Positions 1-64,000 of a DNA stretch of 64,000 bases are shown here, in pieces (the first letter of the stretch is position 1; each line of letters starts with the position of its first letter). Source of the DNA: an uncultured Leptospirales bacterium (GTDB taxonomy: Bacteria > Spirochaetota > UBA4802 > UBA5550); contig CAYTNW010000002.1 in NCBI GenBank assembly GCA_964439325.1, forward strand, positions 31,821 to 95,820. The letters are read 5' to 3'. The position numbers and the translations under genes were made by a program. The notes under the pieces are model-generated. The model saw nothing but the letters and a program-made list of their open reading frames with translations. It was not told the DNA's origin and did not search any database.

Positions 1-234
1 TCTCCTGACATCCCGAGGAAAATATCTTATGAACCTGCAAATGAATTTCATGATATCTTCAGAAAAAAATTCGGTGCAACTTGCTGCCGGGTGCTGGTGA
101 AGGATGAATTCGGTACTCCGGGTCAGGCTGAGAGATGTAACTATATTATTACAGAAAGCGCCGTTCTGCTCTTAAATTTTCTGGTAGAGAGGGGAATTGT
201 TGCGGAGGATAGTTGTGATAAAAAAGCTTTATGA
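1..234 (+). CDS. C-terminal end of a gene entering from upstream (Cys-containing, possibly C_GCAxxG_C_C-type redox protein)
   Basis: Frame 1 is open from base 1 to TGA at 232-234. Translation: ...FGATCCRVLVKDEFGTPGQAERCNYIITESAVLLLNFLVERGIVAEDSCDKKAL. Family assignment rests only on remembered motif layout. Confidence 0.35.
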   Translation, partial: SPDIPRKISYEPANEFHDIFRKKFGATCCRVLVKDEFGTPGQAERCNYIITESAVLLLNFLVERGIVAEDSCDKKAL

Positions 235-277
235 AGATTTACGTCAGACGATAATAAACAGTGACAGGGGATTGATA

Positions 278-1015
278 CTACTTTGGATTTATTGAAATAA
301 TTCTGATATTACCTTCGACGGATTTTATCCATATCTCACCTGTACCGATCATCAGCCCCTTTGAACTTGCCTGAACATCGGCCAGCGGCTGGCTGATTAC
401 AGAGTTTTTAACCTTATTGTTGAAGATGGTATCATACTCCTTTATAAAAGAACCAGGTTCGCTTATTTTTACCTTCTTTTTATTTATTACAACATTCAAG
501 GGATAAGAAACCATACCAGAAATCTTTTCAACGGAATTGGTTTTTACATAATTTTTTAAATCCAGTATAAAATCATCAGCCGGTTTATCATCCTCGAAAC
601 CGGCTGAAGCAAACCTGTCGCTATGTGATCTGCTGATATCGATTAATCTGTTTATTATTACATTCCCCCCTGTTTCCGGGTCCGGAACTGTTTCTTCAGA
701 ATAGTTGATAAAAAAACGAAGATTTACAAAATCAGGATTAGTTACGTATTCATTGTCCGTAAGTGTAATCAGATTTTTTCCTGCTTCCTGAATTTTACTG
801 ATATCCGCATAAAGTTCAATATATAGAGAGTCATCAAGTTTTCTGAAGACCAGTTTCCATTCATTTTCATATATCTGCTCGGCACTTTTATAAACAGCGA
901 CTGTCTGTAGAGTCATTTCAGGAACTGTATTGTTTATAACTGTTTTCTTAATATTGCCGGAGCAAGAAATCAGCAGCAGTACAGGTATCAGTAAATATAA
1001 CAATTTCTTTTTCAT
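278..1015 (-). CDS. lipoprotein of unknown function
   Basis: 245-aa ORF. N-terminus MKKKLLYLLIPVLLLISCSG has a signal peptide plus lipobox Cys. Confidence 0.65.
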   Translation of the reverse strand: MKKKLLYLLIPVLLLISCSGNIKKTVINNTVPEMTLQTVAVYKSAEQIYENEWKLVFRKLDDSLYIELYADISKIQEAGKNLITLTDNEYVTNPDFVNLRFFINYSEETVPDPETGGNVIINRLIDISRSHSDRFASAGFEDDKPADDFILDLKNYVKTNSVEKISGMVSYPLNVVINKKKVKISEPGSFIKEYDTIFNNKVKNSVISQPLADVQASSKGLMIGTGEIWIKSVEGNIRIISINPK

Positions 1016-1088
1016 CTTATTGGATTGCCCGGAGTTTTAATATTTATTAACAGTTTGATGAAGAACAGGAAACTGCTTGAAACCGGTT

Positions 1089-1116
1089 CTGAAAAGCCAC
1101 TCATGTACTTTTTCAG
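1089..1116. repeat. copy of palindromic motif CTGAAAAG-N11-CTTTTTCAG (family also at 2583, 23640, 36795)
   Basis: ctgaaaagccactcatgtactttttcag, preceded by gaaaccggtt. The reverse complement matches 23640-23680 (ctgaaaaagtcccatcagtggtctttttcagtaccggtttc). Confidence 0.6.
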
Positions 1117-1409
1117 GATACTGTCATGAATAAAGTAATACTTTTTAAAAAATCTGAAAATTAAAAAAAGTGAATTTTGAAAACTTACTATTTTCGGATA
1201 AGTTGTCAAGCAATAAGTATTACCGGATACCCTTTAATAGTGTCAGTAGCAAATTCCTGAAACCGGTTCTAAACCGATGTAGATCTGAAGTTTGCAAACC
1301 TGTTTTGTTACACTAAACGCGGACTCCTTGCTGAATATGAATAAAATTTTTATTGAATATTATATAACAAATTCTACGCTGATCTTTCAGTGAAATACCG
1401 GAGAGTATT

Positions 1410-1757
1410 ATGATTCAGATTTTTGGTACAAAAAAATGTAAAGAAACCGCAAAGGCTCTGAGGTTTTTTAAAGAAAGAAATATAAGGGTCCATTTTGTAG
1501 ATCTTGCTGATAAAGGGATCAGTAAAGGAGAACTGCAGAATATATCAAAATCGGTTTCGCTTCCCGACCTGTTAGATCCCGACAGCAGAGAATTCCAGAA
1601 ATTGAATCTGAAATATATGAAATTCGATATTGAGGAGAAGCTGCTTGAACATCCCCTGCTGATTAAAACGCCGGTAGTTCGTTCAGGTAAAAAAGTCTCA
1701 TGCGGATCTAGGCCCGATTTCTGGGCTGAAATAGCTCTGGAAGAGAAGGGACAGTAA
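1410..1757 (+). CDS. ArsC/Spx/YffB-family thioredoxin-fold protein
   Basis: 115 aa. MIQIFGTKKCKETAKALRFFKERNIRVHFVDL... and ...LLIKTPVVRSGKKVSCG match the ArsC-family layout. Confidence 0.75.
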   Translation: MIQIFGTKKCKETAKALRFFKERNIRVHFVDLADKGISKGELQNISKSVSLPDLLDPDSREFQKLNLKYMKFDIEEKLLEHPLLIKTPVVRSGKKVSCGSRPDFWAEIALEEKGQ

Positions 1758-1801
1758 GGCCGGATATATTATGCAAACTAAATGAGAGAGCCTCTAACCG
1801 T

Positions 1802-2422
1802 TTAATCGTAGTTAATTTTTATAAGTTTGCTTTTTATCCATTTTATTGTAATATAAAGGGCAACAATAGCTGCAATAAGAATGACAATGGCGATTTTTGT
1901 TTCATGCATCCAGTGCAGTAAAAGTTCCCTGTTTTTCGATCCGTAATAACCGAGATAGTTCCATATCGGAACGCTTATAAGTGCAGCAAAACCGTCAATT
2001 AGTATAAAAGTTGGAAATCCTGCAACTTTTGTTATCCCTGCTGTAAGAAAGATCGGTGTACGGAGACCAGGCATAAATCTAGCTGAAAAAAGAACAATTT
2101 TACCGTTCTCATTGAAACTTTTAAGTATTGTATCGAACCATCCCTTATTGAGGACTTTTTGACCGATTTTTTTACTGAATATTCTTTTTCCGAAAAACCT
2201 TCCGATGCTGTACACCGTCAGGTCTCCGATTAAAACTCCTAAAAATGATACCAGGCACATCACATGTACATTCCCATATCCAAGCCCTGCAATGATACCT
2301 CCGGCAATTATTGAGATGTCTTCCGGAATTGGAACTCCGAAACCGCACAAAATGAGCATACCGAATACCGATAAATACCCTGATGAGGAGTAAAAACTTA
2401 TTACATTATCAAGTGATACCAA
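1802..2422 (-). CDS. DedA family (SNARE-associated) inner-membrane protein
   Basis: 206 aa, multi-TM. GVPIPEDISIIAGGIIAGLG and FSARFMPGLRTPIFLTAG are typical DedA motifs. Confidence 0.8.
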   Translation of the reverse strand: MVSLDNVISFYSSSGYLSVFGMLILCGFGVPIPEDISIIAGGIIAGLGYGNVHVMCLVSFLGVLIGDLTVYSIGRFFGKRIFSKKIGQKVLNKGWFDTILKSFNENGKIVLFSARFMPGLRTPIFLTAGITKVAGFPTFILIDGFAALISVPIWNYLGYYGSKNRELLLHWMHETKIAIVILIAAIVALYITIKWIKSKLIKINYD

Positions 2423-2582
2423 AATTGACTCCGGGATAATTTTTTTAAAAACAATTTATGGCAGTTTCAAAGAAACTGCTGAAGATATAACTGTAAATCT
2501 GATACAGTCCTCTCACGGGCAGGTCCTTAACGATATAGGATAGCCCTGATAACCAGTTGTACTGCTATTATCGATGTAAATA

Positions 2583-2612
2583 CTTGAAAAAGCCACAGAT
2601 GGACTTTTTCAG
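2583..2612. repeat. copy of palindromic motif CTTGAAAAAG-N11-CTTTTTCAG
   Basis: cttgaaaaagccacagatggactttttcag. The loop ccacagatgga matches ccacggatgga at 36803-36813. Confidence 0.55.
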
Positions 2613-3149
2613 TAGACTGTTAAGATAGAAACTGTTATATCTATGCTGTAATTGCAAGAAAACTTTTTATCAATTTGAAATATATTTCAATAAAAGGTAC
2701 TATCGAATCTTTATCGTATTCAGTCAATATGTTATTTGTAATATACATTTTATTTAATCTGTCAAAATTCAAGCATTATAAGGCAGAAATAGAATAAAAC
2801 TAAAAAATTCAGCAATTGATATCGGGACAATTTTTTAAATATGCCAAAAAAATCTACTTGCTTAAAGTGCTGTAATTATTTTTAAGTAACATTGTTATTT
2901 TCTGATATTCATTTATCTGAATTTTTCATAAAAACGTATTAATTCATTTATTCAAACAGTCTCCCGTTTTTCAGAAAACTGCGAGTCTAATGAATCCAGT
3001 GGTTGATTGAGGGGGATTTTATCCCTGAAACCTGGTGAAATAATAACGAATACTCTGAGTAGTATCCGGTAAAAAATGCCGGAAATGCCTGATCTCTTCC
3101 TTAAAAAAGTTATCAATTATTAAGAAAAAAATAGAAGAAGTGGATATAT

Positions 3150-5891
3150 ATGTTTCTTAAGTCAATGGATATGTTCGGTTTCAAATCTTTTGCTGATAAA
3201 ACTCACGTGGAGTTTGAGTCCGGAATTACAGCAATAGTGGGGCCTAACGGGTGCGGTAAATCGAACGTTGTAGATGCTGTAAAATGGGTTCTCGGTGAAA
3301 AACAGGCGAAGAATATCCGCGGTCAGACGATGGAGGATATTATCTTTTCCGGTACCGACCAGAGGAAACCGCTGTCGCTGGCGGAGGTGGCTCTGACCAT
3401 TGATAATACAAACAGAATCCTCGATTTTGATTCCGATGCTGTTACAGTAAGCAGACGTATATTCCGTGACGGCGAATCGGAATATCTGATCAACAAATCT
3501 CCCGTCAGGCTGAAAGATATTGATAAGCTTTTCATGGATACAGGAATTGGAAAGTCGGCATATTCGGTTCTGGAACAGGGGAAGATGGACCTGATACTCT
3601 CAACCAAAGCTGAAGACAGAAGATACCTGTTCGAAGAGGCTGCGGGGATATCAAGATTTAAAATGCAGAAGAAGGAATCTCTTAAGAAACTCCAGGATAC
3701 AGGTGAAAACCTTAACAGGCTGAACGATATCATAAAAGAGATAGACAGGGAGAAAGAGCTGAAATCGAAACAGGCTGAGAAAACAAAAGAGTTTCTCAAC
3801 CTGAAGGGTAAACTCTCCGACCTGGATATAAAACTGAACATCATCAAATACAGAGAGATCGTAAAGAAGTTTGAAAAAAACCAGGCCGATATCGATAAAC
3901 TGCAGAAAGACAGAGAAGAGATCGTCGGCAGGGTGAGTGCCACTTCCGCTGAAAACGAAAAGGATGAAGAGAAAAAAAATGACCTTCAGTTTCAGCTGTT
4001 TGAGATAGAGAAAAAACTGGACGCATACAGGCTGCGGAAAGAGACCATTGACCAGACCACCGAAAAAAACAGAAGACTGGTTGAAGAACACCAGGGAAGA
4101 AAAAAGAACATAATCAAAAAACTTGAGGAGAGGGGTGAGAGCCTTGAACGTCTTCTTGCTGAGAAAAAGAAAAATGAGGAGACCGCAGTTGACCTGAAAG
4201 AGAAGATTACCGAGGATAAAAAGAGACTCGGGGAGTCTTTTGAAAACAGAAAAAAGAAGATCGATTCGATACATGCCTCAAGAGATAAAATTGACGAAAA
4301 TAACGGTAAAATCAGGAATAATGAAGCGACTCTGAAAAAGCTCCGCGAAGCGCTTGAAGTTGTAATCAGAAAACTCGTTGACGCAATAGAGAAGAGAAAG
4401 ATTGAACTCGAAGATTCAGAGCGTGAAAGAGAGGATGTAAAACGTCTTATTGAAAGTGAACTCAGCCAGATCGAGATGGACCTCAATAATGCGATTGATG
4501 AACTTAAGTTGAGGTCATTCGACAGGGCGTGGATGTTTCTTGAAAAGATAAACGTGAACAGCCTCAAGAGCAATATTTACAAGTTTGAAAGTTATGAAGA
4601 CGGTTTCAGATCGATATTGTTCGACAAGACCGGTATTCATGCCGAGAAGGAGAACCTCGATAAGAGGATCAGGGAACTTGTACTTGAAGTGGACGAGCTC
4701 AGGGCCGATAACGGAATGCTTGATGAGTTCATACAGAACGAGCAGAAGGAACTTGAAAACATCAATGCGATGATCACCAGGATCGAGAGAGACCTCGCAA
4801 GATATGAAAATGACAGCAACTGGATTGAAAAGAACCTCCAGTCGCTTATCCACCAGATCGATGATGTGAAGAAGCAGATTGAGAACTTCAACGAAGAGAA
4901 TGCCCGAACAGACAAGATGATCGATGAGCTGAACAGGGAGATCAAGGAGTCTGAAGACCGGCTTATACAGTTTAATGAAAAGAGCGAAGCGCTGAAGGCA
5001 AGCGTCAATGAGCTTATCACCCGCAGAAGTGAAATAGAGAACAATATTATAAAGCGAAAAACCGAATCGAGGAAGGATGAAGAGGAACTGGCAAAAGCCC
5101 TCGAAAAAATCAATGTTATGGAGAGAAACGGCGTTGAGCTTTCATTCAAGAGGGACAGTATACAGGATTATCTCTGGACCGAATATGAAAAAAAGGTTAC
5201 TGAACTAAGCGAGCTCAAACTCAACGAGACGATGGCAAACGATTTTCAGAATGAGATCCAGGAGCTGAAGAAAAAGATACAGGACCTCGGGCCGATAAAC
5301 AATCTGGCGATCCAGGAGTTCCGTGATTTAAAAAAGAGATTCGAATACTATCTCGATCAGAGAAGCGATATTGAAAAGGCGAGGCAGGATATTCTCTCGG
5401 TAATTGAGGAGATTAATAAAACCTCTGTAGACCTTTTCATGAGCACGTTTAACGATATACAGAAGAATTTTTCAGATATGTTTAAAAGACTCTTCGAAGG
5501 GGGCGAGGCTTTTCTTGAGATGGTTGATCTTGACAATGTTCTCGACAGCGGAATTGATATAATGGTCAGGCCTCCCGGAAAGAAATTTAAAAATATCAAT
5601 CTCCTGTCAGGCGGGGAGAGGGCTCTGACCGCAATTGCCCTTTTATTCGCGACTTATATGGTAAAACCCTCGCCATTCTGTTTTCTTGATGAGATAGATG
5701 CGCCTCTTGACGAACAGAACATACAGAGGTTTATCAAGATGTTGAGGGAGTTTTCCAAGAGTACACAGTTTATTATTGTGACCCATAATAAAAAGACGAT
5801 GAATATCAGCGAGTCTATCTACGGTGTAACAATGGAAGATCCGGGTGTTTCGAAACTCGTCTCGATAAAAATGGACAGGATAGAGATGTAG
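3150..5891 (+). CDS. smc: chromosome segregation ATPase SMC (short, hinge-poor form)
   Basis: 913 aa. N-terminal MFGFKSFADKT...GPNGCGKSN (Walker A), long K/E-rich coiled coils, C-terminal LSGGERALTAIALLFA signature and FCFLDEIDAPLD Walker B. Confidence 0.9.
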   Translation: MFLKSMDMFGFKSFADKTHVEFESGITAIVGPNGCGKSNVVDAVKWVLGEKQAKNIRGQTMEDIIFSGTDQRKPLSLAEVALTIDNTNRILDFDSDAVTVSRRIFRDGESEYLINKSPVRLKDIDKLFMDTGIGKSAYSVLEQGKMDLILSTKAEDRRYLFEEAAGISRFKMQKKESLKKLQDTGENLNRLNDIIKEIDREKELKSKQAEKTKEFLNLKGKLSDLDIKLNIIKYREIVKKFEKNQADIDKLQKDREEIVGRVSATSAENEKDEEKKNDLQFQLFEIEKKLDAYRLRKETIDQTTEKNRRLVEEHQGRKKNIIKKLEERGESLERLLAEKKKNEETAVDLKEKITEDKKRLGESFENRKKKIDSIHASRDKIDENNGKIRNNEATLKKLREALEVVIRKLVDAIEKRKIELEDSEREREDVKRLIESELSQIEMDLNNAIDELKLRSFDRAWMFLEKINVNSLKSNIYKFESYEDGFRSILFDKTGIHAEKENLDKRIRELVLEVDELRADNGMLDEFIQNEQKELENINAMITRIERDLARYENDSNWIEKNLQSLIHQIDDVKKQIENFNEENARTDKMIDELNREIKESEDRLIQFNEKSEALKASVNELITRRSEIENNIIKRKTESRKDEEELAKALEKINVMERNGVELSFKRDSIQDYLWTEYEKKVTELSELKLNETMANDFQNEIQELKKKIQDLGPINNLAIQEFRDLKKRFEYYLDQRSDIEKARQDILSVIEEINKTSVDLFMSTFNDIQKNFSDMFKRLFEGGEAFLEMVDLDNVLDSGIDIMVRPPGKKFKNINLLSGGERALTAIALLFATYMVKPSPFCFLDEIDAPLDEQNIQRFIKMLREFSKSTQFIIVTHNKKTMNISESIYGVTMEDPGVSKLVSIKMDRIEM

Positions 5892-6185
5892 AGAGACTGT
5901 ATCTATGGCATTATGCCGGGATGCAGCCTCTTCAGATTTTATCCCGCAAAGTTATGTATAATTAATGCTCCGCATATTAGCATTTCAAAAATCAGATCAA
6001 AATATCACTTCATTACAGTTAGTATCTTCAATAATGATGAAAAAAGGCATATATGGGCTTTTTTTGGCGAATTTTAAGGGAATTTCCAGTATAATTAATT
6101 GACAAATTACTTTCTTTTATTTAACTTTGTAACAGGAGTAATATATTCAAAAAAAAATATATATAGACACAATGGAAGGTGTAAA

Positions 6186-6743
6186 ATGAAAGTAACAGTT
6201 GATGGAATACTCGGTTCCGCCCAGAAGATTAACAATAAGAAAAAAACAGATGAATCAGAACTGAAGCAGAATACAAAAAGCATAAAATCTGATTCCGTTG
6301 AAATCAGTAAAGTCATTAATTCGAGAATTGAAGCTCTTGGGAAAGAGGTAAAAGAGATCCAGATCTCTCTTACAAAAAATCAGATATTACGCGACGGAAT
6401 TGACAAGCTGGTAAATGCTTCATCCGGCAGCGATGCTGAAAAAATATTGAATGAAACCACTTTCAATGATAAAAAAATCTTAAAAGATTTTATCGGGGCG
6501 GATTATACTCCCCAGACAGTGGAGACAAAGAAAAATGAACTGAAAACTCTCATTTCAAATGATATTAACGCTCTTACGAAGATACAGGTTGAGATGGACA
6601 ACTTTATTGCCTCCGACATTACCGGTACAAAAAAAGTTGAAAACCTGATGGCCGGTGTAAGCGATACGCTTAAGAAAGCGCCGGGAGGGCTTGATCATAT
6701 TTCAAGGCTTGATGCTGACAAGGTGATGAGACTTGTAAAATAG
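6186..6743 (+). CDS. hypothetical protein (helical, K/E/D-rich)
   Basis: ATG at 6186 lies behind GGAAGGTG. The upstream extension of the tracked ORF (from 6099) is AT-rich and non-protein-like. No recognisable family. Confidence 0.5.
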   Translation: MKVTVDGILGSAQKINNKKKTDESELKQNTKSIKSDSVEISKVINSRIEALGKEVKEIQISLTKNQILRDGIDKLVNASSGSDAEKILNETTFNDKKILKDFIGADYTPQTVETKKNELKTLISNDINALTKIQVEMDNFIASDITGTKKVENLMAGVSDTLKKAPGGLDHISRLDADKVMRLVK

Positions 6744-6786
6744 CTGTTTTCTGTTTAGATCCGGATTTTAAAATCAGATAATAAAG

Positions 6787-7443
6787 GTGCAGGCACCGGT
6801 TTATATGTTTAGAAGATTTATATATTTTTTTTTCATTTACACCTTTATTATCATTTCACCGGTGTTTGTATTCCCGCAGAATAATTCTGAAGCCGACACA
6901 ATGGTAATAAACAGCATCAACATAAGGGGTGAGAAAGGTGATATCGCCGCCGAGAGTGTTGATTTTGAATATGCCTCCAGATGGGCACACAGCATGCATC
7001 TTGTTCTTTTGCCGGATTCGCCTCCGGCCGTCGACAGCAGGGCCTTTTTGCTGACCCAGTACCAGACGGTCATCCCGGTCAGCGGTTATAAGAAGGACCT
7101 TTTGTACAGTATTTATTTCGATTTTTTCAAATTCAGCGAAAAAGACCTGCCGTTCAATACAATTCTTAAAATTTATGTAAGAGACATTTACGGTAATAAA
7201 AGGCTGATCGGAACAGCTGATTCTAGGAAAATGAAAGAGAAAAAAATATTTGAAGTTTCTGTCCCTTTTGATTTGTCATATCCGGGTAAGTTTGATATTA
7301 TTCTGAATGAATATTCGGAGAAAACCGGAAACTGGGGGATCTGGGATATTATTATAAGTTCAAAAAAGTTAAATGAAATAGAGATAATACCGGCGGATTC
7401 TACAGAAAAAATCAAGGAGATTGAACTAAAAATTTTTAAATAA
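6787..7443 (+). CDS. hypothetical secreted protein
   Basis: 218-aa ORF (GTG 6787; alternative ATG 6805 gives MFRRFIYFFFIYTFIIISPVFVFPQ signal-like N-terminus). No family recognised. Confidence 0.5.
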   Translation: MQAPVYMFRRFIYFFFIYTFIIISPVFVFPQNNSEADTMVINSINIRGEKGDIAAESVDFEYASRWAHSMHLVLLPDSPPAVDSRAFLLTQYQTVIPVSGYKKDLLYSIYFDFFKFSEKDLPFNTILKIYVRDIYGNKRLIGTADSRKMKEKKIFEVSVPFDLSYPGKFDIILNEYSEKTGNWGIWDIIISSKKLNEIEIIPADSTEKIKEIELKIFK

Positions 7444-7564
7444 GCTGTAAAATCTTTTGACAAAAAAAGTTCCTTTTTTTTTGCTATTCGGAGCGTGCCC
7501 GCATAATGTGCATTTTGCGGGCGTCAGAAAATACAAAATCATCATTAAAAGGATGGGTATAACA

Positions 7565-7852
7565 ATGGGTGACGATTATATAGAAAAAGATTTGGATGAT
7601 CAAGTATATGAAGACGACTATTATGAGGAAAATTATAACGAAGAGGAGTTAAGAGACTCCGATGACTTTTTAGATGATGATGACGATTTCAGTGAAGGTG
7701 GAGACCGTAAAGTCCATATAAGTTATGCCTGCGAAGACTGTGATTACAGATGGGATGATGTACTTGTCAGAAAGAAGCATGATATTGATGAGGATATGGA
7801 GAGAGATGTTGTCTGCCCGATGTGCGGATCGATCAGTATTACCCTGATATGA
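7565..7852 (+). CDS. small highly acidic protein with C-terminal zinc ribbon
   Basis: [42 protein letters not shown]... then CEDC...x26...CPMC. AAGGA lies ~12 nt upstream of ATG 7565 (alternative ATG 7553). The stop TGA overlaps the uvrA ATG (ATGA at 7849-7852). Confidence 0.55.
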
Positions 7853-10668
7853 AAGACAGAAAAATTATTATAAAGGGAGCACGGGAGCATAATCTAAAAA
7901 ACATTTCACTTGAGATTCCAAGAGACCAGCTGGTTGTGATAACCGGGCTTTCAGGATCGGGTAAATCATCGCTCGCTTTTGATACGATTTATGCGGAGGG
8001 GCAGAGGAGATATGTCGAATCGCTCTCCGCTTACGCAAGACAGTTCCTCGGCCTTATGGAGAAACCGGACGTGGATTTTATCGACGGTTTATCTCCTGCA
8101 ATATCCATTGAACAGAAAACCACGCACAGAAATCCGAGATCAACAGTCGGGACTGTAACGGAAATTTACGATTACTACAGGCTCCTCTATGCAAGGATTG
8201 GCATACCGTACTGCCACAACTGCGGAAAGAAAATATCATCGCAGTCGGTTGACCAGATCGTCGAATCTATTCTTACTCTTAAAAAAAATTCAAAATGCCA
8301 GATACTTGCTCCTCTTGTGAGAGGGAAAAAGGGTGAACACGCTGATTTCATTGAACAGGCGCGTAAAAAAGGATTTGTACGACTCAGGGTTGATGGTGAG
8401 TTCCGTACGGTTGAAGAGGATATAATTCTCGAAAAACAGAAAAAGCACACAATAGAAATTGTTGTAGATAGAATCGTGATCAAAGACGGCATCAGGCCGA
8501 GGCTCGCGGAGTCGGTTGAGACTGCAATGGAGCTGGGCAGCGGATTGATTACTGTACTCACTGACGAGAAGGAGCTTCTATACTCGGCGCAGCTGTCATG
8601 TCCCGAATGCGGAATCTCGGTACCGGAGCTTTCACCAAGAATGTTCTCATTCAACAGTCCGTACGGTGCTTGTCCGCAATGCGACGGACTCGGATACATT
8701 ATGCAGTTTGATCCGGAAAGGATAATCTCGGACCCGGACAAATCCCTGCTTGAGGGGGTAATGGATGTGTGGGGCAAGACCACCGGCTACTGGTACCTTG
8801 AGACGGTGCAGTCGCTTGCAAAAAGCCTGAACTTCAATCCTGATACGCCGTGGAAAGAACTCCCGCAAAAAGTGAAAAACATCATACTGTACGGATCGGG
8901 AAGGGACAAGGTCAATTATAATATCAAACGTGATGAATCTGAATTTAAATTTTCAAGATCTTTCGAGGGAGTGATCCCGAACCTCGAACGGAGATATAAA
9001 GAGACCAGTTCTGAAGACATGCAGATATGGATGGAGAAGTACATGTCGAATAATACATGTACGGCCTGTAACGGTAAAAGGCTCCGTCCTGAAAGCCTTT
9101 CTGTGAAGGTGGCTGAGCGCGGCATAAATGAAATCTCTTCGATGTCGATAAAAGATTCGTACAGATTTTTCAACACTATCAGGCTTGACCCCACCGAACA
9201 GAAAATCGCGGAACAGATTCTGAAAGAGATCAAAACAAGGCTCAAGTTTCTGAATGATGTAGGAATAGATTATCTTACGCTGGAGAGGCCGGCCGGTACA
9301 CTGTCGGGCGGTGAATCGCAGCGGATAAGGCTGGCAACTCAGATAGGGTCGGCTCTTACCGGCGTACTCTATGTTCTCGATGAACCGAGTATCGGGCTTC
9401 ATCAGAGAGATAACGAAATGCTGATGAAGACCCTGAAACACCTGAGGGATATCGGAAATACGGTTCTTGTCGTTGAACATGATGAAGACACGATACTGGA
9501 AGCGGATTACGTAGTAGACATGGGGCCGGGTGCAGGGGTTGAAGGGGGATATGTTGTCGCGGCTGGAACACCTGCCGAGATTAAGGCATGTTCCAAATCT
9601 CTTACCGGAAACTATCTGTCAGGCGTTAAGTCGATACCTGTACCGGCGGTGAGGAGAAAATACGATAAGTTTATAAGCATAAAAGGGGCGCGTGAAAACA
9701 ATCTGAAAAAGATCGATGTCGATTTTCCACTTGGAGTTTTCACCGCTGTAACCGGAGTGTCAGGATCGGGAAAATCTTCACTGGTAATTGAAATTCTGTA
9801 TAAGGCCCTCTCTGCCCTGAAGATGAAATCGAAGGAGTATCCGGGAGCTTTTGACGAAATATACGGGCTGGAAAACATAGATAAGGTCATTGATATCGAT
9901 CAGTCGGCAATAGGGAGGACTCCGAGATCAAATCCGGCCACCTATACAGGGCTTTTTACTCCGATACGCGAGCTCTTCGCCAAGCTTCCGGAATCGAAAA
10001 TCCGCGGTTATAAATCGGGAAGATTTTCGTTCAACGTTTCCGGGGGACGGTGTGAATCGTGTGAAGGGGACGGCGTAAAAAAGATAGAGATGAATTTTCT
10101 CCCGGATGTATACATTACATGCGATGTATGCAAGGGCAAGAGATACAATCACGAAACGCTCGAAGTGAGATTTAAGGGAAAGAATATTTTTGAAATTCTT
10201 GATATGACTGTTGATGAGGCGCTACCGTATTTTGACAGTTTCCCGGCAATAAATACAAAACTCGAAACACTTCAGAGGGTGGGGCTCGGTTATATAAAAC
10301 TCGGCCAGCCTGCGACAACACTTTCCGGCGGTGAGGCCCAGCGGATCAAGCTTGCAACCGAACTTTCAAAGCGGGCGACAGGAAAAACGGTATATATACT
10401 CGATGAACCGACCACCGGTCTGCACTTCGACGATATCAGTAAACTTATCGGAGTTCTGAATTCACTGGTCGATAAAGGGAACACTGTAATTGTAATAGAA
10501 CATAACCTTGATGTAATAAAAACCGCGGATCATGTGATTGATCTTGGGCCGGAGGGCGGCGATGCCGGCGGTACTGTGCTCGGTAAAGGCACTCCGGAAG
10601 AACTGAGCCGTGTCGCAAACTCATACACGGGGCAATTCCTCGCAAGGATGCTTAAAAACAGGAGATAA
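7849..10668 (+). CDS. uvrA: excinuclease ABC subunit A
   Basis: [55 protein letters not shown]. Two ABC signatures ([24 protein letters not shown]) and CxxC zinc modules. Confidence 0.95.
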
Positions 10669-10975
10669 TTATCCTCGTACAAACCTCTGGACTTAAGATC
10701 TGTTATCCGGGTGGTGCTGTTTCATCCGGTATGTTTTAACAAAACTCATTTTTCACTACGGCTTTTACTGTTTTTCATGGAACTGCTAAAAAAAACCAAC
10801 AATTTTTGACAATGCTCCAGAAATTTATTATTTTAAACAAAATTATATATCATTAAGATTTTAGTTTAACAGGAATAGTTAAATTAAAATATTATGAATA
10901 TTTAGTTTTGAATTGTTAAGTAAATTTTGAATTCTTACAGAAATAAAAAATTTTTAAAAGAGGGCAGGTAATTAG

Positions 10976-13153
10976 ATGAATGGAAAAATGGGTGTGATTT
11001 CAGATGATGTAAAAAAATGTGTAGATCAGGTGATAAAACATGTCGGGAAAGATATTAAACTCGGCATGACCCTTGCACTAGGCAAGCCTATAATAATAGC
11101 AAATGAGTTTTACAGACGGGCAAAGGAGGACCCGGAGATGAAACTCACAATAATTACGGCGCTGCCGCTAGAAAAGCCGCGGGGACATACCGATCTGGAG
11201 AAGAGATTTTTAAAACCGATTGCCGAGAGACTGTTTGAAGGAGTACTCGATTTTAATTTCATGCTCGACCTGAGAGACGGTAAACTGCCGGATAACGTTT
11301 CAATTTATGAATTCTTCATGAAAGCCGGCGCCAACCTTAATGAACCTCATGAGCAGATGCATTATATGTCGTCAAATTATACTCATTGCAGCCGCGATGC
11401 GATAGACTATGGATGCAATGTTTTTGCCCAGCTTATATCTGTAAAAAAAATAAACGGCAAAACTGCATATTCAATGGGGTGCAATACAGATATCTGCATA
11501 GAGTCACTTAACAGCATCAAGGTACATAGATCCCGCGGTGAGAAGGTTTCGGTCATAGCTGAGGCCAATGAAAATATGCCGTATATGTACGGGGACGCAG
11601 TGGTCAAAGCTGATGAGTATGATATAATACTTCAGGGTGAAAAATTCAATTATAAACTTTTCGGCGCTCCAAAGGACCCGGTTTCCCTGTCGGACCATAT
11701 GATAGGCATACATGTCAGCACACTTGTTAAAGATGGCGGAACTCTACAGGTAGGAATTGGCGCTCTCGGTGACGCGATAGTTGCCGGTCTCGATATGCGT
11801 AACCGTCATAACAAGACATATTGCGAAGTCCTTGAAAAAGCAGGGATATTAAACAGGTATCAGAACCTGATAAAAAAATGGGGTGATATCGGGACATTCA
11901 AGCAGGGTCTATACGGTTCATCGGAAATGTTTGTAGATGCTTTTATGCAGTTGTATAAAGAAAAAATATTGAAGCGCAAGGTTTTCGACAGTGTTCCAAT
12001 CATGAAGCTGATTAATAACGGCGAGCTCTCGGCGGATAAGATTCCTGCGAATATCATCGACAAGCTCATCAAAATGAAGGCTATTCAATCAAAAATCAGC
12101 GAAGAGGATTTTAAGTTTCTTACTGAGTTCGGAATACTGAAGAAGGGCCTGAAGTATGTCAAGGGTACGATAAAGGACGGCAAGCAGAGCTATCCCTGCG
12201 ATATGAATAATGCCGCTAACAGGACTAAAATTAAAAAAATTCTGGGTAAGGAGCTTCTTGGAGGTAAGGTCATACTGGGAGCGTTCTTTGTAGGCCCGCA
12301 GTCTTTTTACAAAGCACTGAACGATATGAGCGAGGAGGAGAGACAGCAGTTCGGAATGTCAGGTGTTGAAAATGTAAACCAGCTTTACGGAGCAGAGGAG
12401 CTTAGAAGGCTCCAGAGGAAGGACGGAAGATTTGTCAATACCGGTATGGTTGCGAACCTGTTCGGAGCCATAGCATCGGACCAGCTGCAGGATGGAAGGG
12501 TCGTGAGCGGAATCGGCGGCCAGTATAACTTTGTTTCTATGGCTCATGCTCTCGATGACGCAAGACTCATAATGATGATTAAAAGCACAAAGGGTATAGG
12601 TAAAGCGCTGAAGTCGAATATCGTATGGAGTTACGGCAGCTGCTCAATACCGAGACACTTAAGGGATATTATAGTTACGGAATACGGAATAGCTGATGTA
12701 AGGGGTAAACCTGATGAAGAGGTGATCATGGAGATGCTGAAAGTCGCCGATTCAAGATTCCAGAAGCAGCTCCTTGAGCAGGCAAAAAAGGCGAAAAAGA
12801 TACGCCAGGATTACGAGATCCCGGAGGAGTATACTCATAACACTCCTGAAAAAATCGCAAAACTTCTGAATCCGTACAAGGACCAGGGCCATTACTTTCA
12901 GCCGTTCCCGTTTGGAACTGATCTGACACCTGATGATATCGCGCTTGGAGGGTCGCTGAAGGTGCTGAAGGCGACTGCGGCAGGATATCCCGGGAAACTG
13001 ATAAAAGGTCTTCTTCTGGAACTGTTCAAACCGATACCTGCATCGGCTCAAAAACATATTGACCGGATGCAGCTGACAAATCCGGCATCTGTAAAAGAAC
13101 GGATAATGAGAAAAATGGTTGTTTTTGCTTTAAGAAACAATAACAGGCTGTAA
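10976..13153 (+). CDS. acetyl-CoA hydrolase/CoA-transferase family protein (unusually long, 725 aa)
   Basis: Overall resemblance to the family, including the SGIGGQYNFV motif region (family consensus GxGGQxDF). Confidence 0.7.
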   Translation: MNGKMGVISDDVKKCVDQVIKHVGKDIKLGMTLALGKPIIIANEFYRRAKEDPEMKLTIITALPLEKPRGHTDLEKRFLKPIAERLFEGVLDFNFMLDLRDGKLPDNVSIYEFFMKAGANLNEPHEQMHYMSSNYTHCSRDAIDYGCNVFAQLISVKKINGKTAYSMGCNTDICIESLNSIKVHRSRGEKVSVIAEANENMPYMYGDAVVKADEYDIILQGEKFNYKLFGAPKDPVSLSDHMIGIHVSTLVKDGGTLQVGIGALGDAIVAGLDMRNRHNKTYCEVLEKAGILNRYQNLIKKWGDIGTFKQGLYGSSEMFVDAFMQLYKEKILKRKVFDSVPIMKLINNGELSADKIPANIIDKLIKMKAIQSKISEEDFKFLTEFGILKKGLKYVKGTIKDGKQSYPCDMNNAANRTKIKKILGKELLGGKVILGAFFVGPQSFYKALNDMSEEERQQFGMSGVENVNQLYGAEELRRLQRKDGRFVNTGMVANLFGAIASDQLQDGRVVSGIGGQYNFVSMAHALDDARLIMMIKSTKGIGKALKSNIVWSYGSCSIPRHLRDIIVTEYGIADVRGKPDEEVIMEMLKVADSRFQKQLLEQAKKAKKIRQDYEIPEEYTHNTPEKIAKLLNPYKDQGHYFQPFPFGTDLTPDDIALGGSLKVLKATAAGYPGKLIKGLLLELFKPIPASAQKHIDRMQLTNPASVKERIMRKMVVFALRNNNRL

Positions 13154-13252
13154 AGGAAGATATACAGGTAATGTAAAAAAAAATTCCCGGAAATTTATCC
13201 GGGAATTTTTTTATCACTGATTGTAAAAGGGTCTCTTTTTTAAGCCGGAATC

Positions 13253-14932
13253 TTATTTTTTCAGCTGACTCTCCCTGACCGCAGTCGCCCTCTTAACGGC
13301 CTCTCCGAATGTAAGGCAGACATTCTCTGCTCCGATTCTGTCTACAAAACCGGCTTTTGTCATTGTTTTAAGCGGCTGTTCGTTCACACCTGAGAGAATC
13401 ATGGCTGTTCCGACCTCCTGGCATTTTGTAAACAGTCTTGTCAGCGCATGGAGTCCGGTGGCGTCCATAGCCGGGACGTATCTCATTCTTATAATAAGTA
13501 CAGGTACCGGGCGACGGTACTTCAGTGCGTTTTCAAGAAACTGGTCAGCGGCCCCGAAAAAGAACGGTCCGTTGATTTCGTAAATTCCGATCCCCTTCGG
13601 CAGGTGGATGTTTTCTCTTTCAAGGAAGAATTTCAGCTCGAGGTCATCATCATCTATCCTGTCGTGTGTAAATTTAAATCCTTCGTTTGTAACATCAGAC
13701 ATCCTCTTCATAAACAGCAGGGCTGCAAAAACCATCCCTATCTCTATTGCGACAACCAGATCAAGAAATACCGTTAAAAAGAAGGTTGTAAGAAGAACGG
13801 TGATGTCGCTCTTCGGGGCTTTAAGAAGGGCTCGGAAACTGTGCCATTCGCTCATGTTGTAGGCAACATTAACAAGAATCGCTGCAAGTGCGCACATCGG
13901 AATATATTTTGCGAGCGGCATAAAAGCCACCAGCATTATAAAGAGAACAACAGCATGAGTCATACCGGCTATCGGAGTCCTTCCCCCATTGTTGACATTG
14001 GCAGCGGTACGAGCAATCGCGCCTGTTGCCGGAAGTCCGCCGAAAATACCGGATGCGATGTTTGCGACACCTTGAGCCAGAAGCTCGGCGTTCGGCTTGT
14101 GGGAACCGCCGATCATACCATCAGCAACAACTGCAGATAAAAGAGATTCTATCGCTGCAAGCATGGCTATGGTCAGAGAAGGCATTAGAAGGAGATGAAT
14201 TTTTTCCACTGAAATATCGGGAAAAGACAATACCGGGAGAGAGGATGATATATTGCCGAATTTTGTGCCGATTGTTTCAACCGGTATATGAAAAAAGTAA
14301 ACAGCTGCTGAAGCGAGGATAACTGCAACCAGAGAACCTGGAATTTTACCTGTAATCTTCGTCCAGAAACGTATCAGTATAAATGAAATTAACGCGATTG
14401 CTGTCGCCCACATGTTGAAGGAGCCAGCGTTTGTTATGAATGCCTCCCACATCTGTACAAAACCGGAAGGTGATCCGGGAATAGCGAGACCGAAAAAATC
14501 CTTGATCTGGGTTGTAAATATTACTACAGCAATACCGCTTGTGAATCCTGTTGTTATAGGATACGGGATTAATCGTATGAATGTACCCATCTTTAGAAGG
14601 CCGAACAGAATGAGAAAAAATCCGGCCATAATAGTCGAAATTATCAATCCGTCGAATCCGTATTTCTGAATGATGCCGAGTACAATAATAACGAAAGCTC
14701 CGGTAGGACCGCCGATCTGAACACGGCTCCCCCCGAGAAATGAGATGAAAAAACCTGCGATAATCGCGGTGTGAAGACCTTTTTCAGGAGATGCACCTGA
14801 AGCGATAGCAAGGGCAATTGACAGCGGTAGAGCGATAATCGCAACCACAATCCCTGCTGTGATATCTTTCATAATCTGTTCACGAGTGTAGGTCTTCTTC
14901 TCCATAAGGACAAAAAACTTTGGTTTAAACAA
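13253..14932 (-). CDS. SulP-family anion (sulfate/bicarbonate) permease with C-terminal STAS domain
   Basis: 559 aa, many TM segments, and a STAS-like tail (PVLIIRMRYVPAMDATGLHAL). TTG start with GGAGG 8 nt upstream; alternative ATG at 14905. Confidence 0.9.
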   Translation of the reverse strand: MFKPKFFVLMEKKTYTREQIMKDITAGIVVAIIALPLSIALAIASGASPEKGLHTAIIAGFFISFLGGSRVQIGGPTGAFVIIVLGIIQKYGFDGLIISTIMAGFFLILFGLLKMGTFIRLIPYPITTGFTSGIAVVIFTTQIKDFFGLAIPGSPSGFVQMWEAFITNAGSFNMWATAIALISFILIRFWTKITGKIPGSLVAVILASAAVYFFHIPVETIGTKFGNISSSLPVLSFPDISVEKIHLLLMPSLTIAMLAAIESLLSAVVADGMIGGSHKPNAELLAQGVANIASGIFGGLPATGAIARTAANVNNGGRTPIAGMTHAVVLFIMLVAFMPLAKYIPMCALAAILVNVAYNMSEWHSFRALLKAPKSDITVLLTTFFLTVFLDLVVAIEIGMVFAALLFMKRMSDVTNEGFKFTHDRIDDDDLELKFFLERENIHLPKGIGIYEINGPFFFGAADQFLENALKYRRPVPVLIIRMRYVPAMDATGLHALTRLFTKCQEVGTAMILSGVNEQPLKTMTKAGFVDRIGAENVCLTFGEAVKRATAVRESQLKK

Positions 14933-15041
14933 TTTATATGCCTCCGGGAAGTATTAAAAATTGTGTACCATCTTAAACTCCATATCTGTATGTCAAATAA
15001 GTTTTGGAAAAAATTTATAGATGGCATCTTTTAATGAGAGC

Positions 15042-15312
15042 TATAGCATTTTAGGATTGAATTAAAGCAAAGTGTAACTGAGAGGCATGTAATGCCGTGG
15101 CCGGCTTTTTCAAAATATCCTGTTTAGCCAGGGCTCTTCCGATGGTCGTGTGCCGGCAGGCGAACATCGTTTTCGCTCGCAGTCTGTTTTGTTAAATGCC
15201 GGTTTTATTAGATGGAACCGATTGTGTTATAAAACAGATTGTTTCACGGAGTTTATCCTGAGCCTGTCGAAGGGTTCGCAATGACATGCTAATCCTTTCT
15301 TAAAGCTCTATA
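15042..15312. mobile_element. MITE-like non-coding element A with TATAGC-type terminal inverted repeats
   Basis: Left end tatagcattttaggattgaatta. Right end reverse complement tatagagctttaagaaaggatta. The interior carries GC-rich palindromic units (agccagggctcttcc..., ...cgaagggttcgcaatgac) shared with element B at 28174. Confidence 0.5.
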
Positions 15313-15330
15313 GTTAAATTGAATCACCAA

Positions 15331-16569
15331 TCAGATTACGGAAATTTGTATATACAGGACAAAAACTGAAAGCAGCAGTGTGAGAATTGTAACGGTTAGG
15401 CCCGCTTTAAGGAATTCGAAAAAGGATATATGCACGTCCTGTTTCTTAGCAGATTCAATTACGATAATATTCGCCATCGCGCCGAAAATCGTTGCGTTAC
15501 CGGCGATCGTTGATGCCGAAGCCAGCGACAGCCATATGATATCGCTGCCAGTATTTTTCAGTATAGGTATCATAAGTATAGTGTAAGGCACGTTGCTGAC
15601 TATCTGTGACAGTACCAGGCTTATACCGTGGATCACTCCGATTCCGTGAAGATCCGGTGTTATGCTGTACGCGTTGATTATATGCTGGATAATGCCGGTT
15701 TTTTCAATGCCACGTACCACGATGAAAAGCGTTGAGAAAAAGAGGATCAGAACCCAGTCGATATTCTTAATAATTTCAGAGGGCTTGATCTTCCCGAAGA
15801 TAAGGATCAGCGAAGCTCCTATCAGCGAGATGACCGGTATTGACAGGCCCAGTTTTCCGTTTATGAAGAACATGACGATTACAAGTACGAAAATGGGGGC
15901 GGAGAATTCCATCGAAAGGTAGTTGTACTGATATGATCCTGAATGGGGATCGACGGGATTAATCTTTCCGAAGTTGGCGGGATAAAGAAATTTCAGAATA
16001 AAGTAAATTATTATCATCCCGATTATCGATACCGGCATAATGTGAAGCATGAACTTGTAGTACGATATACCCGAATTGATCCCTATCAGCATATTCTGCG
16101 GATTTCCTGTTATCGTCATGGCGCTTCCTGTATTAGAAGCGAGGATCTCCGCGATCAGGTATGGTACCGGATTTATCTTCGAATCGCGGCAGATTGATAT
16201 TACCACCGGAGTGTATAATAATACTACTGCGTCATTCACAAGGAAGGCGCTTGAAATGCCTGTGGTGAATATAATTATCAGAAGAAGCCTTCTTTCGTTT
16301 TTTGCCAGGGTTATGGTTTTGTTGGCGATAAACGAAAAAAAACCGTCCAGTTCAAGAACAGTAATAATCACCATCATTCCTATGAGCAGGCTGATAGTGT
16401 TGAAATCTATAGCACTTATAGCTTCATCAAACGTGAGGACGCCGAAAACTATCATTGCCACAGAGCCGAAAAATGACGCCGAGGGCCTGTCGATGTTAAT
16501 ACCGGGAAGGCTTGTAAAAATAATCCCGATATAAGTTATTATAAATATTACCGCTGCCGTTGTTATCAT
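15331..16569 (-). CDS. ArsB/NhaD-superfamily anion permease (YbiR/citrate-transporter-like)
   Basis: 412 aa, ~11 TM. Contains the TGNPQNMLIG motif typical of this superfamily. Confidence 0.75.
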   Translation of the reverse strand: MITTAAVIFIITYIGIIFTSLPGINIDRPSASFFGSVAMIVFGVLTFDEAISAIDFNTISLLIGMMVIITVLELDGFFSFIANKTITLAKNERRLLLIIIFTTGISSAFLVNDAVVLLYTPVVISICRDSKINPVPYLIAEILASNTGSAMTITGNPQNMLIGINSGISYYKFMLHIMPVSIIGMIIIYFILKFLYPANFGKINPVDPHSGSYQYNYLSMEFSAPIFVLVIVMFFINGKLGLSIPVISLIGASLILIFGKIKPSEIIKNIDWVLILFFSTLFIVVRGIEKTGIIQHIINAYSITPDLHGIGVIHGISLVLSQIVSNVPYTILMIPILKNTGSDIIWLSLASASTIAGNATIFGAMANIIVIESAKKQDVHISFFEFLKAGLTVTILTLLLSVFVLYIQISVI

Positions 16570-16805
16570 TTTACGCTACTTTATAATGCTCTGACCCTGC
16601 ATTTATCAGTTTTATCAGAAGAAACTGAACAAAAAAACGGTACAGGATAGAATAAAACCTTTATATTCATGATTTTAATAATCCCGGAAGAGCATTTATT
16701 GTCAAATATTATTGACAGCAGAGATAATATTATGTCATATTAGCATGATTCTTTCTGTAAATATGCCGATAATTAAGATATAAAACTAAATGAGCTGGTA
16801 TAAGG

Positions 16806-18827
16806 GTGATGAGAGTTAAAAAGATCTTTCTTCTTTTCTATGTCCTTCTGTTCACATTGACGCCGCTGGTTTCTCTGTATCCCGCTGTAAATCCGGCAAA
16901 GTTTGAAACCGCGAAAGACTATTTCAGAAAGGGAGTGGTTTATTTTAACAATATGCAGTACCTGGCGGCTGCGGATTTCTTCAGAAAGGCAGTTCAGGAA
17001 TACCCCGACTATTATACGGCCAGAGATTATCTTGCCCGTTCATATAAACTTTCCGGCTTTAAAGAGAACGCCCTGTCCGAACTTAAAAAAACCCTTGAGA
17101 TATATCCGGACAATATCGCGATAAAGAACAGGATTGAGAGCCTGCACTTCCGGAACGCATACAGCGGCAAAGATCAGAACCTGAATTATCTCCTTCAGAG
17201 CGAATACAGGTCGCCGGAGATGGGTAATTTCACTTTCCCAGATGCTGCCGACATGGCCGTTGACGGGGAGAGAAATCTTTACATAACATCCTTCTCGTCA
17301 TCGAAAGTAGTCAGGATAGATCCGAACGGAAAGGGGGAGGAGATCATAAGGCCCGGTTTCGGAGGCGGCCTTTACGGTATAGATTTTTTCAACAAAACGC
17401 TGGTTATTTCAGATTTTAAAGGGGATATGATCTACATCTGTTCCGATAAAGGTAAGATTCTGAAAAAATTCGGCGGCACAGGCAACGGCGAGGGTATGTT
17501 TCACGGCCCGAAGGGTGTCTGCTTTGACGGTAAGGGATTTCTTTATGTTGTCGACGGCGGGAATTACAGGGTGCAGAAGTTTGATACTTCTGGCCGTTTT
17601 ATACTGAGTTTCGGAAAAATGGGGGATTATGAGAGCGAACTCTCCAATCCGACAGACATTGCGGTACTCGGTGAAAATGTTTATGTAACCGATACTGCCA
17701 ACAAAAAGATTGTGGTATTCGATCAGTACGGTAATTATATAAAAGAGATTTTCATCGATGAGATACTGTCTCCGCGGGGGATATCGGTTAAGGGGAATAA
17801 TCTTGTTATCTCGGACGAGAAATCGGGCATTGTTTTTTACGATACCGTAACCGGCGCAAAGAAAGTTTTTAATTCATGGGATAATGACAGGAGACTGAAC
17901 AGACCCCTCTCGTCAATTTTCGATCAGGACGGTTTTTTCTACGTGCTGGAATCGAAACCTAACTGCATATACTGCTATTCGCCGGCGGAGAAGCAGTATA
18001 CCAACCTTGAGCTGGAAATCACATCCGTTGACGCGGCAAGTTTTCCGGTTGTGGCATTTTATGTCAATGTGAAGGGGAGGGACGGGAGAGCAGTTTACGG
18101 GCTGCGTCCCGAAAACTTCAGCATCACCGAGGACAACTCTGAGATAGCGAGCTTTCAGACTGATTATCTGAAAAGCAGGGCAACTACTGCCTCTTTTGTT
18201 CTCGCTGTGGACCGCTCCCAGGGGATGAGCGGCTCCCATAAAGATCTTCCGTGGCTTGCTGAGTTCATACTCCGTGTAATGAAAAAAAATGACAGCGTTG
18301 AACTCCTGAATTTTAACGAACAGGTATGGCCCGGCAACAATTTTGACTGGAGCAGGAGAAGGACCCTTGCCGCACTTGACAAGATGGAGTACGGTAACGG
18401 CAGACAGACCGGAGCTGCGTTGTACCAGGCGATCTCGGACCTCATTCCGAGACCGGACAGAAGGGGTGTTGTGCTGATTACCGACGGCAGTCTGAACGAT
18501 GATTCGTTTAAACAGTATTCCCCAGATACTATAATAAGCTACGCGAATGAACATTATATTCCGGTCTACATAATATCGCTGAAAAATGCCGACCCGGAGC
18601 TGGGAAGAATCGCTGCCGAAACCGGCGGAAAAGTGATAAGACCCTCCGAGATAGAGAGCCTGAGAAAGATTTACGCCAGCGTAAAAACTTCGGAAGAGTA
18701 CAGGTATGTGCTTGTCTATAATACCTACAAGCTACCATCTTTCAAGGGATGGTGGGTCGATGTAAAACTAGAGGTTAAATATAAAGGTCAGACCGGTAAC
18801 GAGTGGGGTGGATATTTTGTACCATAA
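16806..18827 (+). CDS. secreted TPR + NHL-like beta-propeller + vWA-like domain protein
   Basis: Signal peptide, TPR segment (YFNNMQYLAAADFFRKAVQEYPDYYTARDYLARSY), repeated NHL-like blades (LYVVDGGNYRVQKFD, VYVTDTANKKIVVFD), and C-terminal FVLAVDRSQGMSG...VVLITDG (vWA-like). Confidence 0.75.
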   Translation: MMRVKKIFLLFYVLLFTLTPLVSLYPAVNPAKFETAKDYFRKGVVYFNNMQYLAAADFFRKAVQEYPDYYTARDYLARSYKLSGFKENALSELKKTLEIYPDNIAIKNRIESLHFRNAYSGKDQNLNYLLQSEYRSPEMGNFTFPDAADMAVDGERNLYITSFSSSKVVRIDPNGKGEEIIRPGFGGGLYGIDFFNKTLVISDFKGDMIYICSDKGKILKKFGGTGNGEGMFHGPKGVCFDGKGFLYVVDGGNYRVQKFDTSGRFILSFGKMGDYESELSNPTDIAVLGENVYVTDTANKKIVVFDQYGNYIKEIFIDEILSPRGISVKGNNLVISDEKSGIVFYDTVTGAKKVFNSWDNDRRLNRPLSSIFDQDGFFYVLESKPNCIYCYSPAEKQYTNLELEITSVDAASFPVVAFYVNVKGRDGRAVYGLRPENFSITEDNSEIASFQTDYLKSRATTASFVLAVDRSQGMSGSHKDLPWLAEFILRVMKKNDSVELLNFNEQVWPGNNFDWSRRRTLAALDKMEYGNGRQTGAALYQAISDLIPRPDRRGVVLITDGSLNDDSFKQYSPDTIISYANEHYIPVYIISLKNADPELGRIAAETGGKVIRPSEIESLRKIYASVKTSEEYRYVLVYNTYKLPSFKGWWVDVKLEVKYKGQTGNEWGGYFVP

Positions 18828-18837
18828 CAGCGACAGA

Positions 18838-19464
18838 ATGTTTAATGCACGAAAGAACATGGTGATAAAACTGGCGGAGAAGGGGATATCCTCCGGATCG
18901 GTTCTTGACGCAATGATGAGGGTCCCGAGAGACCAGTTTATATCTGAAGCGCTCTGCTACAGGGCTTATGACGACACGTCTCTGCCGATAGGATTCGGTC
19001 AGACCATCTCCACTCCTTCGATAGTCGCTTCGATGGTCCAGTCACTCAGACTTACCGGAGACGAGAAGGTTCTTGAGATAGGTTCAGGTTCTGGATACCA
19101 GGCTGCGGTCCTGGCGGAACTGGCAGGTGAGGTCACCGCGATGGAGCGTATACGGGAACTTGCCGAGCGGTCGAGGATGGTACTGTCCGGTCTCGGATAT
19201 AATGTAAAGATCATCAACGGCGACAATTTTAATGACATAGACAGTGTTTTTGACAGAATCATAGTATCTGCCGGTGTGAGAATTTTTCCCGCGGATCTTC
19301 TTGCCAAGCTGAATAACGGCGGCATTCTCGTTATACCGGTAGATGAAAGCGGAACTAATCACCAGATAAAAAGGTTCGTTAAAAAAAGCGAGACCGATTT
19401 TTTTGAGGAGATTATCGGAAGGGCTACATTCGTCCCGTATATAATGAACGAGAATATTGTCTGA
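18838..19464 (+). CDS. pcm: protein-L-isoaspartate O-methyltransferase
   Basis: VLDAMMRVPRDQF, QTISTPSIVA, and SAM motif VLEIGSGSGYQAAVLA. The tracked ORF begins at GTG 18808, overlapping the upstream gene; ATG 18838 fits the family N-terminus. Confidence 0.85.
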   Translation: MFNARKNMVIKLAEKGISSGSVLDAMMRVPRDQFISEALCYRAYDDTSLPIGFGQTISTPSIVASMVQSLRLTGDEKVLEIGSGSGYQAAVLAELAGEVTAMERIRELAERSRMVLSGLGYNVKIINGDNFNDIDSVFDRIIVSAGVRIFPADLLAKLNNGGILVIPVDESGTNHQIKRFVKKSETDFFEEIIGRATFVPYIMNENIV

Positions 19465-19484
19465 GGATTAAATGTTCAGACGCG

Positions 19485-20435
19485 TCAGTCCTGCAGTATC
19501 AAATCGGTGATCCAGTTTATCGATTTGATTAATTGCGCTTCACCGCCTGCTTCATTTGCGCCGTCAGGATAAACCTCAATTGTTTTCTCGCTCTGCACAT
19601 TATTAAAAAGGCCCATTACGCATTCCGGAGGAGATATCGTGTCTTTCAGTCCCGATACGAACAGCACCGGGCATGTGATACTGTGAGAGAAATTTATTAT
19701 ATCGAAATACGTGAGGTTCTTTTTAATCTGGGACTTTTTCGCCTTCTGCACCATTATTATATCGTTGATCTCACGCGACGTGTCGCTCTGTGAAATGTTC
19801 TGTGACAGGGGCAGATCGCAGAATAGCGGTGAGTCCATTACGATAGCTCCGACTCTTGACGAAAAGACAGCGGTGAAGAAACCTGCCGCGGCGCCGAAGC
19901 CCTTGCCGTAGATACCTATTTTGCTGCAGTCTATGAAGTTTACAAGACGGAGAAAGTCTATCGACCTGTAAACATCGAGAAACACCGAACGGGCATAATA
20001 GGTTTCCATGTCGATTATATTTTCAACGATAAAACCGAGAGGTTTATTCAGAGCCATTTCCTCTTCGGTTCTGTTTTCGATGATATCGTGGCCTCTGAGC
20101 ACCAGAAAGAGATGAGCGGTTTTATCGGAGAGGACTTTGACGATATTTTTGTCGGGATACCTGTTATAATCATGCAGGTGAATGATTACACGGCTCTTCT
20201 CCTGCTTTTTAGGCACATAGAGAACGCCGCGGATTCTCGCTTTCAGGAATCCGTTGTATGATATATTATATGCCTTGAATTTTGAAGTATACTTCTTATG
20301 ATTATCCGTGATTTCCGGTTCAATGGAAACCTTTTTAATATCTGAAATTGATTTATCCCAGAATTTATCAAAATCCGGTTCCCGTGTCAGTTTAGGCAAA
20401 TTCCAGAAATATTTATCGAATGCTTTTATCGCCAT
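19485..20435 (-). CDS. acetyl-xylan-esterase (CE7/AXE1)-like alpha/beta-fold protein, catalytic residues apparently lost
   Basis: The N-terminus (EPDFDKFWDKS...) is family-like. The nucleophile elbow reads GKGFGA instead of GxSQGG, and the C-terminal His context reads YPDGANEAGG. Confidence 0.65.
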   Translation of the reverse strand: MAIKAFDKYFWNLPKLTREPDFDKFWDKSISDIKKVSIEPEITDNHKKYTSKFKAYNISYNGFLKARIRGVLYVPKKQEKSRVIIHLHDYNRYPDKNIVKVLSDKTAHLFLVLRGHDIIENRTEEEMALNKPLGFIVENIIDMETYYARSVFLDVYRSIDFLRLVNFIDCSKIGIYGKGFGAAAGFFTAVFSSRVGAIVMDSPLFCDLPLSQNISQSDTSREINDIIMVQKAKKSQIKKNLTYFDIINFSHSITCPVLFVSGLKDTISPPECVMGLFNNVQSEKTIEVYPDGANEAGGEAQLIKSINWITDLILQD

Positions 20436-20437
20436 AT

Positions 20438-20860
20438 TTATGCACCGCCTGCTATTCTATGCAGATGATAGTAGTTTGAGCTGAAAAGAAAATAAATGAT
20501 AATGAGCATTAAAGATATGAGCAGGAGAACAAAGATAAAAAAACCGGAATACTGGAAAGGCCTCAGAAGAACATATTTGATAATGGATAATACGCTCTCT
20601 CCGTCTCTGTGCCGCGTACGTACTTTCAGATATAATAAAACCGTAAGTATTGAAACCATAAAAAATACAGCGGTATATTTAAAGACAATATTAAAGATGT
20701 CGACATTACGTATTGAATAGTATGTGAGCGGAAAGAATATCAGGTCTGCCAGAACCAGTGCCAGTATCAGGGCTATCAGCGTAAAGAAAGAAATCGAGGA
20801 TAGTTCTTTCATTTTACCCTTCAGAGTGCCGTTTTCAAAACTGTTTTTTCCGTCATTCAT
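20438..20860 (-). CDS. small integral membrane protein (3-4 TM)
   Basis: ATG at 20860 (MNDGKNSFENG...) overlaps the stop of the upstream HEAT gene by 8 nt. The longer tracked ORF (to 20977) lies inside the HEAT gene. Confidence 0.5.
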   Translation of the reverse strand: MNDGKNSFENGTLKGKMKELSSISFFTLIALILALVLADLIFFPLTYYSIRNVDIFNIVFKYTAVFFMVSILTVLLYLKVRTRHRDGESVLSIIKYVLLRPFQYSGFFIFVLLLISLMLIIIYFLFSSNYYHLHRIAGGA

Positions 20861-22157
20861 CTTTTTCTTCTTTAATGTTATCATTTTTGGAATCTTCATC
20901 CTCTTTACCTTTTTCGACAATCCCTTTATCCTGGAGAGCCTTTCTCGCTGCTTTACGCACTTTACCGCTTGGATCATTGTCCATTTTATATTTTAATATG
21001 TCAATAGTTCTTTGGTCACTGAACTCTTTTATGAGGTTAACGGCTTTAAGCCTTACCGCTGCGTTATCGCTTCTCAGAGAACCCATAAGCAGCTCGACGG
21101 AATCGGTATCCCCCATAGCAACAAGGGTTGCGACAGACTGTATGTAGAGGTCGTAGTATTTTTTCTTTTTATTGAACGAATATGAATCTATCTCTTTCAG
21201 GAGATTTTTTATATCACCAGCCGTCTCTTTCAGCTTTAAAACTGAAATGGATTTTACTGCGAGTGAACGTAATGCGATATCCTCATCATCATTTTTGAAA
21301 ATTTCAAGAAGGAAATCTTTCTGTGCGGCCGATCCGGTGTACCCTATATACATGATAAGTTTTTCACGGATCATTTTTGAGGTTGAGCTGTCTTTCCCTG
21401 CGGTTATCGCTGTATCGAGTATATCCGGCGCCTTGATGTCGTAGAGGGTCGTAATGACCGCGTCGGTGAGGTTTGAATCCAGCTTGAGGTCCTGTTTCCT
21501 GAATAACTCGACAAGCTTCGGTTTTGCGCTTTCAGCCTTCATCCGGCTGAGTGCGTAGCATGCTGCGATTTTGATCTCTTCCGACGGATCGTCGAGGGCC
21601 TTGATCAGGGCCGGTACCGCCGAATCAGCCTTGAGATCTCCGATCTCGGTTACTGCCGCTTTTTTTACCTCGATGTCTGAATCGTTCTCAACAATAAAGA
21701 CAAGTTTCTGCACCAGTCTGTTTTTGACCTGTTCATCCTTTATATCGTTGATCATTATAATAGCCGTTTTACGGTCTTTCTGCATCCCGTAGTCAAGCGT
21801 CGAAGAAATTTTTTCACCCTTCTTTGTATCGTCCCAGGTCTCGGCTTTTTTATCTTCCTTTTTTGTACCGGTTCCCTTCGCCGAGTTGCTGGCATCTGTT
21901 TTTTTGCTGTCTTTACCCGTTGTTTTGTCATTAACAGCGGAGGCGGAATCCTTTTTCACCGGCGAGTCTTTCTTTTGAGTATCGTTTGATGCGGATTTGG
22001 TTTTGTCATCGGCAGGGAGCGCGGTTTTCGAAACTGCCGTACTGTTTTTCTGTTTGTTGCTGATCCCTGTTTCACTCTGGGGATATGCGGATAATGTCAG
22101 GGTCAACATGCAGAGAAGTGATAATGCGCTATAGATAAATTTTTTTTCCTGTTTCAT
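20853..22157 (-). CDS. secreted HEAT-repeat (PBS-lyase-type) protein with K/D/S/T-rich linker
   Basis: Signal peptide MKQEKKFIYSALSLLCMLTLTLSAYPQ, a low-complexity region, then repeated HEAT-like units (VKKAAVTEIGDLKADSAVPALIKALDDPSEEIKIAACYALS; NAAVRLKAVNLI...). Confidence 0.7.
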   Translation of the reverse strand: MKQEKKFIYSALSLLCMLTLTLSAYPQSETGISNKQKNSTAVSKTALPADDKTKSASNDTQKKDSPVKKDSASAVNDKTTGKDSKKTDASNSAKGTGTKKEDKKAETWDDTKKGEKISSTLDYGMQKDRKTAIIMINDIKDEQVKNRLVQKLVFIVENDSDIEVKKAAVTEIGDLKADSAVPALIKALDDPSEEIKIAACYALSRMKAESAKPKLVELFRKQDLKLDSNLTDAVITTLYDIKAPDILDTAITAGKDSSTSKMIREKLIMYIGYTGSAAQKDFLLEIFKNDDEDIALRSLAVKSISVLKLKETAGDIKNLLKEIDSYSFNKKKKYYDLYIQSVATLVAMGDTDSVELLMGSLRSDNAAVRLKAVNLIKEFSDQRTIDILKYKMDNDPSGKVRKAARKALQDKGIVEKGKEDEDSKNDNIKEEKDE

Positions 22158-22453
22158 TTCGAATCCATGTTATAAATTCTGTTATCTGTCCCAATAGATT
22201 AATTATCGGTTTAACCTGTCTGTAAAAAACCATTTTTTACGGGAAAATATACTTTAATGGAAGTATTGGAATGATGGGGAATAAATTATCTGTTACTTAA
22301 AGCCCTCTCCCTCCCCCTTTTGTTTATAGGTAGAGGGGGAGGGTTTCCATGATGCTTTACTTTTTTTGCTGAACTCTGCAAGTTTTGCCGCCAGCCTTCT
22401 CCCGGATTCCATTCGATTGCTCCCGATACTGGAATGGGATCAGGGGGGATATA

Positions 22454-23605
22454 TCAGGGCCGTTCGCCGACCGTAATAAAAAGTGCGACCTTTGTTTTAT
22501 TCCGCCAGACCTCTATTTTCAGCGTTTTCCCTATAGGTGTGTTTTCAACCTCGTTTATCAGATCGCTAAAATTTTTTATCGCATTTCCGTTTACTGACAG
22601 TATTACATCTCCCTGAGTTACACCACCCTTATCAGCAGGCCCCCCATCCGTAACCTGGCCTACCAGTGCGCCGGAATTGTCCTTCATCCCGAGCTCTGCT
22701 GCATATTCCTCTGTCAGAGGGACAATCTGTACTCCTATAAATCCACGTTTTATTTTTTTATGCTTTTTCAGCTGTTCAAGAACGTTCTTCGCGGTGTTTA
22801 TCGGGATTGCGAATCCTATGCCGATATTACCTCCGGTCTGGGAGTATATCATCCTGTTTACCCCTATGACTTCACCAAAGATGTTCAGCAGGGGCCCGCC
22901 GCTGTTTCCGGGATTGATGGATGCGTCGGTCTGTATCTGCGTCTGTGAGCCTCCCATAAGGTCGAGGTCACGTCTGGCGACCGCGCTTATGATTCCAACG
23001 GTAAATGTCCGGTCGAGTCCGAAAGGATTCCCTATAGCTATTGCCCAGTCTCCCACATTCACTGTATCAGAATTTCCGAAATAGACCGGCGTCAGCTTGT
23101 CCCTGGCATTAATCTTTATCAGCGCAAGGTCTGTCCTCTCGTCATAACCTATAACTGTCGCGTCATAACTTGTTTTATCGACCTTTACCTTGACTTTTTC
23201 AACGCCTGCAACGACGTGATAGTTGGTGCAGATATATCCGTCGTCAGAGATAATGAAACCGGTACCGAGACCGGTGCGTTTCTGTGTTTTCGGCTGTTTC
23301 ATCTCCGGACCGAAAAAGTCGCGGAAAAACGGATCGTTTAAAAAGGGATTCTGCTGCATTTTTACTGTCTGTTCCGTACTGATGAACACAACGCTGTTTT
23401 TATTCAGTTCATAGACCTTTTTAAATGCCTCCTGTGCTTTTACCGCATCGGAAACAGAGCTGTCAGCTCTCAGAGGGGATTTGTCCTGTAACCCGAATGA
23501 TGAGTCCTGGCTTTTGCATAGAACACCCGACAGGAATAGCGCAGATGTCAGGGTCAATGTAAAAATAGTAGTAACACTGATGAGAAGTATCCGCTTCTGC
23601 TTCAT
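22454..23605 (-). CDS. htrA: HtrA/DegP-family periplasmic serine protease with one PDZ domain
   Basis: Triad contexts TNYHVV, TDLALIK and GNSGGPL; C-terminal PDZ (GVTQGDVILSVNG). ATG 23605 has AGAGG ~9 nt upstream. The tracked ORF start at 23626 lacks an SD. Confidence 0.9.
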   Translation of the reverse strand: MKQKRILLISVTTIFTLTLTSALFLSGVLCKSQDSSFGLQDKSPLRADSSVSDAVKAQEAFKKVYELNKNSVVFISTEQTVKMQQNPFLNDPFFRDFFGPEMKQPKTQKRTGLGTGFIISDDGYICTNYHVVAGVEKVKVKVDKTSYDATVIGYDERTDLALIKINARDKLTPVYFGNSDTVNVGDWAIAIGNPFGLDRTFTVGIISAVARRDLDLMGGSQTQIQTDASINPGNSGGPLLNIFGEVIGVNRMIYSQTGGNIGIGFAIPINTAKNVLEQLKKHKKIKRGFIGVQIVPLTEEYAAELGMKDNSGALVGQVTDGGPADKGGVTQGDVILSVNGNAIKNFSDLINEVENTPIGKTLKIEVWRNKTKVALFITVGERP

Positions 23606-23639
23606 TTTAAAAACCTCTTTGTTCATATTTTACATTCGT

Positions 23640-23777
23640 CTGAAAAAGTCCCATCAGTGGTCTTTTTCAGTACCGGTTTCGCGTAGTAAATTCGCAAAAC
23701 CTCATATTTTCAAGGCTTCCTGCATTTTGATCAGTCTTGAAAATTGCGATACATCTGACGAACAGGACGTCCTAATG
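23640..23777. repeat. ~140-nt structured intergenic repeat (inverted copy at 36684-36823)
   Basis: It begins with the hairpin ctgaaaaagtcccatcagtggtctttttcag, followed by accggtttcg, an internal hairpin attttcaag/cttgaaaat, and the palindrome-containing acaggacgtcct. Confidence 0.6.
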
Positions 23778-24107
23778 TCGCGAAGGACATGGAAGTCCGT
23801 GAGCGACACTGTATCGCTAATCAGTTTCCTGTTATGCAGGAAACCGATAAGATATTTTTTTCTGATGCTGTAATGATTTGTTTGTTAAAAAATAATTAAA
23901 ATTTGAGTGGGGATTTTTTATTTTTTTATACTTTTTTTAAACTTAGGATCTTTTTTCCGGGCAGGAGAGGAGCAAAATGGAGAGTTTTACCCTCAAAGAG
24001 AAAATCAGGCTGTATATTACTTTACAAAAATTAAACTCTTCAGTAGGCTGAAAACCGGGTATCGGTTTCATTATGTAACTGTCGATTTGAGGAATATATC
24101 GAATATT

Positions 24108-25085
24108 ATGCTTAAAAAAGAGTGGCTGAAGAAGGCTGAAATTTTCGCGTCGCTGGATAATACCGGTCTGGAACTGATATCCGGTTATTCCGGGTTTGTA
24201 ACACTCGGCCCGGGTACTGAAATATTCAAAGAGGGGAGCAGCGCCGGCGTGCTGTACATAGTTGTTTCCGGCTCGGTACAGATACTGAAATATGACCTGT
24301 ACGAAGGGGTGTCAATTATTGCGGAACTGGTTCCGGGAGATATAATCGGAGAACTGGAATTTTTCATGGAATCCCCTTTCAATGCTCTGGGGGTAACGTC
24401 GGGTGAAACGACACTGCTTAGAATTCCCGGCGAGGGGGACAGCTTCCGCGATGTGCTCGAAAAAAATCCCCGCGTTTCTGCGCTGATCTTTTACGAATTT
24501 TTAAAGGTGATATCAGGCCGGATCAGGAGCGCGAACTCTATGGTTATAGAAAACTCCGCGCTGATGCAGGAGCTGAAGCGCCAGGTATACGGCGACAAGC
24601 TCACCGGTCTTTATAACAAGACATATCTTGAAGAGACTCTTCCCGGTTTTATGACCAGCCGCTCCGAACCGGTGGGGCTTCTGCTGATGAAACCTGATAA
24701 TTTTAAATATATAAACGACAATTTCGGTCATGAAGCCGGTGATGAAACTCTGAAGGTAATGGCTGCGGCGCTGAGCCATTTTGTTGGTGATAAGGGGACC
24801 GTTCTTCGTTATATGGGGAATGAGCTGGGGGTGATACTTCCGCGTTTCGGGCGGAATGAATGTTTCAGGGAGGCCGGGCTTATTCTCAGGATGTTCAACA
24901 TGCTTGATATATCCGAAGCAACCGGATCAGATGACGTCAGATTGTCGATGAGCATCGGGATAGCCGTTTTTCCAGGGGATGCCGATATATCGGACGAGTT
25001 GATATCGCTGGCTCATGAACTCCCTCTGATCGGCAGGGCCAGGGGCGGAAATATGATTCTTTTTCCGGAGGAGATTAAAGCCTGA
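24108..25085 (+). CDS. cNMP-binding domain protein with degenerate GGDEF domain (MGNEL)
   Basis: ATG 24108 (MLKKEWLKKAEIFASLD...). cNMP-binding fold (GDIIGELEFF). GGDEF fold (LTGLYNKTYL...FKYINDNFGHEAGD) whose signature reads RYMGNELG. Confidence 0.8.
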   Translation: MLKKEWLKKAEIFASLDNTGLELISGYSGFVTLGPGTEIFKEGSSAGVLYIVVSGSVQILKYDLYEGVSIIAELVPGDIIGELEFFMESPFNALGVTSGETTLLRIPGEGDSFRDVLEKNPRVSALIFYEFLKVISGRIRSANSMVIENSALMQELKRQVYGDKLTGLYNKTYLEETLPGFMTSRSEPVGLLLMKPDNFKYINDNFGHEAGDETLKVMAAALSHFVGDKGTVLRYMGNELGVILPRFGRNECFREAGLILRMFNMLDISEATGSDDVRLSMSIGIAVFPGDADISDELISLAHELPLIGRARGGNMILFPEEIKA

Positions 25086-26092
25086 TGCGTAACACTACCA
25101 ACGGAAGCATATTGAAGCATATATCGATCTTTTCTGATATAAGCGATGACGATCTGAATAAAATCGCATCTGAAATGAAGAGAAAAGAGGGTAAGGCCGG
25201 AGAGCTACTTTTCAGCGAGGGTGATCCGGGCGATGAACTCTTCGTTGTTGTCAGCGGCGGAGTATCGGTCTTTATCACAGATAAGGAGAACAAGGAGGTG
25301 GTCCTCTCTGAAATTATGACTGGAAATTTTTTCGGAGAGATGTCTATTGTTGAACAGGCTCCGAGGTCGGCCAACTGCCGCGTTATTGAAGACAGCGTTT
25401 TTCTGGTAATGCACGCTGACGACTTTATACGGATTATACACACTATGCCGGAATGCGCCGTAAAGATAATGAACAAGATGCTCGGTATAACCGTAAAGCG
25501 CCTGATGAACGTCGGCGCATTCGTAACGCAGATGGTCCAGTGGGGGGCGGAATCGAGAAAACGCGCGATTACCGATCCCGCGACAGGCCTTTTTAACAGG
25601 CGCTACCTCGAGGAATCCCTTGAGGGGCTTGTCAGCAGGGCCAATACCGGCGGTACGAAGCTGAGTTTTGTTATGTTTGACATGGACAGGTTCGGATCAC
25701 TTAATACAAAATACGGGCAGGAGTTCTGTGACGGGCTGATTGTTACTTCGGCAAGGGCCTTCCGCGATGTTTTTACCGAAGATGATATTCTGGTAAGATA
25801 CGGCGGAGATGAGTTCATTTTTATTTTTCCAAACGCCGGGCATGAGAAGGCGCAGGAGAAATGCGATTCTTTATGCCGGGCAATCCGTGACCTCAGGTTT
25901 CCGGAACATCCGGAACTCAGGCTGTCATGCAGCATGGGATTTGCGACTTATCCTGATGATGCGTCAACTGCCGATGAACTGAAGGAGAGATCGGATAAAG
26001 CGCTTTACCGGGCAAAAGAGAAGGGGAGAGACATGGCGCTAGGTTTTGTGCTGGATGTTACCGGCCACCTCGCCGAGTTTATTGAACTCTGA
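25085..26092 (+). CDS. cNMP-binding domain diguanylate cyclase (intact GGDEF)
   Basis: FFGEMSIVEQAPRSA (cNMP-binding), TGLFNRRYL, VRYGGDEFIFIF, ALYRAKEKGRD. Its ATG overlaps the upstream stop (TGATG). Confidence 0.85.
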   Translation: MRNTTNGSILKHISIFSDISDDDLNKIASEMKRKEGKAGELLFSEGDPGDELFVVVSGGVSVFITDKENKEVVLSEIMTGNFFGEMSIVEQAPRSANCRVIEDSVFLVMHADDFIRIIHTMPECAVKIMNKMLGITVKRLMNVGAFVTQMVQWGAESRKRAITDPATGLFNRRYLEESLEGLVSRANTGGTKLSFVMFDMDRFGSLNTKYGQEFCDGLIVTSARAFRDVFTEDDILVRYGGDEFIFIFPNAGHEKAQEKCDSLCRAIRDLRFPEHPELRLSCSMGFATYPDDASTADELKERSDKALYRAKEKGRDMALGFVLDVTGHLAEFIEL

Positions 26093-26098
26093 AAGCAG

Positions 26099-26130
26099 GC
26101 CGGACCTGCAACATCTTCGACAGGCCCGGC
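26099..26130. terminator. GC-rich hairpin between convergent genes
   Basis: gccggacctg-caacatcttcga-caggcccggc (9/10 bp stem). No clear U-run. Confidence 0.35.
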
Positions 26131-26236
26131 ACATCGTCCGGAGGCGGGATGCTTTTCATAAATGATTTAATGATAGTATTATGAGATAGATCCGTTTTAA
26201 TGGCGTTGCTTGCATCTCTCGCCGGTATTATCCTCC

Positions 26237-27142
26237 TCACCTGATTGTTTCAAGTGATTTAATCAGCAGAAAAATGGTGCTGTTACAGGGCATGTCGAGG
26301 CCTTTATTTTTTCCTGCTTCGATAATTGTTCCATTAATACTCTCTATTTCGGTTTTCCTTCCGTTTGTTATATCCTGAAGCATAGAGCACCTGTTCGTTG
26401 ATGTCTTTTCACAGACCTCGCGGGTGGCTTTCAGCATTGCCGGAAACTCCATATTTATACAGTTTGCGGATGCCGCGTTTACGGCTTCCCGCAGAATATT
26501 TTCCATCAGCAAAGCGGCGAAGCTGTTAGAGAGTATCTCCCCGTTAGTAATTCCGAGAATAGCCGCCACCGGATTAATTCCGGCATTAATTACGGCCTTG
26601 TTCCAGAGAAACAGATCCGGATCATCAACGGTGTATGAGTTCAGGTCTACGCTGTTAAGAAGATGGTGTACTTTCAGGACATGGCCCGCTTCCGCTCCGC
26701 CGATGTTTACTACTCCGGCCCCCCCCGCAACCACTGTGGAGTAAGAGGATTTTGACGCTCCGAAGGTGGTGGTACCGTATACGATTCTCTCCGGTTCAAT
26801 AATCTTTCTGATCTCCTCGACATTACCGAGACCGTTCTGCAGAGAAACTATGATCGAACTTTTATTTAAAAAAAATGAAACGTCATCAAGGGCTTCGGCG
26901 GTCGAGTAGCTTTTAACAAAGATAAATACTATTTCTGCGTCCCCCAGAATTTCGGGGGATGTACTGATCTCGGGCTTGATACTCCTTGATGACTCACCCT
27001 TTATCAGGGTAAGACCGTTTTTATTGATTTCCGAGACTGCATCGCCGTTCTTTTCGTATATTACGAAGTCTATCAGATGGTCGTGAAAATAGTGAGCATA
27101 CAGAGAGCCGAGGGCTCCCGCTCCGATAATCCCAACTTTCAT
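26237..27142 (-). CDS. panE: 2-dehydropantoate 2-reductase (ApbA/PanE family)
   Basis: MKVGIIGAGALGSLYA Rossmann N-terminus, with length and C-terminal domain typical of PanE. Confidence 0.8.
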   Translation of the reverse strand: MKVGIIGAGALGSLYAHYFHDHLIDFVIYEKNGDAVSEINKNGLTLIKGESSRSIKPEISTSPEILGDAEIVFIFVKSYSTAEALDDVSFFLNKSSIIVSLQNGLGNVEEIRKIIEPERIVYGTTTFGASKSSYSTVVAGGAGVVNIGGAEAGHVLKVHHLLNSVDLNSYTVDDPDLFLWNKAVINAGINPVAAILGITNGEILSNSFAALLMENILREAVNAASANCINMEFPAMLKATREVCEKTSTNRCSMLQDITNGRKTEIESINGTIIEAGKNKGLDMPCNSTIFLLIKSLETIR

Positions 27143-27329
27143 AAATTCACCTTTTTCAAGTTTTTTAAATTACCTGTATTTTCTTCATATTCATAGTACG
27201 GTTAACAGATGGAAATTTTTTAACAAAAAACCGTTATAAAATTTTTTTGATCTGTCCTGTAATTGAAACTATTAATATAAATGTTTTTGTTGCCGGAGTC
27301 AAATTTTTCTTTTAAAACATCGGGGTAAT

Positions 27330-27353
27330 TATAGCATTTCACGAAATGATTTA
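27330..27353. repeat. solo copy of the MITE terminal repeat (tatagcatttcacgaaatgattta)
   Basis: Near-identical to the left end of element B (tatagcacattacgaaatgatta at 28174). Confidence 0.5.
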
Positions 27354-27540
27354 AATAGTTGGCAGCTGTACTATTAAATCACCGGCAGAGTGTAGAGAAG
27401 CGGGCAGATTTTGACAAGAATATCAGGAATTTAATTGATTTTTTTACCGCATTCGACATAATCATAACATTAGCGGATTGTGTAACAGGATTGGCCTTTC
27501 GTTAATACAGAATAATATAAAATAATAAGGAGTTAAGTAA

Positions 27541-28026
27541 ATGAAAAAGTATATTGTGGTGTTGTTTGTCTCACTTGCTATGGTTATGTCTGGACTTTCA
27601 TTCAGTGCAATGGCAAAAGACAGTTCCAAAGACAGTAAAAAAACTGTAGCCGATGACAAGAAAGCGGACAAGAAAAAGGATAAGAAAGACAAAAAAGACA
27701 AAAAAGACAAAAAAGATAAAGAAGACGACAAAGACTCAAAAAAAGACAAAAAGGATAAAAAGGACAAAAAAGACAAGGAAGACGATAAAGACTCAAAGAA
27801 AGACAAAAAGGATAAAAAAGATAAAGAAGACGATAAAGCTTCAAAGAAAGAAGACAAGAAAAAAGATGATAAAAAAGAAGCTAAAGCAGCAAAACACACA
27901 AAAACCGCTGATGAGAAAGAACTGAGGGTGGATGAAAAAGGACGCCAGATCTATGAAGGACCAAGAGGGGGACAGTATTATTATACAGATCATGGTACAA
28001 AAGTGTATCTGAAGAAGGACAAATAA
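27541..28026 (+). CDS. secreted K/D-rich tandem-repeat protein with C-terminal GPRGGxYY motif (PBCV-basic-adaptor-like)
   Basis: AAGGAG 8 nt upstream. Signal peptide MKKYIVVLFVSLAMVMSGLSFSAMA. Repeats KKDKKDKKDKKDKEDDKDS. C-terminus GRQIYEGPRGGQYYYTDHGTKVYLKKDK. Confidence 0.7.
   Translation: MKKYIVVLFVSLAMVMSGLSFSAMAKDSSKDSKKTVADDKKADKKKDKKDKKDKKDKKDKEDDKDSKKDKKDKKDKKDKEDDKDSKKDKKDKKDKEDDKASKKEDKKKDDKKEAKAAKHTKTADEKELRVDEKGRQIYEGPRGGQYYYTDHGTKVYLKKDK
27655..27870 (+). repeat. in-frame purine-rich tandem repeat (~60-nt unit built from 9-nt aaagacaaa-type subunits)
   Basis: gacaaaaaagacaaaaaagacaaaaaagataaagaagacgacaaagactcaaaa recurs about three times with small variations. Confidence 0.7.
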
Positions 28027-28173
28027 AATTACCGCCGGCTGCAGGAGATGTAACAGTTTTCTGTAGCCGGACACATATAATCTTTCCATTTAACAACTTT
28101 TCAACAGAATTTATATATCTCCAGATGCATTATCCGATATTTAATACTTCGTTTACATACTTTTTTCTTAAAT

Positions 28174-28341
28174 TATAGCACATTACGAAATGATTAGAAC
28201 ATTGTCATTCCAGCCGTAGCGACAGCGAAGAGCCGGGATCCACTTTTTTTAAAAGGATTAGATCAGCCAGGGCTCTTCCTCCGGTCGCCCGCCTTCGCGA
28301 GGATGACATCAAGAGTATTAATTCAATCGTAAACCGCTATA
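28174..28341. mobile_element. MITE-like non-coding element B with TATAGC-type terminal inverted repeats
   Basis: Left end tatagcacattacgaaatgatta; right end reverse complement tatagcggtttacgattgaatta (17/23). The interior is two inverted GC-rich units (gtcattccagcc...gaagagccggg / agccagggctcttcc...gaggatgac). Confidence 0.55.
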
Positions 28342-28533
28342 GTGTAAAACCTGCGGGTCTTTATAGCCCATAATAGATATTATTTAAATAGAGATATGAT
28401 TTTTTCTAAAAAAAAGATGAAAAATAAATAAAAAGCCTAAATGGGCTTTTTATTTATTGACATTTATTATTTAAAATATTTAATGGTTATGAATCGATAA
28501 TATAAAAAAGTATGAATAAACAGAGGTATCGAT

Positions 28534-29955
28534 ATGAATTTTAACAGAAGTATTCTTGCAGTAATAATTTTAGTTTCCGGAATTATGATAACCTTTACAG
28601 GGTGCAAGGATGATGACAGTAATAACATTGTCTCATCAGACGGGATAGAGTATCACAATGTGGATGCGTGTCTCATTACCGAAGATGGTAATGTTACAAA
28701 CTGCGATGCGGTAAAAGCATCAGAAAATTTAAAAGCCTCTTCTTCCATAGAACAGAAATCTGCTGCAGCGGAGAAGGCGACTACAGCGACTCTCGGTACA
28801 AATTATCTTTATTACCTTGCAAGAATACTCCCTCCAAAGGTAGATGGTAACTATGTTCAGTCAAACATGGTGCTCCTTTCAACGAACGGAAAGAAGGCAT
28901 TTATCGCTTATAATACAGCAGGTGATACATTCCGCGGGGCTATTCAGATTGTAAACGTTGATGCTTTGAGTCTGCTGCTGGGGATCACGACAGAGTATAA
29001 GTTTTCCGACATGGATATAAACTCCATATATCTCGATGGGGATACGCTTTTCTTCGGCGCGTCGCAGAATCCTGATAATAATTCTGATTTTGCTATGACA
29101 TTTGTCGGGCATATCAGCATCAGCAATCCGGAAAGCCTTGCGACAGTTAAGGCGAATATGGTAAGATTAAATCTGAATGACGATCTGGCTGCGCTCTCAC
29201 CAAGAGGGAGTTATGCTGTGACCAGTATTACCGGGACAAACAGTTCCTATTTTATATCTGTCGGGGCGTATCCGGGTGGTATACTGAAAGTGAGCAAAAC
29301 ACTTGTGAACAACAAGCTTGATATAGCCAATGCTGTATTTACACAATACAGTGATGTAAGGAGCATGACCTCTTTCAATACAAATCTCTATGCTCTGCAG
29401 GGAACTGACCTCGGGGATGGAAATACAGCGGCTGCAAACGGTAATGTCCTTTTAAACAACGGGTCTTCCTGGACTCCTTACTCAATTTCAGATTTTGGCC
29501 CGGCCGGTTACAAGGCGACTATTGATCTTTATAAAGATCCTTCAAAAAATGAAAATGGACTCATATTCCTGGGGTTGTCGGCAAACGGATTAAAGGTTAT
29601 GTCGATGGCGGATTCAGACGGCGCGCTGACTCAAATTGCATCAATATCCAATCCGGCATTAAGCGCGGCGTCTATAGCTGAAGGATACCTTGCGAATACC
29701 AACAGCGCCTCCTATGACAGCGATTTTATTTTCAGTGCAAACGGAAATTACGGTTTCAGGGTTTTTAAAAACAGTAATAACGGCAGTAATAAAATTACTA
29801 ATCCGAATTTTCAGATTGTTGGATATCACAATATGCAGGGCCTTACATACGGCGGAGTCGAGTATTCTGCAAATGATTCGGCATACAGAAACCAGGTACT
29901 TCTTGTGGCTGCCGGAGAAGGGGGAGTCTGCGTATATCTGCTCCTTACTAAATAA
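28534..29955 (+). CDS. lipoprotein, probable beta-propeller (LVIVD-like repeats)
   Basis: MNFNRSILAVIILVSGIMITFTGC lipobox. Recurring strands such as ANGLKVMSM, GNYGFRVFK and AAGEGGVCVYLL. Confidence 0.65.
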   Translation: MNFNRSILAVIILVSGIMITFTGCKDDDSNNIVSSDGIEYHNVDACLITEDGNVTNCDAVKASENLKASSSIEQKSAAAEKATTATLGTNYLYYLARILPPKVDGNYVQSNMVLLSTNGKKAFIAYNTAGDTFRGAIQIVNVDALSLLLGITTEYKFSDMDINSIYLDGDTLFFGASQNPDNNSDFAMTFVGHISISNPESLATVKANMVRLNLNDDLAALSPRGSYAVTSITGTNSSYFISVGAYPGGILKVSKTLVNNKLDIANAVFTQYSDVRSMTSFNTNLYALQGTDLGDGNTAAANGNVLLNNGSSWTPYSISDFGPAGYKATIDLYKDPSKNENGLIFLGLSANGLKVMSMADSDGALTQIASISNPALSAASIAEGYLANTNSASYDSDFIFSANGNYGFRVFKNSNNGSNKITNPNFQIVGYHNMQGLTYGGVEYSANDSAYRNQVLLVAAGEGGVCVYLLLTK

Positions 29956-29977
29956 AACTGATTTATACTGTTAATTA

Positions 29978-30020
29978 AAGGGATCATCCACTATTGAAGG
30001 GGATGGTTCCTTTTTTTTTT
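29978..30020 (+). terminator. rho-independent terminator
   Basis: aaagggatcatcc-actattgaag-gggatggttcc followed by T10. Confidence 0.8.
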
Positions 30021-30196
30021 GTATCCTCTTTCACAAATTTAATTCTGCTGCTTTCCGTGACGAATTATATATCAACAAATGATAGTTTATTTCCGAATTT
30101 AGTATTATATTGATATTAAAGCATATTACCGGTTGCCCAAACGGAATTTATCGATTTATACCGGATAAAAGACGATTCAAATTTCTGGGGAGAAAT

Positions 30197-31618
30197 ATGA
30201 AAAATATAGTAAAATTTATAATAGTTATACTTTTCTGTTTAGGTGCAGGTTCCGCTTATTCGAGAACAGCAGTTGAGGCGATGAATGAGGGGAGGATGAA
30301 CCTATACAGCGGCAGAATAGATGAGGGTATCAGACTGCTGGAAGAAGCCTACTCTATGGATAAAAATTCACCCTACATAAAACTGCTGCTGGCAAAAGGC
30401 TACAGCTGGAACAACCAGTGGGATAAGGCGGTATCCCTGTATAAAGAGGTGACAGCTTCATCAAAACCGGAGGAACAGGTATACTGGGAGGGGAAGTTCG
30501 GCATCGCGCAGGTTACTTCATGGCAGAAGAAATATGATGAGGCGCTGGAGCTGTACCGGAGCATTATCGGCTCATATAAGAAGATCCCGAAAAATTTCAG
30601 CATTGATGTGAACCTCGCGATAGGGGACATTTACTCCTGGAAGATGGAAAATGATAATGCACTGGAACAGTTCAACAGTATGCTGGCCCAGTATCCTGAC
30701 AATATTATGATTCTGAACCGGATTGCAAAGATACACCTCTGGGCAGGAGATTACCAGAAGTCCAGGGAGTACACCGATAAAGTTTTAACCCTTGACGGGA
30801 AGGACCATGACTCGGCCGAAAGGAAAAGGGTTCTTGATCAGATAAAAACCTTCTCGGTTACAGCGGGATACGATTATACATATTATACCTCGAAAAATAC
30901 CGAGGGTGACAATATTAATGTACATAACTCGATGCTCGGTCTTAACTGGCAGTATTCAATTCCGCTGAGAGTATTCTCATACGTGACCAATGTTGTTCAG
31001 AACTCCATAGAGACCGATGATCCGGAAAAGGCATCAAAATGGAATTATGATACGAACGTCAGGGGTGGAGGGATATATCGTGTAAATTCACTGACCTTCG
31101 TTTCATTTGCGGCGGATTACACCTACAACGCGAAGATCTTTCCCGATTTCAGCTCCGAGATGACGCTTAGCAGAAAGCTTACTCCGAATATCGACGTTGT
31201 GGGTCTTTACAAGTTTACATACGACAGGCTTGACACAAACCAGACTGTAAAAAGTAAAAAATACAATCTTGTTTCACCGGGACTGATTTTTTACTACAGT
31301 CCGGAGATTTATAACAGGCTGCAGTTCTACGTTGAATCCGATTTCAAGGATGTGTATTATTCTGTATTGATACATCAGCATCTCGGTTTAAATCCGGAAA
31401 ACATATTCCAGTTTTTTGTTTTCCTCAGCCAGGGTAGAACCTACCTGACGTTTTCTGATACCAGTGTTCTGCAGAAGGTAACCACTTACAGCGTTTCGTT
31501 TACATATACGCATTTTTTTACTCCGGACTGGGGAATAGAGTGTGCCACAGGCCTCACAACGAGGGTCAACAGTTACAACAACTTCCATGGCGGATTGAAC
31601 GTAATATACAAATGGTGA
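30197..31618 (+). CDS. outer-membrane protein: N-terminal TPR domain + C-terminal beta-barrel (PgaA/BcsC/NfrA-like architecture)
   Basis: ATG 30197 follows GGGGAG. Signal peptide MKNIVKFIIVILFCLGAGSAYS. TPR-like helices to ~aa 230, then an alternating aromatic/polar pattern ending GGLNVIYKW. Confidence 0.7.
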   Translation: MKNIVKFIIVILFCLGAGSAYSRTAVEAMNEGRMNLYSGRIDEGIRLLEEAYSMDKNSPYIKLLLAKGYSWNNQWDKAVSLYKEVTASSKPEEQVYWEGKFGIAQVTSWQKKYDEALELYRSIIGSYKKIPKNFSIDVNLAIGDIYSWKMENDNALEQFNSMLAQYPDNIMILNRIAKIHLWAGDYQKSREYTDKVLTLDGKDHDSAERKRVLDQIKTFSVTAGYDYTYYTSKNTEGDNINVHNSMLGLNWQYSIPLRVFSYVTNVVQNSIETDDPEKASKWNYDTNVRGGGIYRVNSLTFVSFAADYTYNAKIFPDFSSEMTLSRKLTPNIDVVGLYKFTYDRLDTNQTVKSKKYNLVSPGLIFYYSPEIYNRLQFYVESDFKDVYYSVLIHQHLGLNPENIFQFFVFLSQGRTYLTFSDTSVLQKVTTYSVSFTYTHFFTPDWGIECATGLTTRVNSYNNFHGGLNVIYKW

Positions 31619-31672
31619 CCACTCTTGCCGGTAATAATTTCTGTAAAAATGTAAAGGGACCGGGATACTGCT

Positions 31673-33718
31673 TTGGATGAGAAACCTGTAGAGATTCATG
31701 ATAACATTTTCCGGGTAGGGGCCAATCTGCAGGTCAATGATCTGCATATTAATTCATACCTGATGGTTGATGGAGACGAGGGTATTCTCTTTGGACCCGG
31801 TTCTGCTGTTGATTTTGACAAGACGTACGAAAATATTTTAAAAATAATACCTGTTGAAAAATTACGGTATGTCATTCTGCACAGCCAGGACCCTTCGGTC
31901 TGCGCGTCTTTACCGCTGTTAGAACAGAACGGTTTTTCCGGAAAGATAGTTACACATATGAGAAGCGCGTATTTTATCAAGCATTACGGCATCTCATCTT
32001 TTTTCTTTTATACCAATCTTAACGCCAACAGGCTTGTCCTGGGATCGGGACGTGTAATAAGTTTTCTTAACACCCCGTATCTTAAATCAGCCGGATCATT
32101 CATTTCGTATGACAGCCGGTCGGGAATACTTTTTTCCGGGGACCTGTTCGGGGCATTTCAGAAGCGTTGGAGCCTTTATGCTGACGATACCTACCTTGAA
32201 GAGATGATAAAGTATCATGAGGAGTATGTTCCCGAGAGCGAATTTTTACGGTATTATCTCGAAATCCTGGTTAAAAAAGAGATCTCGATCATTGCTCCTC
32301 AATACGGATCGGTGATTACTAAAGATATAAGGAAATGCATCACAGCTCTGATGGATGTGAAAAGCGGGGCGTTTTTCAATAATACAAAGATCGCTCTCCC
32401 TCTTACCGGCGGGACGGCTGGTATCTGCAACGGTTTTCTTAAAGTGTATTACTCGGCTTTTACCAGAGATGAGGTGATGGAGGTTTTCAAGGGGAGCGGT
32501 ATCCGGCTCGATGAAAAAACAGGCCTTATTACAGGATTTGACTTTGGTGTTGATGATCTGTGGAACCGTTTTTTTGAGATAATAGTCATCCGCAAAGGAC
32601 TTGAGTGGATCAACATAATAGAGGTTGAACTGCACAGAGCTGTCCTTGAAAATAAAATGAAATATCCTGATATTATATATAGATCATCGCTGCATGAGAT
32701 GGAGGAGAAATATAAAAAACTTGAGAACGAGAGGACCTCGCTCGTAGAGACCCTGCATGCTATTGAAAAAGAGTACCAGATAAAGGAGAACCAGCTGTTC
32801 AAGGATCCTCTCGCCCAGGTGTACAAGGAGGATATGTTTATTGAAAATCTTACCTCTGACATCGCGGTATGGAGAGATCTGGGGATAGAATTCGCTTTTT
32901 TCATTATTGAAATAGACAACCTTATTCAGCTTAATAACAGGTACGGAAGAGAGGTGGGAGATGAGCTGCTTGCTAACAGCTCATATTTACTTAAAAATTT
33001 TAAAAAGGCGAACAAATCCTATGCGCATCATCTTATCTTCAGAATGAACGGGCCGAGGTTTACCTATTACTGCAATGACGTTACAAAGGACGAGATCGCT
33101 TCAATTGCCGAAGATGTGAGGAAGGAGTTCCGGGATTCAAAAATTTTTATAACAGGAATCACGGTTTCTATCGGAGTAATCCATTCCTCCGACCTGACAG
33201 AAACAAATACCTGTGATGATTCTGAAATTGCCGGGAATATTGTTAAAATCGCGAACTCCAGGCTGAGGCTTGCAAAGCATAAGGGGAGTGACTCGGTCTG
33301 CAGCGATTCAGCACCGCAATCCGGACCCGAGAGTGAGGATTATGTAATGGTTATAGATCCCGACATAAGTCTGAGGTATATGCTTGAAACTCATCTCTCA
33401 AGCGCAGGTTTTAAGGTGTTTACCTGCGCGATGGGTGATGAAGCCCTTGAGAAAATTGATATAATGAAACCGGCTGTGATCATCAGCGGAATGATGCTCC
33501 CGAAGATGGACGGATTTACCCTGAGAGCAAAACTTCTAGAGGAGTCCGCGCTTAAAGATATACCCTTCATAATGACATCGTCTATAAAGGATGATAAATC
33601 TATAATAAGGGCCCAGTCTCTCGGAATATACCACTATTTTAAAAAACCTTATTCTATTGTCGAGCTGATAGGGCTGGTTAAACATATAAAAAGCAGAATT
33701 GAAGATCATGCTCAGTAA
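31673..33718 (+). CDS. multidomain signalling protein: FprA/ODP-type MBL-like domain + coiled coil + degenerate GGDEF (NGPRF) + receiver-like domain lacking the acceptor Asp
   Basis: VEIHDNIFRVG...NSYLMVDGDEGILFGPG...LRYVILHSQDPS; IEIDNLIQLNNRYGREVGDELL...FRMNGPRFTYY; VMVIDPDISLRYML...AVIISGMMLPKMDGF...YHYFKKP. TTG start; the exact start is uncertain. Confidence 0.75.
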   Translation: MDEKPVEIHDNIFRVGANLQVNDLHINSYLMVDGDEGILFGPGSAVDFDKTYENILKIIPVEKLRYVILHSQDPSVCASLPLLEQNGFSGKIVTHMRSAYFIKHYGISSFFFYTNLNANRLVLGSGRVISFLNTPYLKSAGSFISYDSRSGILFSGDLFGAFQKRWSLYADDTYLEEMIKYHEEYVPESEFLRYYLEILVKKEISIIAPQYGSVITKDIRKCITALMDVKSGAFFNNTKIALPLTGGTAGICNGFLKVYYSAFTRDEVMEVFKGSGIRLDEKTGLITGFDFGVDDLWNRFFEIIVIRKGLEWINIIEVELHRAVLENKMKYPDIIYRSSLHEMEEKYKKLENERTSLVETLHAIEKEYQIKENQLFKDPLAQVYKEDMFIENLTSDIAVWRDLGIEFAFFIIEIDNLIQLNNRYGREVGDELLANSSYLLKNFKKANKSYAHHLIFRMNGPRFTYYCNDVTKDEIASIAEDVRKEFRDSKIFITGITVSIGVIHSSDLTETNTCDDSEIAGNIVKIANSRLRLAKHKGSDSVCSDSAPQSGPESEDYVMVIDPDISLRYMLETHLSSAGFKVFTCAMGDEALEKIDIMKPAVIISGMMLPKMDGFTLRAKLLEESALKDIPFIMTSSIKDDKSIIRAQSLGIYHYFKKPYSIVELIGLVKHIKSRIEDHAQ

Positions 33719-36554
33719 TATTACATTAATAATAATCGTATGTGTATTGCTTCTTGCGGATATTTTATGCGCGATACTTCTTTTTTATTCAAAAGGCAGG
33801 AGGCGCAGACGGGCTGAAAAGTATTCAAGACTGGAAAAACGCGTGATAGACGCACTGGCCGGTTTTGGTGACGATATCGACCTCCCCGGTTTAAAAATCG
33901 ATCCGGGGATGCTCTTTTCAATTTTTAAAAGCATTACGGTTTCCATAGAATTATCAGAGACGGTAAAGCGGAAATTTATAGATTTTTTTAACGAAACAGG
34001 CATTGTAAAAAAATACTGCCTTCGTATTAAATCGCTCAGCAGGATCAAACGCTCGGAGGCAGCACTGAACCTTGCCTTTCTGCCATGCAACAGAAGCCGC
34101 AGAACCCTTGAATCGGCGATGGAGAATGAGAAGCATTATCATATCAAAGTCTTCATCGTTAATTCACTTATCGAGATTGATGATTCTGACGCCATTCCGT
34201 ATATACTCCAGACCCTGATAGGGTCACCTCAGTGGTATAAGGAAAAAATATGCAGCATAATGTGGCAGTTCAGTGACAAGCTGCATAGTTTCCTTATAAA
34301 TCTGAGCTCCATTGACCTGAAAGATCTGAAGATGGTAATAGTTTCCTTTGCCAAATACTATTTTTCACCCGATCTGAAGGCTCTGCTGCTGGAATTTATT
34401 AAATCCGATGACCCGGATATCGCGAATCCTGCATCAGACGCGTGTCTTAAATTCTATCCTGAGCAGCTGCGTTCCGGGAAATATATCAAGTCCGCGAAGC
34501 CGTATATAAAACGGAATGCGGTTGCCGCCACAGGGCTTCTTGCAACAGCAGAGTCTATCGAGACGCTTGCAGGCGCAATGCGCGACGGTGAAATCTTTGA
34601 TATGTGTGTTTCGGCCATATCGGGAATCATAATCAGTAACAGCCAGCTTTTACAGGTAGTTGAGTCGCGGTTTACTACGGAAACCGACCCTGTTATTAAA
34701 AAGGGGCTGGCGGAGGTGCTTTCCAACCGGATTGAATATATTCTTACGAAGCTCAGATTTGACAATTCCGAAAAGCTGAAAAAACTGATTGTTGATATAA
34801 TTTCTCAGGGCAACTTAAGCAGCACAATCGCTTTTCTGAATGAAAACAGCGACCAGAAACTTGAAGGGAGAATCTGTGAAGCTGTTGAACCTCTTCTCCA
34901 AACGAGGGATGACATTGTCCGTGAATTCAGGCTGTATCTCAACGAACGTGTTCTTGAAAAGATGAAGCTTGCGAAGCTTGAACCACAGAAGGGCGATCCG
35001 AGAGCGGAGGTCGTGCGTATAGATCTGCTGAGAGTGTTTCTCGGGATAGCGGTACTGTCTTTTCCGGCTGCATTTATAATAAACTACTGGGGGACTTTTG
35101 TCCACGCCGGATTTTACGGAACACTGAAAAATCTGTTTTACCTGTTTAACTATTTTTTCGCTTTTTACGGGATTACGCTGAACTCAATATATCTGCTGCT
35201 GCTGGTCTTCTCTTTTATCGGTTCAAGAATGGAACTGCGGTGCTGGAACATGAAGGACACAAGGTTTCTGTTTAAGCAGGGGATCCTCCCGTCGATATCG
35301 ATTATTGCTCCGGCGTACGGAGAAGAGGCGACGATTATCGAGAGCGTCAGCTCCCTGCTGAACCTCAGTTATCCCGACTATGAGGTAATAGTCGTCAATG
35401 ACGGTTCAACCGACAATACGCTGCGGACCCTGATAGATAACTTTAATTTAAAACGGGTGGACATGGATGTCGCTGAAAAACTTAAAACAGGTTCACTGCG
35501 CGGTCTTTACAGGAACAGATATATACCAAACCTTACAGTGGTGGACAAGGTAAACGGAGGTAAGGCCGATTCTCTGAATGCGGGGATAAATATCGCAACA
35601 AAAGAGTATTTCTGCGGAATTGACGCGGATTCACTGCTGGAGAGGGATTCGCTGCTTAAAATGGCATCGCCATTTCTCGATTCGGACAGGGAGGTGATAG
35701 CTACCGGGGGAAACATCGTGCCGGTCAACGGCTGTACGGTGGATAAGGGCTACCTTACCAGGATACAGATACCGGGAAATTTTCTTTCAAGGCTGCAGAC
35801 AATGGAGTACATAAGATCGTTCATATCGGGCAGGATAGGCTGGGCCACTATACGGTGTCTGCTTATAATTTCCGGGGCATTCGGGCTGTTCAGAAAATCC
35901 TCGGTGATTGCGAGCGGCGGATACATGACAGGTAAAGAGAAATTCGGCAAAGACACTGTCGGGGAGGATATGGAGCTTGTCGTCCGGCTGATAAAGGATT
36001 CAAAAAGGAGGGGTGAGAACGGAAATGTGAATTATGTATTCAATGCAAACTGCTGGACAGAGGTCCCGGAGAGCTACACTATTCTACGGAAGCAGCGTGA
36101 CCGCTGGCAGAGGGGACTGCTTGATATAATGACGTTTCATATCGGTATGCTGTTCAATCCGCTATACAGAGAAGTGGGGCTGATTGCGTTTCCGTATTTC
36201 ATAATTTTTGAAGTGATAGGTCCGTGGATCGAGGCACAGGGACTTTTTATGTTCATTACTGCACTTGCGATGGGACTGCTGACTACACATATTGTATTGC
36301 TGTTTTTCATCGGTACTATTTTTATGGGGATAGCTGTATCGATAACCTCTTTTTATATTATGGAGAGGGGAAACAACTATTTTTCCAACAAGGATATATC
36401 GGTCCTGATTTTATATGCGTTTATCGAAAATTTCGGAATAAGGCAGTATTTCAGCCTGCTCAGACTCGGCGGATATATAAATGCGCTGAGAAATGTACAG
36501 GGGTGGGGTAAAATGGTCCGCAAAGGATTTCAGAACAAGCCTGGTACTGCATAG
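33708..36554 (+). CDS. membrane-embedded processive family-2 glycosyltransferase fused to an N-terminal HEAT-like repeat domain
   Basis: ATG 33708 (11-nt overlap with the upstream gene). N-terminal TM, ~400 aa of helical repeats, TM pair, GT2 core IIAPAYGEE...VVNDGSTDNT...GIDADS...GEDMELV...QRDRWQRG, then C-terminal TM helices. Confidence 0.8.
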   Translation: MLSNITLIIIVCVLLLADILCAILLFYSKGRRRRRAEKYSRLEKRVIDALAGFGDDIDLPGLKIDPGMLFSIFKSITVSIELSETVKRKFIDFFNETGIVKKYCLRIKSLSRIKRSEAALNLAFLPCNRSRRTLESAMENEKHYHIKVFIVNSLIEIDDSDAIPYILQTLIGSPQWYKEKICSIMWQFSDKLHSFLINLSSIDLKDLKMVIVSFAKYYFSPDLKALLLEFIKSDDPDIANPASDACLKFYPEQLRSGKYIKSAKPYIKRNAVAATGLLATAESIETLAGAMRDGEIFDMCVSAISGIIISNSQLLQVVESRFTTETDPVIKKGLAEVLSNRIEYILTKLRFDNSEKLKKLIVDIISQGNLSSTIAFLNENSDQKLEGRICEAVEPLLQTRDDIVREFRLYLNERVLEKMKLAKLEPQKGDPRAEVVRIDLLRVFLGIAVLSFPAAFIINYWGTFVHAGFYGTLKNLFYLFNYFFAFYGITLNSIYLLLLVFSFIGSRMELRCWNMKDTRFLFKQGILPSISIIAPAYGEEATIIESVSSLLNLSYPDYEVIVVNDGSTDNTLRTLIDNFNLKRVDMDVAEKLKTGSLRGLYRNRYIPNLTVVDKVNGGKADSLNAGINIATKEYFCGIDADSLLERDSLLKMASPFLDSDREVIATGGNIVPVNGCTVDKGYLTRIQIPGNFLSRLQTMEYIRSFISGRIGWATIRCLLIISGAFGLFRKSSVIASGGYMTGKEKFGKDTVGEDMELVVRLIKDSKRRGENGNVNYVFNANCWTEVPESYTILRKQRDRWQRGLLDIMTFHIGMLFNPLYREVGLIAFPYFIIFEVIGPWIEAQGLFMFITALAMGLLTTHIVLLFFIGTIFMGIAVSITSFYIMERGNNYFSNKDISVLILYAFIENFGIRQYFSLLRLGGYINALRNVQGWGKMVRKGFQNKPGTA

Positions 36555-36581
36555 CAGTTTTCATAAAAACAGGAAACTGCT
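36553..36581 (+). terminator. hairpin immediately after the GT2 stop codon
   Basis: agcagttttc-ataaaaaca-ggaaactgct (9/10 bp). No U-run. Confidence 0.4.
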
Positions 36582-36683
36582 GATGTGATACATCGATCAC
36601 GGACATCCATTATATGTTAAACTAAATATAGAGATATAGATTTCAGGATACAATATATTGATAGTGGGGAGAACTAAGGGCAT

Positions 36684-36823
36684 CCTGCATCAGGACGTCC
36701 TGTCCGTCAGACGTCTCACCATTTTCGAGGTAAATCAGCTTTAAAAAAACCTCGAAAATGTGAGGATTCGTGGATTTACTTCACGAAACCGCTTTTAAAC
36801 GCGCCACGGATGGACTTTTTCAG
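36684..36823. repeat. ~140-nt structured intergenic repeat, inverted relative to 23640-23777
   Basis: catcaggacgtcctg...ctcaccattttcgagg-loop-cctcgaaaatgtgagg...cacgaaaccg...ccacggatggactttttcag. Confidence 0.6.
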
Positions 36824-36837
36824 GATATTGCTCAATA

Positions 36838-37359
36838 TCAGATAAGGTCATCTTCCAGAAGATTTTTCACAAGTTCGCTTTTAATATCGTCAAGAACATC
36901 ATCCGGGATATCGTCCGGGCGGTCATATTCCGCACAAAGATCCATAAGTATTTCAAGGGAGTTGATCAGCAGACTGTAGTAGTACCAGTCTCTCATCAGC
37001 TCTGCTGCGAACAGGACCTGCCGGTCAGTTAGTTCGTTCCATGCGACGCAGAGAAAATGTTTGCAGGTGCCGGTGAAGAAAGATTCGAATCCGCATCCCG
37101 TATGGTCGTCATTATATGTGAGACAGCAGACAATCCCCGGCTCATCATCAGTTATTCCGACGTTTCCGCACTGCATCCCCTCTTTTACGAGTTTAGGTTC
37201 ACTGGATTGCTCCGGATGTTTCAGTTTGCGGCGTGAATTTGATTCATTCCCCCTGCCGATAAATATATCCTCTATCTGTTCCGGAGAAACTGTATAGTTA
37301 TGGCTTCCGCAGCAGAATGAACAGGAGGCGCCGTACCCGGGACGGCAGCGGTTTATCAT
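36838..37359 (-). CDS. cysteine-rich hypothetical protein with acidic C-terminus
   Basis: 173 aa. CRPGYGASCSFCCGSH...GIVCCLTYNDDHTGCGFESFFTGTCKHFLC, then a D/E-rich tail. Only loosely reminiscent of CxxCxxCC (YkgJ-type) proteins. Confidence 0.5.
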   Translation of the reverse strand: MINRCRPGYGASCSFCCGSHNYTVSPEQIEDIFIGRGNESNSRRKLKHPEQSSEPKLVKEGMQCGNVGITDDEPGIVCCLTYNDDHTGCGFESFFTGTCKHFLCVAWNELTDRQVLFAAELMRDWYYYSLLINSLEILMDLCAEYDRPDDIPDDVLDDIKSELVKNLLEDDLI

Positions 37360-37818
37360 TTTATCGGTGTTCGTATATCTCTCCTCATAGATCAGTTATG
37401 CAGACCGGTAACGGTGCAGCTGATAGTTGGACCGGAGTACGGAAAACTGTCAATAGCAAAAAATCTTTTTGCAGTCCAGTATCACGAATGGTGTTTAATG
37501 CTGGCTGCCTGCATTAAACCTGTCGAAAAGTGCAGTTTGACTGCGCTCACTGACCACGGAGCCGAAACATGGTATAGTATTAAATCAGGTGTAGACGTCT
37601 ATATTTGATTTTACATATCTCTCCGGCGGCTGTTATGACAAATCCGTTAAAATAGAGGTGTATTAATAGTTGACAGCAATTCTTATTTGTACAAGAATAC
37701 TATTAAACTTTGGATAAGATAGTCCTGATTTTAAAGTTTTCCTGAATAAGAGAGGCTGTTAATAAATCTGCACCAGTGATAGATCAGATTATAAAATAAA
37801 AATGAAACCGGGTATATT

Positions 37819-39885
37819 ATGAAATTAAAAACAGTAATACAGGTGGTGTTATTAGCCGCGGCGGTTGCCATAACAGCATGCGGAGGCGACAGCAAGAAAA
37901 AGGTAAGTAGCCAGCCCTTTATAACAGTATGGGATACAACATTGACCGGAACAGGAACAACGTTATCCAACCAGCTAAAGCTGCCCCTTGATGCTTCCGG
38001 AACATATGATTTTTACGTTAAATGGGGGGATGGAAAAACAGATCATATAACTTCATTCGCCCAGACCGAGATCACTCATACATATACAACCGGAGGGATA
38101 TACAATGTATCGATAGACGGGACAATAGAGGGATTCGGGTTTATATCTGCAAGCTCCGGGGACAATATTAAACTGACAGATGTCAAAAACTGGAATAATG
38201 TCAAACTGCATAACAACGGGCATCAGTTTGCCGGAGCGGCCAACTTAACCGGATTCAGCGCCGCAGATGAATTAGACCTGAGCAATATCACCAACATGAG
38301 CGGTATGTTTGAGAATGCGGAACTGTTCAATCAGGATATAAGTTCGTGGGATGTCAGTAACGTAACCGATATGAACGGAATGTTTGAAAATGCATTTGCG
38401 TTCAATCAGGATATCGGGGCATGGAATGTAGGGAATGTTACAGATATGAATTCGATGTTTGCATATGCATCTTCATTTAATCAGGATATCAGCGGATGGA
38501 TAGTGAATAAGGTTACAGATATGAGTTCGATGTTCGACAATGCGTTATCGTTTAATCAGCAGATCGGATCGTGGGATGTGGGCAATGTTGCAAATATGCG
38601 CAGTATGTTTAAAGGGGCTTCGTCTTTCAACGGGGATATAAGCGGATGGAATGTCGCCAAAGTAACTGATATGAGCTCAATGTTTGAAGATGCACAGGCT
38701 TTCAACCAGAACATATCATCATGGAATGTAAGCAGTGTAACAAATATGAATACAATGTTTTACGGAGCATCTGTGTTTAACCAGGATATCAATTATAACA
38801 GTGTTACAGGATCATGGAATGTAAGCAAGGTTACGGATATGAGTTATATGTTCGCCAATGCCATTGCTTTCAACGGGAATATATCCTTATGGAATGTAGG
38901 CAGCGTAACTGATATGAGTTACATGTTCGGTATGGCATCTGCATTCGATCAGGATATCAGTTCATGGAATGTCGCTAATGTAACAAACATGAACGGTATG
39001 TTTGCTTATACATCGGCGTTTAGCAGGGATCTAAGCTCATGGGATGTCTCTAATGTGACAAATATGAGCAGCATGTTTGAAAATGCATCATTCAATCAGA
39101 AACTCGAGTGGGGAAACAGGGTAAGCAAAGTTAAGGATATGAATTCGATGTTTAAAAACGCATCTGCATTCAACCAGGACATAGGTTTATGGAATGTAAG
39201 TGGTGTTACGAATATGAACAGTATGTTTAACGGCGCTTCAGCATTCAATCAGAATATAGGATCATGGAATGTGAGCAGTGTAACGGATATGAACAGTATG
39301 TTCTACAGTGCGACTGTATTCAATCAGGATCTGCATTCATGGGATGTAAGCAAGGTTAAAGATATGAGTTCAATGTTTACCCTGGCAGAGGCATTCAACG
39401 GCAATATAGGATCATGGGTCGTAAGCAGTGTGACAACAATGAGTTATATGTTTTCCTATGCATCGTCATTCAACCAGGCACTCAACTGGGGCAATAGTGT
39501 CAGCAGTGTAACTGATATGAGATTTATGTTTTCTAACGCGACTGATTTCGACGGAGACATCAGTTCCTGGAATGTAAGCAGTGTAACAATGATGAACAGC
39601 ATGTTTCTTGGAGCTGCAGCGTTTAACCAGAATATCGGATTGTGGGATGTGAGCAATGTCGGTGATATGGGGTGTATGTTTAAAGGCGCTTCTGCATTCA
39701 ATCAGGATATAAGTTCATGGAACGTAAGCAAGGTCACGGAGATGAGCAGTATGTTTGAAAACGCAGCTGCGTTTGTGCAGGATCTGCTGTCCTGGGGAGA
39801 TCATATCAGCAGCAGTACTACCTATATGAGTAATATGTTTACCGGCAGCGGAGTTACCACGACGCCGACCTGGTATCCTTATTGA
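37819..39885 (+). CDS. BspA-type / DUF285 repeat surface lipoprotein
   Basis: MKLKTVIQVVLLAAAVAITACGG lipobox, then more than 20 tandem ~25-aa units of the form F-x-x-A-x-x-FNQDIxSWNVSxVTxMxxMF. Confidence 0.85.
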   Translation: MKLKTVIQVVLLAAAVAITACGGDSKKKVSSQPFITVWDTTLTGTGTTLSNQLKLPLDASGTYDFYVKWGDGKTDHITSFAQTEITHTYTTGGIYNVSIDGTIEGFGFISASSGDNIKLTDVKNWNNVKLHNNGHQFAGAANLTGFSAADELDLSNITNMSGMFENAELFNQDISSWDVSNVTDMNGMFENAFAFNQDIGAWNVGNVTDMNSMFAYASSFNQDISGWIVNKVTDMSSMFDNALSFNQQIGSWDVGNVANMRSMFKGASSFNGDISGWNVAKVTDMSSMFEDAQAFNQNISSWNVSSVTNMNTMFYGASVFNQDINYNSVTGSWNVSKVTDMSYMFANAIAFNGNISLWNVGSVTDMSYMFGMASAFDQDISSWNVANVTNMNGMFAYTSAFSRDLSSWDVSNVTNMSSMFENASFNQKLEWGNRVSKVKDMNSMFKNASAFNQDIGLWNVSGVTNMNSMFNGASAFNQNIGSWNVSSVTDMNSMFYSATVFNQDLHSWDVSKVKDMSSMFTLAEAFNGNIGSWVVSSVTTMSYMFSYASSFNQALNWGNSVSSVTDMRFMFSNATDFDGDISSWNVSSVTMMNSMFLGAAAFNQNIGLWDVSNVGDMGCMFKGASAFNQDISSWNVSKVTEMSSMFENAAAFVQDLLSWGDHISSSTTYMSNMFTGSGVTTTPTWYPY
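38221..39800 (+). repeat. coding tandem array of ~75-78-nt DUF285 units
   Basis: Recurrent ...ttcaatcaggatat(a/c)(a/g)g(t/c)tcatggaatgtaagcag(t/c)gt(a/t)ac(a/g)gatatga... along the gene. Confidence 0.8.
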
Positions 39886-39916
39886 TACATGTAAAAAATA
39901 AAAGATTTATATAACT

Positions 39917-39966
39917 GAAAAAACCTGTCATGCAGATGACTTTATCTCTCTGACAGGTTTTTTTTA
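39917..39966 (+). terminator. rho-independent terminator
   Basis: gaaaaaacctgtca-...-tgacaggttttttttatttc. Confidence 0.8.
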
Positions 39967-40114
39967 TTTCTATATAACTTCAGTTGTCAATACTGTATTT
40001 TTCTTGCAATAATCAAACCTGTTAATCTACAATACCTCTATACTGAAATAGAGCATTTCCCCTGCAGTTTTGAACTGTTGGAGTATGTTTACAAAATAGA
40101 AGGCAGAAAAAAAT

Positions 40115-40837
40115 ATGGCAGGCTGGGTTTACGACGAGTACAAATATTGCGGTGTCGACTATTCAGATCTGAAACAGGCTGAAGAGTACGATAATCAGCA
40201 CCGGAAGTTCAGGAATTATGAAAAAGAATTCGATGCGATGATTGAGTTCCTGGCGCCGGATAACAGTGAAAGTATGTCGATGATCGATCTCGGCTGCGGG
40301 ACCGGTGCGACGGCGGTCTATGCCGCGAAAAAGTTTAAAAAGGTGTCCGGTGTCGACGTATCTGACGTTATGATAAACCAGGCAAAGATAAAGGCCGAAA
40401 AAGAGGGTCTTTCAAACATAGAGTTTATCCAGGCCGGATTTTTAACCTACTGTCATCAGAGTGAGCCGGCCGACCTGATAATAACAAGGGCGGCGTTTCA
40501 CCATCTCCCCGACTTCTGGAAACAGGTTGCACTGCTGAAGATGAACAGTATGCTGAGAACCGGCGGTATATTATACATCTTTGATGTCGTGTTTGATTTT
40601 GATCCGGCAGAATACATAACAAAAATCGATGCATGGGTATCGGACTTTGAACAGAAGGCCGGTATAAAATTTAAAGAGGAAGTTGAAACTCATATAAGGG
40701 ATGAGCACAGCACTTTCCGCTGGATACTGGACGGTATGATAAACAAAGCCGGATTTAAAATTGAAAAAAGCAGAACAACAGACGGTCTGTTAATGGAATA
40801 TCACTGCGTTAAAACCGAAGATATACATATACGATAA
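40115..40837 (+). CDS. class I SAM-dependent methyltransferase
   Basis: Motif I MIDLGCGTGATAVY, plus post-I and motif II-like segments. Confidence 0.8.
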   Translation: MAGWVYDEYKYCGVDYSDLKQAEEYDNQHRKFRNYEKEFDAMIEFLAPDNSESMSMIDLGCGTGATAVYAAKKFKKVSGVDVSDVMINQAKIKAEKEGLSNIEFIQAGFLTYCHQSEPADLIITRAAFHHLPDFWKQVALLKMNSMLRTGGILYIFDVVFDFDPAEYITKIDAWVSDFEQKAGIKFKEEVETHIRDEHSTFRWILDGMINKAGFKIEKSRTTDGLLMEYHCVKTEDIHIR

Positions 40838-40856
40838 ACTGTTAGAGGGATAAAAA

Positions 40857-41774
40857 ATGAATGCAGACGGTTCTTACCTGAAAACACCTGACATTTCCAT
40901 AAAGAAGAGCCACTGCACCGGATGCGGCATGTGTGAAAAGGTCTGTCCTGTTCGTATATTTAAAGTCACGAACAAAAAGGCCGAAGTAGTCCGCAGCCGT
41001 GAAGAGTGCTGTCTGTGCGGCCAGTGCGTCGCGGGGTGTACGAAGAGGGCTGTTTCTCACAGCGGATTTAATCATTCGCATTTCAGAAAAGTCTCTCATG
41101 TTCCTATCTATACCGAAAATACTTTCAACCTCCTTTCACAGCGCCGGTCGGTGAGAAATTACAGGGAGAATACTCCGCCCCGTGAACAGATTGAAAAACT
41201 TATAGAGATTGCCGGTTATGCGCCGGGAAGCCCTCACCACAGGATCGGCTGGGTCAGGAATTTCAGTGTCGTTTACGGTCATGAAAACATGAAGATCGTA
41301 CAGGATATGACAGCGGACTATCTGAAAAAGATGCGAAAGCTGATAAAAAATCCCCTTGTACGGATGTTTGCACCGTTTGATGGTTCGCTTGAGGCAGCAT
41401 ATACAGTCCTTCCCGATATAGAGATGAGACTGGATGAATATAAACAGGGGAGGGATGCGATTGTCTATAATGCGCCTGTGGCGGTCTTTGCTTACGCCCC
41501 TCAGAATTCGTCGATGCCTCAGACTGACTGTGACGCCGCTGTTTCATACATTCAGCTTTATGCATATTCGCAGGGGCTGGGAACATGCTGGAACGGCCTG
41601 ATACAGATGGCCGCGGCTGGTGAGCATATGAGGAATTTTTCCAAACTGAAAAAATTCCTCAAAATACCGAAAGGCCATAAATGCTATGCCGCGATCACGC
41701 TCGGGTATCCCTCTGTAAAGCTGCACAGCATACCGGAGCGTGAAGTGAATATTACATGGATTGAAGAAAATTAA
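40857..41774 (+). CDS. 4Fe-4S ferredoxin domain fused to nitroreductase-family domain
   Basis: CTGCGMCEKVCP and CCLCGQCVAGC cluster motifs, followed by a nitroreductase-like core (RRSVRNYRE...). Confidence 0.8.
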   Translation: MNADGSYLKTPDISIKKSHCTGCGMCEKVCPVRIFKVTNKKAEVVRSREECCLCGQCVAGCTKRAVSHSGFNHSHFRKVSHVPIYTENTFNLLSQRRSVRNYRENTPPREQIEKLIEIAGYAPGSPHHRIGWVRNFSVVYGHENMKIVQDMTADYLKKMRKLIKNPLVRMFAPFDGSLEAAYTVLPDIEMRLDEYKQGRDAIVYNAPVAVFAYAPQNSSMPQTDCDAAVSYIQLYAYSQGLGTCWNGLIQMAAAGEHMRNFSKLKKFLKIPKGHKCYAAITLGYPSVKLHSIPEREVNITWIEEN

Positions 41775-42820
41775 TCCGCAAGGTTGTTCCTGTATTTTAC
41801 AGGCGAAATGTCTGTCTCTTTTTTAAAAGCCCTGTAGAAAGATGAATTCGAATTAAAACCGACCTGGAAACAGATGCCCAGAGCAGTTGCAGTTTTATCA
41901 ATTGAAAATATTTTTTTTGCCTCCTCTATCCTGTAAAAATTTATAAAATCATAAAAGTTTTTTTTATAATAAACGTTAAGGATTTCAGAAAGCTGATGAG
42001 GAGTTATGCCTACATGGGTCGCAAGGTCTTTCAGGGTTAAATCGCTCTGGAGGAATAATTTTTCTCCTATTAATTTCGACTCAATATCCATCCGGACCTT
42101 TTCAATGTTCAGTTTGTGTATTTTTGATTTTGCGTATTGAGCCTTTTCAGCCTCTTCCCGCAGCAGGATAAATACCTCGGGGTATCGCATTGTAATAATA
42201 TAAAAAAGTATAATCATAATCATTAAAAGATAATTATCATTAACGCTGGCAGGTGAAAATGCCTGAAAGATGCTGATTATTGCGAACACTGATAAAAAAA
42301 TCATAATTTTCAGAATAGTGGTTCTGTTTTTATCATTAGTCGAAAATTTTCTTAAAAAGTTGAAATTGTGAATAATGAAAACATATAAAATTATTGAAAA
42401 AGTATATAAAGTAAATGAAACAATTTTACTGACAGAGTAATACTTTTGAGCAGACAGAAGATTTGTGACATTTAAAACCAGCATCGTAATCAGGCCCGGT
42501 ATAAATAATAACAGTATCCTCCCTCTCAGTACAAAATCTTTATGGAAAATGCTCTTCATCAGAAAGTATAATAAAACCGCTGTTAGTGAATATGCGGTTT
42601 TAAAAACAATATCCAGTGCTCTTGATAAAACCGGAGAGTTCAGTATGGGAAAAAAGTAATCTGCGGTATCGCAGAAAGACCATATGAATATCGAGATAAA
42701 TGAGAAGGCATAGTAGTAGTTTGATTTATTTTTATTTCTGATCGCCAGCTGGCCCATGGCAAGCACTAATGCAAGCAGAGATGTCAATAGATTGAAAGAG
42801 TGTTGGATACAATCAGTCAT
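41771..42820 (-). CDS. AraC-family transcriptional regulator with N-terminal multi-TM membrane domain
   Basis: ~230 aa of TM helices, then a C-terminal HTH_18-like region (LTLKDLATHVGITPHQLSEILN...GFNSNSSFYRAFKKETDISPVKYR). Confidence 0.8.
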   Translation of the reverse strand: MTDCIQHSFNLLTSLLALVLAMGQLAIRNKNKSNYYYAFSFISIFIWSFCDTADYFFPILNSPVLSRALDIVFKTAYSLTAVLLYFLMKSIFHKDFVLRGRILLLFIPGLITMLVLNVTNLLSAQKYYSVSKIVSFTLYTFSIILYVFIIHNFNFLRKFSTNDKNRTTILKIMIFLSVFAIISIFQAFSPASVNDNYLLMIMIILFYIITMRYPEVFILLREEAEKAQYAKSKIHKLNIEKVRMDIESKLIGEKLFLQSDLTLKDLATHVGITPHQLSEILNVYYKKNFYDFINFYRIEEAKKIFSIDKTATALGICFQVGFNSNSSFYRAFKKETDISPVKYRNNLAD

Positions 42821-42962
42821 TATATACCAGTAGATCTAATTTAATATGCTAACCGGTGTATCGGTTTTTCATCAACAAATCATTTGTTTACCAATACTGA
42901 ATTTTTAAAAAACTAAAATATCAATACTAAAAAGTCAAACAATACTTTTTTGTCTTTAACCG

Positions 42963-43801
42963 GCTTTTGTCCCATTCCGCTTTGCAATTGAATTATTCTC
43001 ATTTTTTATTAAGCAGCCTGTCTATTTTCTTCAAACACTTATTTACCAAAGCTTTCAATATTTATTAATAGTGAGTCTATGTGATCATGACCGTTTAGTT
43101 TTCGGAAGTTTTTTTCACTTTCAAAAATTCCAGTACATGCCCATCGAATAGCCATATTGGAATTATACAATTCCTTTACCCTTCTGGTAATATTTCGTAT
43201 ACCGCCATTCAGGCTCACAATTGGATTAGTGGTGCTGAGCCTTCTCATACTCCAAGTGCCGTTTTATTGCCTTTTTTTATCTATGCCAAGAACTACAGGT
43301 ACTGTCGTTTTTGCATAGACTATCCCGTCTATCATAATAAAGTGATACGATTCTTTAATCGTTCTGAATTCAAGTTTCAAGTTGTTCTTGAGTCTTTATA
43401 ATAATTATAGCAGGTTGTTGATTCTGTTTCCTTCTCTTTACTGTCCTTAATATTTCTAATACTTGAATGACTTACAGGGATTTTCTGGCCACCAAGTATT
43501 ACCGATGTTTCTTTTGAACTCCACGGATAAATTTCCTGTTATCAATATGTTTATATCTTTCTCTGCATATTGTTGTTATTTTACTCTCAATAATTTCATG
43601 ATATCTATTCATAGCGAAATAACTTTTTCAATAAGGGATTTATGGACCTCATCATTAATCTCTTTTTCTGATAATGCTGTAATTCCTTCTTGCTTTTTTT
43701 TTCCCTCTTTTTTAACTTTCATAGCGGCATCTCCCGGTGCATTATGAAATAATGCACCGGGAGATGCCGCTCAATTGACAACACCATTTGGGGCAAAATC
43801 T
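42963..43801 (-). mobile_element. decayed IS256-family insertion sequence (internal deletion, frameshifts)
   Basis: Imperfect terminal inverted repeats: gcttttgtcccattccgctttgcaattgaat at the left, and on the right (reverse complement) agattttgccccaaatggtgttgtcaattgag. Transposase-like pieces lie on the minus strand. Confidence 0.65.
43039..43722 (-). pseudogene. IS256-family (Mutator-type) transposase pseudogene
   Basis: Fragments in different frames: MKVKKEGKKKQEGITALSEKEINDEVHKSL..., ...YHEIIESKIT..RERYKHIDNRKFIR..., ...ILGGQKIPV..., ...IMIDGIVYAKTTVPVVLGIDKK..., and the tracked ORF 43039-43248 (STTNPIVSLNGGIRNITRRVK...FRKLNGH). Confidence 0.6.
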
Positions 43802-43921
43802 AAGGAAACTCGAGAAATTTTTGATGGTAGTTTGCGACGGTTACGCCGTCATGTTGGTTTCCTGGAAAGACAACAATCCCGGCCCAGGTGCATAACTTAT
43901 GGAAGAGACAACGGAGGCATT

Positions 43922-46339
43922 ATGAAGAGATTGTTCGTCGTTACGATTATATTGTGTCTGTTCTCGTTCGCCGGATGCGGCCTTGACGGCTGCAGCGGGG
44001 AAAATCCGTCCGCTGTGAAAGAGGAAACTACGACCGTCACGGCAACGGGCACGGTGAACCTGCCCGCAGGATCATCGTTTACCATGAATGATGTGAAAGT
44101 CCACGGCATCCTGGGGGAGAGTTCTGTCCAGGCGGACGGGACATTCACCGTGCAGGAACCTTCCACAGGCCTGGCTCTGGTGACGCTCAACGATCCTTCC
44201 GGTAATACGATGCTCATGGGCTATGTGGATGCGGCAGACCCACAGATGGGCAGGATCAGCCCGCTGAGCACGGCAACGGTCCTCATGTTCTTCGGTATCG
44301 GCGGATACACCTTGCCTGCCGAGAACTGGAAAGAAACGCTGGCCCTCATCGAGGCCGAGCAGAAGGTAAAGGACCTGGCGGCAATCATAGAGCAGCGACT
44401 TGCTGTTGACAGCGCTGCTCTCCAGAACAGCGACCAGGCCATCATGGATGCCGTTACAGCGGCCTGCGCAGCACTCAACGCTTCGGGCAACGCCGGTGGC
44501 AGCGGAACCGATGAAGCTGCCACATCGAAGGCCGTTCTTTCAAAGGCAACTGATTCAGAGTTTACGGTCGCCGTGTCCAAGGCAGCATCGAGCAAGGACG
44601 GAGCCACAACACCTGTCGAAATCATGATACCGGACTCGAATCTGTCCGGCGTGCAGGTGAGCGCGAGCCCGAACAGCGACGCTATATTCCTGACCAACAG
44701 CTACCGCCGGCACTGCTGGTACTGGGTCTACTACACGGGTTACCAGGACAAGTCCGGCACGGACCACCTGCTCTCGACCGCCCTGTGGGAGCTCAAGGAC
44801 AACGGCTACCTCAAGTCCACCAACGCTCTGGGCGGCGTAGTCGGCACCTCCATCGACTTTGCCTGGGGCAAGATCCCATACATCCCGGTCAAGGTGGGAC
44901 CCATAACCCTGGACACCATGCCCGCCGACGCGCAGAAGGCCTACTACAAGGTGGTGCTCGTGGGCGGCACGACCTTTATTAACTACCTGCCCCCGGCATG
45001 GGTTACCGAGAACGTCAACAGCGCTGAATACATCAAGATGCAGAACCTCATGGGCCAGATCACCATAGTGAAGGACTACCTCGTGCCCACGCTCTTCGCC
45101 TTCATCCCGGTGGGCAAGCTCAATGGATTCAACGGCAAGCAGCTCGGCGACTTTGCCGCCGGCATGATCGGCATCCTTGTCAAGGGCGGCGTCAATGTGA
45201 CGCTCAACGCCGTGGACGAGAAATACAGCGACATCTGCTGGACGATACTCAAGGCCGTGCTGTCTGAGGGCTCGATCCGGAACGGGGTCTGCGAGTACGT
45301 GGGCACGTGGCTCCTGGGCGCCGTGATGACGGAGCAGGCCGTGAAGGACGTCGGCACCACGGCCAAGTTCCTGGCCGAAGCCATCAAGTCATGCGACAAA
45401 GTGCTCCTCGGCATCGACCTCGGCGCCGTCAGCAAGGATATCGCCATGTCAGACGGGTACGAATGCTTCGACGTCATCGCAGTGAAGCCCGTTGTTCACA
45501 TTGAGCCGGGTACGGCAACAATAACTGCGGGCAGCGAAAGAACCTTCACCGCCATCAAGGGAACAGTGACGGGTGACACGTTCGAGTATCACTGGTCAAT
45601 TACCGGGCAGGCTGGGAGCCTCCGGAAGTCAGATGGTTCTGTTCTTTCCATGACCCAGACCACCAGTGAAGCGTCCATAGTCTATCAGGCGTTGTCCTCT
45701 GCCGAAGAGGGAGCCAGAGATACCCTTTCTGTGGATGTATACCGCAAACAGATCACCGAGTCGGGTGTTGTCTTACAGCTGATAGGATCTGACCAGATAG
45801 TCATAACGATTAGCAAGACGACCGGATTTCAACTCTTATACCGGGAACAGGTGCTTGCATATGACCTGGTCAATGACGGAGACATCTGCCTGTTTAATAT
45901 CGGGTACTTTATCCTGAAGAAGATACCGGGAGCTGCAACCTATGAAATTGCCCTCGACGATCACGGCTTCCCATACATTCCGCCAGAAAATGCTATTCAG
46001 AACGGCCTTAACGTCCCCTCTATGAGAATTGGGAGCCACACCTTCCTGCTAAGCCCCGGCGGCTGGGATGATTATGGCAGTGGCTACGGCAATGGGATCG
46101 TCTACCTCATTGACAAGGACAATCAAGGCTCGTTCGGTTACTACCTCGATCTCGTACCCATTGCGGACGACGAGGTTCTCCTGGTTGTCGGATGTAATGG
46201 AACGACCTGGTCTTCGGCATGGGAAAATGCAGAACAGAAGCTGCGGGAGAGATATGCAAACGAGAACTGCCAGGGGTATTGGGATACCTGGCTCAACTCT
46301 GCCAGATACTGGACTGTTACCTGCACGGGGCTGCAGTAA
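43922..46339 (+). CDS. orphan lipoprotein (805 aa) encoded in a G+C-rich insert
   Basis: GGAGG 6 nt upstream of ATG 43922. MKRLFVVTIILCLFSFAGCG lipobox. Strong G/C third-position bias. One Ig-like segment (VKPVVHIEPGTATITAGSERTFTAIKG). No family recognised. Confidence 0.7.
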   Translation: MKRLFVVTIILCLFSFAGCGLDGCSGENPSAVKEETTTVTATGTVNLPAGSSFTMNDVKVHGILGESSVQADGTFTVQEPSTGLALVTLNDPSGNTMLMGYVDAADPQMGRISPLSTATVLMFFGIGGYTLPAENWKETLALIEAEQKVKDLAAIIEQRLAVDSAALQNSDQAIMDAVTAACAALNASGNAGGSGTDEAATSKAVLSKATDSEFTVAVSKAASSKDGATTPVEIMIPDSNLSGVQVSASPNSDAIFLTNSYRRHCWYWVYYTGYQDKSGTDHLLSTALWELKDNGYLKSTNALGGVVGTSIDFAWGKIPYIPVKVGPITLDTMPADAQKAYYKVVLVGGTTFINYLPPAWVTENVNSAEYIKMQNLMGQITIVKDYLVPTLFAFIPVGKLNGFNGKQLGDFAAGMIGILVKGGVNVTLNAVDEKYSDICWTILKAVLSEGSIRNGVCEYVGTWLLGAVMTEQAVKDVGTTAKFLAEAIKSCDKVLLGIDLGAVSKDIAMSDGYECFDVIAVKPVVHIEPGTATITAGSERTFTAIKGTVTGDTFEYHWSITGQAGSLRKSDGSVLSMTQTTSEASIVYQALSSAEEGARDTLSVDVYRKQITESGVVLQLIGSDQIVITISKTTGFQLLYREQVLAYDLVNDGDICLFNIGYFILKKIPGAATYEIALDDHGFPYIPPENAIQNGLNVPSMRIGSHTFLLSPGGWDDYGSGYGNGIVYLIDKDNQGSFGYYLDLVPIADDEVLLVVGCNGTTWSSAWENAEQKLRERYANENCQGYWDTWLNSARYWTVTCTGLQ

Positions 46340-46779
46340 GCCGGAGGTATCTAAATCGGAATATGATGAGTGAAAAGGAGTCAGAGAGAATTTGTCAGGA
46401 CATGTGATGTCAGATCCTCTTCAACCGGCTACAGTAGTGTCTTCACCGCCATTGGCGGGTCGTCGCGGCGGATGGGCTTTTGCATCTCGTAGGCCGTGTC
46501 GAGGTTCTTGATAATACTAAGGTAGTAGCCGGGTACTGCGATGTCTGCGCCGGAGAAGGTGATGATCTTCTCTTTCGGGAAAAAATTTATTTTAAACAGG
46601 TCGTATTGAATGTTTTTTATCAAGGAGGAATACTGTATTGTTCTACCGATAATTTTCATTATGATACTTTAACAACAGATTATTGGGTCTAAACTCTCTG
46701 TTTGTTATTGAAGATTCCTGGATAGCAAAGACTTTAAATTACTTCAGTTACCAGAGTGTGGAGTGAAATGCAGTGGACG

Positions 46780-47035
46780 TACAGGGATTTTCTGGCCACC
46801 AAGTATTAACGATGTTTCTTTTGAACTCCAACGGATAAATTTCCTGTTATTAATATATTTATATCTATCTCGGTATGTTGCCGTTATTTCACTCTCAATA
46901 ATTTCATGATATGACTCAATCCATAGCGAAATAATTTTTTCACTAAGAGAATTATGTACCTCTTCATTAATTCCCTTTTCTGATAATGCACCGGGAGATG
47001 CCACTCAATTTATAACACCATCTGGGACAAAATCT
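46780..47035 (-). mobile_element. 5' fragment of a second IS256-family copy (same orientation as 42963-43801)
   Basis: ~85% identical by eye to 43473-43801. Encodes ...LSEKGINEEVHNSLSEKIISLWIESYHEIIESEITATYRDRYKYINNRKFIRWSSKETSLILGGQKIPV. Truncated at ~46780 and lacks ~80 nt around the start codon. Confidence 0.6.
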
Positions 47036-47197
47036 TTAAACGGCTTTTCTGTATTTCATAATTTATCGAACAGGCTCGAATGAATCACAGGATATAGAAA
47101 TAAAATAATAAAAAAGTTTCTCAATATATATACTGGGTAGATTAACTGAAAATGCCTGTTTATCATATGGCAAGTTTTTTAATAAACAGGAGGCTTT

Positions 47198-48559
47198 ATG
47201 AAAAGGATATATTTAACTCTATGCCTGATTCTCACATTGATATTAACCGGGTGCTCGTCTTCTCAGGATCCGGAAAAGGTTCCCGGTAAGGTTACAGGGA
47301 AATATGTATCAATTGAAAAGACGGATACGCATTACAATGTTGTTATTGACTACACCACCGGAGCAACAAGATCAGAGGTGGGGAAGGAGTACGGTGAGCT
47401 GATCAAACAGATTTTACCGGATTTTGAAACTGTTGTTGATAGCTGTCTTGCAGATTTTAACAATATCGGAAATCTTGAACAGCAGTATTCCCAGCTCATT
47501 ACTCCTCAGGATAATAACTATGCGGCAATGATTGCAAACGTCGCAAAGATCAAACCGCAGATTCCCGTGGAATACAGGGATGAGATCGAAGGCCTTGCTT
47601 CAGCAATGTCAGGAGGAACAACGGATACTGTCTCAGATAATAAACTTTCAGTGGACGAGGTGTATATATTGAGCATATTACCTGATGTAATCCGTGCGTG
47701 TCAATGCAACGGTGTTGGAGTCTGGGGGAGCCTGTCCTCCACCGGTAATAATATGGTAGGGCGTACGCTCGATTTTTACAGCGGCAGTAAAAGACAATTT
47801 GCTCAATGCAATGCGGTAACGACGATAAAGAACAATGATTCATCGATATGTCTTGTGGGATTTCTGGGGCAGTTCTGCGCCGTCACGGTCTTTAATAAAG
47901 CAGGGGTCTTTGCGGGAATTCTTGATTCACCGGAACTTGTTTCAAACACGGGCAATTTTAACAACAGCCCGAGGTCTTATGTGATGGACCTCAGATATGC
48001 AGTTGAACTGGCGGGTTATACATCTCTTGAAGATGTTGCCGGTTATATGACAGATAACAGCAGGAACTATGTCTTCAATCATAATATCCTTCTTGCCGAC
48101 AAGACAGATACGCAGGTCGTGGAGAATGATCTGCTGCATAACAGGGCTTTGAGAAACTCTACCTCTCAATTGAGGAGCGGTGTCAGCTGGAATTTTACCG
48201 AGGCAATATGTGTGGTAAATTCATTCGTACTCGATGGAAATTTCGATAATCATTCGGGTAATACAAACTCAAAAAGGTGGGCCTCTTTCACCTCTCAGCT
48301 TACCGGTGCAGTAGCAGGCGGGAAGATCACTCCGGATGCTTTGAGATCAGTAATGTCATATCATGATTTATCCGATGCTGATGCTTCAATTTACCGCGGG
48401 CCGGAATATGAAGCTGCCAGTATATGGAATACCGATCTGTGCAGTATTCAACAGGTATTTTATGTACCTGCAACAGGAGAACTGAAAGCTTATTTCCTCC
48501 CTGTATCGGGACCGCTGGAAAATCCTGTATTTAAAGATATCACTGTAAATTTTAACTGA
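47198..48559 (+). CDS. lipoprotein, possibly Ntn-hydrolase (C45 / choloylglycine-hydrolase-like) fold
   Basis: MKRIYLTLCLILTLILTGC lipobox. RACQCNGVGVWGSLSSTGNNMVGRTLDFYSG resembles the nucleophile-Cys ... GRNxDW region of the family. The functional call is weak. Confidence 0.55.
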   Translation: MKRIYLTLCLILTLILTGCSSSQDPEKVPGKVTGKYVSIEKTDTHYNVVIDYTTGATRSEVGKEYGELIKQILPDFETVVDSCLADFNNIGNLEQQYSQLITPQDNNYAAMIANVAKIKPQIPVEYRDEIEGLASAMSGGTTDTVSDNKLSVDEVYILSILPDVIRACQCNGVGVWGSLSSTGNNMVGRTLDFYSGSKRQFAQCNAVTTIKNNDSSICLVGFLGQFCAVTVFNKAGVFAGILDSPELVSNTGNFNNSPRSYVMDLRYAVELAGYTSLEDVAGYMTDNSRNYVFNHNILLADKTDTQVVENDLLHNRALRNSTSQLRSGVSWNFTEAICVVNSFVLDGNFDNHSGNTNSKRWASFTSQLTGAVAGGKITPDALRSVMSYHDLSDADASIYRGPEYEAASIWNTDLCSIQQVFYVPATGELKAYFLPVSGPLENPVFKDITVNFN

Positions 48560-48571
48560 AAACATGATTTG

Positions 48572-48608
48572 AAAAACAGATAAAACATATTGTTTTATCT
48601 GTTTTTTT
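48572..48608 (+). terminator. rho-independent terminator
   Basis: acagataaaaca-tat-tgttttatctgt (12-bp perfect stem) followed by a T-run. Confidence 0.8.
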
Positions 48609-48740
48609 ATTGTAAAACCGGATATCCTTAAACTTTATAGACTTAAGCCTGGAACTAAAAAATTACCATTGTCTCACACCGATTTTGAATGACTGGTTCC
48701 GGTTTTAAATTTTTGAAAAAAGAAAGATTATATCCGGGGG

Positions 48741-49238
48741 ATGACTATGACTATTGTATTTGAACCGATGTCTGACGGGCATGAAAATGATGTGATGAGT
48801 ATCTTTAATTATTATATTGAAAACAGTTTTTACGCTTATCCGGAGAAAAAAATGCCTGACCAGTTTTTTGCCCGTTTTCTCGAGATTGGAAAAACATATC
48901 CCGCTTTTGTTATTAAAAGTGACGGCATCATTGCGGGCTTCTGCCTGTTGAGGCCTTATAATCCTTTTCCTGTGTTCAGGGAGACAGCAGAGGTAAGCTA
49001 TTTTATTAAACAGGAGTTTACCGGTAAGGGGATAGGATCAGTTGCATTGAAAAAACTTGAAGAATCGGCACAAAATATCGGTATAAAAAGACTTCTCGCG
49101 GATATCTCTTCAGAAAATCAGCACAGCATTAACTTCCATCAGAAAAACGGTTTTGTCAGATGCGGTGTGTTTAAAAATGCCGGGAGGAAATTTGGAAAAT
49201 ATTTTGATGTAGTCTGGATGGAGAAAGAACTGTTATGA
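48741..49238 (+). CDS. GNAT-family N-acetyltransferase (phosphinothricin-acetyltransferase-like)
   Basis: 165 aa. QEFTGKGIGSVALKKLEESA acetyl-CoA-binding motif. Stop overlaps the next ATG (ATGA). Confidence 0.8.
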   Translation: MTMTIVFEPMSDGHENDVMSIFNYYIENSFYAYPEKKMPDQFFARFLEIGKTYPAFVIKSDGIIAGFCLLRPYNPFPVFRETAEVSYFIKQEFTGKGIGSVALKKLEESAQNIGIKRLLADISSENQHSINFHQKNGFVRCGVFKNAGRKFGKYFDVVWMEKELL

Positions 49239-49669
49239 AGTTTTATGCGGGAGATTGTATAATTAAATACGGTTTTGAGAATATGGATTTTCTGAAAGTA
49301 ACCGGGATGCTTGCTGATGCTTTCTGGAGCAGGGATATAAAAATTGATGAAGTAAAAAAAGGCGCTTTGAATTCAGCTCTGACAGTCGGCGTTTTTTTTA
49401 ATGAAACACAGATTGCCTATTCGCGCGTGATTTCAGACAAAACGCGGTTTGCCTACATCCTTGATGTTTACGTAGATGAAGAATTCAGAAAGAAAGGGGT
49501 GGGACAGCTGATGATTAACAGTATACTTGGTCATGACGATCTGAAGGATGTTTACCAGTGGTTGCTGATAACTGGAGATGCCCACAAAGTTTACAGTAAA
49601 TCAGGTTTCAAACCGCTCGGTATGCCAGAAAACTGGATGGAGATTCGAAAGCAGAGACCTGAACGGTGA
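49235..49669 (+). CDS. GNAT-family N-acetyltransferase
   Basis: 144 aa. VDEEFRKKGVGQLMINSIL motif A. Confidence 0.75.
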   Translation: MKFYAGDCIIKYGFENMDFLKVTGMLADAFWSRDIKIDEVKKGALNSALTVGVFFNETQIAYSRVISDKTRFAYILDVYVDEEFRKKGVGQLMINSILGHDDLKDVYQWLLITGDAHKVYSKSGFKPLGMPENWMEIRKQRPER

Positions 49670-49697
49670 TTTCAGTCCTATACAGATTATTTAATTG

Positions 49698-50177
49698 TTA
49701 TAGTATATGATGATGTGCCGGGATAAGATCGTCAACGGACTCACCAGGTTTGCGGATAGCTATTCTGCATGTGGTTTCACCGGGCTGTGCCTGTGAACTG
49801 AGAACTATAAACTGACCCCCGATCTTTTGTACCATGGTCCGGTCGAACTCCATAACCTTGTAGCATGCACGCACGTCGCCAGTACCTCGCAGAGGGCACC
49901 ATGTACGGGTCTTGGCGTAAAATGTATTTCCGGTTACGGATAAAACCTCCTGCATATTCTGATATGGGAACATCCGTCTCCATTCATTTCCGATCTCGCT
50001 GATTTCAGATTTATATTCCGCTTTTCTGATCAGAAGCACGAATCGGGCATTCAGCCGCATGAACATCCCGGTAAATTTATCCCATCCAAGACGGGCGGAG
50101 ATGGCTGCAATCATCAGATTGATCTTAAAAAAAATATAGTAAAGGGGATTTATTAGCGCATTCAGCAATTTGAACAT
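49698..50177 (-). CDS. hypothetical protein
   Basis: 159-aa ORF with an N-terminal hydrophobic helix. No confident family. Confidence 0.45.
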   Translation of the reverse strand: MFKLLNALINPLYYIFFKINLMIAAISARLGWDKFTGMFMRLNARFVLLIRKAEYKSEISEIGNEWRRMFPYQNMQEVLSVTGNTFYAKTRTWCPLRGTGDVRACYKVMEFDRTMVQKIGGQFIVLSSQAQPGETTCRIAIRKPGESVDDLIPAHHHIL

Positions 50178-50373
50178 GTTTCCACCGCCGGAGACAGGAT
50201 TTTTAGTTATATCTTCATAATAATTAACACTTTAAAGGCTCATCAGTCAAATTTATGTTATAAATGGGAGAGCTTTCATCATGATTGCCGGATAAAAACC
50301 GGGCAATCATGATGAAAAAATTTTATTGCTGCAGCTGTAAGCAGTTGTTTTGTTTTAGAGACGGGGGATTTAG

Positions 50374-51438
50374 CTATCTCCCCTTTGTGAGTTTATATCC
50401 CTTGATTTTAACCGACGGATCATCGTTCGGATTATAATTGTCGTCGTCGGAGTATATTATATTTCCGCTCTCATTGACCCACCTGTTCTTCCACGATGCC
50501 GTGTCGCGTTCAACTTTGCCGGTGAACGGATTTTTATAGTCGTTCTGATCAGTAAGGGTCAGGTACATGTCGCGCTGGATCGCCTCCTGGGTTTTCCGTC
50601 TACCCTCGGAAATCTCCCTGTCAATACGCTGAATGTCCTGCTGTGTCATCGATATAGTTTTGTTCCTCTGCATCTGTCCGCGTATTTCGCCTGCTACCCA
50701 TTTCATGTTCCAGTCGCCGGAGTTCTGTATAACCGAAAGGGTGCTTTCCCACTTCGGGAACTCTCCCTCAGGAACCCGTGCCAGCAGCGTTGTCCTGTTC
50801 TTCCAGAGGCCGCCGCCACCCGCGCCGAAATCCTCAAGGATTGTGATTACGCGCTCTGAGTAGCGTTTACCTTTCTCCTCGTAGCTGAGTGAAACAAGAG
50901 CTGCGTAGTAGGACATGTTGGTGAAGTAGTTCATCTCTTTAGGTACCGTTGACTGGAAAATCGATGCCAGGGCAGGGAGGTTTTTCACATCCGTTACCCT
51001 CACATTACGCGCCCCGGGATGAGCATAGGGGACCACAACCTCCGTAACGAAACGCTGCGGGTTGCGTTTGGCGCGTACCAGCGCGTTATTGAAGATCGCT
51101 CCCTCCGGATTGCCCCATGCCTGGGAGGTGTCGATACACATCATTTCAGGCAGCCAGCGTATCATAACCGTACCTGCTTTATCACTTTTTACGGAGAGAT
51201 CAAATTTGCATTCAACCATATTCATCGCGCCTCCGAAACGTTCGTCAAGAATCCGGATTGCTCCCCCCTCCAGGAGCCAACCTTTTGGAACAAGGAGTGT
51301 AAAGGCCCTTTCTCTCGGTTCGGCTCTTCTTTCAAAAACGACGGTTGATTTCTGATCGTGGGGCTTTCCGCCGCAGAGGGTCAGAAAAATAATAGAAGCT
51401 GATAAAACCATCCTGAAACGTTTTGATTTAATGATCAT
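50374..51438 (-). CDS. lipoprotein of unknown function
   Basis: 354 aa. SASIIFLTLCGG lipobox. Followed by a 15-bp hairpin at 50277-50314. Confidence 0.6.
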   Translation of the reverse strand: MIIKSKRFRMVLSASIIFLTLCGGKPHDQKSTVVFERRAEPRERAFTLLVPKGWLLEGGAIRILDERFGGAMNMVECKFDLSVKSDKAGTVMIRWLPEMMCIDTSQAWGNPEGAIFNNALVRAKRNPQRFVTEVVVPYAHPGARNVRVTDVKNLPALASIFQSTVPKEMNYFTNMSYYAALVSLSYEEKGKRYSERVITILEDFGAGGGGLWKNRTTLLARVPEGEFPKWESTLSVIQNSGDWNMKWVAGEIRGQMQRNKTISMTQQDIQRIDREISEGRRKTQEAIQRDMYLTLTDQNDYKNPFTGKVERDTASWKNRWVNESGNIIYSDDDNYNPNDDPSVKIKGYKLTKGR

Positions 51439-51672
51439 AATATCCTCCGTAAATAAGTGCGGAATTAATAACTATTAACGAATTGATCAGTATGTTTTGT
51501 CCTTCGGCTTTCTTCGACGGCGTTCAGCACAGTCCGCCCGGGGAATATTGTAAACGACGGTTGTCTGCAAAGAGTCAGTCGAAATGATCGGAGTCAAAAC
51601 CTGATTTTAAAAAAGCTAATTAATTCGTGTAATACTTTAATTGTGCGAAAATATCAATAAAATAAAACAATG

Positions 51673-52869
51673 TCAATCAGTTTTACCATATGCAAAGCTG
51701 ACAAACATTATCACTATAATCAGCGCTAGCATAAACCCTGACAAAAATCCGGCTTTGTCAGAGTACAGGGTTATAACTGTTCCTGCTATAAGAGGCCCGG
51801 ATGAATGGCCGACGTCCATGATTGATGACAGAGCTCCCATTGACGCTCCGAGCTGGTCTCTCTTTGCTATATCGGCAACGTAGGCGCTGGTTGCAACCGT
51901 TGAGAATGACATCGCAAGACCGAAGGTCATGCTCACTGCCAGAACAGGGATGAACGATGTTACAAACGGAATAACAGCGACTGAAAGGCCGAGAACGAAA
52001 AGGCCGGCAGCAATCTGGATTCTCTTGTCAATCCTGTCCGCAAGACGTCCGAATGCAGGTTTGGTAAGAGCTATGGACAAGATCTGAAGTGAAAATATCA
52101 ATCCTACTATTTCAGGCCCGTAACCTGATCTTTTTAAATAACCGGGTGTGAAGGTTTCGAATATTCCGAATGAGAAATAAGTTGAAAGATCAACAAGAGC
52201 GGTCGCCAGTATAAGCCTGTTCCGGGCGATATACTTTACGCTTGCAAAAAAATCTTTCACAGAAACACCTTTCTTGACTGGAGATTCTCCTGTTCTGATT
52301 AAAAGGGCCCCTGTAACAACAGGTATGCTCATGATGAACGCTGATACGTATACCGCACGGCAGCTCGCAAGTTCACCCCTGTAAGCAAAAAATGCTATAA
52401 TTGCACCGCCCGCAAGCGGAGCGAGTGTCCTGCCGATTAGAGTGGCGGATGAATAGATGCCGAGTTTTTCACCCCTGTCTGTGTCATAAGATTCAGCGAT
52501 AATTGTGGATGCAAGAGGTCCAAGAATCGCTGTTGCCATTCCGTGAAAGAACCTGACAGGTATAAGCCAGAATGGATTGAACACAAGAAGATAGAGAAGG
52601 GGCGCGCTCATAAATATCAGTGATGAGACGATAAGCATTTTCTTTTTTCCGATTTTATCTGCAAGGAAACCTACAGGGAATGAAAAGAGAATTCCCGCCA
52701 CAGGAGAGATCGAGGATATCAGTCCCAGCAATTGATCATCGGCGCCGAGAGATTTAACCAGGAAAGGGAGTACGGGATTTTTCGATATCGTAGAAGTGAA
52801 TATCGCCAGAAAACCGATCATTGATATGTAGAATATTATTCCCCTGTTTCTGGCCGACGGTGTGTTCAT
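51673..52869 (-). CDS. MFS transporter
   Basis: 398 aa, 12 TM pattern. GFLADKIGKKKM loop motif. Confidence 0.85.
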   Translation of the reverse strand: MNTPSARNRGIIFYISMIGFLAIFTSTISKNPVLPFLVKSLGADDQLLGLISSISPVAGILFSFPVGFLADKIGKKKMLIVSSLIFMSAPLLYLLVFNPFWLIPVRFFHGMATAILGPLASTIIAESYDTDRGEKLGIYSSATLIGRTLAPLAGGAIIAFFAYRGELASCRAVYVSAFIMSIPVVTGALLIRTGESPVKKGVSVKDFFASVKYIARNRLILATALVDLSTYFSFGIFETFTPGYLKRSGYGPEIVGLIFSLQILSIALTKPAFGRLADRIDKRIQIAAGLFVLGLSVAVIPFVTSFIPVLAVSMTFGLAMSFSTVATSAYVADIAKRDQLGASMGALSSIMDVGHSSGPLIAGTVITLYSDKAGFLSGFMLALIIVIMFVSFAYGKTD

Positions 52870-52898
52870 AACAAACTCCTGCTGATTAAAATACTATA

Positions 52899-53543
52899 TT
52901 AAATAATTGAAGTGAGCTTTCCAATACCGGACCATGCGAAATATACGGCGAATATCACAAGAAAAAATGCGCAGGTGGTAATCACACCCCGATAGAGACG
53001 GTCTGTAAGAAAATGCCTCCCTCCGGAAACTGCGGCTGATATAAATGAGTACCATGCGAGATCAGCGAGTATATGTCCGCTGAAGAAGAAAGCCACCCCT
53101 GTCATGCCGAACTGTCTGGAATAGAGAATATAGCCCATGCCGATAGTCGTCCACCAGATAATCCAGTAGGGATTCGCGAGACTCATCAGGAAACCGCTTA
53201 TAACAGGGTTGTTTCTTTCACCGGAATCGGCATCCCATGATATATGAAGTGAAGGGAGAGAACGGAACATCCCGAAAGCCATCCAGAGAAGAATTACAGA
53301 ACCGATAAGAGCACTGGCAACAAAAACTGAAGGCAGAAGGAAAAACGGAGCGAGACCGAGCATAATCGCAATCACAAGGCTGAGTTCAAGGATGGCATGG
53401 CCTGATATCATAAGCGGCCCGGCGATAAAACCGCGCTGTGAACTTTCGCTGATAGTCGCGGTCAGCAGCGGTCCTGGCATCATTGCCCCCGAAAGCGCTA
53501 TCACAAACGATGATACAAAAATTGTCAGAAACTCTGTGATCAT
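52899..53543 (-). CDS. LysE/RhtB-family amino-acid exporter
   Basis: 214 aa, 6 TM. N-terminal AMMPGPLLTATISES motif region. Confidence 0.8.
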   Translation of the reverse strand: MITEFLTIFVSSFVIALSGAMMPGPLLTATISESSQRGFIAGPLMISGHAILELSLVIAIMLGLAPFFLLPSVFVASALIGSVILLWMAFGMFRSLPSLHISWDADSGERNNPVISGFLMSLANPYWIIWWTTIGMGYILYSRQFGMTGVAFFFSGHILADLAWYSFISAAVSGGRHFLTDRLYRGVITTCAFFLVIFAVYFAWSGIGKLTSII

Positions 53544-53675
53544 GGCGGCAGTTTTTTCTCCGTTATTGTATTAACTTGCCGGTTTTACGGATTGTGTCCG
53601 ATCAGTAAAACTGAAAATTGAATTATGTTTTAGTCAATAAAAAAAGAGATTCTGTTTTGCAATTATTATCTGTTC

Positions 53676-54881
53676 TCATCCTTGAGATTCGGGAAGTAAG
53701 ATGCTTCTGCTGTCAAAATATTTGAGGACAAAAAAAAGAGAGATACTTTGTATAATAACCATTACAGCGATAATGGCCCTCCATCCGCCTGAAGACCATG
53801 GAATCGAGAGGGCCGTTGCTCCGGCTGAACCGCCGAGGTAGTAAAAGGCAACATAAAGTCCGGTTGCGGCGGAGCGGGCCCCTGATGCGGCATGTCCCGC
53901 ATGGCTTGCCGATGATGACTGAATTATGAATATCCCTGTCGACGCCACAGCAAGTCCGAAAATGAAAACGGGGAGCGAGTTGAAAACTGTAAGAAGCAAC
54001 CCCGATGTTATGAAACAGATTGCGATTACCGCTCCAGATCTGTAGCCGATTCGATCGATCATCCTGCCGGCGACGGGTGTTACTATCATACCAAGCGCGT
54101 AGACAAGGAATATCAATCCCAGTGCCGATGTCGATAACGAGAAGGGGGGCTTTGCCAGATAGAAATTGGCGTAGGTGAACAGACCCACATGGCAGAAGAG
54201 TGCGTTGAAACCTGTGATATAGGTCGCTGTAAGCTTCCTGTTCCCCAGGTGGCGGAACATCGCGGAGAAGGAGCTCCGCCATTCGGGAGCTCTTTTGAAC
54301 ATTACCGATGCCGGTAGAAAAACCGATACCGCCGCAGCTCCGATAAAAGTAAGTATTCCAAGAAAGATAAACGAGCAGCGCCAGGAGAAATAGTCGGCGA
54401 TGAAAGCGGCTGAAAGCCTCCCTGTAAGACCTCCGAGAACCGTTCCCGTGACATAAAGGGCCATTACGGAACCGGCCGTACCAGTTTCGGATTCCTCGCT
54501 TATGTAAGCGATGATTACAGCTACGACACCGGGGGTGCATATTCCGGCAACAAACCTGAAAACAACCAGCTGGTCCAGGTTCTGTGCAAAGGCGCAGCCC
54601 GCCGTTGTAAGGGCGAGGATGAACAGGGATGGAACAATAATTATCTTGCGTCCGGCAGTATCGGCAAACATCCCGATAAGCGGAGAGAATACTGCCACGG
54701 CCAGTGCAGCTGATGATACGATCAGGCTGACCCTTGCCTCGGATTCACCGAAATATCCGCGAAAGACCACGAGCAGCGGCTGGGGAGAGTACAGCTGGAG
54801 AAATACGCAGAATCCTGCTGTGAAAACTCCCGCGATCATGCGGTATTGTTTTTTATTCAGTACTGTAGCTGAAGTGGTCAT
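53676..54881 (-). CDS. MFS transporter
   Basis: 401 aa, 12 TM pattern. GMFADTAGRKIII motif. Confidence 0.85.
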   Translation of the reverse strand: MTTSATVLNKKQYRMIAGVFTAGFCVFLQLYSPQPLLVVFRGYFGESEARVSLIVSSAALAVAVFSPLIGMFADTAGRKIIIVPSLFILALTTAGCAFAQNLDQLVVFRFVAGICTPGVVAVIIAYISEESETGTAGSVMALYVTGTVLGGLTGRLSAAFIADYFSWRCSFIFLGILTFIGAAAVSVFLPASVMFKRAPEWRSSFSAMFRHLGNRKLTATYITGFNALFCHVGLFTYANFYLAKPPFSLSTSALGLIFLVYALGMIVTPVAGRMIDRIGYRSGAVIAICFITSGLLLTVFNSLPVFIFGLAVASTGIFIIQSSSASHAGHAASGARSAATGLYVAFYYLGGSAGATALSIPWSSGGWRAIIAVMVIIQSISLFFVLKYFDSRSILLPESQG

Positions 54882-55049
54882 GGCTGCTTTCCGTTTAGCA
54901 TATTTACATGATGAAAAGACAAGCCTGATAACGTAAAGTGTTTTTCTGAAAAAAGGATTTATTGCTGCAGCAGGCCGTAAAGGGGGGAGCGGGTCCGGAC
55001 AGAAGACCCGCCCTGTAATACTGAAGGTTTTCTGTCCGGTACTTTTATT

Positions 55050-56168
55050 CTACCACATAACTGTCAGTACGAGCTTCGCGTCAACCTTGATGAAAGATGA
55101 TGTCTCATACTTGTCGTTCACGAGTCTGTAGTGGAGGTTTACATAATCAGCCCCCACAGAAGCGAGGAGCTTGACATTTGTGAAAACAAAACCGAAAACA
55201 AAAGATCCCCTTGAATCTTTGAAGAAATTTTTGTCCGCCATAGAAGTCGGAGATACAATGGCCATGTTTCCGTAACCGAGTTCGCTGTTTAACGCATTTT
55301 TGTCGTTTATTTTGCCGGATAAAGATGTTTTACAGTCGATATCTATCATAACAAGCAGAATACCGGCCCTGAGCCCGAGTGTAAAACCATAGTTGAAATA
55401 CGTGGCGGTGGCGCTTGAATTATAATAATCGTAGCCGTATTCATTTACCCCTGTATCGGGATAGAGATCATAGTACAGAGAATTGAGTTTTTTGTTGCTC
55501 ATATGGCCGAATCCGAAACGGAGGGATGCAATGTCCAGAAAGCTGGTTGCGGCAACATCAGCATAAATATCTGCACCGAACATCTTGAATTTCGAGTCTC
55601 TCTTCCTGTCGAGGAAGTCGTCCTCCCCCAGCGGTGTGGGGTAACGCCTTACTATATAAGGGACATTTTTATTATCACGGAAGTATTCAGCTTCTACTGA
55701 AATACCTGCTGCACCGACAAAGCTGTCGCTCTTACCCTTGAAAATATCTATGCATTTACCGAAATAGTAATCGGAGTATTTGACGGACTTCTTCGCTTTA
55801 TCGTTCTGAATCTGGGCCATACTCTGTGCTGCTCCCAGTGCAAAAGAGAACCATGGCGAGTTCTCAAGAGAATATTCCAGGTTGAGAAAGGTAAAAGTAC
55901 GGAGTTTATCGTCGGGGTCAACCTGAGGCTGCGGATTTACTCCACTGAGATCTTCAACCTTGTCCATTTTATCGGCCGCTTTCATGTCAACCAGAGAAGA
56001 TCCCCAGGCGAGGGATATGACATTCAGCAGACCTTTATCACTTGCATAATTCATAAACTCGTCATGCCGGTCATGGAGAATTACATATGCTCCGGCCGGA
56101 GATGACGGCAGCAGTATTAATAAAAACAGAAACAATACAGCAAAGCGTGAACTGATAATTTTACTCAT
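55050..56168 (-). CDS. probable outer-membrane beta-barrel protein
   Basis: Signal peptide ending PAGA-Y, alternating-pattern strands, C-terminal ...LVLTVMW. Confidence 0.5.
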   Translation of the reverse strand: MSKIISSRFAVLFLFLLILLPSSPAGAYVILHDRHDEFMNYASDKGLLNVISLAWGSSLVDMKAADKMDKVEDLSGVNPQPQVDPDDKLRTFTFLNLEYSLENSPWFSFALGAAQSMAQIQNDKAKKSVKYSDYYFGKCIDIFKGKSDSFVGAAGISVEAEYFRDNKNVPYIVRRYPTPLGEDDFLDRKRDSKFKMFGADIYADVAATSFLDIASLRFGFGHMSNKKLNSLYYDLYPDTGVNEYGYDYYNSSATATYFNYGFTLGLRAGILLVMIDIDCKTSLSGKINDKNALNSELGYGNMAIVSPTSMADKNFFKDSRGSFVFGFVFTNVKLLASVGADYVNLHYRLVNDKYETSSFIKVDAKLVLTVMW

Positions 56169-56406
56169 TGATTCTCTCTCCTGAAAAAATTATATATTTT
56201 GAAGTTTAGGGGGAACAATAAAATTACTAAAATATCTTTTTGTTCATAATTTATTATGAAGTGTTGAAAGAAAAAGTCAATAACTTTTATCATTTTATAA
56301 AAAAATGATATGCGCCGGCAATTCGTGACAGGGCGGTCAATTTATTTTATTGCAATTAATTTTATTATATATACATTATTGTTAGAATAAAAATGGAGAA
56401 CAAAAA

Positions 56407-56697
56407 ATGATTACACTTATCGCTACTTTAAAAGTCAAAGAAGGGAAGATGGATGAAGTCAGAGAGAGATTAAAAAAAATTGTCGCCATTGTTAAGGAAA
56501 CCGAACCCGGATGTATTGAATATATACCACATACTGTTAAGGGGGAAAAGAATACGGTAATATTCTATGAAAAATATAGAGACAGCGAAGCGCTAAAAAT
56601 TCATTCAGCAAACTTTAACGGCAATTTTAAAGATCTGATGCCGCTGCTCGAGCCGGGGATGGATCTAAAAACATGTTATGAAATAATTGAACAGTAA
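56407..56697 (+). CDS. ABM-domain (antibiotic-biosynthesis-monooxygenase-like) protein
   Basis: 96 aa. Layout MITLIATLKVKEGKMDEV...EPGCIEY...FYEKYRDSEALKIHS. Confidence 0.75.
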   Translation: MITLIATLKVKEGKMDEVRERLKKIVAIVKETEPGCIEYIPHTVKGEKNTVIFYEKYRDSEALKIHSANFNGNFKDLMPLLEPGMDLKTCYEIIEQ

Positions 56698-56774
56698 GCA
56701 TTCAGCAGACAACGCATGTACTCAGCTATGATAAGGGAAACAGCGGTGCAATCCAGATTTTTAAGGACTGAAAG

Positions 56775-57191
56775 ATGGGAAAATGGCAGTGGAATACTCA
56801 GCTTGAAACCGGAATAGATGAGATCGATGAACAGCATAAAGAGCTGTTTAAACGGATCGATCGTCTCGAACTCGCGGTTTATAAAGGAACAACATCAGAA
56901 GAGCTCAAGAAAACAGTTGAATATCTGACTTCATACCTTTTTGAACACCTTGATGCAGAGGAGAAGATACTCCGTGACTGCAGCTATCCTGACCTTGCTG
57001 AGCATATAAAACAGCATAAAGAGTTCCGTTCCCGCTGTGCCGCCTTTATAACCCAGTATAATGAAACCGGGCCCGATAATTATCTTGCCATTGAGATTGA
57101 AAAGCTTGTGACAAAATGGTGCAGGGAGCATATACTGAAAATGGATATGGCCTATGTGCCGTATGTAAAAAAAGAGGTGGATTACCTGTAA
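56775..57191 (+). CDS. bacteriohemerythrin
   Basis: WNTQLETGIDEIDEQHKELF, HLDAEE, HIKQHKEF, EHILKMD metal-ligand motifs. Confidence 0.85.
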   Translation: MGKWQWNTQLETGIDEIDEQHKELFKRIDRLELAVYKGTTSEELKKTVEYLTSYLFEHLDAEEKILRDCSYPDLAEHIKQHKEFRSRCAAFITQYNETGPDNYLAIEIEKLVTKWCREHILKMDMAYVPYVKKEVDYL

Positions 57192-57198
57192 TAAAAAG

Positions 57199-58041
57199 GT
57201 GGAAAACATTATGAAGAAAAAAATAATTAAAATACTGATATGCGTTGTTGTAGTTCTTGCCGCGGCTCTGACAGCCGGAAGGATAAAACTGTCAATGGAT
57301 TTCAGCGGTGAAGTAAAGGAGCTGTTTTCAAATTCCGGGGACATATCGGGGAAAAAATTTTCCCATGGTCAGCTGACGTCACTCCCGGAACCGGTGCAGC
57401 GTTATTTTAAACATGTTATCAAAGAGGGTCAGCCCTTTATCAGCTATGTCAGGCTGAAGCATTCAGGGACATTTAAAACTGATCTGAAAAAGGAATCTAT
57501 CGATATAACAGGGGAGGAGTATTTTACAACCGCTACTCCGGGATTTGTCTGGAAGGGGGAGACCTCATTTTTTACGGGCAGGGACATGTATATTTCCGGG
57601 AAAGGAAGACTTGTTGTTTCCCTGTTTTCACTGGTTAAGATAGTAGACGGCAGCGGTCCCGATTTTGATAAGGGAGAGCTCCTGAGGTGGCTTGGTGAGA
57701 GTGTCTGGTTACCGACAAATTTACTCCCTTCAGATCGTCTGAGCTGGACCCCGATCGATTCGCACACCGCGGGACTTAACTTTAACTATAAAGGTCTGTC
57801 GTTATACTATAAGGTCAGCTTTAATGAAAAGTATGAGATCACGGAGTTTGAAACAAAACGCTCGATGGGTGGAAAGAGTATAGAAACATGGATAGGCAGA
57901 GCCGGAGACTACAGGGATTATCACGGCATTCTGATCCCTTCAAAAATAGGTGCATACTGGAGACTTGACGGCGTGGATTATAACTATGCAGATTTTGTTA
58001 TCACAGATATAGAGTTTGAAAACGCCAACCGGGAGTGGTAA
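57199..58041 (+). CDS. membrane-anchored hypothetical protein
   Basis: 280-aa ORF with an N-terminal TM helix (KIIKILICVVVVLAAALTAG). No family recognised with confidence. Confidence 0.5.
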   Translation: MENIMKKKIIKILICVVVVLAAALTAGRIKLSMDFSGEVKELFSNSGDISGKKFSHGQLTSLPEPVQRYFKHVIKEGQPFISYVRLKHSGTFKTDLKKESIDITGEEYFTTATPGFVWKGETSFFTGRDMYISGKGRLVVSLFSLVKIVDGSGPDFDKGELLRWLGESVWLPTNLLPSDRLSWTPIDSHTAGLNFNYKGLSLYYKVSFNEKYEITEFETKRSMGGKSIETWIGRAGDYRDYHGILIPSKIGAYWRLDGVDYNYADFVITDIEFENANREW

Positions 58042-58088
58042 CCAGTACTGAAACTTAAATGTGAAATTTTTTTGTATATCTGATCCTG

Positions 58089-58358
58089 TTATTCGGTAAT
58101 GGTATCGTTCAGCTGATCAATAAACAGGCTTTCAGACTCCTCGTTGAAAGTGATCGCCTTTCTTTTGCACCCTTTAACGCAGGTTTCACATAACAGGCAG
58201 TATTCAGTTTTGGAGGCTACTGCAATCTTCCCTTTATTGGAACCGGGTTTTTCCTGTATCTCTATCACACCCATGGGGCATAAAAAAACGCAATTTCCGC
58301 ATCCGTTACAAAATTGTTCATTAATTGTGATAGGATTAAAACTGTATTCTACACTCAT
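58089..58358 (-). CDS. small 2x[4Fe-4S] ferredoxin-like protein
   Basis: CNGCGNCVFLCP and CLLCETCVKGC. Confidence 0.7.
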   Translation of the reverse strand: MSVEYSFNPITINEQFCNGCGNCVFLCPMGVIEIQEKPGSNKGKIAVASKTEYCLLCETCVKGCKRKAITFNEESESLFIDQLNDTITE

Positions 58359-58594
58359 TTTCTTCTCCGTTAATAGTCAATAATGCCGATTTAAAATTAC
58401 AGTGTCAATTTTTTTTATCAGTATACATCGGCTTCGATTCGGAAGAGTGGTGCGGTATTTTTTTTAATAGTCTGTAATTCCGGAATTCCAACCGGAGAGG
58501 AGTTTTCGTTGACAGATTAAATTTATTTTTTAAAATTATCGTACATCTGTCCCGATTATTAAAATGTGATATAAATTATAAAAAATGGAATATA

Positions 58595-59626
58595 ATGATT
58601 AAAAAGATTCTGATTCCTATCTCCTCTGTTCTGTTAAATTTTATTTTTTTTATTTCGTGTTATTCATATAACGTCAAGGAGAATGACGGCAACGCGAACT
58701 CCCCCCTTCATAATGCGGTATTGAATGGAGATATCTCCCTTGTAAAGAGGCTGATTGAAAAAAATGCGGATATTAATTCCGAGAATGAACAGTGCGTGAC
58801 CCCTATAAGACTGGCCGCTTATTTAAATGAGAGAGAGATGGTGCAGCTTTTTATCGAAAGGGGGGTCAATGTGAACTACAGGCCCGAGGATACAAGAAGC
58901 AAAACTTCAAGCCTGTTTGGAAACAATATCCTGAAATATCCTGAAAAGAAGAACAATTTTTTTCTGACTTTTGATGCAGGTGATGATGATACAAACATCA
59001 ACTATATTCTTGATACGCTGAAAAAGTACCATATAACGGCGACCTTTTTTATTACCGGCTCATTTATAAAAAGATATCCGCGCGATGTGAAAAGAATAGC
59101 CGCAGAGGGGCATATTGCCGGTAACCATACTCTTTCGCACTCATTCGATTACAGGAATGAAGACCACCTGCTGAATGAACTCTATGAAACGGAAACTATT
59201 TTTAAAAAGATAACCGGGAGAGATATGGCGAGGATCTGGAGGGCGCCCTATCTGCGTCATCTCGAAAAGCCGTGGATGCTGAAAGCGGCAAGAAAGCTCG
59301 GTTACCGGCATATCGACGTATCGCTTTTTTCTAAAGACTGGATCCCGGAAGGGGAGAGCCAGTACCTGAGTAACGACAGGTTTATCAGCATTTTTAAACA
59401 CAACATGGATTTTAACAATATCAGCCGTATTGACGCTGACGGAGCCAATTATCTCAAATTTACAAAAAAGAGCACCGATTACCGCGGGATTATCATGCTG
59501 ATGCATACCGGGTCGTTTAGAAAAAATAAAAAAGATTTCGTTTTTACACTGGAGGATGTGATTCTCCAGATAATAAGCTGCGGTTATTACTTTGATAACT
59601 GTCTGAAATTTGAAGATAATGCCTGA
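58595..59626 (+). CDS. lipoprotein with ankyrin repeats + polysaccharide deacetylase (NodB-homology) domain
   Basis: Lipobox FFISC. Ankyrin units (SPLHNAVLNGDISLVKRLIEKNADIN). NodB motifs LTFDAGDD and GNHTLSH. Confidence 0.8.
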   Translation: MIKKILIPISSVLLNFIFFISCYSYNVKENDGNANSPLHNAVLNGDISLVKRLIEKNADINSENEQCVTPIRLAAYLNEREMVQLFIERGVNVNYRPEDTRSKTSSLFGNNILKYPEKKNNFFLTFDAGDDDTNINYILDTLKKYHITATFFITGSFIKRYPRDVKRIAAEGHIAGNHTLSHSFDYRNEDHLLNELYETETIFKKITGRDMARIWRAPYLRHLEKPWMLKAARKLGYRHIDVSLFSKDWIPEGESQYLSNDRFISIFKHNMDFNNISRIDADGANYLKFTKKSTDYRGIIMLMHTGSFRKNKKDFVFTLEDVILQIISCGYYFDNCLKFEDNA

Positions 59627-59816
59627 CCCGGTTCGCAGATCCCCTCTGATACACTTTTTAATTTCTTTTAACATTTATAGTGAAAAATCTACAAAAAAAT
59701 AATAGTTTACATAAAAGCTTAAAGTAAATAATCTGTATAATGGAAAATACCGATTATGTTAATGATTAAAGACTTTTTTTAAAGTCTGATCTATAAAATT
59801 TTTAATGGTAGATAAT

Positions 59817-60347
59817 ATGTTTTGTGAAAGATGCAAAAATGCGGAAGCGACAATTCATCTCTCTGAAGTGATTAAAGATATTAAATCAGAGGTTCATCTC
59901 TGCGAGGCGTGCGCAAAGGATGTCGGGCTGAACACGAAGATTTCAAATTTTTCCCTGTCTCTCCCCGAGATGCTTACATTCCTCAACGTTGATGAGATTA
60001 CTGATTATAAAGATGGAAAACGATGTTCAGTCTGCGGATCTGATTTTATTGCTTATAAGAGAGACGGAAAACTCGGCTGCCCGGAGTGTTATATAAATCT
60101 TTCGGAATTTCTGGAACCGGTAATGGCCGGCTACCATGGTGAAAAAACCTATATCGGTAAAATTCCTTTGTATAACGACGACGCAGGTATTACCGTGGGA
60201 GTTTTCAGGAGCGACAGGGCTGTTGCGGAAACGAGGTCGGATCTTCAGGCCGAACTTGATCTAGCGGTCAATGAGGAGAGATATGAGGACGCCGCCGTGC
60301 TGAGAGACAGGATCAGGGAGTTCAACCTGACGATAAACCAGAAGTGA
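59817..60347 (+). CDS. mcsA: McsA-like protein (zinc-finger pairs + UVR motif)
   Basis: MFCERCKNAEATIHLSE...LCEACA, CSVCG...CPECY, C-terminal YEDAAVLRDRI. Confidence 0.75.
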   Translation: MFCERCKNAEATIHLSEVIKDIKSEVHLCEACAKDVGLNTKISNFSLSLPEMLTFLNVDEITDYKDGKRCSVCGSDFIAYKRDGKLGCPECYINLSEFLEPVMAGYHGEKTYIGKIPLYNDDAGITVGVFRSDRAVAETRSDLQAELDLAVNEERYEDAAVLRDRIREFNLTINQK

Positions 60348-60357
60348 TTGAGGAGAT

Positions 60358-61428
60358 ATGCCCGGTTTACAGGAGACATTAAATAACAGAAAAAGTTTCT
60401 GGCAGGAGAAGGGGCCGAGAAACGATATAGTTCTGTCAACGAGGATCAGGCTCGGAAGAAACATCGATTATATCCCTTTCCCGGAATCTATGGATGACAG
60501 CGGTTTTGAAACTATTCGAGGAATAGCCGACAGCTTCATGATGAAGACTTCATTTGGAGGGAATACGTCCTGTTTTAATATTAATAATCTCGACCTGCAT
60601 GAGAAGAGGCTGCTTCTCGAGAAAAACATAATTACCGGCGAAATGGAGAATTCTGAAAAATGCCTTATACTGATTAACAATAAGGATGATTTCACTGTTC
60701 TTATAAACGATAACGACCATTTCAGAATACAGGTAATCAGGCCCGGATTTCAGCTTTTTGATACGTATAAAGACGCCGATGCCGTTGACGATGCGCTCAA
60801 TTCGGTTGCCAGATATGCTTTCTCTGAAAAATACGGATACCTGACGCCGGACCCTTCCGGTGTCGGTACAGGGCTGAAAGTGTCGGCGATACTTCATCTC
60901 CCGATACTGACTGTTAACAAGAGAATAGGAGAATCTGTGAATTTTATCAGGGATAACGGGTTTCAGATCTCCGGGACTCTCGGGAACACAGGGCGCGTAA
61001 CCGGGGGGCTTTATCTTGTCAACAGCAGAAAATATCTCGGCATGACTGAAATTGATGTCCTTGAAACGGCTGATGATCTGATTAACAGGATCATAAAGCT
61101 TGAGGATGATGCCAGAGACGAGTTCTTCACAGTTTCCAGGAGAGAACTCGAGGACAGCGTATGGAGATCTCTCGGGGTTCTCCTGTATGCAAGAAGAATA
61201 AACTATGTCGAGGCTGTTGAGCATCTGTCCCGGATAAGGCTCGGCGTTGTAATGTCGATAATAAAAAACTATAACATTGTAACAATCAACGACCTGATGA
61301 TTAAGGTCCAGTGGGCACACCTCCAGGAATATTTCGGCTTAAGGTTCAAGAGCATAATAGACAGCGACGATTACCGTGCAATGTTCCTGCGTACAGAATT
61401 AAAAAACAGCGGAGATATCAATGTTTGA
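60358..61428 (+). CDS. mcsB: protein arginine kinase (ATP:guanido phosphotransferase)
   Basis: 356 aa. VLSTRIRLGRNI, DHFRIQVI, GTGLKVSAILHLP motifs. Confidence 0.85.
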   Translation: MPGLQETLNNRKSFWQEKGPRNDIVLSTRIRLGRNIDYIPFPESMDDSGFETIRGIADSFMMKTSFGGNTSCFNINNLDLHEKRLLLEKNIITGEMENSEKCLILINNKDDFTVLINDNDHFRIQVIRPGFQLFDTYKDADAVDDALNSVARYAFSEKYGYLTPDPSGVGTGLKVSAILHLPILTVNKRIGESVNFIRDNGFQISGTLGNTGRVTGGLYLVNSRKYLGMTEIDVLETADDLINRIIKLEDDARDEFFTVSRRELEDSVWRSLGVLLYARRINYVEAVEHLSRIRLGVVMSIIKNYNIVTINDLMIKVQWAHLQEYFGLRFKSIIDSDDYRAMFLRTELKNSGDINV

Positions 61429-63937
61429 ATTTACGAAAAAATCAAAGAAAATAATAGAGCTTTCATCACAGAGCGAAGGTAAAAGAATGAATTCGGACAT
61501 ACTCGGTCCGGAACATATAATGATATCCCTTCTCAAAGACGATGATTCTGTCGCTTCAAGAATTCTGAAGAACCTCGGGATGAATTTTGAAAAGGTAATT
61601 ACACTGATGGAAAAGAGTTTAAAACCATCAATGGGGCCTGTAAATCCGATCAAGATCCCGGTTAACCAGGGTTTTAAAAACATCATCGAGCTGTCCCGTG
61701 AGGAGGCGAAGAATCTGAAAAACTCGTATATCGGCACAGAGCATATTCTGCTGGCCGTTTTCAGAGACGGTACATGCGGAGGCCTCGGCGAGCTTGAAAA
61801 GGGGGGAATAAACTACGATGTGGTTAAAGAGGAGATTCTCAGGGTGCTTGGAATAAGGTCTACCCCGAAAACCCTTCCGATAAAAAGTGAAACCAAGGCC
61901 ACGCCCCTTGAAGAGTTTGCGATTGATCTTACAGCCCTCGCAGCGGAGGGACAGCTTGATCCGGTAATAGGGAGAGATACGGAAATCTCAAGAGTTATCA
62001 GAATACTGTCGAGGAAAAGAAAGAACAACCCCATACTGATCGGTGAAGCAGGTGTCGGCAAAACCGCGATAGTGGAGGGGCTTGCTCAGAAAATAATAAA
62101 TAAGGATGTTCCGGAGAGCCTTTACGATTACAAACTGCTGACGCTTGATCTTTCAGCTATAGTTGCAGGTACAAAATACCGCGGTGAATTTGAAGAGAGG
62201 CTGAAAAAACTTGTGGCTGAGATCTCGAGAAGGGACAAGCTCATAATTTTCATAGACGAGATACATGCGATTACGGGGGCCGGGGCTGCTGAGGGAGCAA
62301 TAGATGCTGCGAATATCCTGAAGCCCGCCCTTGCCAGAGGTGAGCTGCAGTGTATAGGCGCCACCACTCTTACAGAATACAAGATGTATATAGAGAAAGA
62401 CAGCGCCCTGGTACGGCGGTTTCAGAACATTATTATAGATGAGCCGGACACAGAGGAGACCCTTGAGATACTGAAGGGTCTCAAGGAGAGTTACGAAAAG
62501 TACCATAAGGTGATCTATTCCGGGGATGCGCTTGAGGAGGCCGTTTATCTTTCCGACAGGTATATAACCGACCGTTTTTTCCCGGATAAGGCAATCGACC
62601 TTATAGACGAAGCCGGCGCCATGGCCAGATTTGAAAACCTTGAGAAGCCTTCGGAAATTTCGGAACTTGAAAACGAAATAAACAGGCTGAACGATAACAA
62701 AATTGAACTGGTACAGGCCCAGGAGTATGAACAGGCGGCTAGGATAAGGGACATTATCGCCGAGAAGAAGGACAAGGTTGAGCAGATTACCGCTGAATGG
62801 CTGAACAGGGCAAACAAATATGAAGTTCTGGTAAAGCCCTCGCTTATTGCGAAGATCGTGGCGGAGATGACCGGTATCCCGGTGGAGGATATTGAGGAGG
62901 ATGAATCGGATAAACTGCTGCGTATGGAGGAATATCTGAATAAGCGCGTAGTAGGTCAGTCCGAAGCGATTGATATAGTAAGCCGCTCGATCAGGAGATC
63001 GAGAATCGGACTCGGGGGGAGTGACCGGCCGAACGGATCGTTCATCTTTCTCGGTCCTACAGGCGTCGGCAAGACCGAATTGGGCAGGGCGCTTGCAGAG
63101 TTTCTTTTCGGCGATGAAAAGAGCATAATCAGGCTCGACATGTCGGAGTTCATGGAGAAGCATTCTGTATCAAGGCTAATAGGATCACCGCCGGGATATA
63201 TCGGATACGAGGAGGGGGGGCAGCTGACCGAGAAAGTTAGGAGAAAGCCGTATTCGGTAGTGCTCCTTGACGAGATAGAGAAAGCTCATCCTGATATATT
63301 CAACATACTCCTTCAAGTCCTTGATGAAGGGGAGCTGACAGATTCATCCGGAATAACCGTCAGCTTCAGGGATACGGTCATAATCATGACGACAAACATC
63401 GGCAATAATGACTCTGACAGAACGGGTTCGCTCGGTTTTAACAAGACTACGGCCGGAAATTTTAACAGGGACAGAACTGATTCTGTTCTGAAAAAAAGTT
63501 TCTCGCCGGAGTTTTTAAACAGGATAGATGAAATTGTCATTTTCAACAGGCTGGAGATGGATCATCTCTCCGATATAGTAGAAATCATGCTGGAAGAGGT
63601 CTGTGAAAAAATCAGACACAACGGAATTGAACTGTCCGTCGCTAAACAGGTAAAAAAATATCTTATCGAAAAAGGGTACGATCCGAAAACAGGCGCGAGA
63701 AATCTGAGGAGAGTGATACAGAGAGAGATTGAAGACCGTATTGCGGAAAAAATTCTGAAGGATAAAGTTTCGGATGGAGGCTCGTTAAAGATCTCACTGA
63801 AAAAAGGGGAGATCTTTCTTTCACTGAGGAAGAAAGATGACTCCGAAGATATGATTAACGGTGCTGACGAATTTGATGAAGCAGATGAAAACGAGGATAA
63901 TGAGGGCAACCTTGCTGTAAAAGCAGAAAAAGCTTGA
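61421..63937 (+). CDS. clpC: ATP-dependent Clp protease ATP-binding subunit ClpC
   Basis: Clp_N repeats, Walker [10 protein letters not shown] and [12 protein letters not shown]-like linker (YEQAARIRD). ATG overlaps the mcsB stop by 8 nt. Confidence 0.9.
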
Positions 63938-64000
63938 TTTTTTGACCATTGTAAAACTACTGGTCTTTTATTATAAGGATTATCGGCAGCTGTTTTTAAC

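Follow-up and report, generated by a model that had tools for sequence, protein, structure and literature searches.

Control by c-di-GMP is established for the Bcs, Pga, Pel, alginate, and Nfr systems. The window (the whole stretch of 64,000 nucleotides analyzed, from an uncultured Leptospirales bacterium) contains a unit of three genes, probably four if an upstream lipoprotein gene is counted, that serves the synthesis and export of a surface polysaccharide; its control by c-di-GMP is assumed by analogy only. The unit represents the fused version of a large family, spread over several phyla, whose receiver (REC), HEAT-repeat protein, and GT2 synthase are otherwise encoded by separate genes. 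The reading that we favor, with moderate confidence, is that of an exopolysaccharide machine controlled through the receiver and HEAT elements, with a pseudo-receiver in the clade to which the window belongs.

Synthase and outer-membrane partner

The open reading frames of genes 1, 2, and 3 span 30110/30197-31618, 31673-33718, and 33699/33708-36554, all on the + strand. A check of these frames found the three genes as the first-pass annotation had described them, with a 54-nt gap between genes 1 and 2 and an 11-nt overlap between the gene 2 stop codon (33716-33718) and the gene 3 ATG at 33708; the motifs VVNDGSTDNT, GIDADS, GEDMELV, and QRDRWQRG and the C-terminal NVIYKW reported there are likewise all present in the translations. 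The ATG of gene 1 at 30197 has a Shine-Dalgarno sequence, GGGGAG, 6 nt 5' of the start, and gene 2 begins with a TTG at 31673, the N terminus from that point being kept in orthologues. The three genes are syntenic across all close relatives, which bears out their expected co-conservation.

Signals flanking the unit are of uneven value. The strong terminator proposed upstream is real: an intrinsic terminator 3' of the lipoprotein gene (29977-30013, + strand) combines a 13-bp stem with T10 (dG -18.5 kcal/mol, z -3.48), and 0 of 200 shuffles were equally stable. The hairpin proposed downstream, which lies across the gene 3 stop codon (36549-36586, + strand), is also a stable structure (dG -15.1 kcal/mol, z -4.12), but it is without a U-tract and is thus weak evidence for termination. 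A sigma-70-like promoter for genes 1-3 (ATGATA-18-TATTAT, 30079-30108, + strand; 9 of 12 matches in a consensus scan) is no more than a candidate, since such sites occur in the region at chance level.

Gene 3 (33708-36554, + strand) encodes a HEAT-fused processive GT2 synthase of 948 aa, as assigned from Pfam, NCBIfam, AF2, and Foldseek. A first transmembrane (TM) segment (aa 1-31, then KGRRRRR) precedes a cytoplasmic HEAT-like α-solenoid (approximately aa 60-420, 33885-34967; HEAT_2 31.5 bits, cut-off 27.7), which AF2 models as helical hairpins with pLDDT of about 80-93. A TM hairpin (aa 434-515, 35007-35252), recognized from hydropathy segments 434-454 and 482-506 and drawn by AF2 as a single long helix (432-515), leads into the GT-A catalytic domain (aa 528-803, 35289-36116, the span of Pfam Glyco_tranf_2_3). 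The catalytic residues are D565 (NDGSTD), D639/D641 (DAD), E753-D754 (GEDMEL), and Q796-R797-x-R799-W800, and the D, DxD, ED, and QRxRW elements are invariant among 16 homologues. The C-terminal TM and interface helices (aa 821-928, 36168-36491; AF2 helices 821-854, 860-889, and 894-928) presumably form the translocation channel. The top Foldseek matches of the model, which is of moderate confidence (pLDDT 75.6, low in 687-752), are Chlorella virus hyaluronan synthase (HAS) and BcsA, to both of which the fold aligns over ~500 residues. The top E. coli match is PgaC (31% over 280 aa, E 1.6e-25), and PgaC_IcaA is the top NCBIfam match, with a TIGR03937 score (110.8) far under the cut-off of 422.3. 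In fold and in sequence, these results support the earlier assignment to the processive, membrane-channel type.

Gene 1 (30197-31618, + strand) is the predicted outer-membrane export protein. Its signal peptide (aa 1-22) is followed by ~6 TPRs (aa 25-214) and a 14-strand β-barrel (aa 219-473) with a C-terminal aromatic residue (..YKW). The sequence matches Pfam TPR families and the TIGR04390 YaiO barrel (33.4 bits, cut-off 32), and the AF2 model (pLDDT 86.1) finds its best Foldseek match in E. coli BcsC (9b8a, E 2.9e-13), so that the proposal of a TPR/β-barrel outer-membrane protein is upheld by prediction. Profile comparison by hhalign with Pfam-YaiO-positive TPR outer-membrane proteins (99.4%, E 1.2e-21, 355 columns) indicates that gene 1 is homologous to them, and proteins of this type flank the same GT2 in L007, L008, L015, L056, L057, L081, and Mesonia.

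The synthase fold and motifs together with the TPR-barrel partner support the claim of a synthase-dependent unit for polysaccharide synthesis and export. It is distinctly improbable that the GT2 instead produces short chito-oligosaccharides, a glycolipid, or a glycan that is periplasmic or bound to the membrane, with gene 1 an unrelated outer-membrane neighbor. Consistent with such a product, NodC and other non-EPS GT2 models score as well, if weakly; the barrel of gene 1 has 14 modelled strands compared with the 16-18 of PgaA, BcsC, and AlgE; in many fused-clade loci, no TPR-YaiO porin was detected within 10 kb; and neither a hydrolase nor a deacetylase is encoded in the unit. However, the QRxRW and ED motifs and the C-terminal four-helix TM bundle fit channel-forming synthases, this GT2 family has TPR-YaiO porins linked to it, in varying gene order, in no fewer than seven independent lineages belonging to different phyla, and the closest fold to gene 1 is that of BcsC. 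In a secreted-polysaccharide system, gene 3 would act in the inner membrane, polymerizing a UDP-sugar at the cytoplasmic face and threading the growing chain through its own TM channel, and gene 1 would take the chain in the periplasm and pass it through the outer membrane. By analogy, the PgaC-like core of gene 3 points to a hexosamine, for example GlcNAc, as the most likely sugar; further hints come from glmS and a UDP-sugar dehydrogenase gene directly upstream in L010 and from a CE4-like gene in relatives.

Lipoprotein and accessory genes

A further component is suggested by the gene at 28534-29955 (+ strand), which encodes a predicted lipoprotein of 473 aa (lipobox ..ITFTGC). Homologues adjoin the same GT2/porin system in L007, L008, L015, and L081 (blastp 7e-20 to 3e-7) and also in Mesonia L098 (6e-9); the lipobox Cys is invariant among them, and 3 of 5 members show a weak Pfam LVIVD match. 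The close relatives L004, L006, L009, L010, and L011 are without it. It probably constitutes a fourth component, an LVIVD-like β-propeller located in the periplasm or associated with the outer membrane, with a probable helper role there. The statement that no periplasmic scaffold is encoded in the unit therefore holds for genes 1-3 but overlooks this conserved partner adjoining upstream. Nor is the unit “minimal,” as had been proposed, since close relatives carry two accessory genes downstream in addition, one of them CE4-deacetylase-like. The CE4-like gene is fused to TM-HEAT in L039; this gene and the other, of 455 aa, are absent from the entire 64-kb window.

Degeneration and constraint in the gene 2 regulator

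Gene 2 (31673-33718, + strand) is predicted to encode a cytoplasmic regulatory subunit in which an ODP-like MBL fold, a coiled coil, a GGDEF domain, and a receiver are joined (Pfam scores of 157 bits for ODP, 47.5 bits for GGDEF, and 55.6 bits for REC). In 27/27 fused loci, the gene immediately preceding that for HEAT-GT2 encodes a regulator of this type. From the sequence alignments, the motifs of all three domains appear to have been lost in the window protein, in agreement with the earlier description of it as degenerate. The ODP domain (aa 25-212, 31745-32308) aligns to Treponema denticola ODP (6qrq, E 4.7e-25), and comparison with that protein and 18 orthologues shows other residues at the probable metal-ligand sites (LHSQDPS in place of THQDPD, K in place of H, and Y in place of H), the ligand positions being taken from the alignment and general metallo-β-lactamase knowledge rather than from an inspected structure. 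Many fused-clade orthologues keep HHQDPD/H/FSGD/PQHG, and the L005/L006 regulators have no ODP domain at all. In the GGDEF domain (aa 377-539, 32801-33289), alignments to DosC (4zve) and orthologues show NGPRF at the motif instead of GG(D/E)EF, and an RxxD I-site is lacking; parts of the nucleotide-binding half (D..N..G..GD) remain. The pseudo-receiver (aa 558-669, 33344-33679), aligned by MAFFT with CheY and 70 REC domains of related loci, has G at D57 and P at D13 and retains S87 and K109 (CheY numbering).

Such losses, together with the missing accessory genes, could mean that the unit in the window is a relic, decaying or no longer active, a reading that we regard as very improbable. Each of the three ORFs is intact over its full length, three independent metagenome assemblies contain an identical protein, and gene 3 retains its catalytic residues. 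Moreover, the degenerate GGDEF-REC half is among the best conserved parts of the locus: identity to L004/L010 is 71-75% for the GGDEF domain, which argues that it is under constraint, and 74-77% for the pseudo-receiver, compared with 59% for the HEAT domain and 51-55% for the ODP domain. The GGDEF domain is degenerate in every fused-clade orthologue, and as this clade spans 33-80% identity, the state is ancient and maintained.

The wider family and its control

The unit does not stand alone; it is a fused variant of a family found in Bacteroidota, Spirochaetota, and MAGs named Gemmatimonadota, Actinomycetota, Acidobacteriota, and Marinimicrobia. The family gene order is REC, TM-anchored HEAT protein, and GT2, frequently accompanied by a TPR-YaiO porin, a histidine kinase/Hpt relay, and a lipoprotein. 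A profile search with the HEAT region of gene 3 returned 2783 representatives at E<=1e-3, 116 of these at E<=1e-30. The separately encoded HEAT proteins have the same N-terminal TM anchor as gene 3 and are homologous to its N-terminal domain (hhalign 97.7%, E 2.1e-12, 235 columns), and the stand-alone Mesonia GT2 is 42% identical to gene 3 over 473 aa (E 6e-124). Natural fusions occur in three orders: REC-HEAT-GT2 (L035), HEAT-GT2-REC (P0066, P0086), and HEAT-GT2 (the window). The HEAT or HEAT-GT2 gene adjoins the end of a REC domain in 27/27 fused loci and in 26/34 unfused ones; the other 8/34 lack an adjacent REC. A hybrid histidine kinase and Hpt are encoded in the operons of Mesonia, L081, and L099, and several family regulators are Hpt-REC proteins. 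The residues of the receiver are canonical in unfused loci, with D57 replaced by E in the fused clade and by G or A in the window subclade.

These patterns bear on whether c-di-GMP gates the synthase, with the degenerate GGDEF protein and/or the HEAT domain as receptor, by analogy with the degenerate GGDEF I-site receptors PelD, PssE, and YdaK or with DgcJ-NfrB local signaling. Besides the precedent of the described systems, GGDEF precedes REC in all fused-clade and several unfused regulators, and an intact GGEEF is kept within the L007/L008 operon, so that nucleotide input is conceivable; the degenerate GGDEF of gene 2 is strongly conserved and in part retains its nucleotide-binding half, and two cNMP-GGDEF genes, one of them with an intact GGDEF, lie 4 kb upstream and are syntenic in L009. 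Control of this kind nevertheless seems unlikely. The RxxD I-site is absent from gene 2 and the aligned fused-clade orthologues, Pfam detects no PilZ, MshEN, or GIL domain in the proteins of genes 1-3, and no HEAT domain known to us binds c-di-GMP. The absence of the usual receptor, as first claimed, is thus upheld, and the suggestion that gene 2 or the HEAT module takes its place as a c-di-GMP receptor finds no support, a PelD-like role being without sequence backing when I-site, GG(D/E)EF, PilZ, and MshEN are all missing. GGDEF is, furthermore, wholly absent in many members with a stand-alone REC (for example, L066, L081, Mesonia, and L099).

The constant regulator across the family is the receiver, often with a histidine kinase and Hpt, and not GGDEF, which suggests a phosphorelay as the ancestral control logic. 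In the receiver/HEAT-controlled machine that we favor, the HEAT solenoid, with its own TM anchor and here fused to the synthase, would be the docking platform for the receiver domain. Since the wider family combines a canonical receiver with an operon-encoded histidine kinase/Hpt relay that would feed it, polymerization there may be gated post-translationally by phosphorylation. In the window clade, the pseudo-receiver that ends an ODP/degenerate-GGDEF protein suggests that control has moved from phosphotransfer to N-terminal sensing, of O2 or iron where the ODP ligands are intact. As these ligands too are lost in the window genome, gene 2 is most likely a constitutive activator or scaffold there, a structurally required subunit, with regulation mainly at the level of expression.

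Neither a curated family nor a published account of a REC/HEAT/GT2 system turned up in database and literature searches, in keeping with the first impression that the combination is not a described one. The family is widespread and apparently unstudied, and in it the synthase is coupled not to a recognizable c-di-GMP receptor but to a HEAT-repeat adaptor and a response-regulator receiver.

The synthase and its outer-membrane partner

The unit comprises three forward-strand genes, gene 1 (30197-31618), gene 2 (31673-33718) and gene 3 (33708-36554), with a 54-nt gap between the first two and an 11-nt overlap between the gene 3 ATG and the gene 2 stop. These positions agree with the first-pass annotation, and every peptide motif quoted there is present in the translations. 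Gene 1 begins at the ATG at 30197 behind a ribosome-binding site reading GGGGAG, and gene 2 at a TTG at 31673, from which its orthologues keep the N-terminus. A strong terminator lies upstream of gene 1, as had been proposed (29977-30013, dG -18.5 kcal/mol, z -3.5, with a T10 run after it); the hairpin proposed downstream is likewise real (36549-36586, dG -15.1) but lacks a U-tract. Matches in a scan for consensus promoters and terminators are at chance level in the locus region, and Rfam gives no match on the whole window.

The AlphaFold2 model of gene 3, of moderate confidence (pLDDT 75.6), shows an N-terminal TM helix with KGRRRRR after it, a helical-repeat solenoid spanning approximately residues 60-420 and a TM hairpin, C-terminal of which lie a GT-A domain and then a helical bundle. 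The protein matches HEAT_2 at 31.5 bits against a Pfam threshold of 27.7. Its NDGSTD, DAD, GEDMEL and QRDRW sequences, corresponding to the D, DxD, GED and QRxRW motifs, are invariant in 16 homologues. In Foldseek, the moderately confident model finds as its top matches the Chlorella virus hyaluronan synthase (HAS; E 7.6e-10, about 500 aligned columns) and BcsA, and among E. coli synthases BLASTP ranks PgaC first (31% over 280 aa, E 1.6e-25), followed by YaiP and BcsA, with no match to NfrB. The marks of a processive GT2 enzyme, namely the D, DxD, (T/G)ED and Q(R/Q)xRW motifs, TM helices both before and after the GT domain, and a HAS/BcsA-like fold, are thus all present. The motifs, the fold and the proximity to PgaC uphold the earlier assignment to processive enzymes, and the processive motifs and HAS/BcsA fold therefore speak against a placement among non-processive or lipid-linked transferases. 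On its sequence and modeled structure, the gene 3 GT2 is of the processive, channel-forming kind.

Gene 1 encodes a protein of 473 aa consisting of a signal peptide, about six TPRs, for which Pfam TPR families are matched, and a C-terminal barrel. Its AlphaFold2 model, built on a 17-sequence alignment (pLDDT 86), contains 14 beta-strands; in the PDB its fold is closest to that of E. coli BcsC (E 2.9e-13), and 14-strand barrels, FadL and OmpG among them, come next. The sequence passes the NCBIfam YaiO barrel model TIGR04390 marginally (33.4 bits, cut-off 32). The Pfam scan does not report PF19413 (YaiO) for gene 1 itself, and hhalign matches a profile of its family, from end to end, to TPR outer-membrane proteins that are PF19413-positive (99.4%, E 1.2e-21). 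The modeled barrel, the BcsC match and the TIGR04390 score bear out the original description of gene 1 as a TPR and beta-barrel protein, and the model match places the barrel in the YaiO family.

Close relatives, accessory genes and genomic setting

Co-conservation of the three genes, on which the original proposal depended, holds in that all close relatives whose sequence extends far enough preserve the order gene 1-2-3: loci L001-L003 (same species), L004, L005/L006, L009, L010 and L011, with GT2 identities of 61-80%. These relatives are uncultured and include Spirochaetae bacterium HGW-Spirochaetae-5 of the phylum Spirochaetota; a scan of genome contigs yielded only two loci, both distant. 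That the unit might be an inactive relic is very improbable, as its reading frames are intact and their conservation is strong. Some relatives carry broken genes. Gene 1 is split in L005 (7112-8699, in a 4.27-Mb assembly) and intact at the same locus in L006 (7220-8641, in a Logan run-level assembly), and the gene 2 equivalent is fragmented in L009 and L011; these breaks are most likely assembly frameshift errors, not pseudogenes.

The accessory content of the unit varies between close relatives, since a lipoprotein gene is found in the window and a different pair of genes elsewhere. In L004, L005/L006, L010 and L011, the synthase is followed by genes for proteins of 455 and 596 aa (L004 12917-16080; L005 12987-16147; L010 10935-14115). 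By tblastn, neither is found in the 64-kb window; L009 also lacks both. The 455-aa protein has no detectable family, and neither protein has a sequence match in the PDB. The 596-aa protein shows CE4-like HDVD...H-T-x-x-H motifs, and in locus L039 (7102-10047) the same family is fused to a TM helix and HEAT domain. This fusion matches the Pfam polysaccharide deacetylase model (Polysacc_deac_1) at 23.2 bits against a threshold of 23.1, a borderline score that, with the motif reading, constitutes the link of the 596-aa family to CE4. From its predicted domains, the L039 fusion implies a periplasmic modifying enzyme tethered to a cytoplasmic adaptor. Homology of the 596-aa protein to PgaB was considered and rejected (hhalign probability 0.2%). 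In L010, glmS and a UDP-sugar dehydrogenase gene lie immediately upstream of the unit, and together with the CE4-like gene this gene content hints at an N-acetyl-hexosamine polymer.

The content of the unit as first described needs one amendment: its three genes are confirmed, but a conserved lipoprotein gene just upstream had been missed. This gene (28534-29955, forward strand, 473 aa) lies between a bidirectional terminator at 28423-28458 and the terminator at 29977-30013. The window member has no Pfam match, and a PDB sequence search with the family profile found none; the lipobox Cys is invariant in the family, and three members show weak LVIVD beta-propeller matches. Homologues adjoin the GT2/porin system in L007, L008, L015, L081 and Mesonia aestuariivivens, and thus in other phyla too, standing next to the porin gene in L015 and directly after the GT2 gene in Mesonia. 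The gene is missing in the closest relatives L004, L006, L009, L010 and L011, with none at the syntenic position in L009. Two candidate identities were rejected: it is not a tandem-duplicate paralogue of gene 1, with which it shares its length but no BLASTP similarity, nor is it the 455-aa accessory gene of the relatives.

The window is ordinary chromosome, with SMC, UvrA, ClpB and HtrA-like genes present. About 4 kb upstream of the unit, two tandem forward-strand genes (23907-25085 and 25085-26092) encode cNMP-binding and GGDEF proteins, with an intact RYGGDEF in the second and no canonical motif in the first; L009 has the pair in synteny. Another HEAT-repeat protein, of 434 aa (20853-22157, reverse strand, HEAT_2 108 bits), has a hydrophobic, signal-peptide-like N-terminal segment. 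A 161-aa forward-strand ORF at 27541-28026 has a PBCV-specific basic adaptor domain (37.6 bits) at its C-terminus, which is kept in L009. Downstream, a 688-aa protein (37819-39885, forward strand) is made up of six DUF285 repeats (629 bits); the Pfam entry for this repeat family calls it a Mycoplasma protein of unknown function. Farther on, an 854-aa forward-strand ORF with no Pfam match (43775-46339) lies in a stretch, at about 44000-46000, that has 57% GC compared with about 42% elsewhere in the window and could be foreign or compositionally unusual.

The regulatory protein and the wider receiver-HEAT-GT2 family

Gene 2 is composed of an ODP domain, a coiled coil, a GGDEF domain and a receiver (REC), and all three of its domains are degenerate in the window genome. 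The ODP domain is recognized clearly (PF19583 at 157.5 bits against 27.2; aligned to the T. denticola ODP, TdODP, PDB 6qrq, with E 4.7e-25), and three or four of its six probable metal ligands are replaced (LHSQDPS, K, Y). The expected ligand set here (H-x-D-x-D, H, D, H) derives from the TdODP alignment and the general metallo-beta-lactamase/flavodiiron pattern rather than from a structure. In place of the diguanylate-cyclase motif GG(D/E)EF the protein reads NGPRF, and at the I-site, where RxxD is expected five residues upstream of the GGDEF position, it reads YAHH; RxxD is also missing in orthologues of the fused clade, in which HEAT and GT2 form one chain. The receiver still matches Pfam at the level of fold (55.6 bits), with the residues equivalent to CheY S87 and K109 kept. 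D57 is replaced by Gly and D13 by Pro, so that neither the phospho-acceptor nor the acidic pocket is preserved. None of the ORFs scanned in the 23.9-42.8 kb part of the window encodes a histidine kinase or Hpt; the operon thus lacks both this phosphorelay input and a canonical receiver, the domain being a pseudo-receiver.

Loss of these motifs has not been accompanied by loss of constraint. In its GGDEF and REC halves, the window's gene 2 shares 71-77% identity with L004/L010; the corresponding values are 81% for the GT2 core, 59% for HEAT and 51-55% for ODP. Degenerate yet conserved to this degree, the GGDEF and REC domains are therefore maintained for something besides catalysis or phosphotransfer. 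The ODP domain is absent from the gene 2 equivalent of L005/L006 and is therefore dispensable.

The broader distribution of the HEAT domain provides context for these observations. An exhaustive search with a HEAT N-domain profile of 1.84 billion representatives (representative clusters at 50% identity) returned 2783 proteins at E<=1e-3, of which 116 reach E<=1e-30; the weaker matches include some generic multi-repeat HEAT proteins. Many of the best matches are 940-1010 aa long and represent the same HEAT-GT2 fusion; Heliophilum fasciatum WP_131919220.1 is also among the matches, and two proteins, P0066 and P0086, are HEAT-GT2 chains with a REC fused at the C-terminus. A metagenome scan using the full-length alignment gave more than 571 confirmed GT2 matches. 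Among the 80 loci listed from these, about 29 have HEAT and GT2 fused and about 50 have a GT2 of 470-490 aa with 40-45% identity to the gene 3 core over about 470 aa. In these unfused loci, the GT2 gene is immediately preceded by one for a protein of 340-390 aa that begins with a TM helix, gives HEAT_2 scores of up to 110 bits and is homologous to the N-domain of gene 3 (hhalign 97.7%, E 2.1e-12, 235 columns), and the gene upstream of that HEAT gene encodes a receiver domain.

The full series is present in L081 and Mesonia, a cultured flavobacterium, which encode, in this order, a TPR-YaiO porin, a hybrid histidine kinase, an Hpt-like protein, a stand-alone REC, HEAT, GT2 and a 581-aa protein; the Mesonia GT2 and the gene 3 core share 42% identity across 473 aa (E 6e-124). 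An Acidimicrobiales MAG encodes Hpt-REC, HEAT, GT2 and a hybrid kinase with no porin, as expected of a monoderm. TPR-YaiO porins also flank the GT2 gene in L007, L008, L015, L056 and L057, in varying positions and orientations. In 27/27 fused and 26/34 evaluable unfused loci, a receiver-coding region runs up to the beginning of the HEAT or HEAT-GT2 gene, and L035 encodes REC-HEAT-GT2 as a single polypeptide. The window unit belongs to this family by its orthologous GT2, its TM-anchored HEAT domain N-terminal to the GT2 and its receiver immediately upstream of HEAT, with 29 nt between the end of the gene 2 REC and the gene 3 ATG. REC, HEAT and GT2 are linked across phyla by gene order and by fusions in three arrangements, and thus bear the classical signature of physically interacting partners.

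The signaling components of the family vary with this architecture. Receivers of unfused loci are canonical (D13, D57, T/S87, K109). The fused clade nearly always has Glu at D57; the window subclade has Gly or Ala there, except for Glu in L010, and Pro at D13. Many fused-clade members (L015, L017, L018, L022, L025, L032, L038, L085) retain the ODP ligand motifs, which are lost in the window subclade and in L012/L036. In every fused-clade regulator the GGDEF motif is degenerate (NGPRF, VGTEL, NGHLF, EGALF and others), and none has an I-site. The upstream regulators of unfused loci are often Hpt-REC-GGDEF-REC or REC-GGDEF-REC proteins. GGEEF is intact in L007 (7017-8552) and L008 (787-2322), both of FCB-group/Marinimicrobia origin, and degenerate in others; each of these two loci encodes Hpt-REC-GGDEF-REC and a second stand-alone REC before the HEAT gene, an arrangement from which a phosphorelay and a local diguanylate cyclase may possibly converge on one synthase.

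Since GGDEF-REC occurs in fused and unfused regulators alike, the pairing is old in the family and nucleotide input is possible. The GGDEF domains embedded in these operons are what recommends the first-pass suggestion that c-di-GMP is received by gene 2 or by HEAT. Against it stand the absence of an I-site, PilZ or MshEN and the many family members that have no GGDEF domain at all, so that we regard such a receptor role as unlikely.

No model for the HEAT partner or the whole system exists in NCBIfam (June 2026) or Pfam, and annotations in the source records are generic ("HEAT repeat domain-containing protein," "glycosyltransferase"). A literature search of partial coverage, in which absence is no proof of novelty, found no description of a HEAT/response-regulator/GT2 synthase system. 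The view that the domain combination is undescribed is in this respect sustained, but the combination is not singular to this genome, which holds one derived member of a large family.

Relation to known systems and proposed control of the synthase

Comparison with characterized secretion systems shows both how closely the unit follows a common plan and where it departs from it. It resembles Pga/Ica in having PgaC as the nearest GT2, a TPR and beta-barrel outer-membrane partner like PgaA, and, in relatives, a CE4-like gene like PgaB. It differs in that its best NCBIfam model, TIGR03937 (PgaC_IcaA), scores 110.8 bits against a cut-off of 422.3, far below equivalog level, and the PgaA model TIGR03939 only 22.9 against 366.65; moreover, the barrel is of the YaiO type, and the synthase is extended by 430 aa of TM-HEAT and has a REC-containing protein as its partner. 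No PgaD is found, nor is a PgaB among genes 1-3 and the lipoprotein by Pfam, NCBIfam or BLASTP against E. coli PgaB, and none of these four proteins has a BLAST match to E. coli PgaA, PgaB or PgaD.

With Bcs, the unit shares a processive GT2 with its own channel and a TPR/beta-barrel exporter, and both BcsC and BcsA are among the top fold matches. Gene 3 is, however, only 20% identical to BcsA (E 0.002) and scores 28.1 bits against 699 for the CelA model; PilZ and BcsB are absent, and gene 1 has no BCSC_C match in Pfam and a much shorter barrel, with about six TPRs in 473 aa compared with the 1,157-aa BcsC. The likeness to Nfr lies in a GT2 synthase and a TPR outer-membrane protein with a dedicated signaling partner encoded or acting locally, whereas no BLAST match to NfrB or NfrA is seen at E 1e-2, Pfam finds no MshEN, and the partner in the window is non-catalytic.

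Another point of comparison is offered by PelD (Pel), PssE (Listeria Pss), YdaK (B. subtilis ydaJ-N) and MxdA (Shewanella), in which a degenerate GGDEF protein is encoded beside a polysaccharide glycosyltransferase and needed for its activity; the receptors among such partners bind c-di-GMP via an RxxD I-site. Gene 2 is similar to PelD, PssE and YdaK as a non-canonical GGDEF protein paired with a polysaccharide glycosyltransferase but differs in lacking this receptor motif. To our knowledge, all four lack both an ODP domain and a C-terminal receiver and act without a HEAT adaptor. The uncharacterized E. coli yaiO-yaiP-yaiS cluster also places a YaiO-family barrel near a GT2 (YaiP) and a deacetylase (YaiS). 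YaiP, however, reaches only 27% identity across the GT-A domain and has no QxxRW motif, YaiO lacks TPRs, and neither REC nor HEAT is present; membership of the window unit in this cluster was rejected on this identity and on the lack of pairwise similarity between YaiO and gene 1.

The closest counterpart is the unfused operon of Mesonia aestuariivivens (GCA_019311235.1; JAHWDF010000001.1, 386260-401621), in which the GT2 is orthologous, HEAT, TPR-YaiO porin and lipoprotein are homologous, and a REC lies just upstream of HEAT. In the window, by contrast, HEAT is fused to GT2, REC is fused to ODP and a degenerate GGDEF with its phospho-acceptor lost, and the locus has no histidine kinase or Hpt. 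Judged from gene content, the window unit is functionally a synthase-dependent secretion system like Pga, Bcs and Nfr, equipped with an undescribed regulatory module.

The anatomy, folds, motifs, homologies, gene linkage and fusions described here suggest how such a system may operate. Gene 3 would polymerize a UDP-sugar and translocate the chain, which the TPR-YaiO barrel of gene 1 would export across the outer membrane, probably with the lipoprotein; that the product is instead a non-secreted glycan seems quite improbable. The cytoplasmic, membrane-tethered HEAT solenoid would present a docking surface for receiver control of the synthase, making polymer synthesis in canonical family members a direct post-translational output of a phosphorelay. 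In the fused clade the receiver would be locked and input, if any, would come from the ODP and GGDEF-like domains. As these too are degenerate in the window genome, gene 2 is there probably an obligatory structural activator. This picture of a polymerization and export unit with HEAT-docked receiver control and gene 2 as structural activator is, in our assessment, somewhat better than an even bet.

Acting through receptors such as PilZ, PgaD, PelD and MshEN, c-di-GMP gates most of the well-studied synthase-dependent EPS systems of bacteria (cellulose, PNAG, alginate, Pel, Nfr). The locus points to a large family in which a receiver domain and a HEAT adaptor stand as the conserved partners instead. 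We tentatively propose, with rather less assurance, that it represents a widespread, unrecognized EPS class in which REC switches GT2 directly via a membrane-anchored HEAT adaptor that replaces c-di-GMP receptors, the window holding a derived, fused form with a pseudo-receiver, an ODP-derived domain and a dead GGDEF. Mesonia aestuariivivens is a cultured carrier of the complete unfused operon. If a receiver does gate the synthase, this would constitute a new regulatory principle for biofilm-matrix production and a direct post-translational output for two-component systems. The family would also record the stepwise degeneration of a signaling module, from canonical REC through Glu-substituted forms to the Gly/Ala pseudo-receiver, with the ODP ligands lost along the way.

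Follow-up and report, generated by a model that had tools for sequence, protein, structure and literature searches.

The regulator gene analysed here lies in a 64,000-nucleotide stretch of DNA (the window) and encodes a protein whose ODP, GGDEF and receiver domains have each lost the residues that their chemistry requires. With moderate confidence we propose that it serves, without enzymatic activity of its own, as a regulatory or accessory subunit in an exopolysaccharide system of the synthase-dependent type, the other parts of which would be a TPR/beta-barrel porin and a HEAT-GT2 processive synthase. The regulator probably controls the adjacent synthase by direct contact.

Results

Reading frame and domain organisation of the regulator

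The gene and its parts are as follows:

31673..33718, + strand: regulator gene, 681 aa, with a degenerate ODP domain, a middle domain, a coiled coil, a degenerate GGDEF domain and a pseudo-receiver (TTG start; stop TAA 33716-33718)
31673..32368, + strand: ODP-type metallo-beta-lactamase-fold domain with a degenerate diiron site, aa 1-232 (Pfam, phmmer, Foldseek)
31877..31897, + strand: L69-H-S-Q-D-P-S75 in place of the family L-H-H-Q-D-P-D (ligand His replaced by S71, ligand Asp by S75, D73 kept)
32405..32800, + strand: small alpha/beta middle domain (aa ~245-335) and 38-residue helix (aa 339-376) (AlphaFold2 secondary structure, Foldseek)
32801..33307, + strand: degenerate GGDEF domain, aa 377-545 (Pfam E 2e-12, structure alignments)
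33020..33061, + strand: Y450-A-H-H-L-I-F-R-M-N-G-P-R-F463, with YAHH at the place of the RxxD I-site and NGPRF at that of GGDEF
33341..33715, + strand: pseudo-receiver domain, aa 557-681 (Pfam, RR468 alignment, family columns)

The reading frame opens at TTG 31673, downstream of an in-frame TAA at 31652-31654, and there is no other canonical start between this stop and Met31. Since three residues that precede Met31 (N27, Y29 and L30) do not vary in the family, the public gene call P0001 (651 aa) is too short. The AlphaFold2 model of the regulator has a mean pLDDT of 87. All sampled words of this stretch were found in contigs from three independent wastewater-metagenome runs; an assembly artefact or a pseudogene is thereby excluded, the sequence being identical in the three runs and the open reading frame intact and conserved.

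A previous reading, made from the sequence alone, had described all three domains as degenerate, and our alignments agree that the residues required for each chemistry are absent. The risk that the motifs had been placed by eye in a wrong register was addressed with three independent HMMER alignments to solved structures, which put the substitutions at the canonical positions and exclude such an error, the sole slip being H70, which is not the ligand His.

The N-terminal domain matches Pfam ODP PF19583 over residues 25-212 (E 5e-46, 157 bits for a cutoff of 27) and the ODP structure 6qrq by phmmer (E 1.5e-25), and the best Foldseek matches of the model are the ODP crystal structures 6qwo/6qrq/6r9n (target TM 0.80-0.83). 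Aligned with ODP 6qrq/6qnm and FprA 2ohh, the H-Q-D-P-D motif reads S71-Q-D73-P-S75, the ligand His of "LHS/LHF" is K138 (32084-32086), that of "PQHG" is Y211 (32303-32305), and the Asp of "SGD" is retained as D157. The six diiron ligand positions are thus S71, D73, S75, K138, D157 and Y211, four of which are lost, and the ligand set of the family is no longer present. The sequence-only reading was right in calling the metal motif, given as H-S-Q-D-P-S, degenerate, but its His is H70, one position ahead of the ligand, and the H-x-E-x-D-H that it quoted for the family is the FprA version, the motif of ODP proper being H-x-D-x-D.

The helix of residues 339-376 runs into the GGDEF domain as in coiled-coil diguanylate cyclases, and the next-best Foldseek matches after the ODP structures are coiled-coil-GGDEF cyclases (DgcB 6ttr, the WspR fusion 3i5c and PadC 5llx). 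The GGDEF fold itself is well recognised (Pfam residues 377-539, E 2e-12; TIGR00254 53 bits for a cutoff of 37). Alignment with DosC 4zve and others agrees with the substitutions reported earlier: the GGDEF position is occupied by N459-G-P-R-F463, so that both metal-binding acidic residues of the active site are gone, "NR" of LTGLxNR is K385-E386, "GH" is G425-R426, and the RxxD position, five residues upstream of the GGDEF position, is Y450-A-H-H453, which sets the protein apart from the I-site receptors PelD, BcsE, PssE and PopA. In addition, the first Asp of DxD is E413 and the Arg of the phosphate-binding segment KxxGR has become Ser, and the Asn and Asp that would contact guanine are, by alignment, retained as N421 and D430. 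An active cyclase with an odd motif is excluded, both acidic residues of the motif being gone and the motif being degenerate family-wide; so is an I-site elsewhere in the regulator, as no conserved RxxD was found in a check of the whole protein.

The C-terminal domain has a Pfam Response_reg match (residues 558-669, E 7e-15). Against RR468 (3dge) it keeps a CheY-like fold with the Thr/Ser and Lys positions, S636 and K658 aligning with T83 and K105. The phospho-acceptor Asp is G606 (33488-33490), in line with the earlier statement that this position has no Asp. The same reading had taken "DPD" for a retained acidic pair, which does not hold: D562-P563 stands at the "DD" position and the second, Mg-binding Asp is missing.

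Secondary loss of the sensor site in one clade of the family

Species-representative genomes yielded 326 homologues, of which ~140 were examined; they are spread over Bacillota, Spirochaetota, Fibrobacterota, Chloroflexota and others; each relative has an intact long open reading frame. GG[DE]EF occurs in 0 of the ~140, the motif being degenerate in each. The receiver acceptor is Glu in most of them, Asp in 4 and Gly/Ala in a few, and the Mg-binding Asp position carries T/S/N/P in nearly all. The dead GGDEF domain and the pseudo-receiver are family-wide traits. The diiron ligands H-D-D-H-D-H are intact in all examined homologues except two and the Leptospirales-like clade to which the window protein belongs, named here after its NGPRF motif. 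Because most relatives keep these ligands, the window lineage is best described as one that secondarily lost a sensor input and not as a protein that was always a scaffold. A neighbour-joining tree agrees with this view in showing the NGPRF clade as monophyletic, with sister lineages whose ligands are intact. ODP domains are also fused to other outputs, namely PP2C phosphatase and Ser/Thr kinases, and can therefore be considered as modular sensors.

Within the NGPRF clade the overall identity is about 59% and 143 positions are invariant; the mean identities are 60% for the ODP domain, 77% for the GGDEF domain and 78% for the pseudo-receiver (69%, 44% and 54%, respectively, in the other clade). 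YAHH and NGPRF are invariant or nearly so, and 21 of the 32 clade-specific invariant residues fall in the GGDEF domain. Several members lack the ODP domain. Its deletion was seen in no fewer than ten sequence clusters, in which the remainder of the protein and a complete synthase are retained, and these short forms stand at three or more places in the tree, which is rough and leaves the count of independent deletions uncertain. At locus L085, for instance, a short-form regulator adjoins a full-length HEAT-GT2 gene. Deletions in the family take the ODP part alone and never remove the GGDEF-receiver part.

One may ask whether the N-terminal domain is still a sensor, with a reduced or different metal site (e.g., one ion at H70, D73 and D157) or with a small molecule bound in the pocket that once held the metal. 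The residues H70, D73 and D157 could, to judge from the sequence, still hold one metal ion; almost every clade member keeps D73 and D157, the fold is predicted with confidence, and the 60% mean identity indicates that the domain is still under constraint where present. Against this, the ligand positions vary across the clade (SDSKDY, DDSKDH, NDSKDY, GESKDF, NDSFNH), H70 is Gln in most members, Lys138 takes the place of a ligand His in all ODP-containing members except one and may simply fill the site, and the domain is missing altogether from the short forms. We consider a residual sensor of this kind to be distinctly unlikely.

Somewhat less improbable, although still unlikely in our opinion, is that the regulator acts as a nucleotide receptor. 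Its GGDEF domain would then still bind a guanine nucleotide, either GTP or, at a non-canonical site, c-di-GMP or some other cyclic dinucleotide, and would relay the nucleotide status of the cell to the synthase. Precedents are Caulobacter PdeA, whose GEDEF domain binds GTP, and the I-site receptors PelD, BcsE and PssE. In the NGPRF clade the guanine-contacting positions N421 and D430 are kept, the GGDEF domain is, with the pseudo-receiver, the most conserved part, its clade-specific invariants include YAHH, and 5.6 kb upstream there is a gene for a GGDEF protein that is intact and binds cNMP. This reading has to contend with the absence of RxxD throughout the regulator, the loss of both metal-binding acidic residues of the motif, the Glu in place of the first Asp of DxD and the Ser in KxxGR. 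Moreover, the guanine-contacting Asn is lost in most relatives outside the clade, and nucleotide binding therefore cannot be the general mechanism of the family.

Pairing with a HEAT-GT2 synthase and extent of the cluster

The elements that surround the regulator are:

28423..28458, no strand assigned: long two-way hairpin, rich in A+T and terminator-like, immediately before the cluster
28534..29955, + strand: gene of a 473-aa lipoprotein that has no assigned family and may open the cluster (membership uncertain)
30110..31618, + strand: TPR and YaiO-type outer-membrane beta-barrel protein (TIGR04390, 33.3 bits for a cutoff of 32; TPR)
33699..36554, + strand: HEAT-GT2 membrane synthase, 951 aa from TTG 33699 or 948 aa from ATG 33708

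The synthase is laid out as an N-terminal TM helix, a HEAT solenoid (~aa 34-455, nt 33798-35063), a TM hairpin, a GT2 domain (~aa 531-860) supported by Pfam matches, and C-terminal TM helices. The catalytic motifs DGS, DAD, GEDMEL and QRxRW are invariant. In the AlphaFold2 model the HEAT solenoid is confident and the GT2 domain is poor (pLDDT <50 over residues 616-803); the best NCBIfam match is PgaC/IcaA (111 bits for a cutoff of 422), and a PDB sequence search for solved relatives returned short generic GT2 matches only. The family of this HEAT domain is narrow, and its members are nearly confined to the N-terminus of ~950-aa proteins. An overlap with the GT2 gene, noted earlier, was confirmed and spans 11 nt with the ATG 33708 start or 20 nt with the TTG 33699 start.

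The earlier idea that the regulator is dedicated to this gene is supported by the locus scan, for which a profile from a 12-sequence subset was used, the 49-sequence alignment being too diverse. Homologous loci with downstream DNA number 73, from several phyla, and in every one the regulator is followed immediately, in the same orientation, by a HEAT-GT2 gene (~950 aa), with a median spacing of -4 nt and a 4-nt overlap as the usual arrangement; in the reverse test from the HEAT side, the regulator lies upstream in all five metagenome loci with upstream DNA. The window shows the same pair, with the three-domain regulator immediately followed by the synthase on the same strand. The pair is tandemly duplicated in Clostridium grantii (two tandem pairs; locus L015). 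The suggestion that c-di-GMP might be transmitted to the HEAT domain has no such footing: besides the missing RxxD of the regulator, neither PilZ nor another c-di-GMP-binding domain appears among the Pfam matches of the synthase.

Three dead active sites and a stop codon that overlaps the synthase start could also be expected of a functionless relic, kept only for translational coupling of the synthase gene. The intact frames of all relatives, the 143 invariant positions, the GGDEF and receiver domains that are more alike than the clade as a whole, the duplication of regulator and synthase as a unit and the deletions that strike the ODP part alone are all difficult to reconcile with this view, which we hold to be very improbable.

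The TPR/YaiO-barrel gene is kept upstream of the regulator in Leptospirales-like relatives, and its product is, judging by its family match, likely the export porin of the synthase cluster. The locus has the hallmarks of synthase-dependent exopolysaccharide systems, that is a GT2 protein with D, DxD, ED and QxxRW motifs and a TPR/beta-barrel porin. The 473-aa lipoprotein has neither a family nor a PDB match and no similarity to a 455-aa protein encoded downstream of the synthase in a Leptospirales genome; two Fibrobacterota loci carry weak homologues of it on the downstream side of the GT2 gene. The hairpin at 28423-28458 is the probable upstream boundary of the cluster. Counts of promoter-like and terminator-like sites were not above shuffled expectation, and Rfam and tRNA scans found no RNA genes in the window.

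Discussion

If the regulator is a non-enzymatic subunit of the synthase system, as we favour, its history and mode of action might be pictured as follows. By analogy with the ODP of T. denticola, the ancestral protein would have been a dimeric O2/Fe(II) sensor, from which a conformational signal would travel through the long helix to the GGDEF-receiver output module. This module would bind the synthase on its cytoplasmic side, with the HEAT solenoid as the most plausible site, and would gate or stabilise the enzyme, involving neither c-di-GMP synthesis nor phosphotransfer. The window lineage would have abandoned the redox or iron input, and its protein may now be a constitutive subunit or else a receptor for some other input, which could be read by the remodelled GGDEF pocket (YAHH and NGPRF, with N421 and D430 kept) or by the pseudo-receiver. 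We infer the contact with the HEAT domain specifically, and O2/iron sensing by the intact relatives is extrapolated from two single-domain ODPs that Muok et al. (2019, PNAS 116:14955) reportedly characterised. The conserved adjacency of regulator and synthase could also reflect involvement in assembly or folding instead of regulation.

It is tempting to go one step further and to speculate on a post-translational switch, undescribed and spread widely among anaerobes, in which a diiron O2/Fe(II) sensor would switch a polysaccharide synthase on or off by way of GGDEF and receiver domains that are themselves dead, with no need of c-di-GMP or phosphorylation, and whose redox input the window clade would have dropped while rewiring the GGDEF pocket, with its invariant YAHH and NGPRF, to a new ligand or partner. 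We put this forward only tentatively, as something that may well not be the case.

BcsE, PelD and PssE already provide examples of polysaccharide synthases with dead GGDEF and receiver domains attached. To our knowledge, every characterised dead-GGDEF partner of a synthase still reads c-di-GMP through an I-site. The novelty here is a family that has no I-site and most members of which carry instead a diiron domain that, from its ligands, appears intact for oxygen and iron sensing. The strict coupling of the regulator to one HEAT-GT2 synthase extends over hundreds of anaerobic species, among them cultured Acetobacterium, Clostridium, Fusibacter, Flexilinea and Trichococcus. Our literature searches found no description of an ODP-GGDEF-receiver protein or of its HEAT-GT2 partner, and this family, widespread among anaerobes, is apparently undescribed. 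If the mechanism were true, strict anaerobes would have a direct link from exposure to oxygen or iron to the production of matrix. Such a response could plausibly be protective, and the literature searched did not describe a switch dedicated to it. The NGPRF clade, for its part, offers a natural series of intact, ligand-less and deleted sensors with which the domains in contact with the synthase can be sorted out.

Comparison with known systems

Like PgaABCD/IcaADBC, the window cluster combines a processive GT2 synthase bearing QxxRW with a TPR/beta-barrel outer-membrane porin; unlike them, its synthase has a ~420-residue N-terminal HEAT domain, its porin barrel is of the YaiO type, and it has neither PgaD nor a PgaB-type deacetylase. 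The REC-GGDEF cyclases of the PleD/WspR/DgcR type share two folds with the regulator, as well as a coiled-coil helix leading into GGDEF, and the PleD family is its best whole-protein NCBIfam match (86 bits, far under the cutoff of 474), but the regulator has the reversed domain order and no GG[DE]EF, acceptor Asp or I-site. The ODPs of Treponema denticola and Thermotoga maritima (6qnm/6r9n/6qrq/6qwo) are of the same fold and family as its N-terminal domain, and most relatives of the window protein share their ligand pattern H-x-D-x-D ... H ... D ... H; these ODPs are single-domain proteins that signal to a chemoreceptor/CheA, whereas the ODP domain of the window is fused to the GGDEF-receiver module and has lost four of six ligands.

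PelD, Listeria PssE and B. subtilis YdaK (PMC4125290, PMC7112168, PMC8461298), which bind c-di-GMP with degenerate GGDEF domains in exopolysaccharide systems, are likewise encoded beside, and dedicated to, a polysaccharide glycosyltransferase; they are membrane-anchored and act through an RxxD I-site, whereas the regulator is soluble, has no RxxD and carries in addition the ODP and pseudo-receiver domains. In S. aureus GdpS, the GGDEF domain serves as a protein-recruiting module (PMC11962490), which gives a precedent for a GGDEF domain that is no cyclase and whose whole action is to bind its partner enzyme at the membrane. The partner of GdpS is DgkB, and GdpS is membrane-anchored with neither ODP nor receiver domain; its NCBIfam model scores 39 bits on the regulator for a cutoff of 400.

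BcsE of the E. coli-type cellulose secretion system combines a degenerate NTPase-like N-terminal domain with a degenerate receiver and a degenerate GGDEF domain (PMC7439463). The regulator has no BcsE/GIL family match in Pfam, its neighbours are not bcs genes, and it cannot be counted in that family. The order of the two dead domains is receiver-GGDEF in BcsE and GGDEF-receiver in the regulator, the N-terminal domain is RecA-like in the former and of the ODP metallo-beta-lactamase fold in the latter, BcsE binds c-di-GMP via a conserved RxxD I-site that the regulator does not have, and its partners are BcsQ, BcsF and BcsA-PilZ where that of the regulator is the HEAT-GT2 protein. Both are nevertheless cytosolic three-domain proteins with a dead receiver and a dead GGDEF domain, encoded in an operon with a GT2 synthase, and BcsE works by protein contacts.

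Gene, start codon and predicted fold of the regulator

The regulator gene is an intact ORF of 681 codons that stands between a porin gene and the gene of a HEAT-GT2 membrane protein, hereafter the synthase:

30110..31618: likely porin, a TPR plus YaiO-type beta-barrel protein, upstream of the regulator
31673..33718 (+): regulator, with ODP, GGDEF and receiver (REC) domains
33699 or 33708..36554 (+): synthase, ~950 aa

An in-frame TAA at 31652 leaves the TTG at 31673, with AAGGGA 13 nt ahead of it, as the sole canonical start 5' of the conserved N-terminal strands. The public gene call (P0001, 651 aa) starts at Met31 (31763) and removes these strands, including N27, Y29 and L30, which are invariant among the relatives. 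Three independent wastewater-metagenome runs contain the stretch with every sampled word, which rules out an assembly artefact.

Domains of the regulator (Pfam matches; AlphaFold2 model)
ODP (PF19583): residues 25-212, Pfam E 5e-46
GGDEF: residues 377-539, Pfam E 2e-12
Response_reg: residues 558-669, Pfam E 7e-15
MBL-type domain: aa 1-232, model
Small alpha/beta middle domain: aa ~245-335, model
38-residue helix leading into the GGDEF fold: aa 339-376, model
CheY-like domain: C-terminus, model

Compared with the PDB, the model (49 homologues as input, pLDDT 87 on average) comes closest to the crystallised ODPs of T. maritima and T. denticola, at a target TM of 0.80-0.83; flavodiiron proteins and coiled-coil-GGDEF cyclases, among them DgcB, WspR and PadC, rank next.

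Three degenerate sites

A sequence-only reading had proposed that the ODP, GGDEF and receiver sites are all degenerate, and HMMER alignments to solved structures bear this out, since all substitutions fall on canonical positions. Where the ODPs of T. maritima and T. denticola carry (T/S)-H-Q-D-P-D, L-H-S, S-G-D and P-Q-H-G, the regulator reads H70-S71-Q-D73-P-S75, L-K138-S, S-G-D157 and P-Q-Y211-G; in FprA (2ohh) the same positions correspond to the ligands H-x-E-x-D-H, H, D and H. Four of the six ligands are thus lost, the aligned positions reading S71, S75, K138 and Y211. The by-eye register, for its part, was off by one residue: the His that it noted is H70, which precedes the ligand position (relatives read L-H-H-Q-D-P-D there), and H-x-E-x-D-H is the FprA version of a motif that is H-x-D-x-D in ODP proper. 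The GGDEF domain has NGPRF in place of GGDEF, YAHH at the RxxD I-site position, AQVYKE in place of LTGLxNR, GR in place of GH and Glu at the first Asp of DxD; N421 and D430, which align with the guanine-contacting Asn and Asp, are retained. Aligned with RR468, the receiver has G606 at the acceptor Asp, S636 at the Thr position and a retained Lys (K658), and its DD is D562-P563, so that the 'DPD' formerly taken for a preserved acidic pair is not one. The regulator belongs by sequence to the ODP, GGDEF and REC superfamilies and is without the catalytic or ligand features that define each one; the alignments show all three domains to be non-enzymatic.

Distribution and family-wide degeneracy

A search of 5.8 billion proteins returned 66 with the regulator's architecture or its GGDEF-REC part, and a scan that took a single genome for each species returned 326 relatives. 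The best 80 of these 326, which were fetched, come from Leptospirales, other Spirochaetota, Clostridia, Acetobacterium, Desulfitobacterium, Syntrophomonadaceae, Negativicutes, Fibrobacterota, Chitinispirillaceae, Anaerolineae (Flexilinea), Margulisbacteria and Trichococcus. Residue columns were read in ~140 regulator sequences, none of which has GG[D/E]EF: degeneracy of the cyclase motif extends to the whole family. The receiver acceptor is mostly Glu; four sequences, from Fusibacter and Acidaminobacteraceae, have Asp there and a few have Gly or Ala. The second, Mg-binding acidic position is T, S, N or P in almost every sequence, so that the pseudo-receiver, too, is a family-wide trait. The ODP ligands H-D-D-H-D-H are complete outside the window's clade, two scattered sequences excepted, which shows a presumably ancestral diiron ligand set intact elsewhere and lost in the window's lineage.

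Coupling to the synthase

The sequence-only reading also tied the regulator to the overlapping GT2 gene, and genome context upholds this coupling. A synthase gene lies directly 3' on the same strand in all 73 homologous loci whose DNA continues for more than ~110 nt past the regulator gene (in eight others the contig ends at that gene), at a median spacing of -4 nt and with overlap or at most 20 nt in 63 of the 73. The reverse search from the HEAT domain found the regulator in five of five metagenome loci with upstream DNA, these five being the only informative ones. Clostridium grantii DSM 8605 has two complete pairs in tandem (L015 10001-19896), so the pair has been duplicated as a unit.

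The synthase comprises an N-terminal TM helix, a basic stretch, a HEAT solenoid of ~400 residues (confident in the predicted model), a TM hairpin, a GT2 domain (of poor quality in that model) with invariant DGS, DAD, GEDMEL and QRxRW motifs, and C-terminal TM helices; the positive-inside rule would place both HEAT and GT2 domains in the cytoplasm. With the HEAT region alone as query, phmmer retrieved only 145 proteins from 1.84 billion representatives, the full-length matches being mostly proteins of 940-1000 aa matched at residues ~30-450, and the domain is therefore essentially specific to the synthase. A few HEAT-GT2 homologues (P0125, P0130, P0200, P0210) reach 1350-1620 aa with HEAT still N-terminal; they seem to be extended or fused at the C-terminus, perhaps with the gene found after the synthase in Firmicute loci.

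The porin gene is conserved across Leptospirales-like loci, and with it the cluster is laid out like a synthase-dependent exopolysaccharide system, its likely bounds here being a terminator-like hairpin (28423-28458) and an opposite-strand gene beyond 36554. In a Leptospirales genome, the second gene past the synthase (L002 16312-18102) has weak, sub-threshold polysaccharide deacetylase and GH42-M matches, a hint of a polymer-modifying enzyme, which the window's cluster lacks. Other genes of the window are as follows:

20853-22157 (-): separate 434-aa HEAT-repeat protein (HEAT_2, E 2e-31), adjoining an HtrA-type protease gene (22454-23626)
23907-25085 (+): cNMP-binding plus GGDEF protein, degenerate motif (RYMGNELGV)
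25085-26092 (+): tandem cNMP-binding plus GGDEF protein, intact motif (RYGGDEFIF), no RxxD; hence a candidate diguanylate cyclase ~5.6 kb upstream of the polysaccharide cluster
27541-28026 (+): small membrane protein with a PBCV-type basic tail, ahead of the cluster
36838-37359 (-): Cys-rich 173-aa protein of no family, directly after the synthase gene
37819-39885 (+): 688-aa lipoprotein, nearly all DUF285 (BspA-like) repeats (Pfam E 1e-192)
43775-46339 (+): lipoprotein-like, signal peptide and Cys around residues 50-68, no Pfam match; overlaps the 44001-46000 bin (57% G+C vs ~42% background) and may be foreign DNA

Sensor loss and shift of constraint

In a rough, simple NJ tree of the GGDEF-REC part, the window protein and those of Leptospirales MAGs form a monophyletic group, the NGPRF clade, each member of which has lost at least three ODP ligands or has no ODP domain. 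Short forms of ~435 aa (L003, L085; P0012-P0020, P0026), with middle domain, coiled coil, GGDEF and REC and the ODP deleted, arise in that tree at no fewer than three places within the clade, sister lineages being intact. In L003 and L085 only 40-100 nt separate the porin gene end from the gene of the short regulator, which shows that the ODP domain is genuinely missing. The short regulator of L085 directly adjoins the porin gene and a full-length HEAT-GT2; such pairing makes HEAT retention independent of the ODP domain. These repeated deletions, and replacement residues that are not conserved, make it quite improbable that the degenerate ODP persists as a residual metal or ligand sensor.

Conservation is concentrated in GGDEF-REC. 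Mean pairwise identity in the NGPRF clade is 60% for ODP, 77% for GGDEF and 78% for REC; in the other clade it is 69%, 44% and 54%. Thirty-two residues are invariant in the NGPRF clade and rare elsewhere, 21 of them in the GGDEF domain, including a clade-specific four-residue insertion with A451-H452 of YAHH, and N459, P461 and R462 of NGPRF; the receiver acceptor varies (G, E or A). These identities and invariants show strong purifying selection on the dead domains, of which GGDEF was remodelled and then frozen; the sensor domain of the clade is relaxed and dispensable. Such conservation contradicts a functionless relic, which we regard as scarcely credible. It would suit a receptor for guanine nucleotides, as would the retained N421 and D430, but the regulator has no RxxD anywhere and has lost the phosphate- and metal-binding residues, and we consider this role unlikely.

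Proposed mechanism

We rather favour, as a whole, a pseudo-enzyme partner of the synthase whose ODP input was lost in the window's lineage; we are much more confident of the pseudo-enzyme and partner parts, and less so of the HEAT contact and the new input. The family may be a dimeric sensor-transducer, since its coiled-coil-GGDEF geometry is the one seen in dimeric cyclases. The GGDEF-REC module would dock on the synthase from the cytoplasmic side, with the HEAT solenoid as the most plausible site, and gate or stabilise the enzyme. In most members the input would be the diiron ODP domain; Muok and colleagues (2019) reportedly found that the T. denticola ODP domain senses O2 and Fe(II). PMC7666581 summarises the same sensing. 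In the window's lineage this input would be gone, and the regulator could be a constitutive subunit or read another signal through its remodelled GGDEF or REC domain.

Comparison with known systems

The nearest parallel is BcsE, in which a degenerate NTPase-like domain, a degenerate receiver and a degenerate GGDEF domain serve cellulose synthase (PMC7439463); PelD, PssE and YdaK are likewise degenerate-GGDEF partners of polysaccharide glycosyltransferases. All four act via an RxxD I-site, which the window regulator lacks, and the regulator further differs in its reversed domain order, its ODP-fold N-terminal domain and its partner. The literature searched describes neither this architecture nor the HEAT-GT2 partner. 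Dead signalling domains are already known as synthase regulators; the window protein is a sensor-decayed version of a wider, seemingly uncharacterised family.

Follow-up and report, generated by a model that had tools for sequence, protein, structure and literature searches.

Composite transposons are the closest described counterparts of the structure reported here. In Tn4001 and the IS256-flanked composites, two IS256-family copies enclose a passenger segment, and in Tn4001 these copies are inverted. In Tn9-type (IS1) composites and in IS26 pseudo-compound transposons or translocatable units, the IS copies stand in direct orientation and the target duplication surrounds the whole structure, which may arise when a circle of IS plus cargo joins a resident IS. 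The IS256 type element of Staphylococcus and Enterococcus is ~1.3-1.4 kb long, with a single transposase ORF of ~400 aa (PF00872) between imperfect terminal inverted repeats of ~30 bp. Members of its family encode one DDE transposase of the Transposase_mut type (PF00872, NF033543) within ~1.2-1.5 kb and end in imperfect inverted repeats of ~25-40 bp. IS256 transposes by copy-out-paste-in (PMC9333248) and generates 8- or 9-bp direct repeats (PMC5065196), and movement in its family passes through circles and dimers (PMC5065196, PMC9333248).

Here we describe a unit of ~4.1 kb in the chromosome of a metagenome-derived wastewater spirochaete, located within an analysed stretch of 64,000 nucleotides (the window); the host was assigned to Spirochaetota via a ClpC cluster at an identity of at least 90%. 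The unit (42963-47034, 4072 bp) consists of two IS256-family remnants around G+C-rich DNA. These remnants, IS-A (42963-43800) and IS-B (46776-47034), bracket 2975 bp, and both are pieces of one IS256-family element lying in the same direction. The unit thereby resembles Tn4001 in its passenger between two IS256-family copies, and the Tn9 and IS26 structures in the orientation of these copies and in a direct repeat around the whole. We give about an even chance to the reading that an IS256-family composite transposon, now dead, sits here in a Spirochaetota chromosome.

IS-A is an 838-bp remnant on the minus strand, with IRR at 42963 and IRL at 43800. Alignment by tblastn with P0016, a full-length 398-aa transposase (PF00872), recovered aa 1-40, 37-73 and 64-107, spread over three reading frames and interrupted by a stop, and further aa 171-199 and aa 321-398 with an in-frame stop. 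The remnant has two internal deletions (P0016 aa 108-170 and 200-320), at least 2 frameshifts and two stops. Its terminal inverted repeats are imperfect (IRL-A GATTTTGCCCCAAATGGTGTTGTCAATTGA, IRR-A GCTTTTGTCCCATTCCGCTTTGCAATTGA), and its tips (GCTTTTGTCCCA / GATTTTGCCCCA) match those of the complete copy in locus L005, which measures 1338 bp from IRL to IRR and has one 398-aa ORF. IS-B is a 259-bp 5' fragment of a second copy, also on the minus strand, with its IRL tip at 47034 and a break at 46776; it encodes only P0016 aa 17-85, with 80% identity, no frameshift and no start codon. The first-pass annotation had recognised a frameshifted and deleted IS256-type remnant on the left and a second copy in the same orientation on the right, and this stands; its limits are corrected from 43801 to 43800 for the former and from 46780-47035 to 46776-47034 for the latter, the tips lying 1 nt inside its 43801 and 47035 by comparison with the complete copy. 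The identity of the two copies, estimated by eye at ~85%, was measured as 89.4% (227/254) between the direct repeats 43469-43800 and 46776-47034.

Because of decay, direct profile matches of the remnants are weak: the Pfam search of the IS remnants gave no direct match, and NCBIfam transpos_IS256 (NF033543) matched the C-terminal motif of the remnant only (E 5e-4). The remnants align piece by piece to P0016 at 57-93% aa identity, and P0016 matches annotated IS256-family transposases (E 1e-57) with only ~35% protein identity. The IS-A leader contains a perfect palindrome of 23 + 23 bp with a 3-nt loop (43723-43771, minus strand), which ends at the transposase ATG. The complete relatives in L005 and L006 have the same arms 17 nt further apart and, because the distal arm there contains a GGAG ribosome-binding site, this palindrome is most likely a hairpin that sequesters the ribosome-binding site, perfected in IS-A by a 17-nt deletion. 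IS-B lacks 78 nt that are present in IS-A (95 nt relative to L005), with the gap between ATTAT microhomologies, and the loss takes away the hairpin, the ribosome-binding site and the start codon. No functional transposase is left in either flanking IS, and the unit is now an immobile remnant, movable only with transposase supplied in trans. The source runs contain related multi-copy IS contigs of 1403-1434 nt, and a related complete IS contig (~1.4 kb) has ~6x host depth in all four runs; we estimate that roughly six related intact copies are present in the same samples.

At its outer ends the unit has a matched pair of tips, IRR of IS-A at 42963 and IRL of IS-B at 47034, which are inverted relative to each other. 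Directly outside them lie TTTAACCG (42955-42962) and TTTAAACG (47035-47042), which match at 7/8 positions (P ~0.002 at fixed position) and form a putative 8-bp target-site duplication, imperfect by one mismatch. Since this direct repeat brackets the outer IS ends, the entire 4072-bp unit looks like a single insertion. The first-pass annotation had seen no duplication around the left copy, and none flanks IS-A alone (TTTAACCG vs TAAGGAAA), but it missed the one around the entire unit, which is new in the present analysis; its proposal of acquisition through IS activity, with a composite-transposon remnant left behind, agrees with each of its suggested checks that was carried out here, and is strengthened by this near-perfect repeat outside the outer tips.

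The 8-bp repeat sits within a 16-nt repeat (42953-42968 vs 47033-47048, 15/16 matches), a length reached in 1/5000 shuffles and in 0/5000 real window pairs. This longer repeat takes in 6 nt of the IRR tip as well as 2 nt of the IRL tip, an overlap that a plain 8-bp duplication does not explain. L005 and L006-L009 offer no usable flank pair, hence the putative duplication length of this IS is read from the present unit. The target site, as deduced, looks like the junction of an IS circle (IRR tip + 8 nt + IRL tip) and, if this is true, the element would favour targets resembling its own ends. Such a preference is documented for IS30 and IS911; we know of no documented case among IS256 relatives.

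The DNA between the IS copies deviates strongly in composition. The G+C-rich segment that had been marked at 43802 to ~46570 was borne out, 43866-46570 having 56% G+C against 42% in the rest of the window (0.558 for 43802-46570 vs 0.424). In 300-nt windows, G+C is 0.50-0.61 from ~43850 to 46550 and 0.29-0.36 on both sides, and the highest other 1-kb bin in the window does not exceed 0.512. The G/C bias at third codon positions, likewise noted before, is confirmed by the cargo gene, whose GC3 of 0.722 is the highest of all ORFs (0.478 +/- 0.057 in the 41 others, z = 4.3). The segment is also the strongest tetranucleotide outlier in the window (distance z = 6.4), with a G+C-normalised tetranucleotide correlation with the rest of the window of 0.39 vs 0.83 +/- 0.06 (z = -6.8). 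On the left, a 65-nt spacer (43801-43865, G+C 0.446) without match in any fetched locus or elsewhere in the window separates the IS-A tip from the first donor-like base. On the right, a G+C-rich 3' tail of foreign DNA (46340-46570, G+C 0.515) falls to 0.30 at ~46570. A convergent donor gene, truncated, may have left its 3' end in this tail (46429 to ~46575, minus strand); the 76-aa ORF at 46429-46659 on the minus strand shifts in composition midway, and no homologue of it was found. An A+T-rich spacer of 205 nt (46571-46775, G+C 0.317), for which neither the window nor the relative L015 nor the other loci gave a match, leads to IS-B.

The segment carries one intact gene (43922-46339, plus strand), an open frame for a predicted lipoprotein of 805 aa. 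Its 5' leader (43866-43921, plus strand) contains GGAGG at 43913 and is donor-derived: nucleotide homology to L013 begins at 43866, 56 nt upstream of the cargo ATG, and no further. By inspection, the N-terminus (MKRLFVVTIILCLFSFAG followed by Cys) reads as a putative signal peptide ending in a lipobox Cys; the corresponding lipoboxes of close relatives are LTAC, LTSC, LAGC and ISAC, and among 87 members of the family Cys19 is conserved to at least 90%. Pfam and NCBIfam searches of the protein gave no matches. Its structure model (pLDDT 77) has beta-sandwich domains and a helical domain, and matches in the PDB to this predicted structure are Ig-like folds only. The dN/dS against four relatives is 0.15-0.26, the ORF is intact, and we presume that the gene is expressed. 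Relatives numbered 15 by word search and 974 representative clusters by exhaustive HMMER, and the cargo belongs to a large uncharacterised family of surface lipoproteins of ~800 aa, which comprises ~970 clusters at 50% identity and is not covered by a Pfam model.

The search for a donor, which the first-pass annotation had proposed, led to relatives in G+C-richer genomes of another lineage. The nearest ones have 60-79% aa and up to 83% nt identity and lie in contigs with 58-61% G+C (L013, 0.61 G+C and 83% nt identity; L014, 0.58 and 80%), and the word search found no copy above 79% aa identity anywhere. The sole species-representative genome with cargo relatives is a Desulfobacterota MAG, where the GC3 of the relative equals that of the neighbouring genes. 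These data point to a different, G+C-richer bacterium, related to Desulfobacterota, as the most likely donor; the true donor is unsampled, because even the closest sampled relative has a dS of ~0.5. Close relatives of the cargo gene often adjoin PEP-CTERM genes. A gene of this kind precedes the homologue in L013 and in L002 and is missing in the present unit. In L002 the jump in G+C falls inside the homologous gene, which shows that recombination, too, can spread this family with no IS involved. The family may have been exchanged repeatedly between phyla as a self-contained module, transferred apparently on an IS256 composite in the present unit and by recombination inside a resident gene in L002. 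Taken jointly, the ideas that this family is an exchangeable module across phyla and that the present IS prefers targets like its own ends make a speculative and rather doubtful proposal.

Outside the unit, the left neighbour is a membrane-anchored AraC-family regulator (41771-42820, minus strand; Pfam HTH_18, HTH_AraC), with the lowest G+C of all ORFs (0.335), and the right neighbour is a C45-family lipoprotein gene (47198-48559, plus strand; NCBIfam C45_proenzyme E 3.7e-31), whose best homologue elsewhere has 53% identity. The first-pass annotation had suggested comparing related genomes for adjacency of these two genes. In L015, the nearest available relative of the host, the syntenic locus has no such segment; the two genes are not adjacent there, both being absent along with the unit. 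The variable block thus reaches beyond the IS-bounded unit and takes in the AraC and C45 genes as well. No empty site can be read, since the nearest relative lacks the entire block and the databases searched contain no close relative of the host, and a second copy of the unit at another site was not found; for both reasons, movement of the entire unit was not observed.

We propose the following history. Two copies of the same IS, already diverged, would have come to flank in direct orientation, within an earlier host, ~2.7 kb of G+C-rich DNA excised from a different, G+C-richer bacterium, most likely related to Desulfobacterota. This DNA would have brought a single surface-lipoprotein gene, complete with leader and ribosome-binding site but without the preceding PEP-CTERM gene. 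An IS256-type transposase, acting by copy-out-paste-in, would then have acted on the two outermost ends (IRR from copy A, IRL from copy B), and the entire unit would have been inserted with the araC-type gene on one side and the C45 lipoprotein gene on the other, duplicating 8 bp of the target. The transposase could have come from the unit itself or from one of the roughly six related intact copies. Deletions and frameshifts would afterwards have eroded the IS parts, in copy B perhaps already before the insertion, the cargo remaining open, to leave an immobile unit with a fixed cargo gene. In this account the composition, the IS remnants and their orientation, the flanking repeat, the junctions and the relatives of the cargo are observed, and the order of events, the donor lineage, the use of the outer ends and the expression of the cargo are deduced.

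A different order of events would also give IS copies in direct orientation inside one duplication. A resident IS256-family copy could have made the 8-bp duplication, and a circular or cointegrated molecule of IS plus G+C-rich DNA could have joined it later, by homologous recombination within the IS or via an IS-dimer or cointegrate intermediate, by analogy with IS26 translocatable units; the result would be IS-cargo-IS inside the old duplication, followed by deletions in copies B and A. This course, which we consider unlikely but still a serious contender, predicts exactly the direct orientation and the duplication around the unit rather than around single copies. The passage of PMC9333248 that cites Prudhomme et al. 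2002 describes circles and tandem dimers of IS256, and related intact copies abound in the same samples. Yet copies that are only 89.4% identical where they overlap are a poor substrate for homologous recombination, and the 3' part and IRR of copy B, which this course requires next to the cargo, are gone, and with them the predicted inner junction. Transposition of the unit and recombination of an IS-plus-cargo molecule into a resident IS are not separable. It is more improbable that the IS copies are bystanders, inserted independently after the gene had come by homologous or illegitimate recombination following transformation or conjugation, with adjacent deletions erasing their own duplications. 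The homologue in L002, as G+C-rich relative to its neighbours as the cargo, with the jump inside the gene and no IS in its 11.6-kb contig, speaks for such an arrival, as does the variability of the whole araC-to-C45 block relative to L015; however, the near-identical sequences outside the two outermost tips and the shared orientation with IRL and IRR outermost would go unexplained.

That the gene is an old spirochaete gene with a high G+C of its own, for example from expression-linked codon bias, seems very unlikely. Its high G+C is centred on the conserved core of the protein, here and in L002, but GC3 lies 4.3 SD above the 41 ORFs around it, tetranucleotide usage is foreign even after G+C normalisation, the high G+C runs 230 nt beyond the stop codon, the gene is absent from the locus in L015, and recorded relatives do not exceed 79% identity, with the Desulfobacterota MAG as the one species-representative genome that has any. 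Scarcely credible, finally, is an assembly chimera, in which an IS repeat would have joined a G+C-rich gene of another community organism to the spirochaete contig, although the source is a metagenome, a related IS is multi-copy in it, and contig depth over the cargo somewhat exceeds that of the left flank in two runs (11 vs 6.5-7). Identical sequence runs over 43800/43801, 46775/46776 and 47034/47035 in contigs from four separately assembled wastewater metagenome runs; one contig spans the entire region and another links the cargo to the C45 gene of the host. This agreement across all junctions, in short-read contigs, argues against the artefact that the first-pass annotation had wished to see excluded, and alternative joints were not seen in the contigs of the four runs. 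In addition, IS-A and IS-B are decayed and unique, they share only 85-89% identity with one another and with the multi-copy IS, and no long exact repeat is available for an assembler to cross.

As a composite transposon remnant, the unit would be an ordinary instance of IS-mediated gene transfer in a good state of preservation. It would illustrate cleanly how, among the bacteria of an anaerobic wastewater community, IS can move one gene from phylum to phylum and decay afterwards, with the scars still readable in the two IS ends, in the duplicated target, at the edges where the donor DNA was cut and in the deletion microhomologies. It leaves the knowledge of transposons unchanged. Its value lies in annotation and in a lead to the function of the lipoprotein family, since it flags a widespread uncharacterised surface-protein family whose members appear horizontally mobile, as well as a divergent member of the IS256 family, present in multiple copies in these samples.

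Compared with Tn4001, the present unit has its copies in direct orientation, one of them cut to 259 bp and the other riddled with deletions; its IS has only the ~35% protein identity to annotated IS256-family transposases given above, and its passenger is a putative lipoprotein gene, not a resistance gene. The Tn9 and IS26 structures, which it resembles in layout, come from other IS families (IS1, IS6), whose transposition chemistry differs (for IS6/IS26, PMC7986276), and the defining IS26 features are not expected here. The complete copy in L005 shares with the IS256 type element its length, its single transposase ORF and its imperfect terminal repeats, whereas in sequence the present IS is very distant from it, and the long leader hairpin that would pair with the ribosome-binding site may be a further difference.

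Positions 42963-47034 (4072 bp) hold a G+C-rich segment with a lipoprotein gene, the cargo, between remnants of two insertion sequences, IS-A on the left and IS-B on the right. From 43802 to 46570 the G+C content is 0.558 against 0.424 elsewhere in the window, where no other 1-kb bin exceeds 0.512. In 300-nt windows it rises from 0.30-0.35 at 43400-43850 to 0.54-0.61 at 43850-45650, stays at 0.48-0.54 up to about 46550 and is back to 0.30-0.35 by 46600. The segment is filled by one ORF (43922-46339, plus strand) with the highest GC3 of all, 0.722 versus 0.478 ± 0.057 in the 41 other ORFs (z = 4.3), and only slightly raised GC1 and GC2. In tetranucleotide usage, too, the segment deviates more than any other part of the window (distance z-score 6.4), with a base-composition-normalised correlation to the rest of 0.39 versus 0.83 ± 0.06. 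The first-pass annotation had described a G+C-rich segment with G/C-biased third codon positions, and the sliding-window, codon and tetranucleotide statistics uphold both observations with a strong deviation. The foreign DNA proper spans about 43866-46570, roughly 2.7 kb. Outside the unit, the strongest tetranucleotide outlier is the region 37819-39885 (d = 0.033 versus a mean of 0.019), which encodes a 688-aa PARCEL-repeat surface lipoprotein (NCBIfam TIGR02167 / NF045896).

The two same-orientation repeats proposed earlier as flanking this segment were recovered at 43469-43800 and 46776-47034 with 89.4% identity over 254 aligned bases, the right copy lacking 78 nt; the transposase lies on the minus strand in both IS-A and IS-B. 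A Pfam scan of the remnants gave no match and the NCBIfam IS256 model recognised the C-terminal motif alone, weakly (E 5e-4), while the Ca_tandemer and AcrIIA2 matches returned by NCBIfam for remnants and cargo (E > 0.01) were dismissed as noise. With the IS-A read-through as query, we retrieved full-length transposases of 394-398 aa carrying PF00872 (Transposase_mut), one of them a named IS256-family protein from a Spirochaetota MAG. The closest, P0016 (398 aa), shows about 35% identity to annotated plasmid IS256-family transposases, with E down to 1e-57. IS-A keeps residues 1-107 of P0016, spread over three reading frames with a stop, as well as 171-199 and 321-398, the latter with another stop inside; residues 108-170 and 200-320, about 500 bp in total, have thus been lost from IS-A. 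IS-B keeps residues 17-85 in a single frame and is cut short at 46776. On the contig L005, a complete copy measures 1338 bp tip to tip, with both tips reading GATTTTGTCCCA..., and these tips therefore delimit IS-A to 42963-43800 and place the outer tip of IS-B at 47034. The element belongs to the IS256 family on the grounds of its transposase homology, its size and its inverted repeats, and the length of the putative target duplication would fit; it is divergent and apparently unnamed.

In intact relatives, the sequence next to the left terminal inverted repeat (IRL) pairs with a stretch holding the GGAG ribosome-binding site (L005:160-235 and L006:2660-2735), forming a leader hairpin whose GGAG-bearing distal arm probably sequesters that site. 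A 17-nt deletion in the leader of IS-A produced a perfect 23-bp palindrome (43723-43771) abutting the transposase ATG, and a deletion between two ATTAT motifs in IS-B took away the hairpin, the ribosome-binding site and the start codon. The IRL of IS-A also contains a perfect outward TTGACA (43775-43780) facing the cargo, 21 nt from the IS tip and 142 nt 5' of the cargo ATG; the same position reads TTTATA in IS-B and TTTACA in L005. We do not propose a hybrid promoter from this motif, as it is not followed by a convincing -10 at a suitable distance. Promoter and terminator scans gave counts no higher than shuffles, and Rfam found no family anywhere in the window.

As the first-pass annotation had remarked, IS-A has no target duplication of its own, its flanks reading TTTAACCG and TAAGGAAA. 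A putative duplication instead brackets both remnants: the 8 nt beyond the right terminal inverted repeat (IRR) tip of IS-A (42955-42962, TTTAACCG) and the 8 nt beyond the IRL tip of IS-B (47035-47042, TTTAAACG) agree at 7 of 8 positions (consensus TTTAAMCG), for which the chance at a fixed position, given the composition, is about 0.002. Beyond these two 8-nt stretches, the host sequence ends in ...TTTTTTGTC to the left and resumes with GCTTTTCTG... to the right. For IS256, direct repeats 8 or 9 bp long are described (PMC5065196). The outermost tips are one IRL and one IRR in the correct mutual orientation and, together with the matching flanks, make the 4072 bp look like one inserted unit.

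In full, the flanking repeat extends to 16 nt, TCTTTAAMCGGCTTTT, with 15 of 16 positions matching (42953-42968 versus 47033-47048), and reaches 6 nt inside the IRR tip and 2 nt inside the IRL tip. A match of this length occurred in 1 of 5000 shuffles and in none of 5000 real window-segment pairs. The IRR tip of IS-A reads GCTTTT, and every other tip of this IS reads GATTTT. From the overlap with both tips we deduce that the target resembled an IRR tip followed by 8 nt and an IRL tip, that is, an IS circle junction; IS30 and IS911 are documented to favour targets that look like their own termini (PMC9333248). This extension is the one point that would surprise a specialist, and we offer no explanation for it. 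Other copies of the IS have no usable flanks for the duplication length, as L006-L009 share one truncated insertion and L005 has nested IS ends. In L005:1-130 a second, inverted IRL tip lies 90 nt upstream of the first, which makes a target duplication unreadable there and represents either two head-to-head copies or a repeat collapsed in assembly.

The closest host relative in the collections searched is L015, a 72-kb contig with 72-81% nucleotide identity that was reached via the protein cluster of a 354-aa neighbour; L016, considered as another relative, turned out to be the same organism. The ClpC-type protein of the window shares a cluster of at least 90% identity with a protein named from a Spirochaetota MAG. 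L015 is collinear with the window at 40090-41775, 48780-49669 and 50369-59577. Between the nitroreductase gene and the acetyltransferase pair it carries two unrelated small genes in 1.2 kb (L015:14081-15269; GNAT and DUF4440), and the window counterpart is a 7.0-kb stretch (41776-48779) with the araC-type regulator, the IS unit and the C45 lipoprotein gene. The locus comparison proposed earlier thus finds the segment absent from the nearest relative and, because both neighbouring genes are missing there as well, L015 cannot display an empty site. A second small replacement sets window 49670-50368 against L015:11070-13190 (rhodanese and DJ-1). This part of the chromosome is variable. At 0.335, the G+C of the araC gene is lower than that of any other ORF. 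Neither an empty site nor a syntenic relative with the C45 neighbour was found in 185,579 species genomes or the JGI metagenomes, and the best homologue in a search with the C45 protein was 53% identical and not syntenic.

The cargo ORF is intact, with dN/dS of 0.15-0.26 against four relatives, and encodes an 805-aa protein that matched no Pfam or NCBIfam family and nothing in a PDB sequence search. It begins with a lipoprotein signal (…LFSFAG-C); the lipoboxes of close relatives are canonical, and across 87 family members the conservation of the Cys is 90% or higher. An exhaustive profile search collected 974 representative clusters at E <= 1e-3 and 185 at E <= 1e-30, so that the family is sizeable but undescribed; larger members carry extra dockerin, FG-GAP, PKD or beta-propeller modules (PF00404 also turned up in a word-based search), which are typical of extracellular proteins. 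A first structure model from 16 sequences was poor (pLDDT 59), and an AlphaFold model with 87 sequences (pLDDT 77, pTM 0.64) has a helical domain (aa 359-508) surrounded by several beta-sandwich domains. Foldseek against the PDB returned Ig-like sandwiches only, domains too generic to assign a function; we tentatively suggest a lipoprotein exposed at the surface, with a role that lies in binding or is related to a matrix. The RNA evidence is one 151-nt contig in the only RNA run, a soil metatranscriptome (X5, 2024), 100% identical to 45293-45443 of the gene; it could stem from a near-identical allele transcribed elsewhere or from carry-over between libraries, and does not suffice as evidence that this host transcribes the gene.

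A word-based search with the 805-aa protein gave 15 relatives, none identical and all at most 79% identical, one labelled Deltaproteobacteria. In the protein collection clustered at 90%, the cargo protein stands under a 49-aa representative named cytochrome c oxidase cbb3-type subunit 4, which looks like a clustering artefact and accounts for its absence from its own list of homologues. The plasmid collection lacks the cargo, and of 185,579 species-representative genomes one has relatives, a MAG labelled Desulforapulum autotrophicum with two paralogues whose GC3 (0.66-0.69) equals that of their neighbours. The closest DNA matches are on two contigs, L013 (contig G+C 0.61, gene GC3 0.85; 83% nucleotide identity over 43866-45462) and L014 (contig G+C 0.58; 80% identity), so that the donor search advocated in the first-pass annotation led to this MAG and to contigs richer in G+C. 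Homology to L013 starts 56 nt 5' of the cargo ATG and includes a GGAGG ribosome-binding site; further upstream, L013 and another contig with a homologue, L002, encode a PEP-CTERM protein C-terminus, a gene missing in the window. High G+C runs about 230 nt past the cargo stop; its sharp edge near 46570 falls halfway through a minus-strand ORF of 76 codons, possibly what is left of a convergent donor gene. Spacers of 65 and 205 nt part the foreign DNA from the IS pieces. A search for the donor's downstream gene with the 76-aa ORF, the 46340-46780 tail and both spacers matched nothing; we attribute a 24-nt hit in L014 (E 0.008) to chance. The few labelled relatives and the gene contexts of the family (sigma-54 activators, PEP-CTERM, cytochrome c peroxidase) suggest a Desulfobacterota-like donor, and the synonymous distance of about 0.5 to the closest relative implies that the actual donor is unsampled.

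An assembly chimera at the repeats is the least probable of the readings we considered. The region is present at 97-100% of sampled words in four wastewater metagenome runs (four samples, one study), whose separately assembled short-read contigs reproduce every junction with zero differences and no alternative joint: one covers the whole region, one runs from 43630 to beyond 48500 and joins the cargo, IS-B and the host C45 gene, and others cross 43800/43801. Over 36609-50550 the window is matched at 100% identity by a Logan contig from run SRR10083294. There is no long exact repeat for an assembler to cross, IS-A and IS-B being unique decayed versions, 85-89% identical to each other and to a multi-copy IS. 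The latter appears, at 80% likeness to IS-A (42966-43796), as a contig of 1403-1434 nt in each of the four runs, about 85-88% identical to IS-A in pieces from tip to tip, with flanks that differ between runs; in all four its depth exceeds that of the host contig about sixfold. This indicates that the community holds a related, complete, multi-copy IS and, as the depth ratio is constant over the runs, the IS probably resides in the same genome as the host.

Most weight, about an even chance, goes to transposition of the whole unit: it would have moved as a composite transposon via the IRL of IS-B and the IRR of IS-A, and its IS parts would have decayed afterwards. The main rival, possible but distinctly less probable, is that a single IS inserted first and a molecule with a related IS and the cargo joined later through it, a route that, like that of IS26 translocatable units, also leaves direct copies enclosed by one duplication. 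As the overlapping IS parts diverge by 10.6%, homologous recombination becomes less probable. It is unlikely that the gene arrived independently, with the IS copies as bystanders. Such a reading draws on L002, where a homologue (L002:8539-11049) is equally G+C-rich relative to its neighbours (GC3 0.71 versus 0.40-0.50) on a Logan contig with no IS. G+C jumps there about 60 nt inside the homologue, just after the signal peptide, which suggests that the core of a resident gene was replaced by recombination; the family thus seems to spread also in this way, which tempers a view based on IS alone. A native gene with odd composition we consider very improbable.

Two copies of the IS, outer ends that a transposase could use and a duplication around the whole give the unit the structure of a composite transposon; of the function, a working transposase is lacking and the unit was not seen at another site, and we therefore class it as a remnant. 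It is a further example of a known phenomenon, with a divergent IS and an uncharacterised cargo gene. Among named systems, Tn4001 and other IS256 composites come closest, whereas in its direct orientation the unit resembles Tn9 and IS26 structures more closely.
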